Assembly (NCBI RefSeq): GCF_902713615.1
Contig: NC_052158.1
Location: forward strand, 43,611,159 to 43,675,158
Direction: 5' to 3'
Source: Scyliorhinus canicula
Taxonomy: Eukaryota
DNA length: 64,000 nucleotides
Below are positions 1 through 64,000 of this stretch, piece by piece; positions within the stretch are counted from its first letter, which is position 1, and each line of letters starts with the position of its first letter. Under the pieces are notes generated by a model. It was not told the origin of the DNA. It saw only the letters and a list, made by a program, of their open reading frames with translations, and searched no databases. Position numbers and translations under genes: made by a program.

Positions 1-397
1 TTTACGTCGTACAAAGTGCATTTTTCAGGTGAAAGAAGTGATCTACCTTGGTTATTGGGCGGACCACTAAGGTAGCACTCCGTCGTGGAGAAGGTGCGCG
101 TAATCCAACAGCCCCCCCCCCCCCCCCCCCCCCCCTCCCCCCGATGGATGCTTCATTCTTGTCTTGGCCTCGTAAATTACTAGGGGAAGTTTCTCCCCAA
201 TCTGGTGACCACGTTGGCCCTATTACACCTTCTGTTGAAGAAGAATCACGCCCCATCCGGCATGTTGTGTTCACAACACACAGCCTGATGTCAAAAGAGA
301 CCACGCCATCCTTCGCCAGGGTCTTCGGCGGATTCTTCGGTTTTTGGGGGAGGTGGGATGTTATAACCTGCCTGGATCCTATTGGCAGGGGCCAATA
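1..397 (+). mobile_element. Degenerate Gypsy/Ty3 pol (RT) fragment, possibly followed by PPT and start of 3' LTR
   Basis: Broken translation LRRTKCIFQVKEVIYLGY...VEKVRVIQQ...LGLVNY*GKFLPNL..LLLKKN matches the C-terminal part of Gypsy RT. A purine run GGGGGAGGTGGGA precedes TGTTATA at ~359. Confidence 0.65.
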
Positions 398-660
398 GAA
401 AGAGAAAATGCTGGGAAATCTAAGCAGGTCTGGCAGCATCTATAGGGAGAGAAAAGAGCTAATGTTTCGAGTCCAATGACACTTTGTCAAAGCTAACACA
501 AAGATAGTGGGAAATATTTATACTGTGGAGTGAGAATGAAAGATGAGTCATAGCCACAGAAATCCAGGGAAACAGGGTGCTAATGGCCACAGAAACCAAG
601 GGGAAAGAGTGTTAATGGCAGTCCCCAGTGAGGACAAAAGATGTGAAAGGTCGAACAGTT
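398..660 (-). mobile_element. Penelope-like element terminal fragment with degenerate hammerhead-like motif
   Basis: Minus strand reads TTTGACAAAGTGTCATTGGACTCGAAACATTAGC...GATGCTGCCAGACCTGC; homologous to 51300-51440 and 18005-18210. Confidence 0.55.
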
Positions 661-687
661 TCTCTGGTGTTTTCTTTCTTGTTCCCT

Positions 688-985
688 GGTGGAGAATTCT
701 AGAATCATGAGACATAGATTCAAGATAAGAAGGTGTAAAGAGGTCGTGAGGGAAAACCTTTTTACGCAGAGGGTAGTGGGAGTCTGGAATTCGCTGCCCG
801 AGTTGGTGGTAGAGGTAGAGACCCTAAGCTCTTTCAAATGTACCTGGATCTGCACCTTAAATGCTCTTAAGCTATAGGACTATGGACCGGGGGCAGGAAG
901 GTGGGAAAGAAAGAGCATCTGGGTATTCTTGGGCTGGCATGGACAAGAATGGCCTCCTTCTGTGCTGTATCTTTTCTATGATTTT
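688..985 (+). mobile_element. CR1-type LINE 3' fragment
   Basis: RHRFKIRRCKEVVRENLFTQRVVGVWNSLP is a CR1 ORF2 C-terminus, followed by the tail ending TTCTATGATT. Confidence 0.8.
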
Positions 986-1009
986 AAGTTACTTTCTGTT
1001 TGATGCTAC

Positions 1010-1335
1010 AAACTTGTGCTGGATTCTTCGTGGCCCTCACAAAAGGATATGCTGATAGGGTGAGAAGGGGCACGTGTGATGCACCAACACCAGCATGGAG
1101 CAATTGGGCTGAATGGCCTGATTCTGCTCTGTAATTCTATGTATGTAACTTTTTGTGGGTGGATTTGAACTCTCAATCTCTGGATTGCTAACCCAGCACC
1201 GGAGCAACTCAGCTGCCATACCTGGAGATACATTTATTGAAATTTATTTTAATATCTTCCTTAAAGAATTTACCAGAAGGCCCTGGCCGTTCTGAAAAGC
1301 CTGGGCTTGGATTTGATCATTTAGCCCAGTGTTGT
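1010..1335 (+). repeat. Orphan paralogous fragment of ZNF-gene intron (empty site for the L1 at 32041-35993)
   Basis: Its reverse complement aligns across 31950-32040 joined to 36008-36230 with no L1 in between; also homologous to 23190-23390. Confidence 0.7.
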
Positions 1336-1718
1336 GTCTGAAAGCTGAATTTGCGATGTGCAATCTGAGTGAGTGCAGTATCTAATTGTAATGATATCTA
1401 GTATATAATTTTGTATATATAGTATATCATCTTTATATATATATATATATATGAATGATCTTGTAGAATAGTGTGTAATTACAGCATCTAGCCACTAGAT
1501 GGAGGACGAGCACATCTCACAACCTACACGGTGGTCCACATTATCTTGGGAGTGAGTTAACAGAGAAGCTTGAAGACAGTAGTGTTTTTCAGCAGTTCTG
1601 TGTATTGTAGTTATTTGATTTAATACTTTAGTTTTTTTGGCATACTTAAGAATTCACAATTTATAGCATAGTGTAAATAAATTAACTTTGATTTAGTTCA
1701 AAGTCTGCATGTTCTAGC

Positions 1719-1930
1719 GGGCAGCACGGTAGCGCAATGGTTAGCACTGCTGCCTCACTGCGCCGAGATCCAGGTTCCGTCACGGCCCTGGGTCACTGCT
1801 CGTGTGGAGTTTGCACATTCTTCCTGTGTCTGCATGGGTCTCATTCCCACAACCCAAACAGATGTGCAGGGTAGGTGAATTTGCCACGCTAAATTGCCCC
1901 TTAATTGGAAAAAAAGAATTAGGTACTGTA
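1719..1930 (+). mobile_element. HE1/V-type tRNA-derived SINE inserted in the LTR
   Basis: GGGCAGCACGGTAGC head and central V-domain; TCTGCATGTTCT occurs both before the SINE and at ~1980. Confidence 0.85.
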
Positions 1931-3244
1931 GAAGTCAACAGTTGACTTCTCCAGGAACTCTACATTTATAAAACAAAAATCTGCATGTTCTTTGTAGCAA
2001 CACTGCAACCTTAATAATAATTTAAGCAACATGGTACCAGGACATGGGTGTCAGAAAGAAAGGAGTATTTAGATCTCGCAATTCAACAGAAAACATTGAA
2101 GAAAGAAAACGCTGTGCGGAAATCGAAAAATCCAAAGAAAAATGCGAATAAATTAGCATACCTTGTAGCAGACAAAAGATGGTAGGCTTGAAGACTCCAC
2201 AATACCTGTGCACATTGGGTAACGTAGATGTGAACTGGCGTGTTTTCCAACAGCAGTTTACGCTGTATGTACAGGCTCTTGGCTCACAAGATGCCTCGAT
2301 CGAGAGAAAAATTACACTTTTTTAAAAAAGTAGCGGGTCCCCAGGCAATCTTTTCAATTTGACACGGAGGAGGACAAAAAGAGCTATTAGAAGGTAATAT
2401 AGCAATTTGAGCAACATTGTAACCCTCAGACTAACAAAGGTGTATATAAAAGGTATATTTTTCAAATGCTTGTGCAGAAAACGGGCGAAACAATAGATAG
2501 CTTTGTCACAGATCTGAAGTTAAACGCGCAGACCTGCAATTTCGCAGAGCTACATGATTCCTCAGTCAGAGACCAGATTGTGTATGGCCTCCAGAGCGAT
2601 AAACTTTGTGAACGTCTGTTTAGAGAATCCGAATTAAAGCACGCTGATGCAATTAAAATATGCAAAACAAGCCAAGAAGTATTGAAAAGAAAACCGGAGA
2701 TTCATCTCCATGAAAATGGCACAAAAACAGCAGCTTCCAGCAATGACATTAATGCTGTGTTGCAGGTCAACCAAAAACGTGGTCCAAGTGGCCATTTAGA
2801 AAAAAAGTTGAAGCCACCATTTTGTGTAAGAGGAAAGACTAACCCTCTACGAAAATGTTCTGCATTTGGAAAAATATGTGCCAAATGTGGCAAAAAGAAC
2901 AATTTTGCACAACAATACATGTCAGTGAGTTGCAACAAGCGACAAAGGCTAATGAAATCCATAAAATGCAAAAGATAAAAAATACATCAGTGACAGATTA
3001 ACTGAAAACAAGCAATATGTAGCTGAAAATATGGCTCTAAGACTAGACGATACATTTTTGTGGGTGTCATACACACCACTGAAGAATCGAAAATAGGAAA
3101 AACTTTAAAAGAAATCTCAAAAGTCAAAAATACGGATGATTGTACAAATCTGATAATAATCAATAAAACTCTAATTGATATGAAACGTTACTGGCGCTAG
3201 AGCAAATCTAATAAATCAAGACGATATATAAAAAACTTATTTAG

Positions 3245-3560
3245 CACAGTTGTTTCACAGCTTCAGGGTCCCAAGTTCGATTCCCAGCTTGGGTCACTGT
3301 CAGTCCAGAGTTTGCACGTTCGCCTTGTGTCTGCATGGGTTTCCTCTGGGTGCTCTGGTTTCCTCCCACAGTCCAAAGATGTGCAGGTTAGGTGGATTGG
3401 CCATGATAAATTGCCCTTAAATTTCCAAAAAAGGTTAGGTGGGGTTACTGGGTTTCGGGCATAGGGTAGAGGCATGGGTTTAAGTGGGATGCTCTTTCCA
3501 AGGGCCAGTGCAGACACAATGGGCTGAATGGCCTCCTTCTGCATTGTAAATTATATGATA
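3245..3560 (+). mobile_element. HE1-type SINE (5' truncated)
   Basis: Shared core GGTTTCCTC..TCCCACAGTCCAAAGATGTGCAGGTTAGGTGGATTGGCC and CR1-like tail. Confidence 0.85.
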
Positions 3561-3941
3561 AGACAAATAGCGACCTTTGGAACCTACAAACTGCAGATCG
3601 AAGTTGAGCAACAAAGATTTTTCAGCAGGTTTGCAAGTGTACAAGCAAATAAAGTGTCCTAATTAGGTGCTAAAACATACAAGAAATTACAGCTAATGCA
3701 GCGAGTAGATAGCGCAGACTGTATATAACTGGCACGCAAGACGATCACAGATGTAAAGTTAGCACAGGCTCAAAACGATAAATTCCATCAACTGGCTAGC
3801 CTTTCACAGACAGGGAACAGAAGATTCCACTAAGCTGATGATGGACCGAGAAGATACGAGAGAGTGAAACGATACAGAATTTTCATGTGTGAAGTCGACA
3901 AGCACAACAGAATTTTCAAAAGAAATCCTGCGAGAGCTTTT

Positions 3942-5838
3942 TTTTAACGCATTTTATTCAAACTTGTATCAAAGTAGGTTACAGCAAATCAACACCCCGG
4001 GAAACATTCTTCCCAACAATCAGCTATACAGTTTGTACAGAGTTTTCTTCTTTTTCACCCCCCCCCCCCCCACCCCTCTGCGACGAACAGCTCCTCAAAC
4101 ACGGTCACAAACATGTCCAACCTTTTCTCAAACTCCCCTGCTGAGCCCCTTAACTCAAACTTTATTTTCTCTAACCGCAGGAAGTCATACAGCTGCCACC
4201 CCCGGTGGCGATGCCGACTACCGCTACAGCAAAATTTGTCGCCATGCAATCAGGCGAAGACCATGACATCAGCTATCCTCCTCTCCATGAGCTCCGGCTA
4301 CTCTGAAACCTCAAATATTGCCACCAAAGGGTCTGGGTCCACCTCCTCCTCAGCTGTCCTGGCTAAGACCGCAAACACTCCCGCCCAGAATCTTCCCAAT
4401 TTTTCACAATCTCAAAACATGTGCGCGTGATTCGCTGGCCCCCGCCCACACCTCTTACACTCATCTGCTAGCCCCTGAAAGAACCCACTCATTCTCACCC
4501 GAGTCATATGCACCCTGTGCACCACCTTAAACTGTATCAGGCTCATCCTTGCACAGGAGGAGGTCCCATTCACCCTTCGCCTCACTCCATTCTCCCCAAT
4601 TGATCTCCACTCCCAACTCCACTTCCCATTTCTCCTTGATCTTCACCACCTGCTCGCCTCCCTGCTCCCCCAGCCACTTGTATATATCCCTAATTCTTCC
4701 CTCCCCTTCCACACGCAGAAGCAGCAGTCGCTCCAGCAGGGTGTATCCCGGCAAACTAGGGAACCCCTTCCAGACCTTTCGTACAAAGTCCCTAACCTGC
4801 AGATATATGAGCTCACTCCCCCTCGGCAGCTCTACCCTCTCCGGGTCCCTCCAGACTGGTGAACCCTTCCTCCAAATTCAAATCCCTCACCTTGACCAGC
4901 CCCACTTCCCTCCACCTCCTGTATTCACTATCCATCCTCCTGGCTCAAACCCATGATTCTCGCACAGCGGCGTTTACACCGACATCATTTCCTAAAATGT
5001 CTCCTCAGCTGATTCCACATCTTCACTGTGGACTGCACCACTGCGCTCCCTGAATATCTACTCGGAGACATTGGCAATGCTGCTGCCACCATAACTCTCT
5101 AACTAGACACCTTACAAGATTCCTCCTCCATCCTAACCCACTCTACTCCTTCTCCTTCCCACCACCGCCGCTTGTCCACATTCGCCGCCCAATAATAATG
5201 AAGCAAGTGTGACAACGCCAAACCCCCCCTGCTGCCTGTGCCTCTGTAGCAGGCTCCTCCCCACCCTTGGCACCTTCCCTGCCCATACAAAGTCAGAGAT
5301 GATTGTGTCCACTTTCCGATAAAAGGCCTTTGGTATAAAGATCGGGAGAGCCTGAAAGCTAAACAAGAACTTCGGCAGAATATTCATTTTCACCACTTGT
5401 CCCTCCCCGCCAACGTTAGGTGCAGTGTATACCACCTCTTAAAATCCTCCCTGGCCTCCTCCACCAGCTTTGTTAAGTTTCACTTATGGAGCCCCGTCCA
5501 TTCCCTCGCTACCTGAATCCCCAAATACCTAAACCTATCCCTCACTACCGTAAATGGCACCCCCCCTAAATTAGCTCGCTGTCCCAGCTCATTCACTGGG
5601 AATACCTCACTTGTCCCTCCCCACGCCAAACCTCCCCAGCAAGCCCATAATTCTTCCCATACTCTCCAATGGATCCGAAACATACAGCAAGAGGTCATTG
5701 GCATAGAGCAACACCCGATGCTCCCTCTGTTGCCTCATTATCCCGTCACTCTGCCAACCCCGTGAGAGCCATCGCCAGTGGCTCTATGGCCAGCGCAAAC
5801 AGCAATGGCGACAGCGGGCATCCCTGCCATGTACCCCT
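3942..5838 (-). mobile_element. 5'-truncated L1-clade LINE with 14-bp TSD, inserted in the Gypsy element
   Basis: TSD CTGCGAGAGCTTTT at 3928-3941 and 5839-5852, canonical TT/AAAA site on the minus strand, poly(A) at ~3942, and ORF2 remnants (MNILPKFLFSFQALPIFIPKAF; GTWQGCPLSPLL) with frameshifts. Confidence 0.9.
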
Positions 5839-6003
5839 CTGCGAGAGCTTTTAAAGGGAAACCAGATTGCGGTTTCCACCTACGCATCTTTGGATTGTGG
5901 GAGGAAATTGGAGCACCCGGAGGAAACCTTGATTAGACCACACTTGGAGAGCTGTGCAGTTCAGATCAACATACTGAAAAAAGACAGAAAGGAACTTGAG
6001 AAG

Positions 6004-6330
6004 GTGGCACAGTAGTTAGCACTGCTGCCTCACAACTCCAGGGATTCGAGTTCAGTTCCAGCCTTGGGCCACTGTCTGTGTGGAGTTTGCACGTTCTCCC
6101 CGTGTCTGTATAGGTTTCCTCCGGGTGCTCTGGTTTCCTCCCACAACGCAAAGATGTGTAGGTGGATTGGCTACGCTAAATTGCCCTTTAGTGTCCAAAG
6201 ATGTGCAGGTTTGGTGGGGTTGTGGGGATAGAGCAGAAGAGTGGGCCTAGGTACAGTGCTCTTTCAGAGGGTCGGTACAGGCTCAATGGACTAAATGGCC
6301 TCCTGCACTGTAGGAATTCTATGGTTTCTA
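6004..6330 (+). mobile_element. HE1-type SINE
   Basis: GGTGGCACAGTAGTTAGCACTGCTGCCTCAC head, V-domain and tail. Confidence 0.85.
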
Positions 6331-6558
6331 ATCTATGGTTCTAAATAGCAAAAACAGATAAGGATTATATTGAGAATGGAGATGTTGTAACTATGGTGAA
6401 AAGAAAAAGCTGAGGGGGGGCAGCATAGAAATGTGAAGCAGGATGAATTGGAAAATTAAGAATTTGGGAATGAATGGAGAGAAGCTGTTCCCACTTGTGT
6501 GGGGGTCTTTTATTACACTTTTTGATAGTATGTTTGATATACTACTGCGTGTAATATG

Positions 6559-8040
6559 TGTTACTCAAATCTCTTGTTGATGAGGTTTTCCGAATCTTGA
6601 TGAAGAAGACTCAAACTCGTCCAGTAGTAACAAAAGGTTTATTGAGTAACTATAACAATAATTGTGTGAGTTCTTTACTTTAACATGAATATTAGTGATA
6701 AAGTCAACAAGATCTAAATACAGTATCTCTGCTTAACTACACTAACTATTTGAGCTAATCTTATACTCCTGTCCTGGTCACAGTACACCCGAAAGAGAGA
6801 GAGAGAAAGGCACAATGCGGTTGCTTTTATACCCCTGTTGGTACTCCCTCTAGTGATCATCTGGTGCTACTGATTACGCATTAACCTCTTATGTACATGC
6901 ACATACAGAAATCACTACATTCCCCCCTTTTTTGTTACATATTTTCTGTATGGTGTAAAGAAAATTGAACAGACATATTGGATGCAGTTTGCAAATGCAT
7001 TACATAAAATCAATGAGTTAATCAGTCAAATGTTGATACATTTAGTCTCTTAGGTCTCTTTATTTCTTCCGTTTTCTTGTGTTCAGTACCAACAAGTCAT
7101 CATGAGGTGTTCAAATGGTTGAATCTCTTTGTTGTCTGATCTTGACCTTTTTTCCTTTTTGTGCTTGTGGTATCAATTCAGTATATCATTTGCCTTAACC
7201 ACTGTTTTGCTTCTTTGTCTTGGAGCAAATGCGAATTTGTGAAATTTTTTGTTATGCCATGTGATGTTTGTACTCTTGCCATTGTTTTGGACTGTGCTGT
7301 TGCATTGTCCTTCATGTGCAGAGTTGTACCATGTTGTACAGGTTGTTGTTTCTGTTGTTGCCTTTGTTGTTCTTTTCATTGTTTTTCTTTTCATTGTGCT
7401 CAATGACTGTTCCTTGTGGATAATTTGAGTCATTCTCAAAGTTATTGGTATCAGTGTGGTATCTGATGTTTCATTGAGCTTTTGAACTGAAGTTTGTGAG
7501 AACGATCTGGTGTTGCATTGATCTTGGTGACATCAGTCATTTCTGGTTGATTTTATTCCTCTTTGCTTCCTTGGTGCTCCTCTTCTGGAGTCATTTCTGG
7601 TTGATCTGCTTCATCTGTGATCTCTTGGTGCCCCTCTTCAGGAGTCAACATCTTCAAGATTTCAGTTTCTTGTAGGTTGTCAAGATGTTTTAATTGATCT
7701 GGTCTCATGAGTAGTTTTACTTTGCTTGTTGAGTTCTTTGGTACAGACGAACTGTGATCTATCAGTCTCGCTATGATCTTGCACATCTTGTAAGTGAATT
7801 ATGATGTCTTTGTTACATGTCTCACATACGGTGGTGAGCAGACTCTCATTGTCTTCTTATTGTTGCTCAAATAAGGTATATAGATCTTCATATACTCCCA
7901 TCCTGGTCACAGTACACCCAAAAGAGAGAAAGGCCCAATGCGGTTGCTTTTATACCCCTGTTGTTATTCCCTCTAGTGCTCATCTGGTGCTACTGATTAC
8001 ACATTAACCCCTTATGTACATGCATATAGAGATCACTACA
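6559..8040 (-). mobile_element. Internally deleted Gypsy-type LTR element (3' LTR 6559-6919, PPT 6920-6933, partial 5' LTR 7888-8040)
   Basis: Two similar LTR copies start TGTAGTGAT on the minus strand; PPT AAAAAAGGGGGGAA directly precedes the full LTR, which ends GAGTAACA. Confidence 0.8.
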
Positions 8041-8200
8041 GAGGAGTCCAAAACTGGGGTCCAGAAATATAGAATGGTCAATAATAAATCCAATGAGGAA
8101 TTCAGAAGAAACTCCTTTCCCAGGATAATGGTTAGAACGTGGAACCTGCTCCCACAGGGAATGGTTGCGACAAATAGGTGTGGTGAATGTACATCATGTA
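8041..8200 (+). mobile_element. CR1 3' fragment
   Basis: YRMVNNKSNEEFRRNSFPRIMVRTWNLLPQ resembles a CR1 ORF2 C-terminus. Confidence 0.65.
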
Positions 8201-8208
8201 ATTCACAC

Positions 8209-8480
8209 TGTATAGTATTGCATTCACACTGTATAGCATTGTGTCCTTGTGGGCTCTGTCTGTGAGCCATTGCGTGGCTCTGCCCACAGGGGGAGATGAG
8301 GAGCTTGTACAGGGCTCCACCCTCGGCTCCGCCCATGGCCCCTCCCACTACCGGAAGAATAAAGTGCTGCAGCCTTGTGAGTCTGCCCTCAGTTCTTCTG
8401 GTTGCAGGCAGGCTTAGTTGTAAGTCTATTAAAACCACTGTTTACTTCCTATCGTGTTTCGAGTAAATTGATGGTCACAT
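8209..8480 (+). mobile_element. Solo LTR (Gypsy-type)
   Basis: TG start, GC-box-like CTCCGCCC, TATA-position AATAAAG, ATTAAA signal and end AATTGATGGTCACAT, similar to the end of the LTR at 60458-60685. Confidence 0.6.
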
Positions 8481-8659
8481 AGTAAGTTAGATGGGAAGCC
8501 AGGTAACTAGATGAGGGAGAAAGGAATAGATGGGTCTGCTAATAGGGTGAGATAAAATGGGTAGAGAGAAAGCTGCTGTGGAGCATAGGCATCGAGAGAA
8601 TGTAGATGGGCTGAATTTTCTTTTCAGTGCTTTAAAAATTGGACTCAAGTTGCTCCTCC

Positions 8660-9480
8660 AATCTGTGTATGTGCTGATCCCACTTCTGTCCATCATCACT
8701 GCCTTGGATGCTGTGGGTCTTCCTCTTCTGATCTGCTGTCAAACACATCCGAGGCTACACATCCAACACTGATGTTGTCAGTTTGGAAGCCTCGGAGGAT
8801 GAAGAATGCTGTTCCCACACTAGAAATCTCTGTCAACGTTTACCAGGGGAACTGAGAACGCAGCTGCAATAAGTGACGTTTTATTCAGATGGGGAAAAAC
8901 GACAAGTTTAAATCCCCACCTGATCTGCTGCTCAAAGTCGCCTCCGTTTCCCCGGTCAGTTTCCCAAACTTCAGGAAACTCCTGTTACTGCAGAAATATT
9001 TGGATTGTCTGTGAGAGACGTCAATCAGAGAGCCCACCCACTCTGCCCATTCTCTCCTCTTCCTCTACCACAGCTGCTTCACTTCCTGTAGGGACTCAAA
9101 ACCAAGTCAGGAGATGGTGAGTGAAGGAGCACAATTTACAATCATTACATTGCACAATATCCACACTAATGTTCAGGCAGTCTGACTATCCTGTGGGCAA
9201 TCAGCTGTGGAAATGCCCCTTATGCTGTGTCAGAAGATCCAGCTCACAGACCTGTTTACTCGGTGCTTTGTGCTGAGCTGTTTGATTGGCTGTGTGTTGG
9301 ATATTCAGGGTGTTTATTGGAAGCATTTCCCTTCTGATTTACAGACTGAGTTTTGTTGATGGGTCATTGCTGAATATGAGAAGGTGAGGTGTAATTATCT
9401 GGGAGAGTCAGAGTGAGGATTCTCACTGATTTCCTATTGTTGAGTTGTGTGTGTGTGTTGTGAGCTGGTTACTATCCTGT
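8660..9480 (+). promoter_or_regulatory. Conserved 5' cassette of ZNF-A (upstream block, mini-exon, proximal intron)
   Basis: Paralogous to 41050-41860 (-), 51665-52150 (-) and 23735-24012 (-). Contains a CRE-like GACGTCA, a CCAAT-like TCAATCAG, CCCACCC, a pyrimidine tract and ETS CACTTCCTG. Confidence 0.7.
9074..9116 (+). other. 43-nt 5' mini-exon of ZNF-A ending in ATG
   Basis: Polypyrimidine tract plus CACAG acceptor, GTGAGT donor at 9117; same length in four copies. Confidence 0.75.
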
Positions 9481-9714
9481 GGACTGAATGGTCAGTTTTG
9501 TCTGTGTTGGGATCTGAATCTTTCCTGTTTTTTTCGAATACCTCCAAGACCTCCCACCCACTCTCTCTCTCTAACCTCCTCAGGAAAAAAGAAAAACTTG
9601 CACGACCACCAGATGTCCCAAAGCCCTTTACAGCCAATGAAATGCGATCACTATTGTAATTTAGGAAACATGGCAGCCGATGTGTGCACAGCAAGATCCC
9701 ACAAACAGCAATAT

Positions 9715-9985
9715 GTTAATGACCAGATGATCTTTTTTTTGTGATGTTTATTGATGGATTAATGTTCGTCAGGACAACATAACTCCCCTATTCCTCAAAA
9801 TAGTGCCATAGAATCTTTGACACCCACCTTTGAGAGGTCCAAAGTGGCCTTGGTTTAATATCGCATTTGAAAGATGACTCCTCTTCACAGTGGAGCACTG
9901 AAGTGTCAGGCTCTGTGTTCAAGACCTGCAGTGGGACTTGAACCCACAACCTTCGTGCTCAGGTGAGAGTGCTATCTCCTGAGGC
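9715..9985 (-). mobile_element. SacSINE1/Deu-type SINE
   Basis: Minus strand shows GAAGGTTGTGGGTTCAAGTCCCACT B-box head and Deu-like GATTCTATGGCACTATTTTGAGGAATAGGGGAGTT. Confidence 0.65.
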
Positions 9986-10289
9986 ACGATTGACAATCAA
10001 CCCAACCTCACAACCCTCTACGTCGGCACTCCTCCAATGTTATCTCTTCAGATTCCCGGTTTCAATCACTCCACCATCAGTGGCTGTGCTGCCTGGGTCC
10101 TTAGTTCAGGAACACACACTCTCCCCTTCTTTAAGATATTTTAAAAATCTGTCTCTTTGACCAAACATTTGGTCATCTCTCCTCTGTGGCTCACTGTTAT
10201 TATATCTGATAATTATATCTGATAATGCATCTTGATGTATTTTGTGACCTTTTCCCCTGTTATAGGTGCTGTACAAACTAAGTTATCGA

Positions 10290-10780
10290 ACCTTCTGCAA
10301 ATGGGAACAACTCTGTCAAAATCCTTCATGATTTTACACATCTCTAACAAATCTGCTCTTAACCTTCTCTGTTCTAAGGGCAACAATCCCAGCTTCTCAC
10401 ATCTATCCACATAATTGTAATCCATCAATCCTGGAGTCATTCTAGTAAATTTCTTCTGTACCCTCTTCTTCATAGAATTCATAGAATCCCTATTGAGTCT
10501 GCACTGACCTTCTGAAAGAGTAATCCACCCAAGCCTACTTCGCCGCACTATTTCTATGACCCTTTTACCTAAGCTACACATCCCTGGACCCTCGGGGACA
10601 ATTTAAAATGGCCAATCCACCTAACCTGCCCATCTTTGGACTGTGGGAATGAACTGGAGCACTTGGAGGAAACCCACGCAGACACAGGGAGAAAGTGCAA
10701 ACTCCACACAGTCACCCGAGGCCGGAATGGAGCCCAGGTCACTGGTGCTTTGAGGTGACAGTGCTAACCACTGTGCCACC
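10290..10780 (-). mobile_element. CR1 fragment (10290-10470) plus HE1-type SINE (10471-10780)
   Basis: RVQKKFTRMTPGL..EKLGLLPLEQRRLRADLLEMCKIMK; SINE head GGTGGCACAGTGGTTAGCAC on the minus strand. Confidence 0.8.
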
Positions 10781-11016
10781 ACGCCACCCACCTTCAAAAG
10801 TCGCTTGTTGAACATCCCCAGGCAGAATGAACCTCTCTCGCCAACAGGCAGACTGAATATAAAGTCTCAATGAGCAAACTGTCCAGCATCTTAATCTCTA
10901 ACACTTGGAAAGGCGCCATTAAATTCTTAAACTCGTTCACTGATGGGTAAAACTACACTAATGACACAATCTCACAGAGCGTCGATAGCCTATTTTACAC
11001 TCCACCCTCTGACTAT

Positions 11017-11665
11017 TGTCATGTGAGTGTCCATTTAAGAAAGATTTTGTCTCTTGTCATGTGACTTGTAGCACATTGGGCTGTGGCTGTGAGGTGAGAG
11101 GGGGGTACTAGTTTCAATTTAACTGCTTTGGACTGCAGAAGGAGAAAGAAGTGTTTTTCTCTGTTTTCATTTAAAAAGCTGTTCCAGTAAAAACCCAGTG
11201 GCTAACTACCTTCGTAACTTTAAAGATAGAGTTGCTTTCTGGAAGGTGTTTGAATCTGCTGGTTGGAACTGGATCAGAATTTCAGGAAAAGGACCAGTCC
11301 CATTCACATGAGAATACAGTGTGCTGGGCCACGTCCTTGAAAAGGGGTTTTGGTTTAATTAAATTTTGTTATTTAATTGGAACAGCTGAGGGGAAATTTG
11401 TTAAGTGTTATATACATAGATTACCATACCTGTGTGGTGTCTTTACGTTTGTAATTGATAAAAATTCTTGCTGTTTTATATATATATAATATATATATGT
11501 TAACTACATTCTTAGACTAAACCTTGTTTGGATTAAAGTGTCGAGGAAGTCCGATGAAACACACCTGCAATGAAAGCTTTTGTGCTCATCCTAGCCAAAT
11601 TCAACATAAAGGTTGTAGGTCAGGTGAATTTCATAGGTTTGGTGTTTCTAAGCCTTGGCCCATGA
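11017..11665 (+). mobile_element. Solo LTR in ZNF-A intron
   Basis: Starts TGTCATGTGAG, ends CCTTGGCCCATGA; absent from the paralogous introns, and intron homology resumes at GTCTTTTCCATTGCC. Confidence 0.55.
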
Positions 11666-11917
11666 AGTCTTTTCCATTGCCCTCGGAGCCTGGGAGATGA
11701 CAGGTAGGGCAAGTAGAGAGGAGGGGGGTTGGAGAGGAAAGAAAGTAGCCATTGAGGAGTCAGCCCTTTCAGCAAAGGAGGAGAGGGAGTTGGAGGAAAT
11801 CATATTTCCTTTTCCTGTTTTACAGATGGATTGCACTGTACTACACCAGAGAGTACATAGAGGATAGGCACTGCAGATAGATCCTGACCGTCACCCAAGA
11901 AACAACTGCACAACCAC

Positions 11918-12853
11918 ATGGAAGAGAATCCATTCCAGAGTGAGGTGAGCAACCAAGAATGGACACAGTCACCGACACTCTTCAATCAGCCACACTTTCA
12001 CATAGCTGAGAAGCTGTTCAGGTGCGAGATGTGTGAAAAGTCATTCTCAAAGTCCTGGAACCTCCACAGACACCGGCGCATGCACACAGGGGAGAAACCA
12101 TTCACGTGCGAGGTGTGTGACAAATCGTTTTCACAATTATCGACACTCCGCACACACCGACGCATTCACACAGGGGAGAAACCCTTCACGTGCGAGGTGT
12201 GCAACAAATCATTCTCACATTCATCAACCTTCCGCGAGCACCAACGTGTTCACACGGGGGAGAAACCCTTCAAGTGTGAGGTGTGCAACAAATCATTTTC
12301 TGACTCATCGACCCTCCGCGTACACCAACGTATTCACACAGGGGAAAAACCATTCCGATGCGAGGTATGTAACAAATCGTTTGCACAGTTATCAACCCTC
12401 CGTGCACACCAACGCATTCACACCGGGGAGAAGCCAGTCAAGTGTGAGGTGTGTGACAAATCTTTCTCACAGTTAGGGAGCCTCCTGGTCCATCAGAAGA
12501 TCCACACAGGGGAGAAACCCTTCAAGTGTAATGTTTGCGATAAGGCTTTTGTAAGATCTTCAAGCCTCCTGATTCACCAGATGATTCACACAGGGGAGAA
12601 ACCCTTCAGATGTGAATTTTGTGAAATGGCTTTCATCCAATCCTCCGATTTACTGAGGCACCAGAGGATTCACACAGGGGAGAAACCCTTCAAATGTGAG
12701 GTATGCGACCAAGCCTTCACGCAGTTATCGACGCTTGTAGAACACCGCCGCATTCACACTGGGGAGAAACCATTCCCATGTGATGTGTGCAACAAATCTT
12801 TCTCAAGGTCATCGTACCTCCTTCTCCATCGGAAAATTCACACAGGGGAGTAA
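11918..12853 (+). CDS. ZNF-A: C2H2 zinc-finger protein, 311 aa, 10 intact fingers, no effector domain
   Basis: Open ORF with C-x2-C-x12-H-x3-H repeats and TGEKPF linkers. Terminal exon acceptor TTTTACAG| at 11826; start MEENPF. Confidence 0.92.
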   Translation: MEENPFQSEVSNQEWTQSPTLFNQPHFHIAEKLFRCEMCEKSFSKSWNLHRHRRMHTGEKPFTCEVCDKSFSQLSTLRTHRRIHTGEKPFTCEVCNKSFSHSSTFREHQRVHTGEKPFKCEVCNKSFSDSSTLRVHQRIHTGEKPFRCEVCNKSFAQLSTLRAHQRIHTGEKPVKCEVCDKSFSQLGSLLVHQKIHTGEKPFKCNVCDKAFVRSSSLLIHQMIHTGEKPFRCEFCEMAFIQSSDLLRHQRIHTGEKPFKCEVCDQAFTQLSTLVEHRRIHTGEKPFPCDVCNKSFSRSSYLLLHRKIHTGE

Positions 12854-13110
12854 CTCTTCAAGTATGATCCTGAAGCATCAGTAGATCCACACTAGTGAGG
12901 AAACATTGTGAGGTGTGTGACAAGGCTTTCACACAGTCAGCGTATCTGCTGATCCATCATCAAACTCTCACATGAGGTACAGTATCGGTGTGAGTTCTGG
13001 AATAAAATCTTCACTCTTTTCTCTGTCCACTTGGAATAGCGAACCCATGTGGGAGACAAACTCTTCCGGTGTGACATGTGTCAAGATTGTTTTTGCTCCA
13101 CCATACACAA
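12854..13110 (+). pseudogene. Decayed zinc fingers in ZNF-A 3' UTR
   Basis: Frameshifted TGTGAGGTGTGTGACAAGGCTTTCACACAG and GGAGACAAACTCTTCCGGTGTGAC after the stop codon. Confidence 0.8.
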
Positions 13111-13119
13111 CCATCTCCA

Positions 13120-13450
13120 CACAGACTTGGGGCCCAGTGACCGGCTTCTTTTATATTGAACAGCCGAGCTCTAATTTTAATGTTGTATTCCCTTGTTCTG
13201 GACTCTCCAACGAGAGGACTAGTTTCTCTCTAACTACTCTATCAACTCATTTAATCATCTTAAACACCTCAATTAAATTACCCCTTTATCTACATTCAAA
13301 GGAACACAATCTCAGTCTGTACTTCCTGTCCTCATTATTTAACCCTTTTATCCCCAGGAATATTCTGGTGAATCTACGCTGCACTCCCTCCAAGGACAAT
13401 ATATCCTTTCTGAGGTGAAGTGGCCAGACCTGAACACAGTTCTTCTGATG
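13120..13450 (-). mobile_element. CR1 3' fragment
   Basis: Minus strand AGAAAGGATATATTGTCCTTGGAGGGAGTGCAGCGTAGATTCACCAGAAT is typical of CR1. Confidence 0.75.
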
Positions 13451-14358
13451 GGGTCAAAACAAAGCTCTGTACAGTTGGAACAGATCTTCCACAAGGACAC
13501 ACAAAATCAGGACCACTAGTGCTTGATGTGGGCCAGTCAGATCTATCAATGGTTGATCAACCAGCTATGTACCAGATATGCTCAAATCCCTTGGATGTGA
13601 GAAACAGGAATTTGACCAGGAAGGAAGAGAATAAAGGTAATGTTGGGAAGAAGAATGTAGAAGGTGGTGACAAGGGAGTGGTTAAACCAGATTGACGGTT
13701 GCAGAAGCATTATGGGGAATGGGGGGGGGGGGGTCAAAGGGCTGAGAGTTGGGAATTAAATAGCGCAGAACATGAATAGAAAGTGATTGGTCCATGGACC
13801 CACATGACTACTGGACCTCTGAAACCATTGATGGGTTTGTATGATGGAAACAAGCTCTATCCTGTGTCACTGAAGTTCAATGTCATTTCTGACTATTGGA
13901 ATTGGGAGCTAGACTAAAGCATAGGGATTTTAAAGAAAATTCTGTCTATTATTCTGAGAGAGTTTTCCCTGGTGTGTGTTCATAAAGTGAGCCAGGATGG
14001 GTAGTATCAGCCACTGGTTTTCTTGGTGATGTGAGTTATTGACAGATCCTCTTCAGATGATGAGTGTTGACTAATACCATTCTTGTACTCTCCTGCCTGG
14101 GAGGACTACTATTCTGTGTACGATGAGGGAGTGGGGGTGAACCTCTACAGACCTGTGTTCCCTCAGCCCATCATACCTCGATGTAATAACAGTGCAACGT
14201 TTTCATTGTACACATCTTCTAAGATTCATTTCATGTTCTGGAAAAGATCTTGAGTCATTTTCAAATGTTTTGTTATTGGTTGATTCAAAGTTGGTGTTAA
14301 CTGAATATCGTGTTATTGTTTGTCTGTTATATCAGTTTTCTGTATCAATTTGTAACTC

Positions 14359-14364
14359 AATAAA
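14359..14364 (+). terminator. Candidate poly(A) signal of ZNF-A
   Basis: AATAAA at the homologous position to 47789-47794 (ZNF-C) and 58756-58761 (ZNF-D). A proximal AATAAA also occurs at 13001. Confidence 0.55.
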
Positions 14365-15571
14365 TTTTTTTAACTGAATCCAAACTAGCTGTTTTATCAG
14401 TCTGGTGTATTCCTATTCACTGAAACACTCCGGAGCCTACAGTAAGAGTCCTGTGCACAATATATTGGTCAATGTCACTGTGGCTGGTATACTTCCTCCA
14501 TCAATGGGTTTAAAATTTCCAGTTCACAGAAAACAGAATGTTTCCCTGAGAAAGAAAGACTTGCATTTTTATATCAACTTTTCATGAACTCGGGGTATCC
14601 GAGTTGTGAATGTTGGAAATATGTGCCCTGTCCAGTCTCTCTGTCATTTCCTAATTACATTCAGTAAATTTCTTTGTCCCGTTCACTCTCATCACTTTCT
14701 CATTTGCTACTTGTCCTTTCCATTCTCTTCCAAACATACAATTCATCTGTCTCTAAGGTTTAAGTTTCACATCAAGTACTTTTATCATCTGCAAACTAAC
14801 TGATGTTATAATTCACTCCCCCAATCTTAACATCACTTTCTGTGCCTTCAAACTCCTTTGACCAAAGCTTCTGTATAGACACCGAAGAGGACAGGCGATA
14901 GACAAAACTCTTTGAGGTCTTTGTCTAATTACACATGGTTCTGACACCCCTTTGCTCACTCTGTTACTGTTTATTCCAGGTACAGATTTCATGTGTCGTC
15001 AATTCCTCCGGTCTACTCCAATGTCTTTCAGCACTGTCAAGAGTTTAATCCAGTCAACCCAATCAAATTCTTCTCCAAAATCTAGAGAACAAAAATAGAA
15101 TTTTTGTCCAAACTCTAAACTGTTTTCACTCATTAATCTTATTCTGCCAATTACTGCTTTTGTCTCTCTTCCTCCATCAAATCTGAACTGGCCATCTCAG
15201 ATACAGCTCTGTGCATTCCCACACACTCTGTGTTATAACTCTGAGCACAACCTTCGGAAAATGGAAAAGCAGATTAATTGTATGTCAGTCAGAACGTTAG
15301 CATGCCTTTGGTTTCTTTTGTGGTGGTATTATAGTCTGAAAGAAGTGCTCTGGTCATTCTGATATGTCACTAACTTTGCACATCTCAGTAAACATTTATG
15401 TTAAGTTCATCCCAATGATTTTAATCAATTTTGCAAGTATTTAATCTGCTTTTCCCAGGTTTTTACCTCATTTATTGCTCCTCTCATCTCATTCTCTAGT
15501 ATTTCTGGTCCAATAATATTTATGTCAGCGTTACTCTCTTCCTCCAGCTCAATCGGCTGGTTTATCGGCTA

Positions 15572-15760
15572 GGGGCTGGTTTAGCTCACTGGGCTAAATC
15601 GCTGGCTTTTAAAGCAGGCACAGTTCAATTCCCGTACCAGCCTTCCCGTACCAGCCTCCCCGGACAGGCGCCGGAATGTGGCGACTAGGGGCTTTTCACA
15701 GTAACTTCATTGAAACGTACTCGTGACAATAAGCAATTTTCATTTTCATTTCATTTTTCA
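15572..15760 (+). mobile_element. Second tRNA-derived SINE family (~190 bp)
   Basis: GGCTGGTTTAGCTCACTGGGCTAAATCG head and (TTTCA)n tail; copies at 27385-27560 (-), 43200-43330 (-) and 45815-45955 (+). Confidence 0.75.
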
Positions 15761-16246
15761 TCGTTTCAAGGTTTTATTTTTTTTTCATCGTTTGAAGGTT
15801 CAATATGCTCCTTCCATATTTTTTTCTGATTTCATCAGATTTTGTGAATAAAACATTTTCCTTATTTAAGATTGCTATTGTTTACACTCCTTTATGCTGA
15901 ATGCCAGTATTCTCCTTTTCTTTTGCACACATATTACCCTTCCAACTCTTTGAATATATCACACTACTCTTTTAACCACTGTTGACCTGTATTTTATGTT
16001 TCTCTTCTTAACTCATTATTTAAGTGTCTATATTTCAGCTTGCCATCTGCAGTGTGGGTATTGTTGGCCTCCTTCTGCACTGTAGGGATTCTATGATTTT
16101 TCTGTTTTCTTCCTCTTCCATCCTTTGCAACATTGCGGTTATAACCCACGGTTTCCACATCCATTGTCTTCTTAAAAACCCAATGTTATCTGTCCCCCAC
16201 CTCCTTTGAAAGATTCTTTAATCTGCTTCCATTGTACATTCATGTT

Positions 16247-16760
16247 AGAACATAGAACGATACAGCGCAGTACAGGCCCTTCGGCCCTCGATGTTGCACC
16301 GACATGGAAAAAAATCTAAAGGCCATCTAACCTACACTATGCCCTTATCATCCATATGCTTATCCAATAAATTTTTTTATGCCCTCAATGTTGGCGTGTT
16401 CACTACTGTTGCAGGTAGGGCATTCCACGGCCTCACCACTCTTTGCGTAAAAAACCCACCTCTGACCTCTGTCCTATATCTATTACCCCTCAATTTAAGG
16501 CTATGTCCCCTCGTGCTAGCCACCTCCATCTGCTTCTCTGCGGGAGAAGGCTCTCGCTGTCCACCCTATCTAACCCTCTGATCATTTTGTATGCCTCTAT
16601 TAAGTCACCTCTTAACCTTCTTCTCTCTAACGAAAACAACCTCAAGTTCATCAGCCTTTCCTCATAAGATTTTCCCTCCATACAAGGCAACATCCTGGTA
16701 AATCTCCTCTGCACCCGTTCCAAAGCTTCCACGTCCTTCCTATAATGAGGCGACCAGAAC
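16247..16760 (-). mobile_element. CR1 3' end
   Basis: FWSPHYRKDVEALERVQRRFTRMLP..RRRLRGDLIEAYKMIRG plus TTCTA tail. Confidence 0.85.
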
Positions 16761-17199
16761 TTTCTGTGCATTCAATCTTCCTCAGTCTCTTCCACTTTCA
16801 CCAAAATTATGATCTGATTCTGTGTCAGTTCCTGGCTGCAGCCTTCGAGTTCTTGACACTGTTCCCCTGTCTTTTTCTCACCATCTTATGGTGAAATTGA
16901 AATTATCATGTATTGCCAAACTTTTTTCCATCAATTCCATCTCCTTTTATGTTGACCAAACCACCAAAGAACACACCAGTAGTTCAAGGTGGTAGCTCAC
17001 CAACACCTTCTCAAAGGTAATTAAGAATGTGAATTAAAAATGCTGACCTCCCCAGCAACACCCACATCCTGTAAATGAAGAAAATTTACCCGTTTGTTGT
17101 CGTGAATTTTATATTGTTGCAAAATTGTGCCAGATTTTGACTTCCTAATTTATTTTTCAAAGTTCATATAGTGCTTTTTCGTTGTTCTCTCTTCCTTTC

Positions 17200-17975
17200 C
17201 CAACACAGGTTGGTCAGATCAGTGGCAGATTGAATTTAACCCTGGAAATTGAGGTCATGCACTTTGTAAGGAGTGAAAAAGGAGTAAGGAGTGACAAAAG
17301 GAGTACTCAATGGCAAGACACTAGCAAGCTCAGAGAAAGAGGGTCATGGGTGCTTGCCCACAGATCCCTAAAGCGGCAGGACAAGTTAATAGGGTAGTTA
17401 AGAAAGCATACGGGACACTTGCCTTTATTAGTCATGGCAGGGAGGTTATGTTGGAGCTGGACAGGACTTTGGTTCGGCCACAGCTGGAATACTGTGTTCA
17501 GTTCTGGTCACTGCACTATAGGAAGGATGTGATTCCATGAGAGAGGGTGCAGAGGAAATTCACCAGTTTGGAGCCGTTGAGCTATGAAGAGAGGTTGGAT
17601 AAGCTCAGCTGTTTTCTTTAGAGCAGAGAAGGTTGGAGGGACCTGATTGAGGTGCATAAGATTAAAAGGGAGAGGGTGGATAGGAAGCAGCTGTTCCGCT
17701 CAGTTGACGGGTCAATAATGAAGGGGTATAATTTTAAGTTGAGGGGCAGGAGGATTGGAGAGGATTTGAGGAAAACCATTTTCACCCAGAGTCTGGAATG
17801 CACTGCATTAGTAGTAGTAGAGGTGGGAAAACTCACAACCTTTAAAAAGTACATGGATGAGCACTTGAAATGTCATAATATTCAAGGCAATTGGCCAAGT
17901 GCTGGAAAGTGGGATTAGTGTAGTTCTATTGGTGCAGACTCAACGGGCTGAAGAGCCTCTTCTACATTCCATGAC
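17200..17975 (+). mobile_element. CR1 3' fragment
   Basis: VVKKAYGTLAFI..LVRPQLEYCVQFWSLHYRKDV and 3' UTR tail. Confidence 0.85.
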
Positions 17976-18004
17976 TCAGTCCTGTTCCAATCTCTGAAAA
18001 CAAT

Positions 18005-18210
18005 CACAGAAAAGTGCTCGAAAAACTCATTCGTCCGTGGAGAGGAAAAAGCAGAATTAATGTTTTGAGTCCATATGATTCTTCTTCAGTCATCTGGACT
18101 CAAAATGTTCATTGTTTCTCTCCCTATGGACGGTGCCAGACGTGCTGAGTTTATCCTGCATTTTCTGTTTTTATTTCTATATTTCCAGCATCCAGTGTTT
18201 TGCTTTTTCC
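18005..18210. mobile_element. Inverted pair of Penelope-like terminal fragments
   Basis: Minus arm CTGAAGAAGAATCATATGGACTCAAAAC (18089 leftwards) abuts plus arm GTCATCTGGACTCAAAATG..GCCAGACGTGCTGAGT. Confidence 0.6.
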
Positions 18211-18597
18211 TGAAAACAAATTGGTTGGGTCTTCCACTCCTGTTCCTTGAATTCTCTCATACGTTTAATCAACGTTGTTTGTCTGGATGTTGATTTGTGG
18301 GCACATACAGCACACTCGTTGTCCTTTTTAGTTCCACGGATATCCACGTAGCTGAATCACATTTGACCGCTCACACATTTGGCAGCTTCATGGTCGAACC
18401 TTACTGCTGCACCCTGTTCCTTATCTTCTCCTCTTGAGAATATCATTTTCGTTCCATCACTCAGGAACTCAGATTCTGTCCACCAAGTCCAGGATATTAA
18501 ATTTAGCCATTTCCCTTGTTTTAGATCTTCCAGCTTTCCTTTCATTGTTCACTCTTCGAACCATCCTCTTGTTTTGATACTACCAATCCTATGTGTG

Positions 18598-18629
<32 letters not shown>

Positions 18630-18676
18630 TACACAGGTATGAATACATATATATCATATATATATGATATATATAT
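18598..18676. repeat. (TA)n/(CA)n microsatellite
   Basis: Direct reading. Confidence 0.9.
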
Positions 18677-19007
18677 GGCAGCATGGTAGCATGGTGGTTA
18701 GCATAAATGCTTCACAGCTCCAGGGTCCCAGGTTCGATTCCCGGCTGGGTCACTGTCTGTGTGGAGTCTGCACGTCCTCCCCGTGTGTGCGTGGATTTCC
18801 TCCGGGTGCTCCGGTTTCCTCCCACAGTCCAAAGATGTGCGGGTTAGGTGGATTGGCCATACTAAATTGCCCGTAGTGTCCTAAAAAGTAAGGTTAAGGG
18901 GGTTGTTGGGTTACGGGTATAGGGTGGATACGTGGGTTTGAGTAGGGTGATCATTGCTCGGCACAACATCGAGGGCCGAAGGGCCTGTTCTGTGCTGTAC
19001 TGTTCTA
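18677..19007 (+). mobile_element. Young HE1-type SINE
   Basis: Near-identical to 43891-44226, 54536-54870 and 59321-59629. Confidence 0.92.
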
Positions 19008-19184
19008 TATGTGAGTATTTTGCACATGAATATTTTGCTGAATGAAGAGGCCTCGCTCCTTCCTTTGTAACATAACCTGTCCATTGACAGGGGATCCCCT
19101 CTGCACCACTTTGATGTTTGTTGCTCGAAACTGGGAATCCGCAGATTGGAGGGGAGAGAAGGGAAGGGGGGGTGAGGAGGTTAA

Positions 19185-19470
19185 ACGGCTGCAGTCCTGG
19201 TTCCCGCCGCCCGGGGCTGGGATTGACAGGTGCGCACCTCCAACGCCAGCCCCGCCCACGTGACAGCCACTCGGGCTCGCGCTCCCTCAGGTTCCAACTC
19301 CCGAATGCTGCCGCCAACCGCCGCTGAGCGCGGCAGAAATACAACTCCCATCAGGCATTGCGGCTCCATGAATTCCATCCTGCCGCTCCTCACTGCGCGG
19401 GCGCAATTCCACAGACACCATGGGATATTTTGTCCAGTGCGCCTGTGCGGAGCCACGAGGTGCCATCAAT
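19185..19470. promoter_or_regulatory. CpG-island promoter, probably bidirectional (ZNF143/SBS, NRF1-like, GC box, E-box)
   Basis: Dense CpG. AATACAACTCCCATCAGGCATTGCG (19338-19362) resembles the ACTACA-extended ZNF143 site, with a second SBS-like motif on the minus strand at ~19409-19434. Also GCCCCGCCC, CACGTGAC (19257-19264), TGCGCGGGCGCA and TGCGCCTGTGCG. Confidence 0.75.
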
Positions 19471-19744
19471 GAGGAAAGAACCGGCTGCTCTGCTGTCTTT
19501 TGCAGATCACAGGAATTGACAATTCTGGGCAGCAAGTTCAATATGTCTATGCCCCCGATTAGCTCTCACCATCCTGGTGTTTGGGTTGTTACCATCTGGC
19601 AGCGGAGGTCCCCGCTGGAGGGCTGTCTCTGCAGCAGTCCTCCCCTTGCCATCGGGCACCTGGAGTGGAAGATATTTTATGCCGTGCTCCCATATAACTG
19701 TAGGTTGATCAGTGCATACACTCCCTACATGCTTGCGTCTTTTG

Positions 19745-20660
19745 TGGCTTTGGATTGGATTTGATTTATAGTCACGTGTACAGAGATACAGTGAAAAGTA
19801 TTGTTCTACATACAGTCCAGACAGATTGTTGCACACATGAAAAAACATTTGGACATATGATAAAGACGCAATGTGAATACAAAGACACAAGTATTACTTA
19901 GTAGAGAAGATATGTGGGGAGATCAGTTCACTCCATAAGAGGGTCATTCAGGAGTCTGGCAACAATGGGGAAGAACCTTTTGGAATCTGATAGTGCGTGT
20001 TCTCAGACGTTTGTACCCCCTGCCCGATGGAAGAGGTTGGAAGAGAGAATAACCCAGGTGGGAGGGGTCTTTGATTATTTCCCAAGGCAGCCGGAGATGT
20101 AGATAGTCAATGGATGGGAGGCGGGGATTGTGTGATGGACTGGGCTGTGATCACGACTCTAGTTTCTTACGGTCTTGGGCCAAGCAGTTACCATACCAGG
20201 CTGTAATGCAGCCAAATAGGATGTTTTGTATGGTGCGTCAGCACAAATTGGTAAGAGTCAATGTGGACATGCCAAGTTTCCTCGGGAAGTACAGGCGCTG
20301 TTGTACTTTCCTGGTTACAACGTCGACATGGGTGGACCAGGACAGATTGTTGGTGATGTGCACACCTCGGAATTTGAAGGTGTCAACCATCTCCACCTTG
20401 GCACCATTGATGCGGAAAGGGGTGTGTACGATTCTTTGCTTCCTGAAGTCAATGACCAGCTCCTTAGTTTTGCTGATGTTGAGGGAGAGATTGTTGTCAT
20501 TACACCACTCCACTCTATCTCCTTCCAGTACTCATCTTTGTTCAAGATCCGACCCACTAGGGTTATGTCATCAACAAACTTGTAGATGGAGTTGTAGCCA
20601 AATTTTGCCACACAGTCGTGTATGTATTGGGAGCAGTAGGGGACTAAGTCTACAGCCTTG
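19745..20660 (-). mobile_element. Rex1/Babar-clade LINE 3' fragment
   Basis: SIYKFVDDITLVGRI..EWCNDNNLSLNISKTKELVIDFRK..VEMVDTFKFRGVHITNNLSWSTH. Confidence 0.8.
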
Positions 20661-20719
20661 TGGATTCCGTGGGCTAAGCATATGTAAGTTAGCCAAGGCT
20701 GCAAACCACCTCATTTTCA

Positions 20720-20990
20720 ATTTACTAAAAAATCTGTTCCTTTCTCTTTTTGTTGCACTTCAATCCCACAATCCCGATGTTCAGACATCCGGTATGGAGT
20801 GGGTGATGGGGAGGGAGGAGGACCTCCTCATGGGCTTGCATCTGGGTGCAGCCATGCTGGCCATTATTAGGTCCAGGCAGCAGACAGTCAAGCGGGTCGT
20901 CTGTCCTGACTGTCTGCCCCTCTTCCATGGCTAGGTTCACCGCCATGTATCCCAGGTGACGGCACCATTGAGCCTTTGCTCATGGGCATC
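20720..20990 (+). mobile_element. Tx1-type LINE C-terminal fragment
   Basis: EDLLMGLHLGAAMLAIIRSRQQTVKRVVCPDCLPLFHG resembles Tx1 ORF2 C-termini. Confidence 0.5.
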
Positions 20991-21474
20991 TCGGTGTTTT
21001 ATCAGCCCCTTCAATCATATTTTGTTTCACTTTTTTAAATTTTCTTTGGGCTTCTGTTGAGTTTGATCCCTTTAAGCAGTTTCATTTTAATTTATTCCTC
21101 AATCTGTGATTTGTTCAACATGGCATTAGAATAGGGAGGTGCTTGATGGCTGGCAGAGACACAGTGGGCTGAAGGATCTCTTTTGTGCGGAAGAAGGCTA
21201 TGACTCTATGACTATAATTTTATTTGGTTTCCCAAAGGAAGCATCACCCATTCTCTCCTCCTATTCCACAGCTGGATCACTTCCTGTAGGGACTGAAAAC
21301 CAAGTGAGGAGTCGGTGAGTGAAGGAGCAGAATTTATAATAATTGCATCATGTAATATCCACAGAAATGTTCAGGACTGAATATCCAGTGACTGAAGCAT
21401 CAAAGTTCATCCCAATTGTATCCCATAAATCCACATTAATATTCAGTGAGTGAAGGAATACTCTTCTGATGTTG

Positions 21475-21695
21475 TATCGCTGGATGGCTGGACAGCTGGT
21501 TTGTGATGCAGAGTGAGGCCAACAGTGTGGGGTCAATTCCCATACCTGTTGTGGTTATTCATGACTGCCCCACCTTCTCAACCTTGCCCCTCACCTGAGG
21601 TGTTGTGATCCTCAGGTTAAATCACCACCAGCCAGCCCTCCCCCTCAAAGGGGAAAGCAGCCAGTTGTCATCAGGGATTATGGTGACTTTACTTT
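21475..21695 (+). mobile_element. tRNA-derived SINE (third family)
   Basis: GGGGTCAATTCCCATACC B-box-like motif and GACTTTACTTT tail. Confidence 0.5.
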
Positions 21696-22069
21696 GGAGG
21701 GGCGGGCATTGAGTCTAATGATAGCAGCTCTGATTCAGAGAACTACTGTGTTCTTGATACTGTCGAGACTCTTCAGTTGTTGCAGATGCTCCCAACCATG
21801 TGAGTGACGAGTGTTCCACCACACTGTCTTTGGCAGACCACAACTCAAATGCTTTTTCAAAATGTCTGAGTATCTTAGCGCCACCCGGCAATGACATCTT
21901 CCAAAGCTGAAAACACATTAACTCCCCCTTGAACATTGCAGTTCAAACTCAACAATGGGGAGGAACTGAGAGGTCAGGAGGGGTTCTCTCTCAGTACCAC
22001 AGGAGGGAGCCGGTTTTGATCATCCATTCGATATTTTTGTTTAAGGACATTTTAACATTGTGTCTTTTT

Positions 22070-22270
22070 CTAAATTTAGAGTACTCAATTATTTTTTCCA
22101 ATTAAGGGGCAATTTAGCGTGGCCAATCCACCTACTCTGCATATCTTTTTGGGTTGTGGGGGTGAAACCCACGCAGACTCGGGTAGAATGAGTAAACTCC
22201 ACATGGACTGTGACCCAAGGCCGGATCAAACCTGGGACCTCGGCGCCATGAGACAGCCGTGCTATTAACA
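22070..22270 (-). mobile_element. HE1-type SINE
   Basis: TTAAGGGGCAATTTAGCGTGGCCAATCCACC on the plus strand is the reverse complement of the core. Confidence 0.8.
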
Positions 22271-23734
22271 TGGTGTCTTGCTCGCGTGGACAGACAGGGT
22301 CCAACATGGCTGAAAATGGAGATGTTCATGGAATCGCCTTTTCCTATTGTGGAATTGGTAGCACTACAGAATGTTACTCTGATATGTTGGTTGTGAGATT
22401 CTTAGCTCAGTTTGTTACCTGTTACTCTTAGTGTTTATCCTGTGGTTCAAACCTGATTCCAAAGTGTATCCTTGACATGTCTAGCTACTGGTTTGATGAA
22501 AATCATAGAATGAGAGCTGTGCCGGGCTGTCAGACTTTGGTGGATACAATCCTGCTGCTGCTGATGGCTCACTGCACCTCATGGACACCCAGTTTTCAGA
22601 TCTGTCCTTAGTCCACTTCCCCAGTGATAGTTAACATTGTAGTTTTCCTTGAACTTGTTTGAACTGAAGCCATGAGACTCCATGGAGCCAATATTGAGAA
22701 ATTCCCCACTTGCCAGTGGGATGGAACATTCCATGAGATGGTGAGCGAGGAGCCTGGGACGTTTCCGGATTGATACCATTGAGTGTCACTGCTACTCGGC
22801 CAGTCTGTGGGACAGCTCTCCTCACTTGGATATTTGTCCTCAGACCTCAATAAGCGAGCCTTTACAGATTTCACTGGGCTGAGATCACCTTAACCTTATT
22901 CTAACACAAAGCCAGGATTGTCCAGATCTGTCTGATTTTCCTCTTATTATTGGACTTTGTAGTGATTGTTTATCATTGTTTGCTGGACCACTTCAGAAGG
23001 CAGTTCAGAGTCAACCATGTTGTTTGGGACTGAAGTCACATGCAGACCAGATCAGGCAGCTGGAGCATTGTCCTGAAGGACAATATTTGGTTTTTTAGGA
23101 CAACCTACATCTTTTAATGTTTTTATTTTGATTCTTTTCCACAAAATCCAAATATATTAAACACAGTTTCATAACATGGATGTCTTTAAGGAGAAACTAG
23201 GTGAGCTCATGAGGAAGAAAGGAACAGAAGGTTGATCTGATAGGTTGAAATGAAGAGGGCTGAGAAGAGGTTTGTGTGAAGCATAAACAGCAGCATGGAG
23301 CAATTGGGCCGAATGGCCGGTTTCTGCTCTGTCATTCTATAGCTTTTCTATGGTTGGATTTGAACAATCTCTGGATTGTTATTCCATGAGGGAAGGAAAT
23401 CTGCGATCCTTAGCTAGTCCGCCCTACATGTGACTCCAGACACACAGCAATGTGTTTATCTCCCCTCTGAAATGGTCGACCGAAACACTCACATTCGGTG
23501 AAAGTGACACTAGAATAAAACTGGACGGACCGCCAGGTGTCGGCTTAGACACTGAAAACGACAAACACCACCTTGTCAATCCTGCAAAATCCTCCTTACT
23601 AATATCTGGGACTCGTGCTAAAATTGGGAGAGCTGTCCCACAAACTCGTCAAGCAACAGCCTGGCTTTGTAGCTTGCAATGTCCCAGACATCACCATCAC
23701 CCTCCCTGCATATGCCCTGTCCTGCAAAGAGAAC

Positions 23735-24012
23735 TGATCCACCAGGGGTGACAGCACAGTGACCCCACAGATCAGGTGGGGATTTAAACTTGTCATTGTC
23801 CCGTCTGAATAAAACCTCACCTATTCCAGCAGCTGTCTCAGTTCCCCCGGTAAACGTTTGACAGAGATTTCTCGTGTAAGAATAGCATTCTTCATCCTCA
23901 GAGGCTTTCAAACTGACAACATCAATGTGGGATGTGTAGCCTCCGATGTGTTTGACAGCAGATCAGAAGAGGAAGACCCACTGCGAAGGCAACAATGACG
24001 TGCAGTGCCGGG
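23735..24012 (-). repeat. Truncated inverted copy of the ZNF 5' cassette (continues at 24825 after a solo LTR)
   Basis: CAGATCAGGTGGGGATTTAAACTTGTCATTGTCC..GCTTTCAAACTGAC matches 41600-41850; TGGGATCAGCACA resumes at 24825. Confidence 0.8.
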
Positions 24013-24824
24013 TATTACGATTCCAGACCAGACCTCCAACAGTGACTGGGATACTGGACCAAAACTCCAATGTTTTAGTTCACTTTCTAAGATTGTGCAG
24101 AAAGAATGATTTGCTCCAGGATTGAATAGGGATTTGGACTTTTAAAACAAAACTTTATTATTAATACACCCGAAAATAGCTTACATGACCCCTTAAATAA
24201 TACTGCTCAATTCAGTAAATACAATACCCTTCATTAATATCTCTATTCTCAATTATACAACAAAAAGGGGAAAACATATAACTCGCAATCCATTGCACAT
24301 CCTAATGGCACAGAATAATACTTGCAAACAGATTTGGCTCCTGTTAGCCTGCAGCCTCTGGCTGGATGTCTTCAAAAAGCTGTTTCAACAGATTTATTTC
24401 AGCTTGCCCCGTGTCCTCAGAGTCGACACTGCTTTAAAACTATTTTAAAAATCTATACTACTGTTAGAGCAAAATACTTTACTTGTGTTCTAATCTGGCT
24501 ACCCTTTTAGACAAGAACTCAAATGCCTGAATACCTGAGCTCCACCCGCAATGACATAATCTCCTCAAGCAGAAAACAAATCAACTCCCCAGGGTGAAAA
24601 GACACTAACTCCCCAGGGACTCCCCGTAGTCAAGCAACAGTGCATCAGCCCAGGCTTTTACGATGCTCAATTTCACCTCTAGCTCCGAAAAGCTTTCTGG
24701 TCTTGCAAAATGAGATTATTTTAAAAACATGACTACTGCAGTCAAACACATGCCAACCCAAGCCGTTAACCCTTAAATTGTCAAATGTTTATTCGAATAT
24801 ATCTAAAATCTTACATTTGTCACA
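24013..24824 (-). mobile_element. Solo LTR (~810 bp) with probable 4-bp TSD
   Basis: Minus strand starts TGTGACAAATG and ends GGAATCGTAATA; flanks CGGG/TGGG; it interrupts a paralogous block. A related fragment lies at ~21780-21940. Confidence 0.65.
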
Positions 24825-24834
24825 TGGGATCAGC

Positions 24835-25380
24835 ACAAGCACAGGAGAGGGGGGACATGCGGGAGAGAGGGGGGGGGCACAGGAGAGAGAGGAGGATACA
24901 CAGGGGAGAGAGAGGGGGCAACACAGGAGACAGGGGGGAAAACAGGAGAGAGAGGGAGACATACAGGAGAGAGAGGGAGAAACACGAGAGGGGAAACAGG
25001 AGAGAGGGCGAAACACAGGAGAGAGGGAGCAATACAGGAGAGAAAGGGGGGCACACATGAGAGAGAGGAGGGACATGAGAGAAAGGGACACGAGAGAAAG
25101 GGGCACATGGGAGAGAGAGAGGGACACAGGAGAGAGAGAGGGACACAGGAGAGAGAGAGAGGGACACAGGAGAGAGAGAGGGACACAGGAGAGAGAGGGG
25201 GGACACAGGAGAGAGAGGGACTCAGGAGAGAGAGGGACACAGGAGAGAGAGGGACACAGGAGAGAGGGGGACACAGGAGAGAGAGGGGGAAACACAGGAG
25301 AGGGGGACACAGGAGAGAGAGGGACGAGGGAGAGGGACACCGGAGAGAAGGGGGCACAGGAGGGAGGAACACGAGAGGGT
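24835..25380 (+). repeat. Purine-rich minisatellite, unit ~GGGACACAGG(AG)n
   Basis: More than 20 imperfect 16-20 bp units; most regular at 25110-25320. Confidence 0.9.
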
Positions 25381-25649
25381 GGTAAGAGATAGACTTGTAG
25401 AGTGATGTTGGGAGTGACTTCATGACTCGGGGACTGACTGCGATTTGGGAAGGGACTTTGGGAGTGACAGCGTAAATCTGGAAGTGACTTTAACACGGTG
25501 AGTGACATTGTAACTCGGAGATTGATTCTGTGACTGTGGGCCTTGGGAAATAACCCCTCTCTCCTCACCAGTCCTCTCTGATAGCTTCTTGCCCCTCACC
25601 TGATGCTACCCCACTTATCTAACCCTTCATTCTGCCCCTCATCCATTTG

Positions 25650-26050
25650 TGGGATTTGGAAGCAACAACACGTTTAAGGACTTTGGAGAGGAGAGTGAGG
25701 TTGGAGATGGGGTGATAGTTTGCAAGGTTGCAAGGCCAAGTGTTTTTTTTTAATAATAGCAAATCTAAAGGAGAGAGAAAATATCTGACGGGAGAGAACC
25801 GTGAACAATATCGGCGATCATGGGGGTCAGGAGGGGAAGTGGGGTGGATCAGCGGTTTAGTGAGAATAAGGTCAAGGGGTGGCGGCTCTCATGGACAAGA
25901 TGAGCTCAGAGAGGACATGAGGGGAGATGGGAGAGAAACTGGAGAAAGATGTGAGTTCAGGGCTTGGGCAGGGGGAGTATTAATGGAAGTTTCCCCAGGC
26001 AGGTTAGTGGAAGGGCGAGATATGGCAGAGGCAGCTGATGGGATTGTTTC
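25650..26050 (-). mobile_element. L2 LINE ORF2 fragment
   Basis: Minus strand TCCTCTCTGAGCTCATCTTGTCCATGAGAGCCGCCACCCCTTGACCTTATTCTCACTAAAC corresponds to the L2 'SCSLDPIPTKLL' region. Confidence 0.6.
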
Positions 26051-26789
26051 AATCTTATTTCCCTGAGCAAAAGGTCAATAACCAGGCAGCAGAGATTTAA
26101 AGTCATTAATGAAAGGATTACTGGGGAGTTGAGTAATGTTTTCACCCAGTGGGTGGTGAGGGTCTGGCACTCGCTGTCTGAAAGGGTGAAAGTCACATCA
26201 TATTTAAAAGACACTGGCATATGAACTTAAAGGAATAACTTTTCCACATTTAAAATGGTGGTGCAGTGCCTTCTCCACGTTGACACTGTCCCATCAACTC
26301 CTTACAGAGAAGCTACAGTGCAGGTTAAATACACAGTCAAGCTCCATCTAACTGTAAATGCTGGAACAGCTCTGCTGGATCAAGACTCACCTGCCTCAGT
26401 CACCTAGATACTCCTGCGTTACTGATCTTAATGCCATCGGATGCTGTGTTTGGGAGCAGGACCCAGGAGACAAAGGGAGAGTCCTCCAGACACAGCGCAT
26501 CAAGTGGTGGGAGGGATTTGCTACACTACAGTGACTACATTTCAAAAAGCACTTCACGGACTATTAAATGCTTTTCAGTGCCCCGAATTTGTGAAAGTTG
26601 GTATAAAAATCCAAGTCTTCCTTTCTTAGGGAAAAATACATAGAAAATAGAAGCAGGAGGAAGCCATTTGGCCCTTCGAGCTTGCTCCGCCATTTATTAT
26701 CATGGCTGATCATCAAATTCAATCCCCTGATCCCACCTTCCCCTATAATCCCTTGATCCTTTTAGCCCCAAAAGCTAGAAATATTCTGC

Positions 26790-28300
26790 TTCCTGTGAAG
26801 TGGAAATTCTAAACCCATTGATGGAGAAAGTACTCCAGCTCAGGATGATATAGCCGCCTTCCGCGACGTCTTTTCATTTACCTGCGCTTTGTACTTTATA
26901 CACCGCATTGCCATCGCAAGAGCGATGTTCGCTGATCCATATTTTCTTTCCCCGAGGAGAAAGAATTCATGACGGAACAGAGACTGGACTGGTTGCAGCT
27001 GAAATGCAACCTTAACAGAGAAATTAACCCAGAAATGTCTGCATTTTGTTGTCCAGAGCTGCAATAATGTTCGCTGATTTTGTCTGCCAGTTTTCAGGTG
27101 ATTAATTTTTTTTATAAATGTGGATTGTCTCTTTTAAAAATGTTCAATACATATCAGGTGTTGCTCAGAACTCCCCATCTGCCATATATATGTATTGCAT
27201 CACAGTTTCCCTTAGAGTAACTGCACAAACCAATGCTTTCCTCGTATTACTGGAACATATCTAATTGAATGCGGGATTTTGCCATTTGCAAGAATTCACG
27301 GGAACGTTACCCCCGTGGACGGCGAGACTTTATTGTAGGCTCCTGAGTATTTCAGTGAATAGGAATAGAGTGTAAGGTGAACGTATGAAAATGAAATGAA
27401 ATGAAAATCGCTTATTGTCACGAGTAGGCTTCAAATGAAGTTACTGTGAAAAGCACCTAGTCGCCACATTCCGGCGCCTGTTTGGGGAGGCTGTTACGGA
27501 ATCGAACCGTGCTGCTGGCCTGCTTTCAAAGCCAGCGATTTAGCTCAGTGAGCTAAACCAGGCCCTAGTATCACACAGTTATTACATCGATGTACGATGG
27601 GCTGAGGGAACTCCCTCACCGTACTCAGGATAGTATTCCTCCCAGTCAGGAGACTACAAACATTTCCCCTGGAATTAGTCAAACACCCGCCACCTGAAGA
27701 GGATCTTTCTATAATTCACATCGCCGACTGAAGCAGGGTCCAATTCTACCCCATACCCACCCCTGAGAGATGGCCCACTTCACTCACATCAGGGGAAACT
27801 ATCTCAGAATACGACAGACAAAAGTTTTTTTTAAATCCTTGTGATTTAGTCTGGCTCCCAAACCTGATGGTCAAAATTGACACCGTACTTCAGTGACACA
27901 GGAGCCCGATTCGATCATACAAACCCACCAACGGTTACGGAGATCCAGTGGTCACATGGGTCTATGGACCAATCAGTTTCCATTCCTGGAGAAACTACCC
28001 CCGGGTGAGTTGGACAGCATTTTCTAATTCCCAATTCTCTGTCCTTTGACCCTCCATTCCCCACAATGTTCCTGTAGCTGTGAATCTGGTTTGATGACTC
28101 CCTCATATCCACCTTCTATGCTCTTGTTCCCATACTTACTTTTACTCTATTCTTTCCTGGTTGATCTCCCTGCTTCTCAAAGTCCAAAGCGTGAAGATTA
28201 GAGTGTATCTGGTAGACAACTGGTCTGTCCATCCATTGGTAGCCGTGACTGGAGTACATCAAGCACTAGTGGTCCTGCTCCCTCTGTCAAAACTGCTCAT
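26790..28300 (-). other. ZNF-B distal 3' UTR/downstream block (paralogous to 13480-14620, 47560-48540, 58555-59070)
   Basis: Shared CCATTGATGGAGAAAGTA and CACCTGAAGAGGATCT..TATAATTCACATC blocks. Confidence 0.75.
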
Positions 28301-28369
28301 TACTCCAGGACCATGCTGAAGAGAAAGGATAACCCATGACTTCTCCCCAAAACCAGTTGTGCCTTGTAG

Positions 28370-28600
28370 AAGTTCTGTACCAGCTGTACAGAGGGTCTGT
28401 TTAGACAGTCATGGGAACCGCACTTTAAGAAGGATGTGAAGGCATTAGAGAGAGTGCAGAAAAGATTCATGAGAATGGTTTCAGAAATGAGAAACTTCAG
28501 TTACATAGACAGATTGGAAAAGTTGGGATTATTCTCCTTGGAGAGAAGGCTGAGAGGAGATTTGATCAAGGTTTTCAAAATTGAGGGGTCTGTACAGGGT
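28370..28600 (+). mobile_element. CR1 fragment
   Basis: KALERVQKRFMRMVSEMRNFSYIDRLEKLGLFSLERRLRGDLIKVFKI. Confidence 0.8.
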
Positions 28601-29759
28601 GGACAGGGAGATACTGGTGAAGGGATTGGGAACAAGAGGGAGAATGTGCTTATGGGGAGAATGCTGGGAAGTGATACCAGGTATGAAGATCTAGTCATAC
28701 CCCGCACAACTGAAAGGTTCCTCCCCTGTGCGATTCCTCCCAGTGGGGTTGGAAGACACCAGGAAAACCCAACACAAATCACACACTCAAAAGATTTCCC
28801 ATCCATGTAGCTGTCCTTGTGTTAATAGAGCTTGTAACGGATGCACCCTGGGTGTTAAGAGATCTTTAGAATTCCCTCCTTGAACCTCTCTGTCCCTTTA
28901 TCTCTCTCCCTCCTTTCAGGTCCTCTTTAATTCCCACCTCTTTGACCATATTTTTGATCATCCCCTCCTAATATCTCCTTTGTCTTGGTATTAATTTTTC
29001 TCTGATTACGTGTCTATGAAACACTTAGGGATGTTTGACTATATCAAAGTGCTCTATAAATACAAGCTGTCATCCTCTCCCATTCCCTCCAAACTCAGGG
29101 TACTGACTTGAAGTATAATCTGTGACATTGATTGTCCTCTAAGTGCTCTTTTCGAGTGGCTATTCAGGGTGTTGGCCCAGACAGGGAATGTTGAGAGACA
29201 ATGGAGGCTGTCACAGCCGAGACACATCCTGCCCTCCCTCCCTCCCTGCCTTCCCAGCTGGGCTCACTGAGGAACAGGATTCCCGGCTGATTCTCCCCCT
29301 CCATAGACCAGAGATACTGAGTCCCTCCATTACTACCCCAGGAATGGCTCCTCCCCTGGGGCTTGTGCTGGTAGATCAGAAGCTGAAACTTTCTAATCAC
29401 TGAGTATCTGATTGTCTTCTTGGTCAGAGTGAGAGTCAGTGAGTGACTTGTACCTGACGCTGCACTGAAAGGATGCTGAGTTTATACAGCAGCTTCTATA
29501 CAGATTCATGTCTTCTTTTAGTGATGTTTGGCCACCTGGTCAAAGGTTAAGTTGACCTTATCGAAACGATTGTTCTGATGGTGAGGGAGGTTGGAGACAG
29601 ACACTGCTGAGACAGACACTGCTTTGGAAGGACAGCTCCCCTGTGCGAGCACTGGAGGGTAAACATCACAGACAACTCTCAGTGTAAGGGAAGCAGGTGA
29701 GCCAGCTCCTAGTCCGTGTGGAAATGTCGGTGAGAGAGTAGGTGGAACAATCCCGACAC

Positions 29760-30129
<370 letters not shown>

Positions 30130-30918
30130 TCATTTGTCATGCATGAATGGATTCTCTCGTGTGTGTATGTGTCGGTGTGCACGGAGATTCGATACCTGTG
30201 AGAATGATTTGTGACACACCTCACACTTGAAAGGTTTCTCGCCTGTGTGAACCCGTCGGTGTGAGCGGAAGGTCGATGAGTCCGAGAATGATTTATCACA
30301 CACCTCACATGTGAACGGCTTCTCCCCGGTGTGAACGCGACGGTGTTGCACGAGCGTTGACGGATGTGTGAAAGCTCGGTCACACACCTCACACTTGAAA
30401 GGTTTCTCTCCAGTGTGAATCCTCTGGTGACACAAGAGATGACAGTATTGGGTGAAACCCATCTCACAAACCTCACACCTGAAAGGTTTCTCTTCGGAGT
30501 GAATATTCTGGTGTATCAGGAGCCTTGTAGATGTCGCAAAGGCTTTTCCGCAAACCTCACACTTGAAGGGTTTCTCTCCTGTGTGGACTGTCTGATGGCG
30601 TAGGAGACTTGATGATAACGTGAAGCCTTTGTCACATACCTCACACATGAACAATTTCTCCCCTGTATGAATGCGTTGGTGAGCACGGAGGATCGATGAC
30701 TGTGAGAATGATTTGTCGCACACCGCACACTTGAATGGTTTCTCCCCTGTGTGTGTGCGTTGGTGTGTGCGGAGAATCGATGACCGTGTGAATGATTTGT
30801 CACACACCGCGCACTTGAATGGCTTCTCCCCTGTGTGAACGCTTTGGTGTTGCAGCAGTGTTGATGACCGTGTGAAGGCTTGGTCACACACCTCACATGT
30901 GAATGGTTTCTCTTCCAT
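30130..30918 (-). CDS. ZNF-B: C2H2 zinc-finger protein, 262 aa from MEEKPF, 9 fingers
   Basis: The ORF track start at 30993 is GTG; the first ATG is at 30918. Terminal exon acceptor at 31387. Confidence 0.9.
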   Translation of the reverse strand: MEEKPFTCEVCDQAFTRSSTLLQHQSVHTGEKPFKCAVCDKSFTRSSILRTHQRTHTGEKPFKCAVCDKSFSQSSILRAHQRIHTGEKLFMCEVCDKGFTLSSSLLRHQTVHTGEKPFKCEVCGKAFATSTRLLIHQNIHSEEKPFRCEVCEMGFTQYCHLLCHQRIHTGEKPFKCEVCDRAFTHPSTLVQHRRVHTGEKPFTCEVCDKSFSDSSTFRSHRRVHTGEKPFKCEVCHKSFSQVSNLRAHRHIHTRENPFMHDK

Positions 30919-32040
30919 GTCGCTGGACAGCTCAGGTTCAAAAGAAACGCTACTGAGTTCGGATATCTCATGAACCTGCGGAGCCCTCCTCACAGACCTC
31001 TCACTTGAACAGCCTCTCCTGTAGGAATGAGTCAGTGGTTCATGAGGCTCGATGAATGATTGAAGCTCTCACCTCATTTGGAGTCCACTCACACTTCTTC
31101 CCAGCATCACCCTTACCAAACACCCACAGCAGAACCTTCAGAAAGGTTGATTCTGATGGAAGGCTCCACACCACTGACCAGTTTCCGATCTGATGATATG
31201 TCAAAGCTCCCCTGACCCGACCGATTTCCAGATGATGGTTTCACTGCCCAACCTTCTCTCTTGAGCAATGCTGTGAAGGGACTGGATGTCTTCTCACAGT
31301 TGTGCAGTTGTTCCTTGGGTGATGGTCAGGATCTATCTGAGGTGTCTATCCTCTCTGTATTCTTTGGTGAAGGGCGGTGCAATCTTTCTGTAAAACAGGA
31401 AAAGGAAACATGATTTCCTCCAATTTCCTTTCCTTTACTGAAGGGGCTGTCTCCTCAGAGACTGTTCCACAGTGAGTGACAGTCTGTTATTCCCCTGTGT
31501 GAAGGATCAGATAAAAGTCCTTCCTTTTTCCTCACTTGACTGTCACACACCCTCTGTTTCCAGTAGGGACACTGGATACTGACCAGGAGCAGACAATATG
31601 GCTACTTTCTTTCCTCCACCCAGACCCCCATCTTCCCAGGCAATGGAAAAGACAGTTGGGCGGAGTGTAAAATGGGCTATCAATTCACTGAGAGCTCCAG
31701 TCATGCTGGCAAAGACCAGTTTTACCCTGAGTGTATATGTTTAATATAAAAAACACTCAGGAGAAATGTTAATTTAGTGGAATTTTTCTGAAATTATTTG
31801 AAGAAAACATACTGGGCAGGAAGTGCCAGAAGCCAAAGAGAATATTTCTTCAGTGTAGCTGATTGAAGGGCTCTGGTTTATCCTGGGAAATTAGATGCAC
31901 TGCGCTCACTCAAACTGCACATCCCAAATTCAACTCTCACACACAGAACTGGGCAAACTATCAAATATAAGCCCAGGCTTTTGGGAAAGGCCGAGGCCTT
32001 CAGGTAAAATTTTTAAAGAAGGCATTAAAAGACATTTCAA

Positions 32041-35000
32041 GGACTTCCGGTGATGAGCAGTCACACATCAGGTGGCTCTTCTCCTAACAATCCGAAATTA
32101 GGCTCTTAATAGCCAGCAGAAAAAATGTATCCCCTCACCCTGTCTAACAACAGCACAAGAGAAGATGCCGAGCAACAGTAGCTCCTGAGGCCGTAAAGAA
32201 ACAAAAAGCTGCAGAAACCAGGAGAAACAAGTGGTTGAGAGGCCGGACACACCAGAACCAGAGGCAATGGCAAATTGTACGCGGGCTCCTCCTCACTGGA
32301 GGGTGGATGGAGGAAGTTCCTCTCCAGAGAACTAAGCTCAGAAGAGAGATAAAGACAGATATTCAAGCTGCAGCCAAGGTGGCATTTGTGGAGGTCCTGG
32401 CCACTCTGCAGGTGGCCCTGGACAAGGGAGAGAGGAGACTGGAGGCCCAAGGGAGCACCGTCAAGGAACTAGAAAAGCCTTAAACAGATCAGAGCAATCG
32501 GATCGCCGCCCTCGAGACGGAAATAGCGAAGTTGGTGGCAGCACAGGACATTTAAGGGGAAAATAGAGGGCCAGGAGAACTGGTCACAGCGCCAGAACTT
32601 AAGGATAGTGGGCCTGCCGGAAGGAATCAAAGGTAGGGACCACACGGACTGTGTGGCCCAGATGTTGGGAAACCTGGTGGGAAGGGACAGCTTCCCCAAC
32701 CCGCCAGAAATAGATAGAGCCCACCGGTCGCTCCAGTCGAAACCCAGGTCGGAGAGCAGCCGAGGGCGATAATCGCCAAAATGCACCAGGACCGGGAAAG
32801 ACACTTTGCGCGGGACTCCACTGCCTCACTCTGAATATGGGAGCTAAAATGTAGGAAGGAAAAGACGAAGGCAGCGAAGCACAGGAAAGGGTGAGGGGGA
32901 TAGCAGGAGGGGAAACCTCATAGTGGGCGAAGTATAGGCACATAACCGACATCAAGAGGGAAAGCTAGCGTCAGGAGGTACGAGTGAGGGGGAACTGGCA
33001 TGTTCATCGAGGAACTGCTTCATCCCAAGAATCATAGGGGAAACATAGGAACATGGATGGTAAGGGCTCTAGGCTGGCTGCAACAGGCCACACGTGGCGA
33101 CCGCAAACAGCCATTTTTGTACAAAGGGAAGCCCTGGAATGCAGGAGCCCGGCCTCATGGTGAGTACGGTGATCGCAGCCATTTTGGTTGCCCCCCCCTA
33201 ACAAAGGGAAACCCCAGAGTGCAGGTGAACGGGATTTTATCTGTGTACAAGACCCATGATGGACAGGTCGAATCCCAATACAGGAAAGACCTCTAACATG
33301 GCAAAAGAATTTGGTACATTCATGGAGCAGATGGGGGCAGTGGACCCATGGAGGTTCACTCACCCAGGGGAGAAGGGGTTTTCCTTCTTCTCCCAGGTAC
33401 ACAATGTATGCACCCAGATTGACTTCTTTGTAGTGGGAAAATCGGTGCTTCCAGGAGAAGCTGAATACTCTGCGATCGTGATCTCTGACCACGCTACACA
33501 CTACTTGGATGTGAGGTTGGAGACGGGCCGTGCCCAAGACACCCCACGCCAACAAGGCTTTCTGCGAGAAAATGTCACAGGCCATAGACGAGTATATTAT
33601 CAACAAAGGGACTTGGGATGAAGCAGTTCCTCGATGGACATGCCAGTTGTGGGGCAGATAGGAAATGGGGGATGGAAGCACCATAAGAACTGGGAGAAGT
33701 CATGAAAAGCATCAACTCCATGCAGGTGGGGAAGATGCCGGAACCTGACAGATTCCTGGCGGACGTCTACAAAACATTTGCGACAGCACTGACCCCGCAC
33801 CTGCGGTAGATGTTCATGGACACTCTGGGGAGGGGCATCCTGCCGCCTATGCTAGCACAAACCTCAATCTCGCTAATACCCAAAAAGGACAAAGACCCAA
33901 CAGAATATGTGTCCTACAGAACCATTTCGGTGCTCAATGTAGACGCGAAAATACTAGCCGAAATCCTAGCCAGGCAATTGGAGGACTGTGTACCAGAGGT
34001 AGAAGCAAAAGCCCAGACGGGCTTTGTTAAGGGTAGACGGCTATTGGCGAACATCAGGCGCCTGCTGAACGTGATAATGATCCGATCCAGGGAGAGAACA
34101 CCAGAGGGGATCATCTCCCTGAATGCAGACAGGGTCGAATGGCAGTATCTCAGAGAGGCACTGGAGCGATTCGTGCTTGGAACAGGATTCACCGCTTGGG
34201 TGAAACCCCTGTACAGCTATCCCATGGCGAGCGTGCGGACGAATACCACCAGCTCTAAGTACCTCCAGCTGCACAGAGACACAAGACAGGGATGCCCGTT
34301 GTCCCCCCCTGCTTTTTGCCCTGGCGATCACGCTCAGAGGGGCAAAGAGTCTCGCTACATGCAGATGACCTGCTCCTCTATGTTGGGGACCCAGAAAGCA
34401 GCATGGAGGGAATCATGGCACTCTTGAAAGAGTTTGGGGCCTTCTCAGACCTGAACCCACAAGGGAGAGGGTCAGAGCTGGAGGGACTGCCATTTAAACA
34501 GACCCAAAATTAATTCCTCTACCTGGAGATCCAAATTGCCCAAGACTGGACATGGATCCACAAGTGGAACCTGGCCAGTTTGATGGAGGAAGTTAAAAAG
34601 GACCTACATAGGTGGGACACACTTTCACTCTCCCTGGCGGGGAGGGTAATGATGATCAAGATTAATGTACTGCCCAGGTTCCTCTTCTATTCAGATCCAT
34701 ACCAATTTATATCCCCAAGGCCTTTTTCAACTCAGTGGAAAAAATTATCATAGCGTTGGTGTCTGTGGTAGGGAGGTGGTAAGGGGAAGAACCCAGGATC
34801 CCCCCCCCAAAAGTCCTGCAAAGAACAAAAGAACAAGAAGCATGGGGGGCCTGGCCATTCCAAATCTGCAATATTGCCACTGGGCAGCAAATGCGGAAAG
34901 AGTAAAGGGATGGATAAAGGAACCGGAATGCAGAATGGGTAAGAATGGAGCAGAGTTCCTACATGGGGACATCCCTCCGGGCGCTGGAAAGCTAAGACAG

Positions 35001-35993
35001 AGCAGCAACCACAGGTTTGTGCCAGCCAAAATGGACGTCACCTTCAAAAGATGGAGACAGGTCAGGGGGACACTGACAGTTAGGGATTTCTACACGGACA
35101 AGAGACTAATAACGCAAGAGGAACTGCCAGAGAAGTTCAAACTGACCGGGGAAATTAGTTAAGATACATGTAAATTAAAAAGTTCAGTAGAGAAACATAC
35201 CCACGGGTGCCAAAACAAACACTATTAGAGGATCTGCTGGATGTGGACAACTGGCGGGGAAGGTGGGGTGGAGCTGCAGGGACCTGCACGGGCAACTACT
35301 GGGAAAGGCATGCTTTTCACTGGATGAGACAAGGGAAAAATGGGATGAAGACCTAGGGTTGAAAAAGGGTGGGGACTTTAGAGCGAAGGACTGCACAGGG
35401 TCAACTCTACCTCCACTTGGCACAAGGTTATGCCTAATGCAGCTGAAAGTGGTACACAGAGCTCCCTTAACCAGAAGCGAAATAGCAGGTTCTTCCTGGA
35501 GGTGGAGAATAAATGTGAGGAAGAGCTGGCCAACCACGCCCACATGTTCTGGTCATGCCCCAGACTGGTCGGGTTCTGGAAGCGTTCTTCAAGGCGATGA
35601 TCAAAGTTGTGGGGATGAGGGTGGAGCCATGCCCGCAAGTGGCAGTGTTCGGGAATCTGAACAGCCAGAGCTCTTTATGGAAAGGAGGGCCAATGCCCTC
35701 GCCTTTGCTTCCCTAATCACCCGCCGAAGAATACTACTCGGCTGGCGATCGGCAGCACCACCCAAAATTGCAGGCTGGCTGTCTGACTTATTGGAATTTC
35801 TCCAAATGGAAAAAAGCCGGGGGTTGGACGAGGGCTTCCACAAGAAGTGGAAGCCATTCACCAACTTATTCCAAGTTCCGTTTGTAGCCAGCAACCAATT
35901 AGCTGGGAAGGGTGTGTGTGTGTGTGAGGGGGGGGGGCTCAACAAAGAGACACAGAACCCAACCATACCCCTCCCCGGGGGGGCGTTTCCAAA
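32041..35993 (+). mobile_element. L1 with both ends and 14-bp TSD, internally deleted and decayed, antisense in ZNF-B intron
   Basis: TSD AAAAGACATTTCAA at 32027-32040 and 35994-36007 after TT. ORF1 remnant QRQNLRIVGLPEG; ORF2 remnants YRTISVLNVDAKILAEIL, RQGCPLSP and HADDLLLY. Confidence 0.9.
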
Positions 35994-36267
35994 AAAAGAC
36001 ATTTCAATAAATGTGTCTCCAGGTCTTGCAGCTGAATTGCTCCGGTGCTGGATTAACAATCCAGAGATTGGGTTCAAATCCTGGGTTCAAGATACATACG
36101 TAGAATTACAGAGCAGAAACAGGCCGTTCAGCCCGATTGCTCCATGCTGATGTTTATGCTTCACACAAGTCTCCTTTCCCCCCTCTTCATCTCACCCTAT
36201 CAGCATATCCTTCTGTTGTTTTCTCCCTCATGAACTTATCTAGTTTCCCCTTGAAGACATCCATGTT

Positions 36268-38557
36268 TTTTTTTGTTTTTTTTAAATAATTTTTATTGAG
36301 AAATTTTGATTTTATCAACATTGACGCACCTTAGTAAAATACCGAAAATAACAATAATATTAACAATCATATACATTCGCCCCATCCCCATGAACAACCC
36401 AGCATTTTAACAACAACGCAAATTAACACACTATAAAGTTACAGAATAAACACTACAATAATGCACCCCCCCCCCCCCCCCCCCCGGGTTGCTGCTGCTA
36501 TTGACCCAGTTACCTATCTCTGAGCCAGGAAGTCCAGAAAAGGCTGCCATCGTTTATAGAACCCTTGTATTGATCCTCTCAGGGCAAATTTGACCTTTTC
36601 CAATTTTATAAATCCCGCCATGTCACTGATCCAGGTCTCCACACTTGGGGGCCTTGCATCCTTCCATTGTAACAGAATCCTTCGACGGGCTACTAGGGAC
36701 GCAAAGGCCAGGACACCGGCCTCTTTCGCCTCCTGCACTCCCGGCTCTACCGCAACTCCAAAAATCGCGAGTCCCCACCCTGGTTTGACCCTGGATCCAA
36801 CCACCCTCGACACCGTCCCCGCCACCCCCTTCCAGAATTCTTCCAGTGCTGGGCATGCCCAGAACATATGGGCGTGGTTCGCAGGACTCCCCGAACATCT
36901 GGTGCACCTGTCCTCACCCCCGAAGAACCTACTCATCCTAGTCCCGGACATGTGGGCCCGGTGCAGCATCTTAAATTGGATGAGACTAAGCCTCGCACAT
37001 GAGGAGGAAGAGTTGACTCTCTCCAAGGCCTCCGCCCAAGTCCCGTCCTCTATCTGCTCCCCGAGTTCCTCCTCCCATTTAGCCTTCAGCTCCTCCACTG
37101 ACGACTCCTCCACCTCCTGCATTACCTTATAGATGTCAGACACCTTCCCCTCTCCTACCCACACCCCTGAAAGCACTCTGTCCATCGTCCCCTGCGAGGG
37201 CAGCAAAGGGAATCCCTCTACCTGTCGCCTAGCAAACGCCTTTACCTGCAGGTATCTGAACATGTTCCCCTGGGGAAGGCCAAATTTATCTTCCAGTTCC
37301 CCCAGGCCCGCAAACCTCCCGCCAATAAACAGGTCCCTCAATTTGCTGATGCCTGCCCTTTGCCACCCCCTAAATCCCCCATCCGTGTTCCCCGGGATGA
37401 ACCGATGGTTGCCACCCAGTGGAGCCTCCATCGAGCCCCCTGTTTCCCCCCGATGCCGTCTCCACTGTCCCCAGATTCTTAGGGTCGCCGCCACCACCGG
37501 GCTCGTGGTAAACCTCTTAGGGGAGAGCGGCAACGGTGTCGTTACCATGGCACCCAGGCTCGTACCTCTACATGACGCCATCTCCATTCTTTTCCACGCC
37601 GCCCCTCCCCCCTCCATCATCCATTTACACACCATTGACACATTGGCTGCCCAATAGTACCCCAGAAGGTTGGGCAGCGCCAGCCCGCCTCTATCCCTTC
37701 CTCGCTCCAGGAACACCCTCCTCACTCTCGGAGTCCCATGTGCCCACACAAAGCTCAGAATACTGCTAGTCACTCTCCTAAAGAAGGCCCTGGGGATAAA
37801 TATGGGCAGGCACTGAAAAAGGAACAAGAACCTCGGAAGCACTGTCATTTTGACAGACTGCACCCTCCCCGCCAACGACAATGGCAGCATGTCCCACCTC
37901 CTGAACTCCTCCTCCATCTGATCTACCAGTCTGGTAAAGTTATGCTTGTGGAGAGTCCCCCAGTCCCTGGCCACTTGCACCCCCAGGTACCTAAAGCTCT
38001 CCCCTGCCCGCCTAAGCGGGAGCCTACCAATTCCTTCCTCCTGGTCTCCAGGGTGCACCACAAACACCTCGCTCTTGCCTAAGTTTAATTTATACCCTGA
38101 GAAGGTCCCAAACTCGGCTAGTAACTCCATCACTCCCGGCATCCCTCCCACCGGGTCCGCCACATACAGTAACAGGTCGTCGGCATACAACGACACCCTA
38201 TGTTCCTCTCCACCTCGCACCAAGCCTCTCCACCTCTCTGAATCTCTCAATGCCATCGCCAGCGGCTCGATTGCCAGTGCAAACAACAAGGGGGACAGGG
38301 GGCAACCCTGCCTGGTCCCTCGGTAAAGCCGGAAGTACTCCGACCTCCTCCTATTCGTGGCCACGCACGCCATCGGGGCCTCATATCGGGGCCTTACCCA
38401 TCTAATGAACCCTTCATCAAATCCAAACCTCCCCAACACCTCCCATAGGTACCCCCACTCCACTCTATCGAAGGCCTTCTCCGCATCCAGCGCCACCACT
38501 ATCTCTGCCTCCCCCTCAATCGCCGGCATCATAATGACATTCAGCAATCTCCGCACA
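36268..38557 (-). mobile_element. Young 5'-truncated L1 with 17-bp TSD, sense orientation in ZNF-B intron
   Basis: TSD TTGAAGACATCCATGTT at 36251-36267 and 38558-38574; poly(A) tail; G-tract in 3' UTR; the empty site is visible in the paralog at ~23170-23200. Confidence 0.95.
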
Positions 38558-38571
38558 TTGAAGACATCCAT
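36514..38571 (-). CDS. Uninterrupted L1 ORF2 3' part (partial RT plus CCHC), 685 codons from an ATG inside the TSD
   Basis: DAEKAFDRVEW, GTRQGCPLSPLLF, YADDLLLY and CTRCSGSPANHAHMFWAC with no stops; endonuclease and N-terminal RT motifs are missing. Confidence 0.75.
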   Translation of the reverse strand: MDVFNVRRLLNVIMMPAIEGEAEIVVALDAEKAFDRVEWGYLWEVLGRFGFDEGFIRWVRPRYEAPMACVATNRRRSEYFRLYRGTRQGCPLSPLLFALAIEPLAMALRDSERWRGLVRGGEEHRVSLYADDLLLYVADPVGGMPGVMELLAEFGTFSGYKLNLGKSEVFVVHPGDQEEGIGRLPLRRAGESFRYLGVQVARDWGTLHKHNFTRLVDQMEEEFRRWDMLPLSLAGRVQSVKMTVLPRFLFLFQCLPIFIPRAFFRRVTSSILSFVWAHGTPRVRRVFLERGRDRGGLALPNLLGYYWAANVSMVCKWMMEGGGAAWKRMEMASCRGTSLGAMVTTPLPLSPKRFTTSPVVAATLRIWGQWRRHRGETGGSMEAPLGGNHRFIPGNTDGGFRGWQRAGISKLRDLFIGGRFAGLGELEDKFGLPQGNMFRYLQVKAFARRQVEGFPLLPSQGTMDRVLSGVWVGEGKVSDIYKVMQEVEESSVEELKAKWEEELGEQIEDGTWAEALERVNSSSSCARLSLIQFKMLHRAHMSGTRMSRFFGGEDRCTRCSGSPANHAHMFWACPALEEFWKGVAGTVSRVVGSRVKPGWGLAIFGVAVEPGVQEAKEAGVLAFASLVARRRILLQWKDARPPSVETWISDMAGFIKLEKVKFALRGSIQGFYKRWQPFLDFLAQR

Positions 38572-39104
38572 GTTATTCACTTCAAACACTCCACGTTGTG
38601 AAATTAAATTTAATCCATTTTGAAATTTGTGGGACAGAATCAAAATAAAAACATGGAAACTTTCAGATTGTGCTAAAACCCCAAACATTGTCCTTCAGGG
38701 AAGGGAACCTGCTCAATTGCCGGACCTGGTCTACATATGACTCCAGTCCCACACAACACGGTTGAGTCTGAACTGCCCTCTGAAATGGTCCAGCAAACAA
38801 TGATAAACAATCAGTTCAAAGTCCAATAATAAGAGGAAAGTCAGACAGACCTGGACAATGCTGGCTTTGTGTCAGAATAAGATTAAGGTGCTCTCAGCCC
38901 AATGAACTCTGTAAAGTCTCTCTCACCAAGGTCTGAGGACTAGTACTCGGAGAGCTGCCCCGCAGACTGGTCAAGTGACAGTGATACTCACTGAATGGTT
39001 TCAATCCGGAATCATCCCAGACTCCTCCCTCAACATCCCTGGGAATGTCCCATCCCACTGGCAGGTGCGATTCCTCAATATTGTATCCATGGAAAGGGCA
39101 ACAA

Positions 39105-39285
39105 GGTGGCGGAGTGGTTAGCATTGCTGCCTCACAGCGCCAAGATCCCAGGTTCGATCCCGGTCCTGGGTCACTGACCATGTGGAACTTGCACATTCTC
39201 CCCGTGGGTTTTGCCCCCACAACCCAAATATGTGTAGGGCTAGGTGGATTGGCCATACTAAATTGCTCCTTAATTGGGAAAAATG
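39105..39285 (+). mobile_element. HE1-type SINE
   Basis: GGTGGCGGAGTGGTTAGCATTGCTGCCTCACAGC head. Confidence 0.8.
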
Positions 39286-39369
39286 AATTGGAGTCTCATG
39301 GCTTCAGGTCAAATAAGTTAATGGAAAACCAACACTTCTCTTCCAACTGAGGAATGAAGATGTCACCAT

Positions 39370-40137
39370 GTTAATCATCACTAGGGAAGTGGACGAAGGA
39401 CAGTTCCCTGGGTGCCCATGAGATGCAGAGGGATAGAGAGAGGGAGAAACAATAGAGAGGAGACGGGAGTGAAAGATACAGAGAGAAACAAGGCGAGAGA
39501 GAGAGAAAGGGACAGGGAGACAAGAGAGACAGAGAGGGCCAGGGAGAGAGAGGGTGGACAGGTCTCACTGAGAGACCAAGGCTAGTGTGGTCAGCAGAGA
39601 GGAGAGAATGTTCTTTCTGAGAGTTATCAGGGAGAATGCGGGAGAAACATGGTCTCTGGTCAAAGAGATGCACTCCAAAGCAATCCAAATACCAGAAGTT
39701 TCATCCTAGGGTTGCCGGGGAAGGATTTGTTGCAGGGAAACTCCGTGTAGGCAGTCTGTCTGGAACTCCCATGGAAACTCAAAGAAACCCCTTTTGACGG
39801 CCACTCAAAGTCACAATTCAGTAAAATGGGGAAAAGTGAATCTGGTGGGAGCTGAAATTGAGGTTGGACTGATTCCTGTAAAAATTTTGATTCTGCAGAT
39901 AGCGGAATGTTAAATACAACTGTGGTGTGAGGTGTTCTGTCAGGTTAAAAGTTAAAGGAGGGTATATTGACTGGAGTTTAGTGTACTAGTGGACAACTAT
40001 GTATTGTTTAGGCACTATTATTTTAGCTAGTTTGTCAGTGTAAATTTCTGAAAATGATTGTGTGCGATTTCTTTCAGTTGGTCACTGGGAATTTGAATCT
40101 CTTTTACATGTTATCGGTCTCGAGTGGGATTGTTACA
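39370..40137 (+). mobile_element. Possible solo LTR
   Basis: Ends GAGTGGGATTGTTACA, similar to the end of the 24013-24824 LTR; the start is uncertain. Confidence 0.35.
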
Positions 40138-40224
40138 ATCCCTCAGTCAACACCATTAAAAAAAGATTATCTGGTCACATTCTTGTGTGTGGGGTCTTGC
40201 TGTGCACACATTGCCTGTCACCAT

Positions 40225-40865
40225 AAGACATAGGAGCAGAATTAGGCCACTCGGCCCATCAATTCTGCACTGCCATTCAATCATGGCCAATATTTTATCA
40301 TCCCCATTCTCCTGCCTTCTCCCTATAACCCTTGATCCCCTTATTAATGAAGAACCGATCTATCTCTGCCTTAAAGACACAGTGATTTGGCCTCCACAGC
40401 CTTCTGCGGCAAAGAATTCCATAGAGTCACCATCTTCTGGCTTAAGAAATTCCTTCTCATCTCTGTTTTAAAGGATCGTCCCTTTAGTCTGAGATGGTGT
40501 CCTCTGGTTCTAGTTTGTCCTACAAGTGGAAACATCCTCTCCACGTCCACTCTATCCAGGCCTCGCAGTATCTTGTAAGTTTCAATCAGATCCCCTCTCA
40601 TCCTTCTAAACTCCAACGAGTACAGACCCAGAGTCCTCAAACGTTCCTCATATGACAAGTTCTTCATTCCAGGAATCATTCTTGTGAACCTCCTCTGGAC
40701 TCTTTCCAAGGCCAGCACATCCTTCCTTAGATACAGGGCCCAAAAACTGCTCACAATACTCCAAATGGCGTCTGACCAGAGCTTTATACAGCCTCAGAAG
40801 TACATCCCTGGTCTTACATTCTAGCCCTCTTGACATGGATGCTAACATTGCAGTTGCCTTCTTAA
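40225..40865 (-). mobile_element. CR1 3' end
   Basis: WALYLRKDVLALERVQRRFTRMIPGMK..RMRGDLIETYKIL..FKTEMRRNFLSQ. Confidence 0.88.
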
Positions 40866-41418
40866 CTTTTCACGTTTCTGACATTACAACAGTGATAACA
40901 CTTCAAAACTACTTAAATGGCTGTAATGTGCTTTGAACATCTGGTGGTCGTGAAAGTATATATAAATATAATTCTTCATTTACGAGGAGGTTACTGAGAT
41001 GGGGGAGGGATTTGAAAAGACAGTACAGAGATCCCATCGCACAGCTGACCGTTCAGTCAGCAGGGTAATAACAGCTCCCAACACACACAACTCAACAATA
41101 GGAAATCAGTGAGAATCCTCACTCTGCCCCTCCCAGATAATTCCCCCTCACCTTCTCATATTCAGTAATGACCCATCAACAAAACTCAGCCTGTAAATCA
41201 GAAGGGAAATGTTTCCAATAAACACCCTGAATATCCAACACACAGCCAATCAAACAGCTCAGCACAAAGCACCGAGTAAACAGGTCTGTGAGCTGGATCT
41301 TCTGACACAGCATAAGGGGCATTTCCACAGCTGATTGCCCACAGGATAGTCAGACTGCCTGAACATTAGTGTGGATATTGTGCAATGTAATGATTGTAAA
41401 TTGTGCTCCTTCACTCAC

Positions 41419-41461
41419 CATCTCCTGACTTGGTTTTGAGTCCCTACAGGAAGTGAAGCAG
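41419..41461 (-). other. 43-nt 5' mini-exon of ZNF-B (cassette 41050-41860)
   Basis: Identical to 9074-9116; GTGAGT donor. Confidence 0.75.
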
Positions 41462-43890
41462 CTGTGGTAGAGGAAGAGGAGAGAATGGGCAGAGTGGGTG
41501 GGCTCTCTGATTGACGTCTCTCACAGACAATCCAAATATTTCTGCAGCAACAGGAGTTTCCTGAAGTTTGGGAAACTGACCGGGGAAACGGAGGCGACTT
41601 TGAGCAGCAGATCAGGTGGGGATTTAAACTTGTCATTGTCCCATCTGAATAAAACCTCACTGATTGCAGCTGCTGTCTCAGTTCCTCCTGGTAAACGTTT
41701 GCCAGAGATTTCTAGTGTGGGAATAGCATTCTTTGTCCTGGGAAGCTTTCAAACTGACATCAGTGTGGGGTGTGTAGCCTCGGATGACAGTAGATCAGAA
41801 GAGAAAGACTCACAGCATCCAGGGCATTGAAGACGTGCAGTAGTGGGATCAGCACATACGCAGGAGAGAGGGAAACAGAGGAGTGAGCGACACGAGATCG
41901 AGGGACACTGGAGGGAGGGACACAGCAGCAGCACAGGAAGGAGAGTGTAATTTACTTTCCTCTGCTCTCTTCTTCCACCTATGAATTCTCCTTTCTCTCC
42001 AATGTGGTCAACACTTATATGCCCTTTGAAATGGCCTAGCTAGCCTCTCAGTTCAAGGGGCAATTCGAGATGGGCAATATATGCTGGCCCATCCGGCTCA
42101 TTGTCCATGTGGAGTTTGCACATTCTCCCCGTGTCTGCGTTGGTTTCGCCTCCACAACCCAAAGATATGCAGGGTAGGGCTATTGGCCACGCTAAATTGC
42201 CCCTTAATTGTAAAAAATTAATTGGGTCCTCTAAATTTTACCAAAAAAAATAATTGCTGGCTCAGCCAGCGATGCCCACATCCCATGAATGGAAACAAAT
42301 ACCCACTTCCCATTGCTCGATCTGCTATCTTCCCTGTCTCTCTTTCCTCCTCCATATCTGTCTCCTATCTTGCTCTTCTTCCAGCCATCAGGAAAAGCTT
42401 GCCACTCTTATTATTCCCTCTGTAACAGTGGTCAGTGCTTCCTTTCCTTGTTCTGTCATGGGCTGTGGACATTGCTGGCACGGGCCATCCCTAATTGCCT
42501 TTAATCTGAGTGGTTTGCTGGGCCAATTCTGAGTCAACCACATTGCTGTGGGTCTGAAATCACATGGAGGCCAGACCAGGTCAGGGTGGCAGATTTGCTT
42601 CCCTAAAGGACATTTACAAAAATCAAAAATGATTTCATGGCCATGGACTTTTAATGCAAGATTTTGTACTGACTGTCATCGAGGTAACGTTCCACAGCAG
42701 TTAGACCATTCACAATATGATTCATGGATTTCTGAAAAAGAGCACGTGCCAAAGTTATCCCAAATGGATGTCTCCGATAACAAAAGTCTCCATGATAAGT
42801 AGCGATTGTGACTCTGCAGCCACATTCGTTTGTAGATATACCTGTGAAATGTCTATTTTGCTTAATGTTTGGCCTCTTTAGTGTCCAGCAAATATATCTA
42901 AAATAAGCGGTAGAGGATAGTAATCTGCACACTTTCCTGGGTTAATTGCATAATGTAAGATGTATAAAATTATGAGGGGCATAAAAAGAGTAGTCAAGAA
43001 GAAACGTTTCCCCTTGTTGGAGGGGTTAATGATCAGGGAGTATAGCTTTAAGGTAAGAGGCAGGAGGTTTATAAGGGATGTGAGGAAAAGCTTTTGGGAG
43101 TCTGGAACTCACTGTCTGGAAGGCAGAGACCCTCATAACATTTAAGAAGTATTTAGATGTGCACTTGCGGTACCCAGGCATACAAGGCAATGGTTTGAAA
43201 ATGAAAAAAAAATTAAAATCGCTTATTGTCACAAGTAGGCTTCAAATGAAGTTACTGTGAAAAGCCCCTGGTCGCCACATTCTGGCGCCTGTTCGGGGAG
43301 GCTGGTATGGGTTGTTTCTGACCGGCGCAGGCACAATGGGCTGAAGGGTCTTTTCTGTGCCCTCTACGACTGTAATTGTGGTTTTAAAATCTCCACATAT
43401 TCTTACTGAACAATCAGGCTTCAACACAGTAACCAATCATCGATAGTAATGGGTTCAATGACTCCTGTCAGAACTAATCTTTCAAGTTCTTCTTCGACTC
43501 CCCGGGTCACTGTCCGTGTGAAGTTTGTACATTCTCTCTGTGTCTGTATGCGTCTCACCCCCACAACTCAAAGATGTGCAGGTTCGGTGGATTGGCCACA
43601 GTAAATTGCCCCTTAATTGGAGAAAAAAGAATTGGGCACTTTAAATTTTAAAAAAAGTTCTTCTTCGACTTTTGGCCTGATGGCTTATGGTACGGTTCTT
43701 GCTTTGTATATTTAGGTGCACTGTTTGGCTTAATTTGAGTTTAACTCCAATTCCTGTCATCGAGACCAGTGACTCTCAAACACCTTTGTATACTTAAAAA
43801 GTAGTTGCAGGTCATGTGTAGATGAGGGTAGTGCAGTTGATGTAGTCTACATGGATTTCCGCAAAACCTTTGACAAGATTGTCAAGTTTA

Positions 43891-44226
43891 GGGCAGCACG
43901 GTAGCATGGTGGTTAGCATAAATGCTTCACAGCTCCAGGGTCCCAGGTTCGATTCCCGGCTGGGTCACTGTCTGTGCGGAGTCTGCACGTCCTCCCCCTG
44001 TGTGCGTGGGTTTCCTCCAGGTGCTCCGGTTTCCTCCCACAGTCCAAATATGTGCGGGTTAGGTGGATTGGCCATGCTAAATTGCCCGTAGTGTCCTAAA
44101 AAGTAAGGTTAAGGGGGGGGATTGTTGGGTTCCGGGTATAGGGTGGATACGTGGGTTTGAGTAGGGTGATCATTGCTCGGCACAACATCGAGGGCCGAAG
44201 GGCCTGTTCTGTGCTGTACTGTTCTA
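43891..44226 (+). mobile_element. Young HE1-type SINE
   Basis: Full length; near-identical to 18677-19007. Confidence 0.92.
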
Positions 44227-44469
44227 TGTCCTAGATCCACATGGGAGACTTATAAAGAAGGCAAATGCGCGAGATACAGGGGAATTTAGCACGGTAGATT
44301 CAAAATTGGCTTAGCTGCAGGAAACAGACGGCTTCATAGATAGATAGAATTTACAGTGCAGAAGGAGGCCATTCGGCCTATCGAGTCAGCACCGGCTCTT
44401 GGAAAGAGCACCCTACCCAAGGTCAACACCTCCACCCTATCCCCATAACCAAGTAACCCCACCCAACAT

Positions 44470-45450
44470 AATTCTGGAGCCAATGTCCAATGCCGTATCA
44501 CAGGGATCTGTGCTGGATCCCCTATTGTTTATCATTTATATAAATGACACAGGTGACTATGTTGGGAATAGGATTGTAAGATTGCAGATGATACAAAGAT
44601 TGGTTAACAGTGAGGTTGAGTGTCTTGGGTTGCAGGAAGATATAAATGGGATGGTCAAATGGGTTGAAAAGTAGCAGATGGAATTTAACCCTGAAAAGTG
44701 TGGTGTTACACTTTGGAAGGAGTTATTTGACAAGGAAGTATTGAATGAATGGTCTGACACTGGGAAGTTCTGAGGAACAAAGGGACCTTAGAGTGTTTGT
44801 CCATAGACCTCTGAAGGCAGAAGGCAGGTTAATAGGGTGGTAACAAAGGCATATTGGACCCTTGTCTTTATCAAAAGCAAGGAGGTCATGTTGGGAGTTG
44901 TATAGAACTTTGTTGAGGACACAGCTGGGGTATTGTGTGCAGTTCTGTTCACCCCATTCTAGGAAGGATGTGATTGCACTGGGGGAAGGGGGGGGGGGGC
45001 AGAGGCGATTCACCATGCTGTTGTCTGGGATGAAATATTTAAGTTATAAAGAGGTTGGAGGCTTAGGTTCTTTCGGCTGGATCAGAGAAGACTGAGGGGG
45101 CGACCTGATCAAGGTGTACAAGGTTATGAGAGACATGGACAGTGTGGATAGAGAAGGGTCAGTTACGAGTGGGCACACGTTTAAGGTGAGGGGTAGTTGG
45201 TTTGGGGAGGATTTGAGGAAAAATGTTTTTTACCCAGAGGGTGGTGACATTTTGGAAGGCACTGTCTGGAAGGGTGGTCGAGGCGGGTTGCCTCACATCC
45301 TTTATAAAGTACATGGATGAGCACTTGGCATGTCATAACATTCAAGGCAATGGGCCAAGTGCTGGCAAATGGGTTAGGTAGGCAGGTCTTTTGAGCGTTG
45401 GTACAAACTCAATGGGTCGAAGGGTCTCTTCTGCACTATTATTCTGTTAT
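44470..45450 (+). mobile_element. CR1 3' fragment
   Basis: VSQGSVLDPLLFIIYIND; LYRTLLRTQLGYCVQFCSPHSRKDVIAL. Confidence 0.85.
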
Positions 45451-47788
45451 TCATGAATCAACCAGTTGGTTCACGACAGCCCAGCTGAGTTTTATCTTTC
45501 TCAACCATGCTCTATCAAACATGGCTGGGAAGTTTCCTTGGACAACTTGGCGAGGCACGTCCGCTTTCTGACTTAACTTCAAGTCACCATAATGCATTAC
45601 ATTCTTGGCATGACCTCTTCCATGGGGCAGCACGGTGGCGCGGTGGTTAGCACTGCTATTTCACAGTGGCGAGGTCCCAGGTTCGATCCGGCTCTGGGTC
45701 ACTGTCCGTGTGGAGTTTGCACATTCTCCGTGGGTTTCACCCCCACAACCCAAAGATGTGCAGGGTAGGTGGATTGGCCATGCTAAATTGCCCCTTAATT
45801 GGAAAAAATGAATTGTAAAGCAGAACAAGGCTAGCGGCGCGGGTTCAATTCCTGCACCAACCTACCCCGAACAGGCGTCAGAATGTGGCAACTAGGGGCT
45901 TTTCACAGTAACTTCATTGAAGCCTACTTGTGACAATAAGCGATTTTCAGTTTCATAAATTTAATAAAAAACTTGTACACTTGACTAGCAGACTTGGCTG
46001 TATTTTCCTTGATGCACTTCGTGCTGATGAAGGTTGATGTGACCAACATTCCTTGCAAATATGGCCCATTTTGGCACAACTTTTGCATTCATTCTTACTT
46101 CAATATTTTCCTGCTAAATGTCCCACTTGAGTACAACAATGACAAGGTAGATTTTTCGCAGAGTTACTTTCAGCAGCCTCCATCTTCTGAACTTCTGCAC
46201 AGACTCAAATCAATGAAGCCTCTTAGACTTAGATTTGTCAACTGTACAGAGATAGTTAAAAGCATTGTTCTGCTTACATCCAGGCAGATGTAAAACATAG
46301 GACATACGATGAATACACAATGTAAATATACAGACTGTAAATTCCATGGAAGTTGAGTTCCACAGCAGATTTGAGGGTTAGAACATTTTCAGTTAACAGT
46401 TTTTTTGGATGACTTCATTTCCGCATCCAAAGACCAATCTATTTCGAAGTGAATCATCAGGTGTTTGACAAAATTCACAGTACTTTGTTTATTTACCTAA
46501 TGTTGTTACGAATTGGAAAATGCTTTCTCCTTCCTCTTGGCCATGACGGTGCAAGCGGAATCTTTCAGCTATCAACAGTGGATGGGGAGAGAAATGCTCC
46601 AAGATTTTCATGAACACTTTGTCGGTTTTTTCTCCTGGTTTAGTTGGGTGGATCAGATTTTGAAACAACATTAAAGTCGCAACGTGCAGGTTTTCTGGTG
46701 TCTTATTTGTTTTCAGATACAACTGAAATCTTTCTTCGTAAGAATTGCATTTCCCCTCAAACGCGCCCTTGGCACCACTTTTCCCCGCCATTTTTCGGAT
46801 CCCAATTCTCCAGTCTGCACTTCTGCAGCTTTCAGCCTTTCCCCCTTCCGTTTCGTATAACTTACTGTTATGTATTCAAGTAATACAGTCTGCTGATGGA
46901 AAGTCGCGTGATCTGTAGTGATGTCAGCGGAGCGTTGTCCGGGCTTTGGGGAGTTCACCATCTTACCCTGTGGAAGCAACATCTCTAAATAAACCCTGCA
47001 CTCTGTTTTACGAACTTAGAGCGTGGCACCAATATCTCTTTTGCCCTTAGCGGCTAATAACCAAAATTGAACACTCACATATGAACTTCCAGATACCGTC
47101 AAGTTTAGTTGGATTACGCTGATAAAACCAACACAAACTAGCATAAACTCTCGGTTATGACCTGTGTACTTGTGGTTGCATATTTGTCGAGGAGCTTTAC
47201 TCAAGCAATATTTTTGTAACTTTATGTGACCAATTGAAGCAGTTTTATTTAAGATGGTACAGTGTGATCTGATTGACTTCAGTGCAGTCTTTCAGATGGG
47301 TTACAAAGGCCCTGTCTGCCCTCTTAGGTGAATGTAAAATATTCCAGGACCTCTTAAGAGCAAGGAAGCTATCCCTGATATCCTGGTCAATCTGGATTCT
47401 GCAATCAACACGACAAAAACAGATTATCTGGTCATTACCACATTGCTGTTTGTGGCATGTTGCTGTGCACTAATTGCCTGCCATGATTCCTACATTACAA
47501 CAGTGACTACACTTCAAAAAGTGTTTAATTGGCTGCAAAGTGCTTTCTGATGCCTTGTGTTTCTGAAAGTTGAAATATAAATACAAGTCTTTCTTTCTCA
47601 GGGAAACATTCTGCTTCCTGTGAACTGGAAATTCGAAATCCATTGATGGAGAAAGTATACCAACCACAGTGTCATTGACCAATATGTTCTGTTCAGGACT
47701 CTTCGTAGGCTCCTGACTGTTTTGTTTCACCGAGTAGGAACGCACCAGACTGACAAAAAAGCTAACTTGAGTGAAACGAAAATGTAAA

Positions 47789-47794
47789 TTTATT
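47789..47794 (-). terminator. Candidate poly(A) signal of ZNF-C
   Basis: AATAAA on the minus strand at the position homologous to 14359. Confidence 0.55.
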
Positions 47795-48539
47795 GTGAAA
47801 GACTGATAGACAGAAGACAAACATAAACAACACCACAATATTCAGCTTCCACCAAACTTTGAATCAACCAAAATAACAAATCATTTAAAAATGACTCAAG
47901 ATCTCAAAAATAACTTAAGATCTCGGAAATAACTCAGAATAGGATTTCTTCCCGCCTGAGTCCAAAGATGTTCAGGTTCAGTGGATTGGCCATGCTAAAT
48001 TGCTCCCTGGTGGCCAAAGATTAGGTAGGGTCGAGGGTTGCGGAGAGTGGGCCTAGATAGGGTGCTCTTTTGGAGGGTCAGTGCAGACTCAATTGGTCAA
48101 ATGGTCCCTCTGCACTGTATGGATTCTGTGATCATTCCCAGAACATGAAATGAATCTTCGAAGAGCGTAAGATGAACATATCACAGTTATTGCATCAAGG
48201 TATGATGGGCTGAGAGAACTCAGGTGCGTAGAGACTCTCCCCCCACTCCCTCACCATACTCAGGATAGTAGACCTCCCAGACAGGACAGTACAAACATTG
48301 CCCATGGTATTCATCACCTGAAGAAGATCTGTCTATAATTCACATCACCAACTAAAGCAGAATCTGGTTCTACCCCATACTCACTCATGAGAGCTGGCTC
48401 ACTTTACTAACACACACTCACATCTGGTGAATCTCTCCTCAGAATACTACAGACAGAAGTTTCTTTAAAATCCCTGTGCATTAGTCTAGCTCCCAATTCC
48501 GATGGTCAGAAATTCACCAAATTTTAGTGACACAGAATG

Positions 48540-48910
48540 TCACCAGGACCGGCACAACGGACATGATGCTGAAATATGTGACCTCCTGGAACAAAAACGA
48601 TCAGCCTTCATTGCGTGGCAGAACAACCCAAGGTCACAACTCAAGATGGCAGCATCTCAACAGCTCAAGACTTGATTCCCAAAGATAAATAGTGAAGATA
48701 AAGGTCATGTGGTGGGAAGAGAATTCCCAAAAGATCCAACAATAAGCTGATCATTATGACATGTGAAATTTTTTTGAATCACCAGGGCCGTCTATAGATT
48801 GAGGTCAAATGGACAAAATCTCCTTCGTTCACATGATGGTATTTCTCTTCTTAAGGATGACAATGCCATCTGTTAACGCTAGAAGGAACATTTTGAACAA
48901 CTCCTCAACC
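48540..48910 (+). mobile_element. RTE-clade LINE fragment in ZNF-C 3' UTR
   Basis: DAEICDLLEQKRSAFIAWQNNP..WWEE..KEHFEQLLN; a shorter homologous copy lies at ~59990-60130. Confidence 0.65.
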
Positions 48911-49019
48911 CAGAGCTGGGATCGAACCTGGGACCTCGGCGCCGTGAGGCAGCAGTGCTAACCACTGAGCTACCGTGCAGCCCCCAAATGGCTTCTCACT
49001 TATGTTAATATGTCGGTGT

Positions 49020-49368
49020 AAATGGATGGTTGGTGACTCAGAAAATGATTTGTCACGTCCCTCATATGTGAATGATTTCTCCATCTGCGAATGCGTTGGT
49101 GATTCAACAAGGCCAATGATGGTCCAAAGTCCTAGTCACACTTCTCGCACTTGAGCGGCTTCTCCCAGTGTGAATGTGTCGGTAATGGTATGAAGGTTTG
49201 GTCACACACCATACACTTGAAGTGCTTTCGTCCTTGGTGGATCAGAGGGTTGGAGAAAGCCATCTGACAAACCTCACACCCGAATGGCCTCTCGCCCTTG
49301 TAAATGTGTTAGTGTCCCAGGAGCATCAATAACAGAAGGTCTCACACACACACCTCACATTTCAAGGG
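49020..49368 (-). pseudogene. Decayed zinc fingers in ZNF-C 3' UTR
   Basis: PLKCEVC, GERPFGCEVC and HTGRSRSSARSV-type frameshifted remnants. Confidence 0.8.
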
Positions 49369-50763
49369 TTACTCCGTGTGGAGCCTCTGATGGAGTAGGA
49401 GGTAGGACGACCTCGTGAAGGATTTGTTGCAAACCTTGCATGTGAACAGCTTCTCCCCAGTGTGGATACGTTGATGGGCGCGGAAGTTCCATGACTCCGA
49501 GAATGACTGGTCGCACACCTGGCATGCAAATGGTTTCTGTCCAGTGTGTTTGTGTTGGTGTGTGCGGAGGGCTGATGCCCATCGGAATGATTTGTCACAT
49601 ATCTCACACATGAATGGTTTCTCCCCAGTGTGGATGCGTTGATGGACGCGGAGGGTCGATGAGTCCGAGAATGATTTGTCGCACATCTCACATGCGAAGG
49701 GCTTCTCTCCTGTGTGAGTCCTTTGGTGTCTCAGGAGGGCCGAAGACTTCACAAAAGCTTTGCCACAAAACTCGCACCTGAAGGGCTTCTCCCCCGTGTG
49801 AGTCCTCTGGTGTCTCATGAGATCGAGGGAATGGGTGAAAGCCATTTCACACACATCACACTTGAAGGGTCTCTCCCCTGTGTGAATCCTCTGGTGCACC
49901 AGGAGGTTGGAAGATGTCACAAAAGCTTTATCACAAACCTCACACTTGAAGGGTTTCTCCCCTGTGTGGATCCTCTGGTGAGTCTGGAGATCAGAGAAGC
50001 GGGAGAAAGCTGCCTGACACACCTCACACCTGAACGGTCTTTCCCCCGTGTGAATCCTGTGGTGTATCAGAAGGGTCGAAGACTTCACAAAAGCTTTATC
50101 ACAGACTTCACACTTGAATGCTTTCTCCAGTGTGTGAGTGCGTTGGTGGCTGCGGAGTGTTGATGAATCCAAAAATACTTTGATGCACACCTCGCATGTA
50201 AATGGTTTCTCCCTGGTGTGAAGGAGTTTATGCGTGCGGAGGTTCGATGATTGCGAGAATGATTTATCACACACCTTGCATATGAATGGCTTCACGCCTG
50301 TGTGAATGCGTCGGTGCACACAGAGGTTCGACGAGTTCGAGAACGATTTGTCACACACCTCGCACGTGAATGCTTTCTCCCCTCTGTGGATGCGTTGATG
50401 GACGCGGAGGGACGATGAATGCATGAATGATTTGTCGCACACCTCACAACTGAACGGTTTCTCCCCTGTGTGAATGCGTTGATGTGCGAGAAGGGATGTT
50501 GACTGCAAGAATGATTTGTTGCATACCGTGCATGTGAATGGTTTCTCCCCTGTGTGAATGCGTTGATGCATGCGGAGGTTCGATGACTTTGTGAAGGATT
50601 TGTCGCACACCGCACATTTGAATGGCTTCTCCCCAGTGCGAATGTGTCGATGATTCATGAGCATCAATGACTGTGAAAATTTGGTCACGCCCCAAACTGT
50701 AACAGTTTCTCTTCCATGTGGCTGTTCTTGTGTTAACAGTTGTACAACAGGTGCACCTTGCAT
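49369..50763 (-). CDS. ZNF-C: C2H2 zinc-finger protein, 464 aa, 15 intact fingers
   Basis: Open ORF from ATG 50763 (AAACATGC); terminal exon acceptor at 51195. Confidence 0.9.
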   Translation of the reverse strand: MQGAPVVQLLTQEQPHGRETVTVWGVTKFSQSLMLMNHRHIRTGEKPFKCAVCDKSFTKSSNLRMHQRIHTGEKPFTCTVCNKSFLQSTSLLAHQRIHTGEKPFSCEVCDKSFMHSSSLRVHQRIHRGEKAFTCEVCDKSFSNSSNLCVHRRIHTGVKPFICKVCDKSFSQSSNLRTHKLLHTREKPFTCEVCIKVFLDSSTLRSHQRTHTLEKAFKCEVCDKAFVKSSTLLIHHRIHTGERPFRCEVCQAAFSRFSDLQTHQRIHTGEKPFKCEVCDKAFVTSSNLLVHQRIHTGERPFKCDVCEMAFTHSLDLMRHQRTHTGEKPFRCEFCGKAFVKSSALLRHQRTHTGEKPFACEMCDKSFSDSSTLRVHQRIHTGEKPFMCEICDKSFRWASALRTHQHKHTGQKPFACQVCDQSFSESWNFRAHQRIHTGEKLFTCKVCNKSFTRSSYLLLHQRLHTE

Positions 50764-51299
50764 GTTTGGAGATTCTATGGGCCTATAATGTCCTCTTCAT
50801 ACACCTCACACTTGAACAGCCTCTCACCTGCAGGAATGAGTCAGTGGTTCATGAAGCTCGATGAATGATTGAAGCTCTCACCACACCACTCTCCACTCAT
50901 TTCTTCCCAGCCTCACCCTGATTGATCACTCACAGCCAAACCTTCAGAAAGATTGGTTCTGATGGAAGGTTCCACATCACTGACCGGTTTCAGATCTGAT
51001 GATATGTCAAAGCTTCCCTGACCCGACTGATTTCCAGATGATGGTTTCACTGCCCAACCTTCTCTGTGTTGAGCAATGCTGAGAAGGGACTGGATGTCTT
51101 CCCACAGTTGTGCAGGTGTTCGATGGGTGATGATCAGGATCTCTCTGTGGTGTCTATCCTCTCTGTATTCTCTGGTGTAGTACGATGCAATCCTTCTGTA
51201 AAACAGAAAAGGGAAACATGATTTCCCTCTCTTCCTTTGCTGAAGGTAACACTTTAAATCCAAGTTCCAGCTTTTGGAAAAAGCCGAGGCTGTCTTAAG

Positions 51300-51440
51300 C
51301 ATCAGCTTTGACAAAGGGTCATCTGGACTCGAAACATTAGCTCTTTTCTCTCCCTACACATGCTGCCAGACCTGCTGAGATTTTTCAGCATTTTCTCTTT
51401 GGTTTCAGCTACCAGCATCCACAGTAATTTACTTTTATCC
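51300..51440 (+). mobile_element. Penelope-like terminal fragment in ZNF-C intron
   Basis: TTTGACAAAGGGTCATCTGGACTCGAAACATTAGC..GCTGCCAGACCTGCTGAG. Confidence 0.55.
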
Positions 51441-51722
51441 AGTAAATCCTCCTGTTCCTTTCTCTCCTCATGAGCTTGTCTAGTTTCCCCTTTAAGGCAT
51501 TTATGTTATTCACCTCAAACACTCCATGTTGTGAAACTGACTTTAATACATTTGCAACATTGTTGTATAGAAACAAAATAAAAACCGTTATATCTCTACA
51601 AGCATTACACTATCCAGCGACGGTACATCACAAGAATATTCCTCGACACTGGATATTCATTTTTGAACATTAGTGTGGATATTGTGCAATGTAATGATTG
51701 TAAATTCTGCTCCTTCACTCAC

Positions 51723-51765
51723 CATCTCCTGACTTGGTTTTGAGTCCCTACAGGAAGTGAAGCAG
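51723..51765 (-). other. 43-nt 5' mini-exon of ZNF-C (cassette 51665-52150)
   Basis: Identical to the A and B mini-exons; 527-bp intron to the finger exon. Confidence 0.75.
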
Positions 51766-53482
51766 CTGTGGTAGAGGAAGAGGAGAGAATGGGCAGAGTG
51801 GGTGGGCTCTCTGATTGACGTCTCTCACAGACAATCCAAATATTTCTGCAGTAACAGGAGTTTCCTGAAGTTTGGGAAACTGACCAAGGAAACGGAGGAG
51901 ACTTTGAGCAGCAGATCAGGTGGGGATTTAAACTTGTCATTGTCCCATCTGAATAAAACCTCACTTATTGCAGCTGCTGTCTCAGTTCCCTGGTAAACTT
52001 TGACAGAGATTTCTAGTGTGGGAACAGCATTCTTCATCCTCGGAGGCTTTCAAACTGATAATATCACTGTGGGATGTGCTTGACAGCAGATCAGAAGAGG
52101 GAGACCCACAGCATTCAAGGCAGTGATGATGTACATGGTGTGATCAGCACAGGGGAGGGACACAGAAGAGAGTTGACCCAATGATCAGGCATTGTCTCTC
52201 TTCCTTGGAGAGTGACTTGGTGACTCAGTGAGTGTGCTGGGGCTCATTGTGTGAGTAGATGCCCCAGGATTTGATATCTTACAGCCCTGCCGTGATCAGG
52301 GGCCGCCTGCTGTGGAGGTTCAGCTCTAATTTCTGAAACTCAATCAGCCATTCCCACTATTCTCCTGGGATGTCTTGAACTGTTCACTTCTCCAGGGTTG
52401 CCTGAACGTCCAAAAAACCCGAGTGTAATGAAGAGCCTTTCAACTGACATCAGTGTGGGATATGTAGCCCAGTGTGGGATTAACATATGCACAGTAGAGA
52501 GAGAGTATTTTACTCTGCTCTCCTCTTTTCCTCTGCCTATTATCTCTCCTTCCTCTCCCACCCATCTCTCTTCGCTCTCTTTGATCCTCTTCCCTACTTC
52601 TCTTTCCTCTTAAATCCACTCTATCTCCTTCTCTTTCCTCCTATCTCTCCTCCCCCATCTCTCTCCTAACTCATCCTTCAGCAATCGGCAGAAACTCATC
52701 ACTCTCATTATTCCCATCTGGGCCGTGGTTATTTCCGTGGTTGGTAGCAGCTTCCTGAATGATGTTTAACAAACCAGTGATAAAGATCACAAACGTTCAA
52801 TTTACACTCAATGACATTTAAAGTTCCTGATCTGGTCAACTTCAGCCAGATTAGGTTGATAAAGCCGACAGAAGACAGTGTAACCTCTCGAACACAAGCT
52901 GTGTATTTGTGATTGTTGCATATTTGGCAAACTGAAGCAAACTTTTTTAAAATAGCCTATGACCAATGTTTTATTTAAGGTGGTACATTGTGATCTGATT
53001 GACTTCATGACCAGTGCAGTTTGTGTTAATCCTACAGGATAATTTCTTCACTCATTTTATAACATGTTTGTGTTTCAATAAATGGTAGGCGGGGTTTGTA
53101 CAGGGAGTCCAGATTCTGAGGAATTATTTGTGTGGCCCTGACAACAACTTTAATCCATGATCATGGAATAATCCATCTGGAGTCGGTGTGAACCCCCAAC
53201 CTTGTTCTGTGAGTCAGAGGGTTGTGGGTTCAAGTCCCACTCCAGGACTTGAGCACAAGAAATCCTGGCTGACACTCCAGTGCAGTACTGAGGGGTGGAA
53301 GAAATTCCAGAGATAGGGAGGGGAGAGGCCAAGGTGGGATTTGCAAACAAGGTAAGAAACCTCACTAAAACAAACATTGAGCTTTCCTGGGAAGAGTGGG
53401 TTTATTCCTCAAGTTTTATTCCTGGCAGTCCGTTAGAACTGTCCCCAAATACAACTTTCATGAATAAATGAAAGCAGAATGG

Positions 53483-54063
53483 TTTTTTAAAAAAATATTT
53501 TTTATTGAAAAATTTTGTATTTATACAACAACAACGAACCGTAATAAAATACCAACAATAACAATAATGATAGCAATCATAAACATTCGCCCATCCTCAA
53601 TGAACAACAAAACATATTAACAACAACTTAAATTAACACAATGTTAAGATACATCGATACATAGAATTTACAGTGCCGAAGGAGGCCATCCGGCCCATCG
53701 AGTCTGCACCGGCTCTTGGAAAGAGCATCCTACCCAAGGTCAACACCTCCACCCTATCCCCATAACCCAGTAACCCCACCCAACACGAAGGACAATTTTG
53801 GACACTAAGGGCAATTTAGCATGGCCAGTCCATCTAACCTGCACAACTTTGGACTGTGGGAGGAAACCGGAGTACCCGGAGGAAACCCACGCACACACGG
53901 GGAGGATGTACAGACTCCGCACAGACAGTGACCCAAGCAGGAATCGAACCTGGGACCCTGGAGCTGTGAAGCGATTGTGCTAGCCACAATGCTACCGTGC
54001 TGCCCAAAGTTACATAACCACAGAAAAAAATAGAAACAATAAGAAGGAACCCCCCCCCCCCCA
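53483..54063 (-). mobile_element. L1 3'-UTR-only insertion with 12-bp TSD, containing a nested HE1 SINE (53660-54005, -)
   Basis: TSD AAAGCAGAATGG at 53471-53482 and 54064-54075; sequence homologous to 36268-36490. Confidence 0.8.
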
Positions 54064-54535
54064 AAAGCAGAATGGCTAATCAGCAGCACTGAGTGAAGAC
54101 AATCCCTTAAGTCTATTTCAGCTGACATCAGAGACTTTACCATCTTTCATGGCTTCAGGAACTCAGCCACAAAGACAACACCTGCAGCTCCAACTAGTTA
54201 CCACTTTAAATCAAGTCAAACTTTCAAGCTGCCAGTTTACAGCGGGAAAACATTCTGTACACACCCTTGGGACTTAACCCCTTAGAAACTGAATCTAATC
54301 CATCAGAAATATTCTCCGGCCTCGTTACGCTCTCGCTCGAGCGAAACGAGGCCGGTGAATAGCGGGAGAGGCCAAAAATGAGAACCGCGGCAGGAGCTAA
54401 AACAGTTTGCAATGCAACAGGTCCGCTCCCGTAGGCAAAATTGGGATCTTGCCATAGCGTGACGAGAAACCAATTATCACCACTTAAGCCCTATTCCCAT
54501 ATATTTAACAGGAGCCACACCATATCGGGTGCATA

Positions 54536-54870
54536 GGGGCAGCACGGTAGCATAGTGGTTAGCATCAATGCTTCACAGCTCCAGGGTCCCAGGTTCGGTT
54601 CCCGGCTGGGTCACTGTCTGTGCGGAGTCTGCACGTCCTCCCCGTGTGTGCGTGGGTTTCCTCCGGGTGCTCCGGTTTCCTCCCACAGTCCAAAGATGTG
54701 CGGGTTAGGTGGATTGGCCATGCTAAATTGCCCGTAGTGTCCTAAAAAGTAAGGTTAAGGGGGAGTTGTTGGGCTATGGGTATAGGGTGGATACGTGAGT
54801 TTGAGTAGGGTGATCATTGCTCGGCACAACATCGAGGGCCGAAGGGCCTGTTCTGTGCTGTACTGTTCTA
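54536..54870 (+). mobile_element. Young HE1-type SINE nested in the Harbinger
   Basis: Full length with A-tail; ATATC on both sides. Confidence 0.92.
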
Positions 54871-55972
54871 AAAAAAAAAAATATCCAACGACCTCCCATC
54901 ATTCTTCAGCCTCCTCAGCGAGTGGTCACGCTGGCACTCATTAGTACTCCTTTTTAAAAACATGAACCTGGTGAAGGACCTCTGTGGGGAGCCGAGAAGG
55001 TGAGTAGCCATCTTTGCTCACAGTCAAAGAGCCCAAAGGGGCTGGAATTGCCGCCCCAGTGCTCAGCAGAGTTGGAAGACCCTCGGCTGGGAGTGGGAGA
55101 ACCTCTGCAGGGGTGGGATGTCAAGGGAGGATGGGGGGAGAACCACGCTCGGCACCACCATGCCAGCCCCTGAATTGTGTGTACCTGTTCTGGGGGCAAC
55201 CCTTGTCCCTGCCCCATCGACCACCCATAACCCCCACCGGCTGCCGACACCTCTGGCCATGAGGCTGAAGGTTATCGCAAATAGGGAATTGGCAATCGTG
55301 GTTAAGTGAGCACTTTACAAACCCAAGTGGATTCCCGTGAGCAGGCAGCCATGTAGCACGTGGGAGTCGTTACCTAGCATCCGAATCACACCGTGATGGA
55401 TGGACACTGTGCCTGAACACTGCAACACCACACATGCAGCAGCCAACATCCGAACACCCAAGGGATGGGACTGAGCACCGGGGACATGTCCATGGCTGGA
55501 GGGTAGGGGAGTGTCACAGGAAGGGGTGGGATGCCTGGAGAGATGGGCCAAGGCTTAGGAGGTCGGTCCGCATTGTGGAAGAAAGTGACAGAGGCATCAT
55601 GATGGTTCTGCACAATGGTGAGTATTGTGTGTAACAATTCCCCACTTTCCTGATGGTGCCGCTCCCCCTCCACCCCACCCCCTTCCCCGATGCCCTCTGT
55701 GATCCTTGATGTGCTTTGCATTCCTAGCTCTACGTCTAGGTGTGTCCCCATGTCCTGTGGCCCTCGATGCCCCGGCAGGCATCCTCTGGGGCCAGAGGAC
55801 CCAGCTCACTTGTCAGCGGCATCCGCACAGCCGTGCTGCCCTGTTCTGGCACGGGCCTCATCAGAGGAGTGGAACTCAGGGAAGCTGGTGGTCACCATCG
55901 CCACTCCATGGAACGGTCAGGTTGGCACTCAGCGCTCCCTGCTCCTGCTCGGTGCCCACAGGGCCCTGAGGT

Positions 55973-57649
55973 TTACCGTGGGATGGCGGGGCAGCTGGTT
56001 CGAGCCCCGCCAGCCCTGTCGGTTCCCCGATGTCTGCACCAAGGTGTCGACACTCTTCTCAGTGATTGGACCGTGCTCTGCAGTACCTTGGCAATGTCCA
56101 CCTGCAACTGTAACAAGCCCCGCAGTGACTCGGCATTGACCATCTGAGAGAGGGACATGTCCCGCAGAATCTCATCAAGGTCAGTCTGGTACTGGGTCGC
56201 ATCCCCCAGCGAGACAGACATTCTGTCGAGACCCTCAGCCTTGACAGTCACCTGCATCAGACTCTCCATTGCCACCATAGCATTGTTGGCCTCGACGTCA
56301 CGCATTGCTGACGACATCTCCTGCACCCTCTGAGACTCCTCCAATCATAGAATCATAGAATTTAGAGTGCAGGAGGAGGCCATTCGGCCCATCGAGTCTG
56401 CACCGGCTCTTGAAAAGAGCACCTTAATTAAGCCCACGCCTCCACCACATCCCCGTAGCCCACGCAGACACAGAGAGAATGTGAAAACTCAGTCACCCGA
56501 GGCTGGAATTGAACCTGGGACCCTTGGAGCTGTGAGGCAGCAGTGCTAATCACTGTGCCACATGGATCGGCTGGAGTGTTGCTGACATCTCCCCCTGAAT
56601 GTCCTGACCGCTCCCTATCATCTCCATCAGCTCGGGGAATACCTCTTCCGCAGGCTCAGCATCAAACTGGGACCCAGCTGGGTCCTGGGATCCAACAGGC
56701 CTTCGACTGCTGTCTCGCCTGGTGGTTTCTGCCACCACCTGATGTTTAAGCAGCTGTGTGGTGCTCACCAGATTGTGCCCCAGATACCTGCCCACTAACA
56801 TTTCCCACCGAGGTGGTGTATCTGCGCTGATGGGGGGTGGGGATGATAGCTGTGATGCCTTGATTCTGTCTTCGGAGCTTTCTGAACGTTCTCCTTCAGA
56901 GGGGGCGACCCAGGATGGGCCGGGGCTGTTGGCTGGAGGGCCTGTGAGAGAATGGACATGTGGACAGTGGGAGGGACGGGTCAGTCAGGAAGGCAATAAC
57001 AACTCACGTTTGACAGGTCCTCAGGTGGAGCCCGCTGGTTCTTCACCTCTGTGGTGTACACTAGACTCCGTTCTGCCCTGGCCACCCGTCACCTCCAGGG
57101 CCCTCTCCGCGCAGGAGGTGAGGATTCTTACGTTCGGCACCTGACCGTCAGTGTGGGCCCTCTCCCGATTGCTGTGGGAAAGCTTTTCCTGAAGAGACAC
57201 AGAGAGATCATCGTTAGCCACACGAGTGGTTCACAGTGATGTGAGGGGGAGTGTGAAGGAAGGGTTGGGGGGGGGGGGGTGGTTTGACAGGAGAGGTGGG
57301 TGGAGGGAGAGTTGGTGATTACACGGAGAGTTCGGGGGGTGGGGGGGGGGGTGTGGAATGCCCGCATCGGTGCGGATAGGTCTCAGCAGCCCCGGGGGGG
57401 GGCGAGGAGTTGGCGTCGACTTACTCGTGCTGCCCTGTTGACCTTCTTCCTGCACTGGAGGCAAGTCCTCCTGGTCACACACCCGGCTCTCACGGCAACC
57501 GCCACCTCATCCCAGGTAGCATTGGCTGCCCTGTGGCTGACCATTCGGGCCCCACGGGGGAACAGGACATCTCTTCTGGCCTCCATTGCATCTAGGAGCC
57601 TCCCCTGATCTGCATCCCCGAATCTTGGGTGTGGTCTCCTCTGGGCCAT
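55973..57649 (-). pseudogene. Harbinger Myb/SANT-like gene (exon 1 57649-57425, exon 2 from 57188, coiled-coil tail 56344-55973), disrupted by a SINE at 56346-56560
   Basis: MAQRRPHPRFGDADQGRLLDAMEARRDVLFP..WDEVAVAV..RRTCLQCRKKVN; GTAAGT donor and CTTCAG acceptor join in phase 0 to EKLSHSNRERAHTDG. Confidence 0.7.
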
Positions 57650-58554
57650 TGTTGCGATCTGGCTGGGGTTGGCTGTACAAGAGCTGTTTAAGTGCTGCTC
57701 GACCTTGTTGGTTGGGGGGGGGACGGGGACGTTGGGGGGGGGGAGGGGGGCTGGCGAGCCTTCATTTGCAGCGAGAAGCGCATAAGGCCTCGTTAAGTTG
57801 CCAGCCTCCCTGGGCCAAGTGCCAGGAAGCTCGCGGCAATTTCCACCCACTACCACATTGAGAAATCTTTCTGGAGAATATGCCCAGAGTCCCATGTTGA
57901 GCACATTTAGCAGTGGTTTCACAGCGCTGGGAGCGCCGCTATTAAACGGGACACTGCTTCATTTCTGGACGCAGGCTCCGGAATGTCAACTCACCAATAG
58001 GAGGGTCATTGAGCCCCCCCTGACCCCCACCTCATAAGAGCTGTGCACCCCATTCCCAATCCCTGGCACAATGCCACCCAGCATTTGCCACCTGAATACT
58101 TGAACTGCCAGGGTGGTACCCACCTGTCACTGCCATAGTTCCAGACTGGCAATGCCAAGGTGGACATCAGGGGTGCCGGGGTAGCCCCCTGCCCAAAGGC
58201 AGACCATCCTGGGGGGGACCATCCTGGGAGACCAAGAACCCCCCCCCCCCCAAGTGCCGGTATGCCTGGTCCACGTTTGTCTCTGAGGTGGGCGCTGGGT
58301 AGATCCGGCTAACTGCTCACTTGAATATGCAAATCTGGTGTCCCGAACTCAATGGGCGGGATCCAGATCGCAAATCCTCAAGCGATAGTGTCCGATCTCG
58401 CGAGGCGTGACGAGGCTGGTACACCCCGCGAGATGCTTCTCGTGAGATTTACCGACCTTGTCGCGGCCCGAGTCAGGCACCGCACAGCCAATAGATTGTG
58501 CCCTTGGGCACTGAGGCTGACATACTGAGGTTTGTGGGAACAGATGATATAAAA

Positions 58555-60457
58555 ATGTAACTCTTTCTTTGCGAAATGTTTTGCTTCCTATGAACTAGAA
58601 ATTCTCAAGCTATTGATGGAGAAAGTATGGCAGCCACAGTGACATTGACCAATATGTCGTGTACAGGACTCTTACTGCAAGCTCCTGAGTGTTTCAGCGA
58701 ATAAGAACACACCATGTTGACAAATCAGTATTTTGGGTTCAGTGAAAAAAAATTATTTATTAGAAGTTATAAATCTATGCAGAAGATTGATAAAGCAGAA
58801 GACAAACAACAACAAAACATTCAGCTTACCAAAATTTAAATCAGGCAATAAAAACAATTAAAAATATCTTTCCCAGGGCATGAAATTAATCTTGGAAGAG
58901 TATAAGGTGAACATATCACACCGTTATTACATCGAAGTATGATGAAGTGTAGAGACTGACCCCCCACTCCCTCGCCATACTCAGCATAGTAGTCCCCCCA
59001 GACAGGAGAATACAAACATTACCCATGGTATTAGTCAAACACTCATCACCTGAAGAGGATCTGTCTTGGGGAAGCAGGGGAGTTTGCAGGTGGTGAGGAT
59101 CAAGAACAAATGGGAGGAGGAGTTGGGGGGGGAAATAGGCTGGAGACTGTGGTGCTAGATGATGGGTGAATTCAACCTCTTCTTGCGCAAGGATGAGCTT
59201 GATTCAGTTCAAGGTTGTGCACAAGGTATATATGACCCAGGTGAGGATGAGTGGGTTCTTTCAAAGGGTGGCCTGTGAGTGTGAGAAATGTGGGCGAGGG
59301 CCAGTAAATCATGGGCACAAGGGCCTCACGGTAGCATGGTGGTTAGCATCAATGCTTCACAGCTCCAGGGTCCCAGGTTCGATTCCCGGCTGGGTCACTG
59401 TCTGTGTGGAGTCTGCACGTCCTCCCCGTGTGTGCGTGGGTTTCCTCCGGGTGCTCCGGTTTCCTCCCACAGTCCAAAGATGTGCGGGTTAGGTGGATTG
59501 GCCATGCTAAAATTGCCCGTAGTATAAGGTTAATGGGGGGATTGTCGGGTTACGTGGGTTTAAGTAGGGTGATCATTGCTCGGCACAACATCGAGGGCCG
59601 AAGGGCCTGTTCTGTGCTGTACTGTTCTATAAGTTTGGGGATTTCGAGAAGCTGGAGAGATACTGGGAAGTGGTGTCTGGGACGTTATCTAAAATTGTGG
59701 GGGTGCAGGTCAGGCCGGACCCAACAGTGGTGATCTTTGGGGCATTGGAAATGCCGCAGCTGCTGGAGGGGAAGGGGGCTGATGTTGTGACCTTCGCTTC
59801 TGTAATTACCCGGAGAAGGATCTTGCTAAATTGGAGGTGGGATATACTGCCATGGGTGGGGCTTGGCTGGGGTATTGTACGACTTTCTCTGCTTGGACAA
59901 GATTACATTTGAGTTGAGGGGGTCAGTGGTGGGCTTCGAGACAGTGTGGGGGTTGTTCATGACAATGTTTGAGGAATTTAACAGTTTTAGACTCATTCCC
60001 AAAGTCAAATCCAGAAGATAAAGGATATGTGGTGGGAAGGGAAATCCCAAAGAATATGTGGTGGGAAGGGAAATCCCGAGGGATCGAACAATACGCTGAT
60101 CATCAAGACATGGAATCACCAGGCATGAAAGGACACTGAGTTTTTCCAGCAGCTTCTATACAGATTGACGTCTTCTGTTGGTGATGTTTGGCGATCTGGT
60201 CAAAGGTTAAATTGACCTTCTTGAAACAACTGGATTGATGGTGCGAGAGGGTGGAGACAGATGCTGGATGACAACTTCTGGGTTGCTGGAGAGTAAAGGA
60301 AACAAGATTTCTGCTTCTCCACAAGACACCTTTATTTCTTTGATCCAACTTCACACACAAATCTCCACCAACAAATAGTGCCACCTGTAACCCCTTTATA
60401 TATCAGTGACTTCTATTGGATACTTAACATCAAATTGGTATTTAATTGGAAGGTCAG
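58555..60457 (-). other. 3' UTR/downstream region of a fourth paralog (ZNF-D) whose coding exon lies beyond the window
   Basis: 58555-59070 matches 47580-48330; 59990-60130 matches the RTE fragment in the ZNF-C UTR; 60120-60260 matches 29460-29600; AATAAA (-) at 58756-58761. Confidence 0.7.
59075..59990 (+). mobile_element. L1 ORF2 C-terminal fragment interrupted by a young HE1 SINE (59321-59629)
   Basis: NSTSSCARMSLIQFKVVHK..CEKCGRGPVNH; ASVITRRRILLNWR. Confidence 0.85.
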
Positions 60458-60685
60458 TGTGGTAATCACCACTGTTGTATATATTAGGAGATGTGTGGTA
60501 AGACCCTGTACTACAGGTACGGGGGTAGTCCCTGCCTGCTGGCTCCACCCAGTAGGCGGAGTATAAATATGTGTGCTCCCCGTACAGCAGCCATTTCGCC
60601 AGCTGCTGTAGGAGGCCACACACCTTAGAGTAATAAAGCCTCAGTTGTATTCAACTCTCGCCTTTGTGCAATTGATCGTGCATCA
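60458..60685 (+). mobile_element. 5' LTR of Gypsy element
   Basis: TGTGG start, TATAAA at 60562, AATAAA at 60632, ends GTGCATCA directly upstream of the gag leader. Confidence 0.8.
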
Positions 60686-60711
60686 ATTTATTACTCCAAG
60701 ATTTTCAGAAG

Positions 60712-61554
60712 ATGGACCTCCGCATCAAGCAGCTGGATCCGCAATCAGGCGACGCCAAAAAGGACTTTCAGCATTGGCTAGCTTGTTTTGAAGCTTACCT
60801 CAGGTCTGCACCAGACCCAATCCTGGAAGCTAGGAAGATCCAAATCCTCTACTTGCGGCTGAGCTCCAATGTAGTCCCTCTTATCCAGGACGTGACGACG
60901 TACGATGAAGCCATGGCGCTACTGAAAGAAAACTACACCCAGCGGACGAACACGCTCTTCGCCAGACACATACTCTCTACTTGTAGTCAACTCCCTGGTG
61001 AGTCCGTAGAAGATTTCTGTTGTGCTTTAATTCCCCTAGTCAGAGACTGTCACTGTCAGGCCGTCACGGCCACGGAACATTCGAACTTCCTCATGCGGGA
61101 CGCTTTCGTTAGGGGGATAGGGTCAGACCTCATACGGCAGCGACTTTTACAAGGGGCTACGATCGACCTCGCAGAAACGAAAAAGCTGGCGCTATCGATG
61201 ACGGTCGCCTCGCGCAATTTTCAGGCCTACACCCCCAGCCGCGTGGCCCACCCCTCCTATGCATCGTGGACTCTGCAGACGGCCGCCCCACTGAGGGCCT
61301 CACCCAGCCAATCCTACGCCTGTGCCACGTGCCAGCCAGCCAACTCTGGGGGCCCCCGATGTTACTTCTGCGGGCAGCAGAAACACCCCCGCCAACGCTG
61401 CCCGGCCCGCAGCGCCGTTTGCAAGGCCTGCGGCAAGAAGGGGCACTTCACTGTGATGTGCCAGACCCACTCAGTCGCCGCTATCGCCCCGACCCCCCTC
61501 GCGTACAGACAGTGGCCGCCGTCATCTTGCCCTCCTCGGACCACTCGCGGCTAG
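60712..61554 (+). CDS. gag: Gypsy gag (280 aa) with CCHC knuckles
   Basis: FQHWLACFEAYL..LFARHILST..QLPGESVEDF..MRDAFVRGI..CYFCGQQKHPRQRCP..CKACGKKGH. Confidence 0.88.
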   Translation: MDLRIKQLDPQSGDAKKDFQHWLACFEAYLRSAPDPILEARKIQILYLRLSSNVVPLIQDVTTYDEAMALLKENYTQRTNTLFARHILSTCSQLPGESVEDFCCALIPLVRDCHCQAVTATEHSNFLMRDAFVRGIGSDLIRQRLLQGATIDLAETKKLALSMTVASRNFQAYTPSRVAHPSYASWTLQTAAPLRASPSQSYACATCQPANSGGPRCYFCGQQKHPRQRCPARSAVCKACGKKGHFTVMCQTHSVAAIAPTPLAYRQWPPSSCPPRTTRG

Positions 61555-61799
61555 TGGGCGCCGCCATCCCCTCCTCGGACCATGTGTGGCCCATGGGCGC
61601 TGCCATCTTTTTCAACCCCCGCCACATGCAGCCCGTGGGCACCGCCATCTTGTCCACCCCAGGATCATCAGGTGCCGCCATCTTGTCTCCTCCACAGCAC
61701 ATGGGCGCCACCATCGTTCCAGGACGCGTGTTCCCCGGGCACCCCATCGTTTAACACCAGCGACGACCAGCCGCGACTCTCCTTGGTCACGATTGACCA

Positions 61800-62795
61800 G
61801 TCTCGCCCGCACAATCTAGCCACCGCCTCGACAAGCGTGAAGAACGATGGGCACGAGACCTCTTAACTGCTGGACTCTGGGAGCACCGGAAGCTTCATCC
61901 ATCCAGATACGGTAAGGCACTTCTCCCTCGCGGTACACCCTGCCAATCAGTGAATCTCCCTGGCCTCTGGTTCCCACTCTGTGGCGATCTGGGGGTACTG
62001 TATCGCCACGCTCACGGTCCAGGGTGTAGAATCCAGCGGCTTCTGCCTCTACGTCCTCCTCAACTTCTGAGCTGCCCTGCTACTCGGCCTTAACTTCCAG
62101 TGTAACCTCCAGAGCCTAACATTGAAATTCGGCGGGCCCCTACCACCCCTTACTGTGTGCGGCCTAGCGACCCTCAAGGTCGACCCACCTTCGCTATTTG
62201 CAAACCTAACCCCGGATTGGAAACCCGTCGCCACCAGGAGCAGACTGTACAGCACCCAGGACAGGACCTTCATCAGGTCCAAGGTCCACGACTGCTTCGG
62301 GAAGGCATCATCGAGGCCAGAAACAGCCCCTGGAGAGCCCAAGTGGTAGTGGTGAAAAGTGGGGAGAAACACCGAATGGTCGTGGACTACAGCCAGACCA
62401 TCAATCGGTACACGCAGCTTGACGCGTACCCCCTCCCACGCATATCTGATATGGTCAATCAGATTACACTGTACCGGGTCTTCTCAAATGTAGACCTAAA
62501 ATTCACCTACCACAAGCTCCCCATCCGTAAGGCGGACCACCCATATACTGCCTTTGAGGCAGATGGCCGCCTCTACCATTTTCTCTGGGTGCCCTTCGGC
62601 GTCACCAACGGGGTCTCGGTCTTCCAAAGGGAGTTGGACCGAATAGTCGACCGGTAATGGCTGCGGACCACTTTCCCGTTCCTAGACAATGTCATCATCT
62701 GCGGCCACGATCAGCAGGACCACGATGCCAACCTTGCCAAATTTCTCCACACCACACTCGCCTAAACCTCACCTATAACAAGAAGTACGTATTCA
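61800..62795 (+). pseudogene. pol: Gypsy pol: protease and RT, with stops and frameshifts
   Basis: LLDSGSTGSFIHP; SPWRAQVVVVK..RMVVDYSQTINRYTQLDAYPLP..PFGVTNGVSVFQR; LDNVII. Confidence 0.88.
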
Positions 62796-62909
62796 CTGAG
62801 GAAGGAGCAGCGCTCCGAAAGCTCGTGTTTGAAACAAACCTGTTGGACTTTAACCTGGTGTTGTAAGACTTCTTACTGTGCTTACCCCAGTCCAACCGGC
62901 ATCTCCACA
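62796..62909 (+). mobile_element. Penelope-like terminal fragment with hammerhead-like motif at the left inversion junction
   Basis: CTGAGGAAGGAGCAGCGCTCCGAAAGCTCGTG..GGACTTTAACCTGGTGTTGTAAGACTTCTTACT..GGCATCTCCACA; non-Gypsy sequence, partly repeated at 63826-63860. Confidence 0.65.
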
Positions 62910-63829
62910 CTGTGGATATAGACGGGGAAGCTGAACAGAGCGAAGATTGTGTTGAGGGCTTTGATGACTATGGCAGACATCATGTCGGGGCATGGGATAG
63001 CAAAGGGGAAGCTTGAGTACTCGTCGACCACACTGAGGAAATACGTGTTACAGTCGGTGGAGGGGAGGGACCCTTTGAAATCCACGCTAAGGCGTTCAAA
63101 GGGGCGAGAGGCTTTCACCAGGCACGCATGGCCTGGCTGGTAGAAGTGCGGTTTGCAGTCCGCACAGACCTGGTAGTCTCTGGTGATTGCCCTGACTTTC
63201 TCGACGGAGTAGGGCAGGTTGCAGCCCTTGATGAAGTGGTACAACGGTGTGACTCCCGGGTGACAAATGTTGTCGTGCAGGGTCCGGAGTCGGTCTACTT
63301 GTGCGCTGGCACATGTACCTCGGGATAGAGCATCTGGGGGATCGTTGAGCTTACCGGGGCTATACAAAATCTCATAGTTGTAGGTGGAGAGCTCGATCCT
63401 CCACCTCAAGATTTTGTCGTTTTTGATCTTGCCTCGCTGTGTGTTGTTAAACATGAAGGCAACCGACCGTTGGTCAGTGAGAAGAGTGAATCTCCTGCCG
63501 GCCAGGTAATGCCTCCAATGCCGCACAGCTTCAACGATGGCTTGGGCCCCTTTTTCGACGGAGGGGAAAAGGTGGACTGGATGAGAGGGCGGGCCTTGTC
63601 CGCATAGTTTGGGACCCACTGGGCGTAGTAAGAAAAGGACCCCAGGCAGCGCTTGAGGGCCTTGGGACAGTGGGGCAGGGGAGCTCCATGAGGGGGCGCA
63701 TGCAGTCGGGATTGGGTCCCAGAACTCCGTTCTGGACCACATAGCCGAGGATGGCTAAGCGGTTTGTGCTGAATACGCACTTCTTGTTATAGGTGAGGTT
63801 TAGGCGAGTGGCAGTGTGGAGAAATTTGG
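62908..63829 (-). pseudogene. pol: Inverted segment of Gypsy pol (RT end, RNase H, integrase N-terminus)
   Basis: Minus strand reads LNLTYNKKCVFSTNRLAILGY; AIVEAVRHWRHYLAGRRFTLLTDQRS; HDNICHPG..CADC; FERLSVDFKG..VVDEYS..VYIHS. Confidence 0.9.
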
Positions 63830-63858
63830 ACTTTAACCTGGTGTTGTAAGACATCTTA

Positions 63859-64000
63859 CTATATCCACAGTGACAGGGGATCCTCATTCACGAGTGATGA
63901 GCTGCGTCAGTTCCTGCTCAGCAGGGGTATCGCCTCCAGCAGGACGACCAGCTATAACCCCCGGGGAAACGGGCAGGTGGAGAGGGAGAATGGGACGGTC
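63859..64000 (+). pseudogene. pol: Gypsy integrase core resuming on the plus strand
   Basis: YIHSDRGSSFTSDELRQFLLSRGIASSRTTSYNPRGNGQVERENGT. Confidence 0.9.

What the first reader, a model, noticed from the sequence alone, without database searches (positions are those of the whole stretch)
8901..9322. 421/422-bp identical 5' cassette shared by diverged, inverted ZNF paralogs
By manual alignment, 8901-9322 (ZNF-A, +) equals the reverse complement of 41213-41634 (ZNF-B, -) except at one base (8987). ZNF-C (51665-51935) is ~98% identical over ~270 bp. The starts of the A and B finger exons are only ~84% identical, and the 3' UTRs appear more diverged still. The block is non-coding: upstream motifs, the 43-nt mini-exon and ~200 bp of intron. 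This pattern suggests gene conversion, or recent copying of a regulatory cassette, keeping control and splicing uniform while the finger arrays diversify. Extreme purifying selection is the alternative.
Basis: partly seen in the sequence, partly recalled or inferred. Interest (0 to 1): 0.72.

Follow-up and report, generated by a model that had tools for sequence, protein, structure and literature searches.

The report
Gene-conversion tract in shark ZNF promoters
Two old, oppositely oriented zinc-finger genes of a catshark share a 422-base non-coding start region that is letter-identical but for one base, most likely because related copies overwrite each other there (gene conversion); the same piece occurs in roughly 50-100 exact copies genome-wide, so it is a family-wide case of a known process.

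Summary
Window 8901-9322 (+) equals the reverse complement of 41213-41634 at 421 of 422 bases, with the one mismatch at 8987. The homologous flanks are only 83-89% identical, and 0 of 200,000 permutations reproduce such a run. The block lies in an ~830-bp 5' module (promoter-like DNA, non-coding leader exons, part of an intron) shared by three finger-only C2H2-ZNF genes: A (+), B (-) and C (-). A fourth copy is a relic. A-B divergence is K2P 0.09-0.18 at every other homologous place and 0.0024 in the block.

The best reading is recent non-allelic gene conversion:
- The high-identity edges differ between pairs (A-B from 8901, B-C from about 8872).
- A and B share two minority letters (9231, 9306) against the family majority.
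- C's differences include CpG decay.

New here: in an independent DNA run, a contig exactly equal to 8984-9185 has about 85 times single-copy depth. The block is therefore kept uniform, or was recently spread, across roughly 50-100 loci, not just A and B.

No transposon ends were found. A link to a ZNF-promoter-carrying hAT element noted elsewhere in this genome could not be tested. The TSS and the 43-nt mini-exon are not established. This is a known process and a moderately interesting family-wide case.

The parts
8658..9500 (+). 5' module of ZNF gene A: promoter-like DNA, leader exons and the start of the intron. It is homologous to B, C (in part) and D (in part).
   Evidence: Self-BLAST and MAFFT alignment
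8901..9322 (+). Near-identical tract, copy A (the finding). It is 421/422 to B and carries the minority letters C at 9231 and 9306.
41213..41634 (-). Near-identical tract, copy B. The private G lies opposite 8987.
41045..41871 (-). 5' module of ZNF gene B.
51664..52151 (-). 5' module of ZNF gene C, cut off at the equivalent of 9175. Its core, 51664-51938, is 98.5% to A and 98.2% to B.
23768..24010 (-). Relic copy D: the upstream part of the module only. It breaks at the equivalent of 8927 and has no finger exon downstream.
8894..8900 (+). 5' edge of the A-B tract: a 2-bp indel plus two substitutions private to A. B, C and D agree with each other here.
9074..9116 (+). The donor has weak RNA-like support. 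The ATG is not in frame with the fingers.
   Evidence: (X1 record 2 stops matching at 9116)
9345..9383 (+). Putative leader exon 2 (AG|...AAG|GT). An upstream ATG at 9376 opens a 20-codon uORF, closed at the same TAG in A and B. This is the bin with the most sense RNA reads and the highest DNA copy number.
11826..12853 (+). Gene A last exon: leader 11826-11917, then ORF 11918-12853 (311 aa, C2H2 fingers only).
30130..31387 (-). Gene B last exon (leader plus finger ORF; ATG at 30912). It lies about 10 kb from its 5' module because of LINE insertions in the intron.
49369..51195 (-). Gene C last exon(s): leader, then a 464-aa finger ORF at 49369-50763.

Best explanation
The block is the proximal promoter, non-coding leader and first-intron part of a lineage-specific, finger-only C2H2-ZNF gene family of a catshark. 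Earlier notes of this scan name the species as the small-spotted catshark.

Genes A and B are old duplicates in opposite orientation, 32 kb apart. A double-strand break in one 5' module was repaired using a paralogous module as template (non-allelic gene conversion). This overwrote at most 422 bp (8901-9322), or at least 335 bp if 8987 marks an edge. On the 5' side the tract stops at a cluster of mismatches and a 2-bp indel.

Similar events with other end points link B and C. Judging from read depth, they link roughly 50-100 loci genome-wide. The 5' module therefore evolves in concert while the finger arrays diverge.

- **Shown:** the identity pattern, its significance, the pair-specific edges, the shared minority letters, the high genome-wide copy number of the exact core, and transcription of gene A.
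- **Inferred:** the repair mechanism, the promoter role, the exon model, and any benefit of uniform regulation.
For: 1. The tract is 421/422 identical with sharp edges; 0 of 200,000 permutations match it.
2. Every other homologous A-B segment is old. K2P is 0.12 upstream, 0.087 downstream, 0.14 in leader exon 3 and 0.18 in a transposon fragment shared by both introns, against 0.0024 in the core. No other exact match longer than 46 bp exists between the gene units.
3. In the upstream flank the four copies form a star (private changes 17, 15, 12 and 9; no site groups A with B). In the core, A and B share C at 9231 and 9306, where all or nearly all laid contigs of three runs read G. This is discordant history.
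4. Edges differ by pair. A-B begins at 8901; B-C is already identical from about 8872 (66-bp exact run, alignment). A single constrained element would give one common edge.
5. Two of C's four core changes remove CpGs (8940; 8952-8953). Core CpG o/e is 0.21. This is neutral-looking decay after copying.
6. In DNA run X8, a contig exactly equal to 8984-9185 has depth 357.6, against 3.4-6.9 for unique contigs of the same stretch. The donor pool is therefore large.
7. At 9306, the depth of the window's own letter in X8 is 7.1, about two copies. This fits A and B both being real.
8. Precedent exists: HBB-to-HBD conversion tracts span the basal promoter (PMC4041002), and GENECONV finds short tracts among poly-ZF paralogs (PMC2604467).
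Against: - Only three and a half copies could be aligned, and no other species could be compared, so conservation by selection is not formally excluded.
- In the 275 bp shared with C, the differences are 1 (A-B), 4 (A-C) and 5 (B-C). These counts are too few to separate the pairs statistically.
- Copy number comes from summed k-mer depth of contigs, which the tool warns is not a true copy number.
- At 9231 no contig carries the window's letter; only one RNA read does. Independent support for the A/B variant is therefore thin.
- There is no GC-bias signal: GC is 47% in both the core and the upstream flank.
- A ZNF-promoter-carrying hAT transposon of similar copy number (about 130-210) is noted elsewhere in this genome. 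It could be the source of the exact copies; this was not tested.
Confidence: 0.6

Rival explanations
1. A mobile carrier is the source. The exact high-copy sequence belongs mainly to a young non-autonomous transposon that captured a ZNF promoter, exon 1 and fingers (the 'Pack-hAT' noted elsewhere in this genome). A, B and C would then be either such elements, or resident genes whose 5' modules were overwritten from these transposon copies.
For: - My depth estimates are of the same order: about 85 exact copies, and about 120-275 at 90% likeness or more.
- All four copies in the window begin at about the same 5' point, 8658-8670.
- Copy D sits without a finger exon.
- Unit C is only ~2.8 kb long, close to the 2.46 kb of that element.
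Against: - No TIR plus 8-bp TSD brackets any unit or the core, and hit counts equal those of shuffles. Inverted repeats are only weak short pairs.
- There is no common 3' terminus; the 3' regions are decayed fingers at ~73% identity.
- The flanks on both sides of the core are collinear and homologous at 83-89%, so the core did not insert independently.
Its sequence could not be compared with this window, and a blank sequence look-up means nothing.
- TIRs and TSDs of copies this old could have decayed beyond my thresholds.
Confidence: 0.15
2. Purifying selection alone. The block is an ultraconserved promoter and leader element in which almost every base is constrained in every family member, with no copying between loci.
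For: - The core is also 98-98.5% identical in C, and exact in roughly 50-100 copies.
- It holds promoter-type motifs: a TTTAAA at 8907, a CRE-like ACGTCA at 9018, and inverted CCAAT boxes at 9285 and 9316.
- It is transcribed on the sense strand.
Against:
- The edges of high identity differ between pairs (8901 against about 8872).
- A and B share two minority letters against the family majority inside the block. This points to common recent descent of that segment, not convergence.
- C has lost the 3' 147 bp of the block altogether, and D lacks nearly all of it.
- C's changes are CpG decay.
Confidence: 0.1
3. Assembly or polishing artefact. The two copies were made alike by collapse or by short-read polishing of a repeated sequence.
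For: - The core is highly repeated in the genome, which is the setting in which polishing can homogenise copies.
- No contig in three runs carries the window's letter at 9231.
Against: - Both copies sit in collinear, clearly different flanks within a few hundred bases, and they differ at 8987.
- Polishing towards the majority would have given G at 9231 and 9306, but A and B carry the minority C.
- At 9306 the window's letter has depth 7.1 in DNA run X8, about two single-copy equivalents. One raw RNA read carries C at 9231.
- The window contains no N and no gaps.
Confidence: 0.05

Closest known systems
HBB-to-HBD (beta/delta-globin) 5'-end gene conversion; also the classical G-gamma/A-gamma globin conversion (the latter from my own knowledge)
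   Same: A conversion tract between neighbouring paralogs that covers upstream regulatory DNA and the start of the gene. It carries the basal promoter from one copy to the other, while the rest of the genes stays diverged (PMC4041002).
   Different: In the globins the tract includes coding exons and involves two genes. Here the tract is entirely non-coding, and the same sequence is shared by roughly 50-100 loci. The two partners examined are inverted and 32 kb apart.
Short GENECONV tracts among lineage-specific poly-zinc-finger paralogs (Emerson and Thomas 2009)
   Same: The same kind of gene family (fast-diversifying tandem C2H2 arrays), and short conversion tracts are detected between paralogs (PMC2604467).
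   Different: Those tracts were sought and found in coding alignments. Here the finger exons show no tract at all (no exact match over 31 bp), and the conversion is confined to the 5' non-coding module.
Concerted evolution of multigene families (rDNA, histone and U snRNA arrays; inverted hsp70 pairs of Drosophila). From my own knowledge, not checked here.
   Same: Many copies are kept identical by repeated non-reciprocal exchange. Inverted orientation does not prevent it.
   Different: In those families the whole functional unit is homogenised. Here only the control or leader part is, while the product-coding part diverges.
Gene-fragment-carrying hAT ('Pack-type') transposons noted in this same genome (earlier notes s1-278439 and s1-243503)
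   Same: They carry a ZNF promoter and exon 1 at a copy number of the same order.
   Different: No TIRs or TSDs were found here, and the flanks are collinear between copies. Sequence identity to that element was not testable.

Membership tests
Non-allelic (interlocus) gene-conversion tract | A sharply bounded segment far more alike between paralogs than the homologous flanks, beyond chance | tested here: met
   Core 99.8% against 83% and 89% in the flanks. K2P is 0.0024 against 0.09-0.18. 0 of 200,000 permutations match.
Non-allelic (interlocus) gene-conversion tract | The history of the tract conflicts with the history of the flanks (phylogenetic discordance) | tested here: met
   The flank is star-like among A, B, C and D, with no site grouping A with B. 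In the tract, A and B share minority C at 9231 and 9306 against the family majority G. Only two informative sites, so support is modest.
Non-allelic (interlocus) gene-conversion tract | Paralogs within a species are closer to each other than to their orthologs in a sister species | not testable with these tools
   No other shark genome or further copies could be fetched.
Non-allelic (interlocus) gene-conversion tract | Both partners exist as assembled (not a collapse) | tested here: inconclusive
   Diverged collinear flanks, one mismatch, and depth 7.1 (about 2 copies) for the window's letter at 9306 in X8. However, contigs cannot link the core to its flanks, and none carries 9231C.
hAT / Pack-type DNA transposon | Terminal inverted repeats with 8-bp target-site duplication at the ends of the unit | tested here: not met
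   0 hits at the unit ends. One chance-level hit per unit in a broad scan, equal to shuffles. Only weak inverted pairs. Old copies could have decayed ends.
hAT / Pack-type DNA transposon | Copies share both termini and occur at unrelated sites away from ZNF genes | tested here: inconclusive
   The 5' start is shared by four copies, and D lacks a finger exon. There is no shared 3' terminus.
Constrained (ultraconserved) regulatory element | The same boundaries of conservation in all copies, and equal conservation across species | tested here: not met
   Boundaries differ by pair (8901 for A-B, about 8872 for B-C). C lacks 9176-9322 and D lacks everything beyond 8927. The cross-species part was not testable.
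C2H2 poly-zinc-finger genes without effector domain | Tandem C2H2 fingers with TGEKP-type linkers; no KRAB, SCAN or BTB | tested here: met
   Pfam finds only C2H2-type families in A (311 aa), B (260 aa) and C (464 aa). The open frame upstream of C's fingers has no family.
RNA polymerase II promoter plus leader exon | A mapped transcription start and splice junctions in RNA | tested here: inconclusive
   Sense-strand RNA reads cover 8928-9398, most densely 9242-9398, and drop in 9399-9555. One paralog contig stops matching at the donor 9116. No junction rows were shown for 9116/9383 to 11826. Motifs only. Not a CpG island (o/e 0.21).

The most novel reading that the evidence does not exclude
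Roughly 50-100 or more finger-only ZNF genes of the catshark keep an exactly identical non-coding control and leader module of at least 200 bp, while their DNA-reading finger arrays diverge freely: a 'one common switch, many different readers' design. It would be maintained by frequent conversion confined to the 5' module, and possibly seeded or boosted by a transposon that carries the same promoter. A mobile element would then act as a donor that rewrites the promoters of resident genes.
Probability: 0.2. Interest if true: 0.65.

Novelty: new member of a known kind. Interest (0 to 1): 0.4.

Why it matters
Fast-evolving zinc-finger clusters are usually studied for how their fingers diversify; how their expression is kept coordinated is much less clear. 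This case shows that only the control and leader part of such genes is homogenised, down to letter identity across roughly 50-100 loci, while the coding part diverges. If confirmed genome-wide, it gives three things:
- A natural system for asking whether conversion or selection keeps a large transcription-factor family under common control.
- A warning for dating duplicates or calling conserved non-coding elements in shark genomes, because promoter similarity would badly underestimate gene age.
- A possible link between gene-fragment-carrying transposons and promoter turnover.

As a single A/B tract, it is an ordinary example of a well-known process.

Tried and rejected
1. **More copies through proteins.**
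   - The whole-protein word search was swamped by finger arrays of all vertebrates, and no shark protein appeared among the 120 listed.
   - The exact proteins of A, B and C are not on record.
   - A short ORF inside the core, used as a tag, found nothing.
   - The non-finger N-terminus of A found nothing.
2. **Metagenome scan.** A 30-nt core tag gave 0 hits in the metagenome contigs. In the window it matches exactly three times: A, B and C.
3. **Large representative protein search: not run.** The operators flagged it as costly. A finger query would be swamped again, and the only non-finger frame (133 aa upstream of C's fingers; no Pfam family) is disrupted in B and deleted in A, so it is probably non-coding.
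4. **Transposon ends.** Two TIR+TSD scans with shuffle controls and an inverted-repeat search gave only chance-level hits (one search timed out). The single A hit (8739/11253) lies inside sequence that is continuously homologous among the four copies, so it is not an insertion edge.
5. **Known RNA families in 8300-10000.** None; the one match has E 0.95.
6. **tRNA scan of the window.** None.
7. **GC-biased conversion signal.** None; GC is 47% in both the core and the upstream flank.
8. **The mini-exon ATG as start codon.** Rejected. Spliced to 11826 it meets a stop at once in every copy.
9. **Earlier-notes look-ups.** The sequence look-up and the search for TIR details of the Pack-hAT came back blank.
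10. **Joined spliced model.** The exon-2 ATG was joined to the first ~75 nt of exon 3 only inside one script, to read the 20-codon uORF.

Full report
**1. The observation**

Window 8901-9322 (+) and the reverse complement of 41213-41634 differ at one base in 422: position 8987, A against G (sequences read). The window contains no N.

The two blocks are the centre of a longer homology, 8658 to about 9680 against 41871 to about 40870. Identity by segment:

| Segment | A-B identity |
|---|---|
| Upstream flank 8670-8900 | 83% |
| Block 8901-9322 | 99.8% |
| Downstream 9323-9500 | 89% |

The 5' edge is abrupt. A has a 2-bp indel and two substitutions at 8894-8900, then 86 and 335 identical bases on either side of 8987. 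The 3' edge is softer, with differences at 9323, 9345, 9369, 9390 and onward. I scattered the 65 differing columns at random over the 843 aligned positions 200,000 times. None gave a 422-bp stretch with at most one difference; the longest was 192.

**2. What surrounds it**

The window holds three C2H2 zinc-finger genes:

| Gene | Strand | 5' module | Last exon | Finger ORF |
|---|---|---|---|---|
| A | + | 8658-9500 | starts 11826 | 11918-12853 (311 aa) |
| B | - | 41871-41045 | starts 31387 | ends 30130 |
| C | - | 52151-51664 | starts 51195 | 50763-49369 (464 aa) |

- B's last exon lies about 10 kb from its module because LINE elements, one with a 724-aa reverse-transcriptase frame, sit in the intron.
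- Pfam finds only C2H2-type domains in all three: no KRAB, SCAN or BTB.
- C shares the module only up to the equivalent of 9175.
- A fourth copy, D (about 24010-23768, -), has only the upstream part, breaks at the equivalent of 8927, and has no finger exon behind it.
- Earlier notes of this scan (s1-200271, s1-195961) place the genome in a catshark, and other notes name the small-spotted catshark. They describe a very large finger-only ZNF family. I did not verify the species myself.

**3. The block is non-coding**

Spliced to 11826, that ATG meets a stop almost at once in all copies.

A second candidate leader exon is 9345-9383. Its ATG at 9376, spliced to 11826, opens a 20-codon upstream frame. 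That frame is closed by the same TAG in A and B. The finger ORF of A starts at 11918 in a good Kozak context.

The block has a TTTAAA at 8907, a CRE-like ACGTCA at 9018, and inverted CCAAT boxes at 9285 and 9316. It is not a CpG island: CpG o/e is 0.21 and GC is 47%, the same as the upstream flank. No Rfam family matches.

**4. Sequencing runs**

Twenty runs of one organism hold parts of gene A. I laid four of them on 8300-13000 at 90% likeness.

*Copy number*
- In the probable DNA run X8, contigs unique to this stretch have depth 3.4-6.9.
- A contig exactly equal to 8984-9185 (202 nt, no differences) has depth 357.6. That is about 85 single-copy equivalents, range roughly 50-105.
- Summed depth at 90% likeness or more is 157, 458, 510, 787 and 1155 for the five bins from 8614 to 9398. 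It is 72 for 9399-9555 and 437 for the leader part of exon 3.
- The tool warns that summed depth is not a copy number, so these are rough figures. Still, the 5' module is clearly a family-wide, many-copy sequence, and its centre is letter-identical in roughly 50-100 places.

*Family majority against A and B*
- At 9231 every laid contig in three runs reads G, where A and B both have C.
- At 9306 nearly all read G. In X8 the window's own C has depth 7.1, about two copies.
- A and B therefore share two minority letters inside the block.

*Transcription*
- A-specific finger-exon contigs are 4-7 times deeper than A-specific intron contigs in X1 and X4. They are only about 1.6 times deeper in DNA run X8. 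Gene A is therefore transcribed.
- Raw oligo-dT RNA reads (X23) lie on the sense strand over 8928-9398, most densely over 9242-9398, and almost vanish in 9399-9555.
- One contig of a paralog stops matching exactly at 9116, the mini-exon donor.
- No junction rows for the leader introns were among those shown, so the start site and exon model remain open.
- An alternative model fits the RNA profile at least as well as the mini-exon model: a start near 9300-9345, downstream of the two CCAAT boxes.

**5. Conversion, selection, transposon or artefact**

*For conversion*
- All other homologous A-B segments are old. K2P is 0.12 upstream, 0.087 downstream, 0.14 in leader exon 3 and 0.18 in a transposon fragment present at the same place in both introns. 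The block is at 0.0024.
- No other exact match above 46 bp exists between the gene units.
- In the upstream flank the four copies form a star, with no site grouping A with B. Inside the block, A and B share the two minority letters.
- The edges are pair-specific. A-B identity begins at 8901, whereas B and C (and D) already agree from about 8872 (66-bp exact run). This points to separate events, not one constrained element.
- Two of C's four differences destroy CpGs, as expected for neutral decay after copying.

*Against selection alone*
- Constraint would be needed on every one of 335 consecutive bases.
- The edges differ between pairs.
- C has lost the 3' 147 bp of the block, and D has lost nearly all of it.

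*Against an artefact*
- The flanks are collinear but diverged, and there is one mismatch.
- A and B carry minority letters. Polishing would have imposed the majority.
- Depth of the 9306C variant corresponds to about two copies.

*Transposon rival*
That is the same order as my depth estimate.
- I found no TIR plus 8-bp TSD around any unit or around the core. Hit counts equalled shuffles, inverted repeats were only weak pairs, and there is no common 3' terminus.
- The core lies between collinear homologous flanks, so it did not insert on its own.
- I could not compare that element's sequence with this window. It therefore remains possible that transposon copies make up part of the exact copies, or serve as conversion donors.

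**6. Mechanism, and what is shown**

*Shown*
- The identity pattern and its significance.
- The old age of the rest of the genes.
- Pair-specific edges and shared minority letters.
- The high genome-wide copy number of the exact core.
- The non-coding nature of the block.
- Transcription of gene A.

*Inferred*
- A break in one 5' module was repaired from a paralogous module (synthesis-dependent strand annealing or a similar route).
- Heteroduplex extension stopped at the mismatch and indel cluster 8894-8900.
- Repeated events across a large donor pool keep the module uniform.
- The block acts as promoter and leader.

Whether uniform regulation is selected for, or is a by-product, is unknown.

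**7. Comparison with what is known**

Conversion tracts that carry a basal promoter from one paralog to another are documented for HBB and HBD (PMC4041002). Short tracts among poly-ZF paralogs were detected with GENECONV (PMC2604467). In the *HMA4* cluster of *Arabidopsis halleri*, conversion acts on the coding sequences instead (PMC3749932). A whale-shark genome paper mentions C2H2 domains only in general terms (PMC8455134). My searches found no description of this shark family or of a 5'-restricted tract in ZNF genes, but the library is not complete.

The case is a new member of a known kind. Its unusual side is that homogenisation is confined to the non-coding 5' module and reaches letter identity in roughly 50-100 loci.

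**8. Limits**

Only the copies in this window could be aligned. All attempts to fetch further copies or other species failed. I left the large protein search unused on purpose. The exon-2 ATG was joined to the start of exon 3 only inside one script, to read the short upstream frame.

**Verdict**

- Observation: confirmed.
- Interpretation: partly supported.
- Best explanation: gene conversion within family-wide concerted evolution of the 5' module (0.6).
- Interest: 0.4.

Noticed in passing
window 9376-9383 spliced to 11826-11885 (A); equivalent in B, 41152 / 31387 onward: The candidate leader exon 2 ends ...ATGAGAAG|GT. Joined to exon 3, it opens a 20-codon upstream ORF (MRRW.../MRRK...). The same TAG closes it in A and B. 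In C that codon is GAG, and the frame stays open for about 100 codons (ORF 50913-51314, no Pfam family).
   Followed up: partly
window 8728-8738 and 8920-8930: An 11-bp direct repeat, CTGATCTGCTG, followed by a similar ...CAAA, sits 192 bp apart. The second copy lies at the start of the identical tract, exactly where relic D breaks off (equivalent of 8927). It may be a microhomology used in the rearrangement.
   Followed up: no
window 10498-10811 and 8300-8456: Extremely high-copy repeats in gene A's intron and just upstream of its module. Summed depth in DNA run X8 is about 2,000,000 and about 113,000, against about 4 for unique DNA. These are probably SINE-type elements. A tRNA-like SINE head is also visible about 400 bp downstream of C's stop codon; ARAGORN calls no tRNA there.
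   Followed up: no
window 18674-19008, 43889-44227, 54537-54870, 59327-59631, 53796-54005: A dispersed ~335-bp repeat. Three copies are 96% identical to each other and the others 86-92%. This is a young SINE-like family, useful as a yardstick for young-repeat identity in this window.
   Followed up: no
window 36514-38688 (-): A 724-aa open frame with a reverse-transcriptase domain (RVT_1, E 1e-23) inside B's 10-kb intron. It is a fairly intact LINE, and it explains why B's 5' module lies so far from its fingers.
   Followed up: partly
window 60712-63780: Remains of an LTR-type retroelement. There is a gag-like frame with a CCHC knuckle (60712-61554, +) and RT (62157-62657, +). RNase H plus integrase lie on the opposite strand (62882-63742, -), so the element is rearranged or nested.
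   Followed up: partly
window 24845-25367: A purine-rich tandem repeat of 17-19-bp units, about 25 copies at 74-76% matches. It creates long spurious ORFs on both strands.
   Followed up: no
window 12854-13170; 29690-30129; 48900-49368: Behind each gene's stop codon lie decayed zinc-finger remnants, about 73% identical between A and B. The arrays have been shortened by stop or frameshift mutations, and the 3' UTRs are former finger-coding sequence.
   Followed up: partly
window 8614-8927: In the raw RNA run, a few reads lie on the opposite strand just upstream of the block (first mate on +, depth about 1.7-2.0). This is a faint hint of divergent transcription from the module.
   Followed up: no
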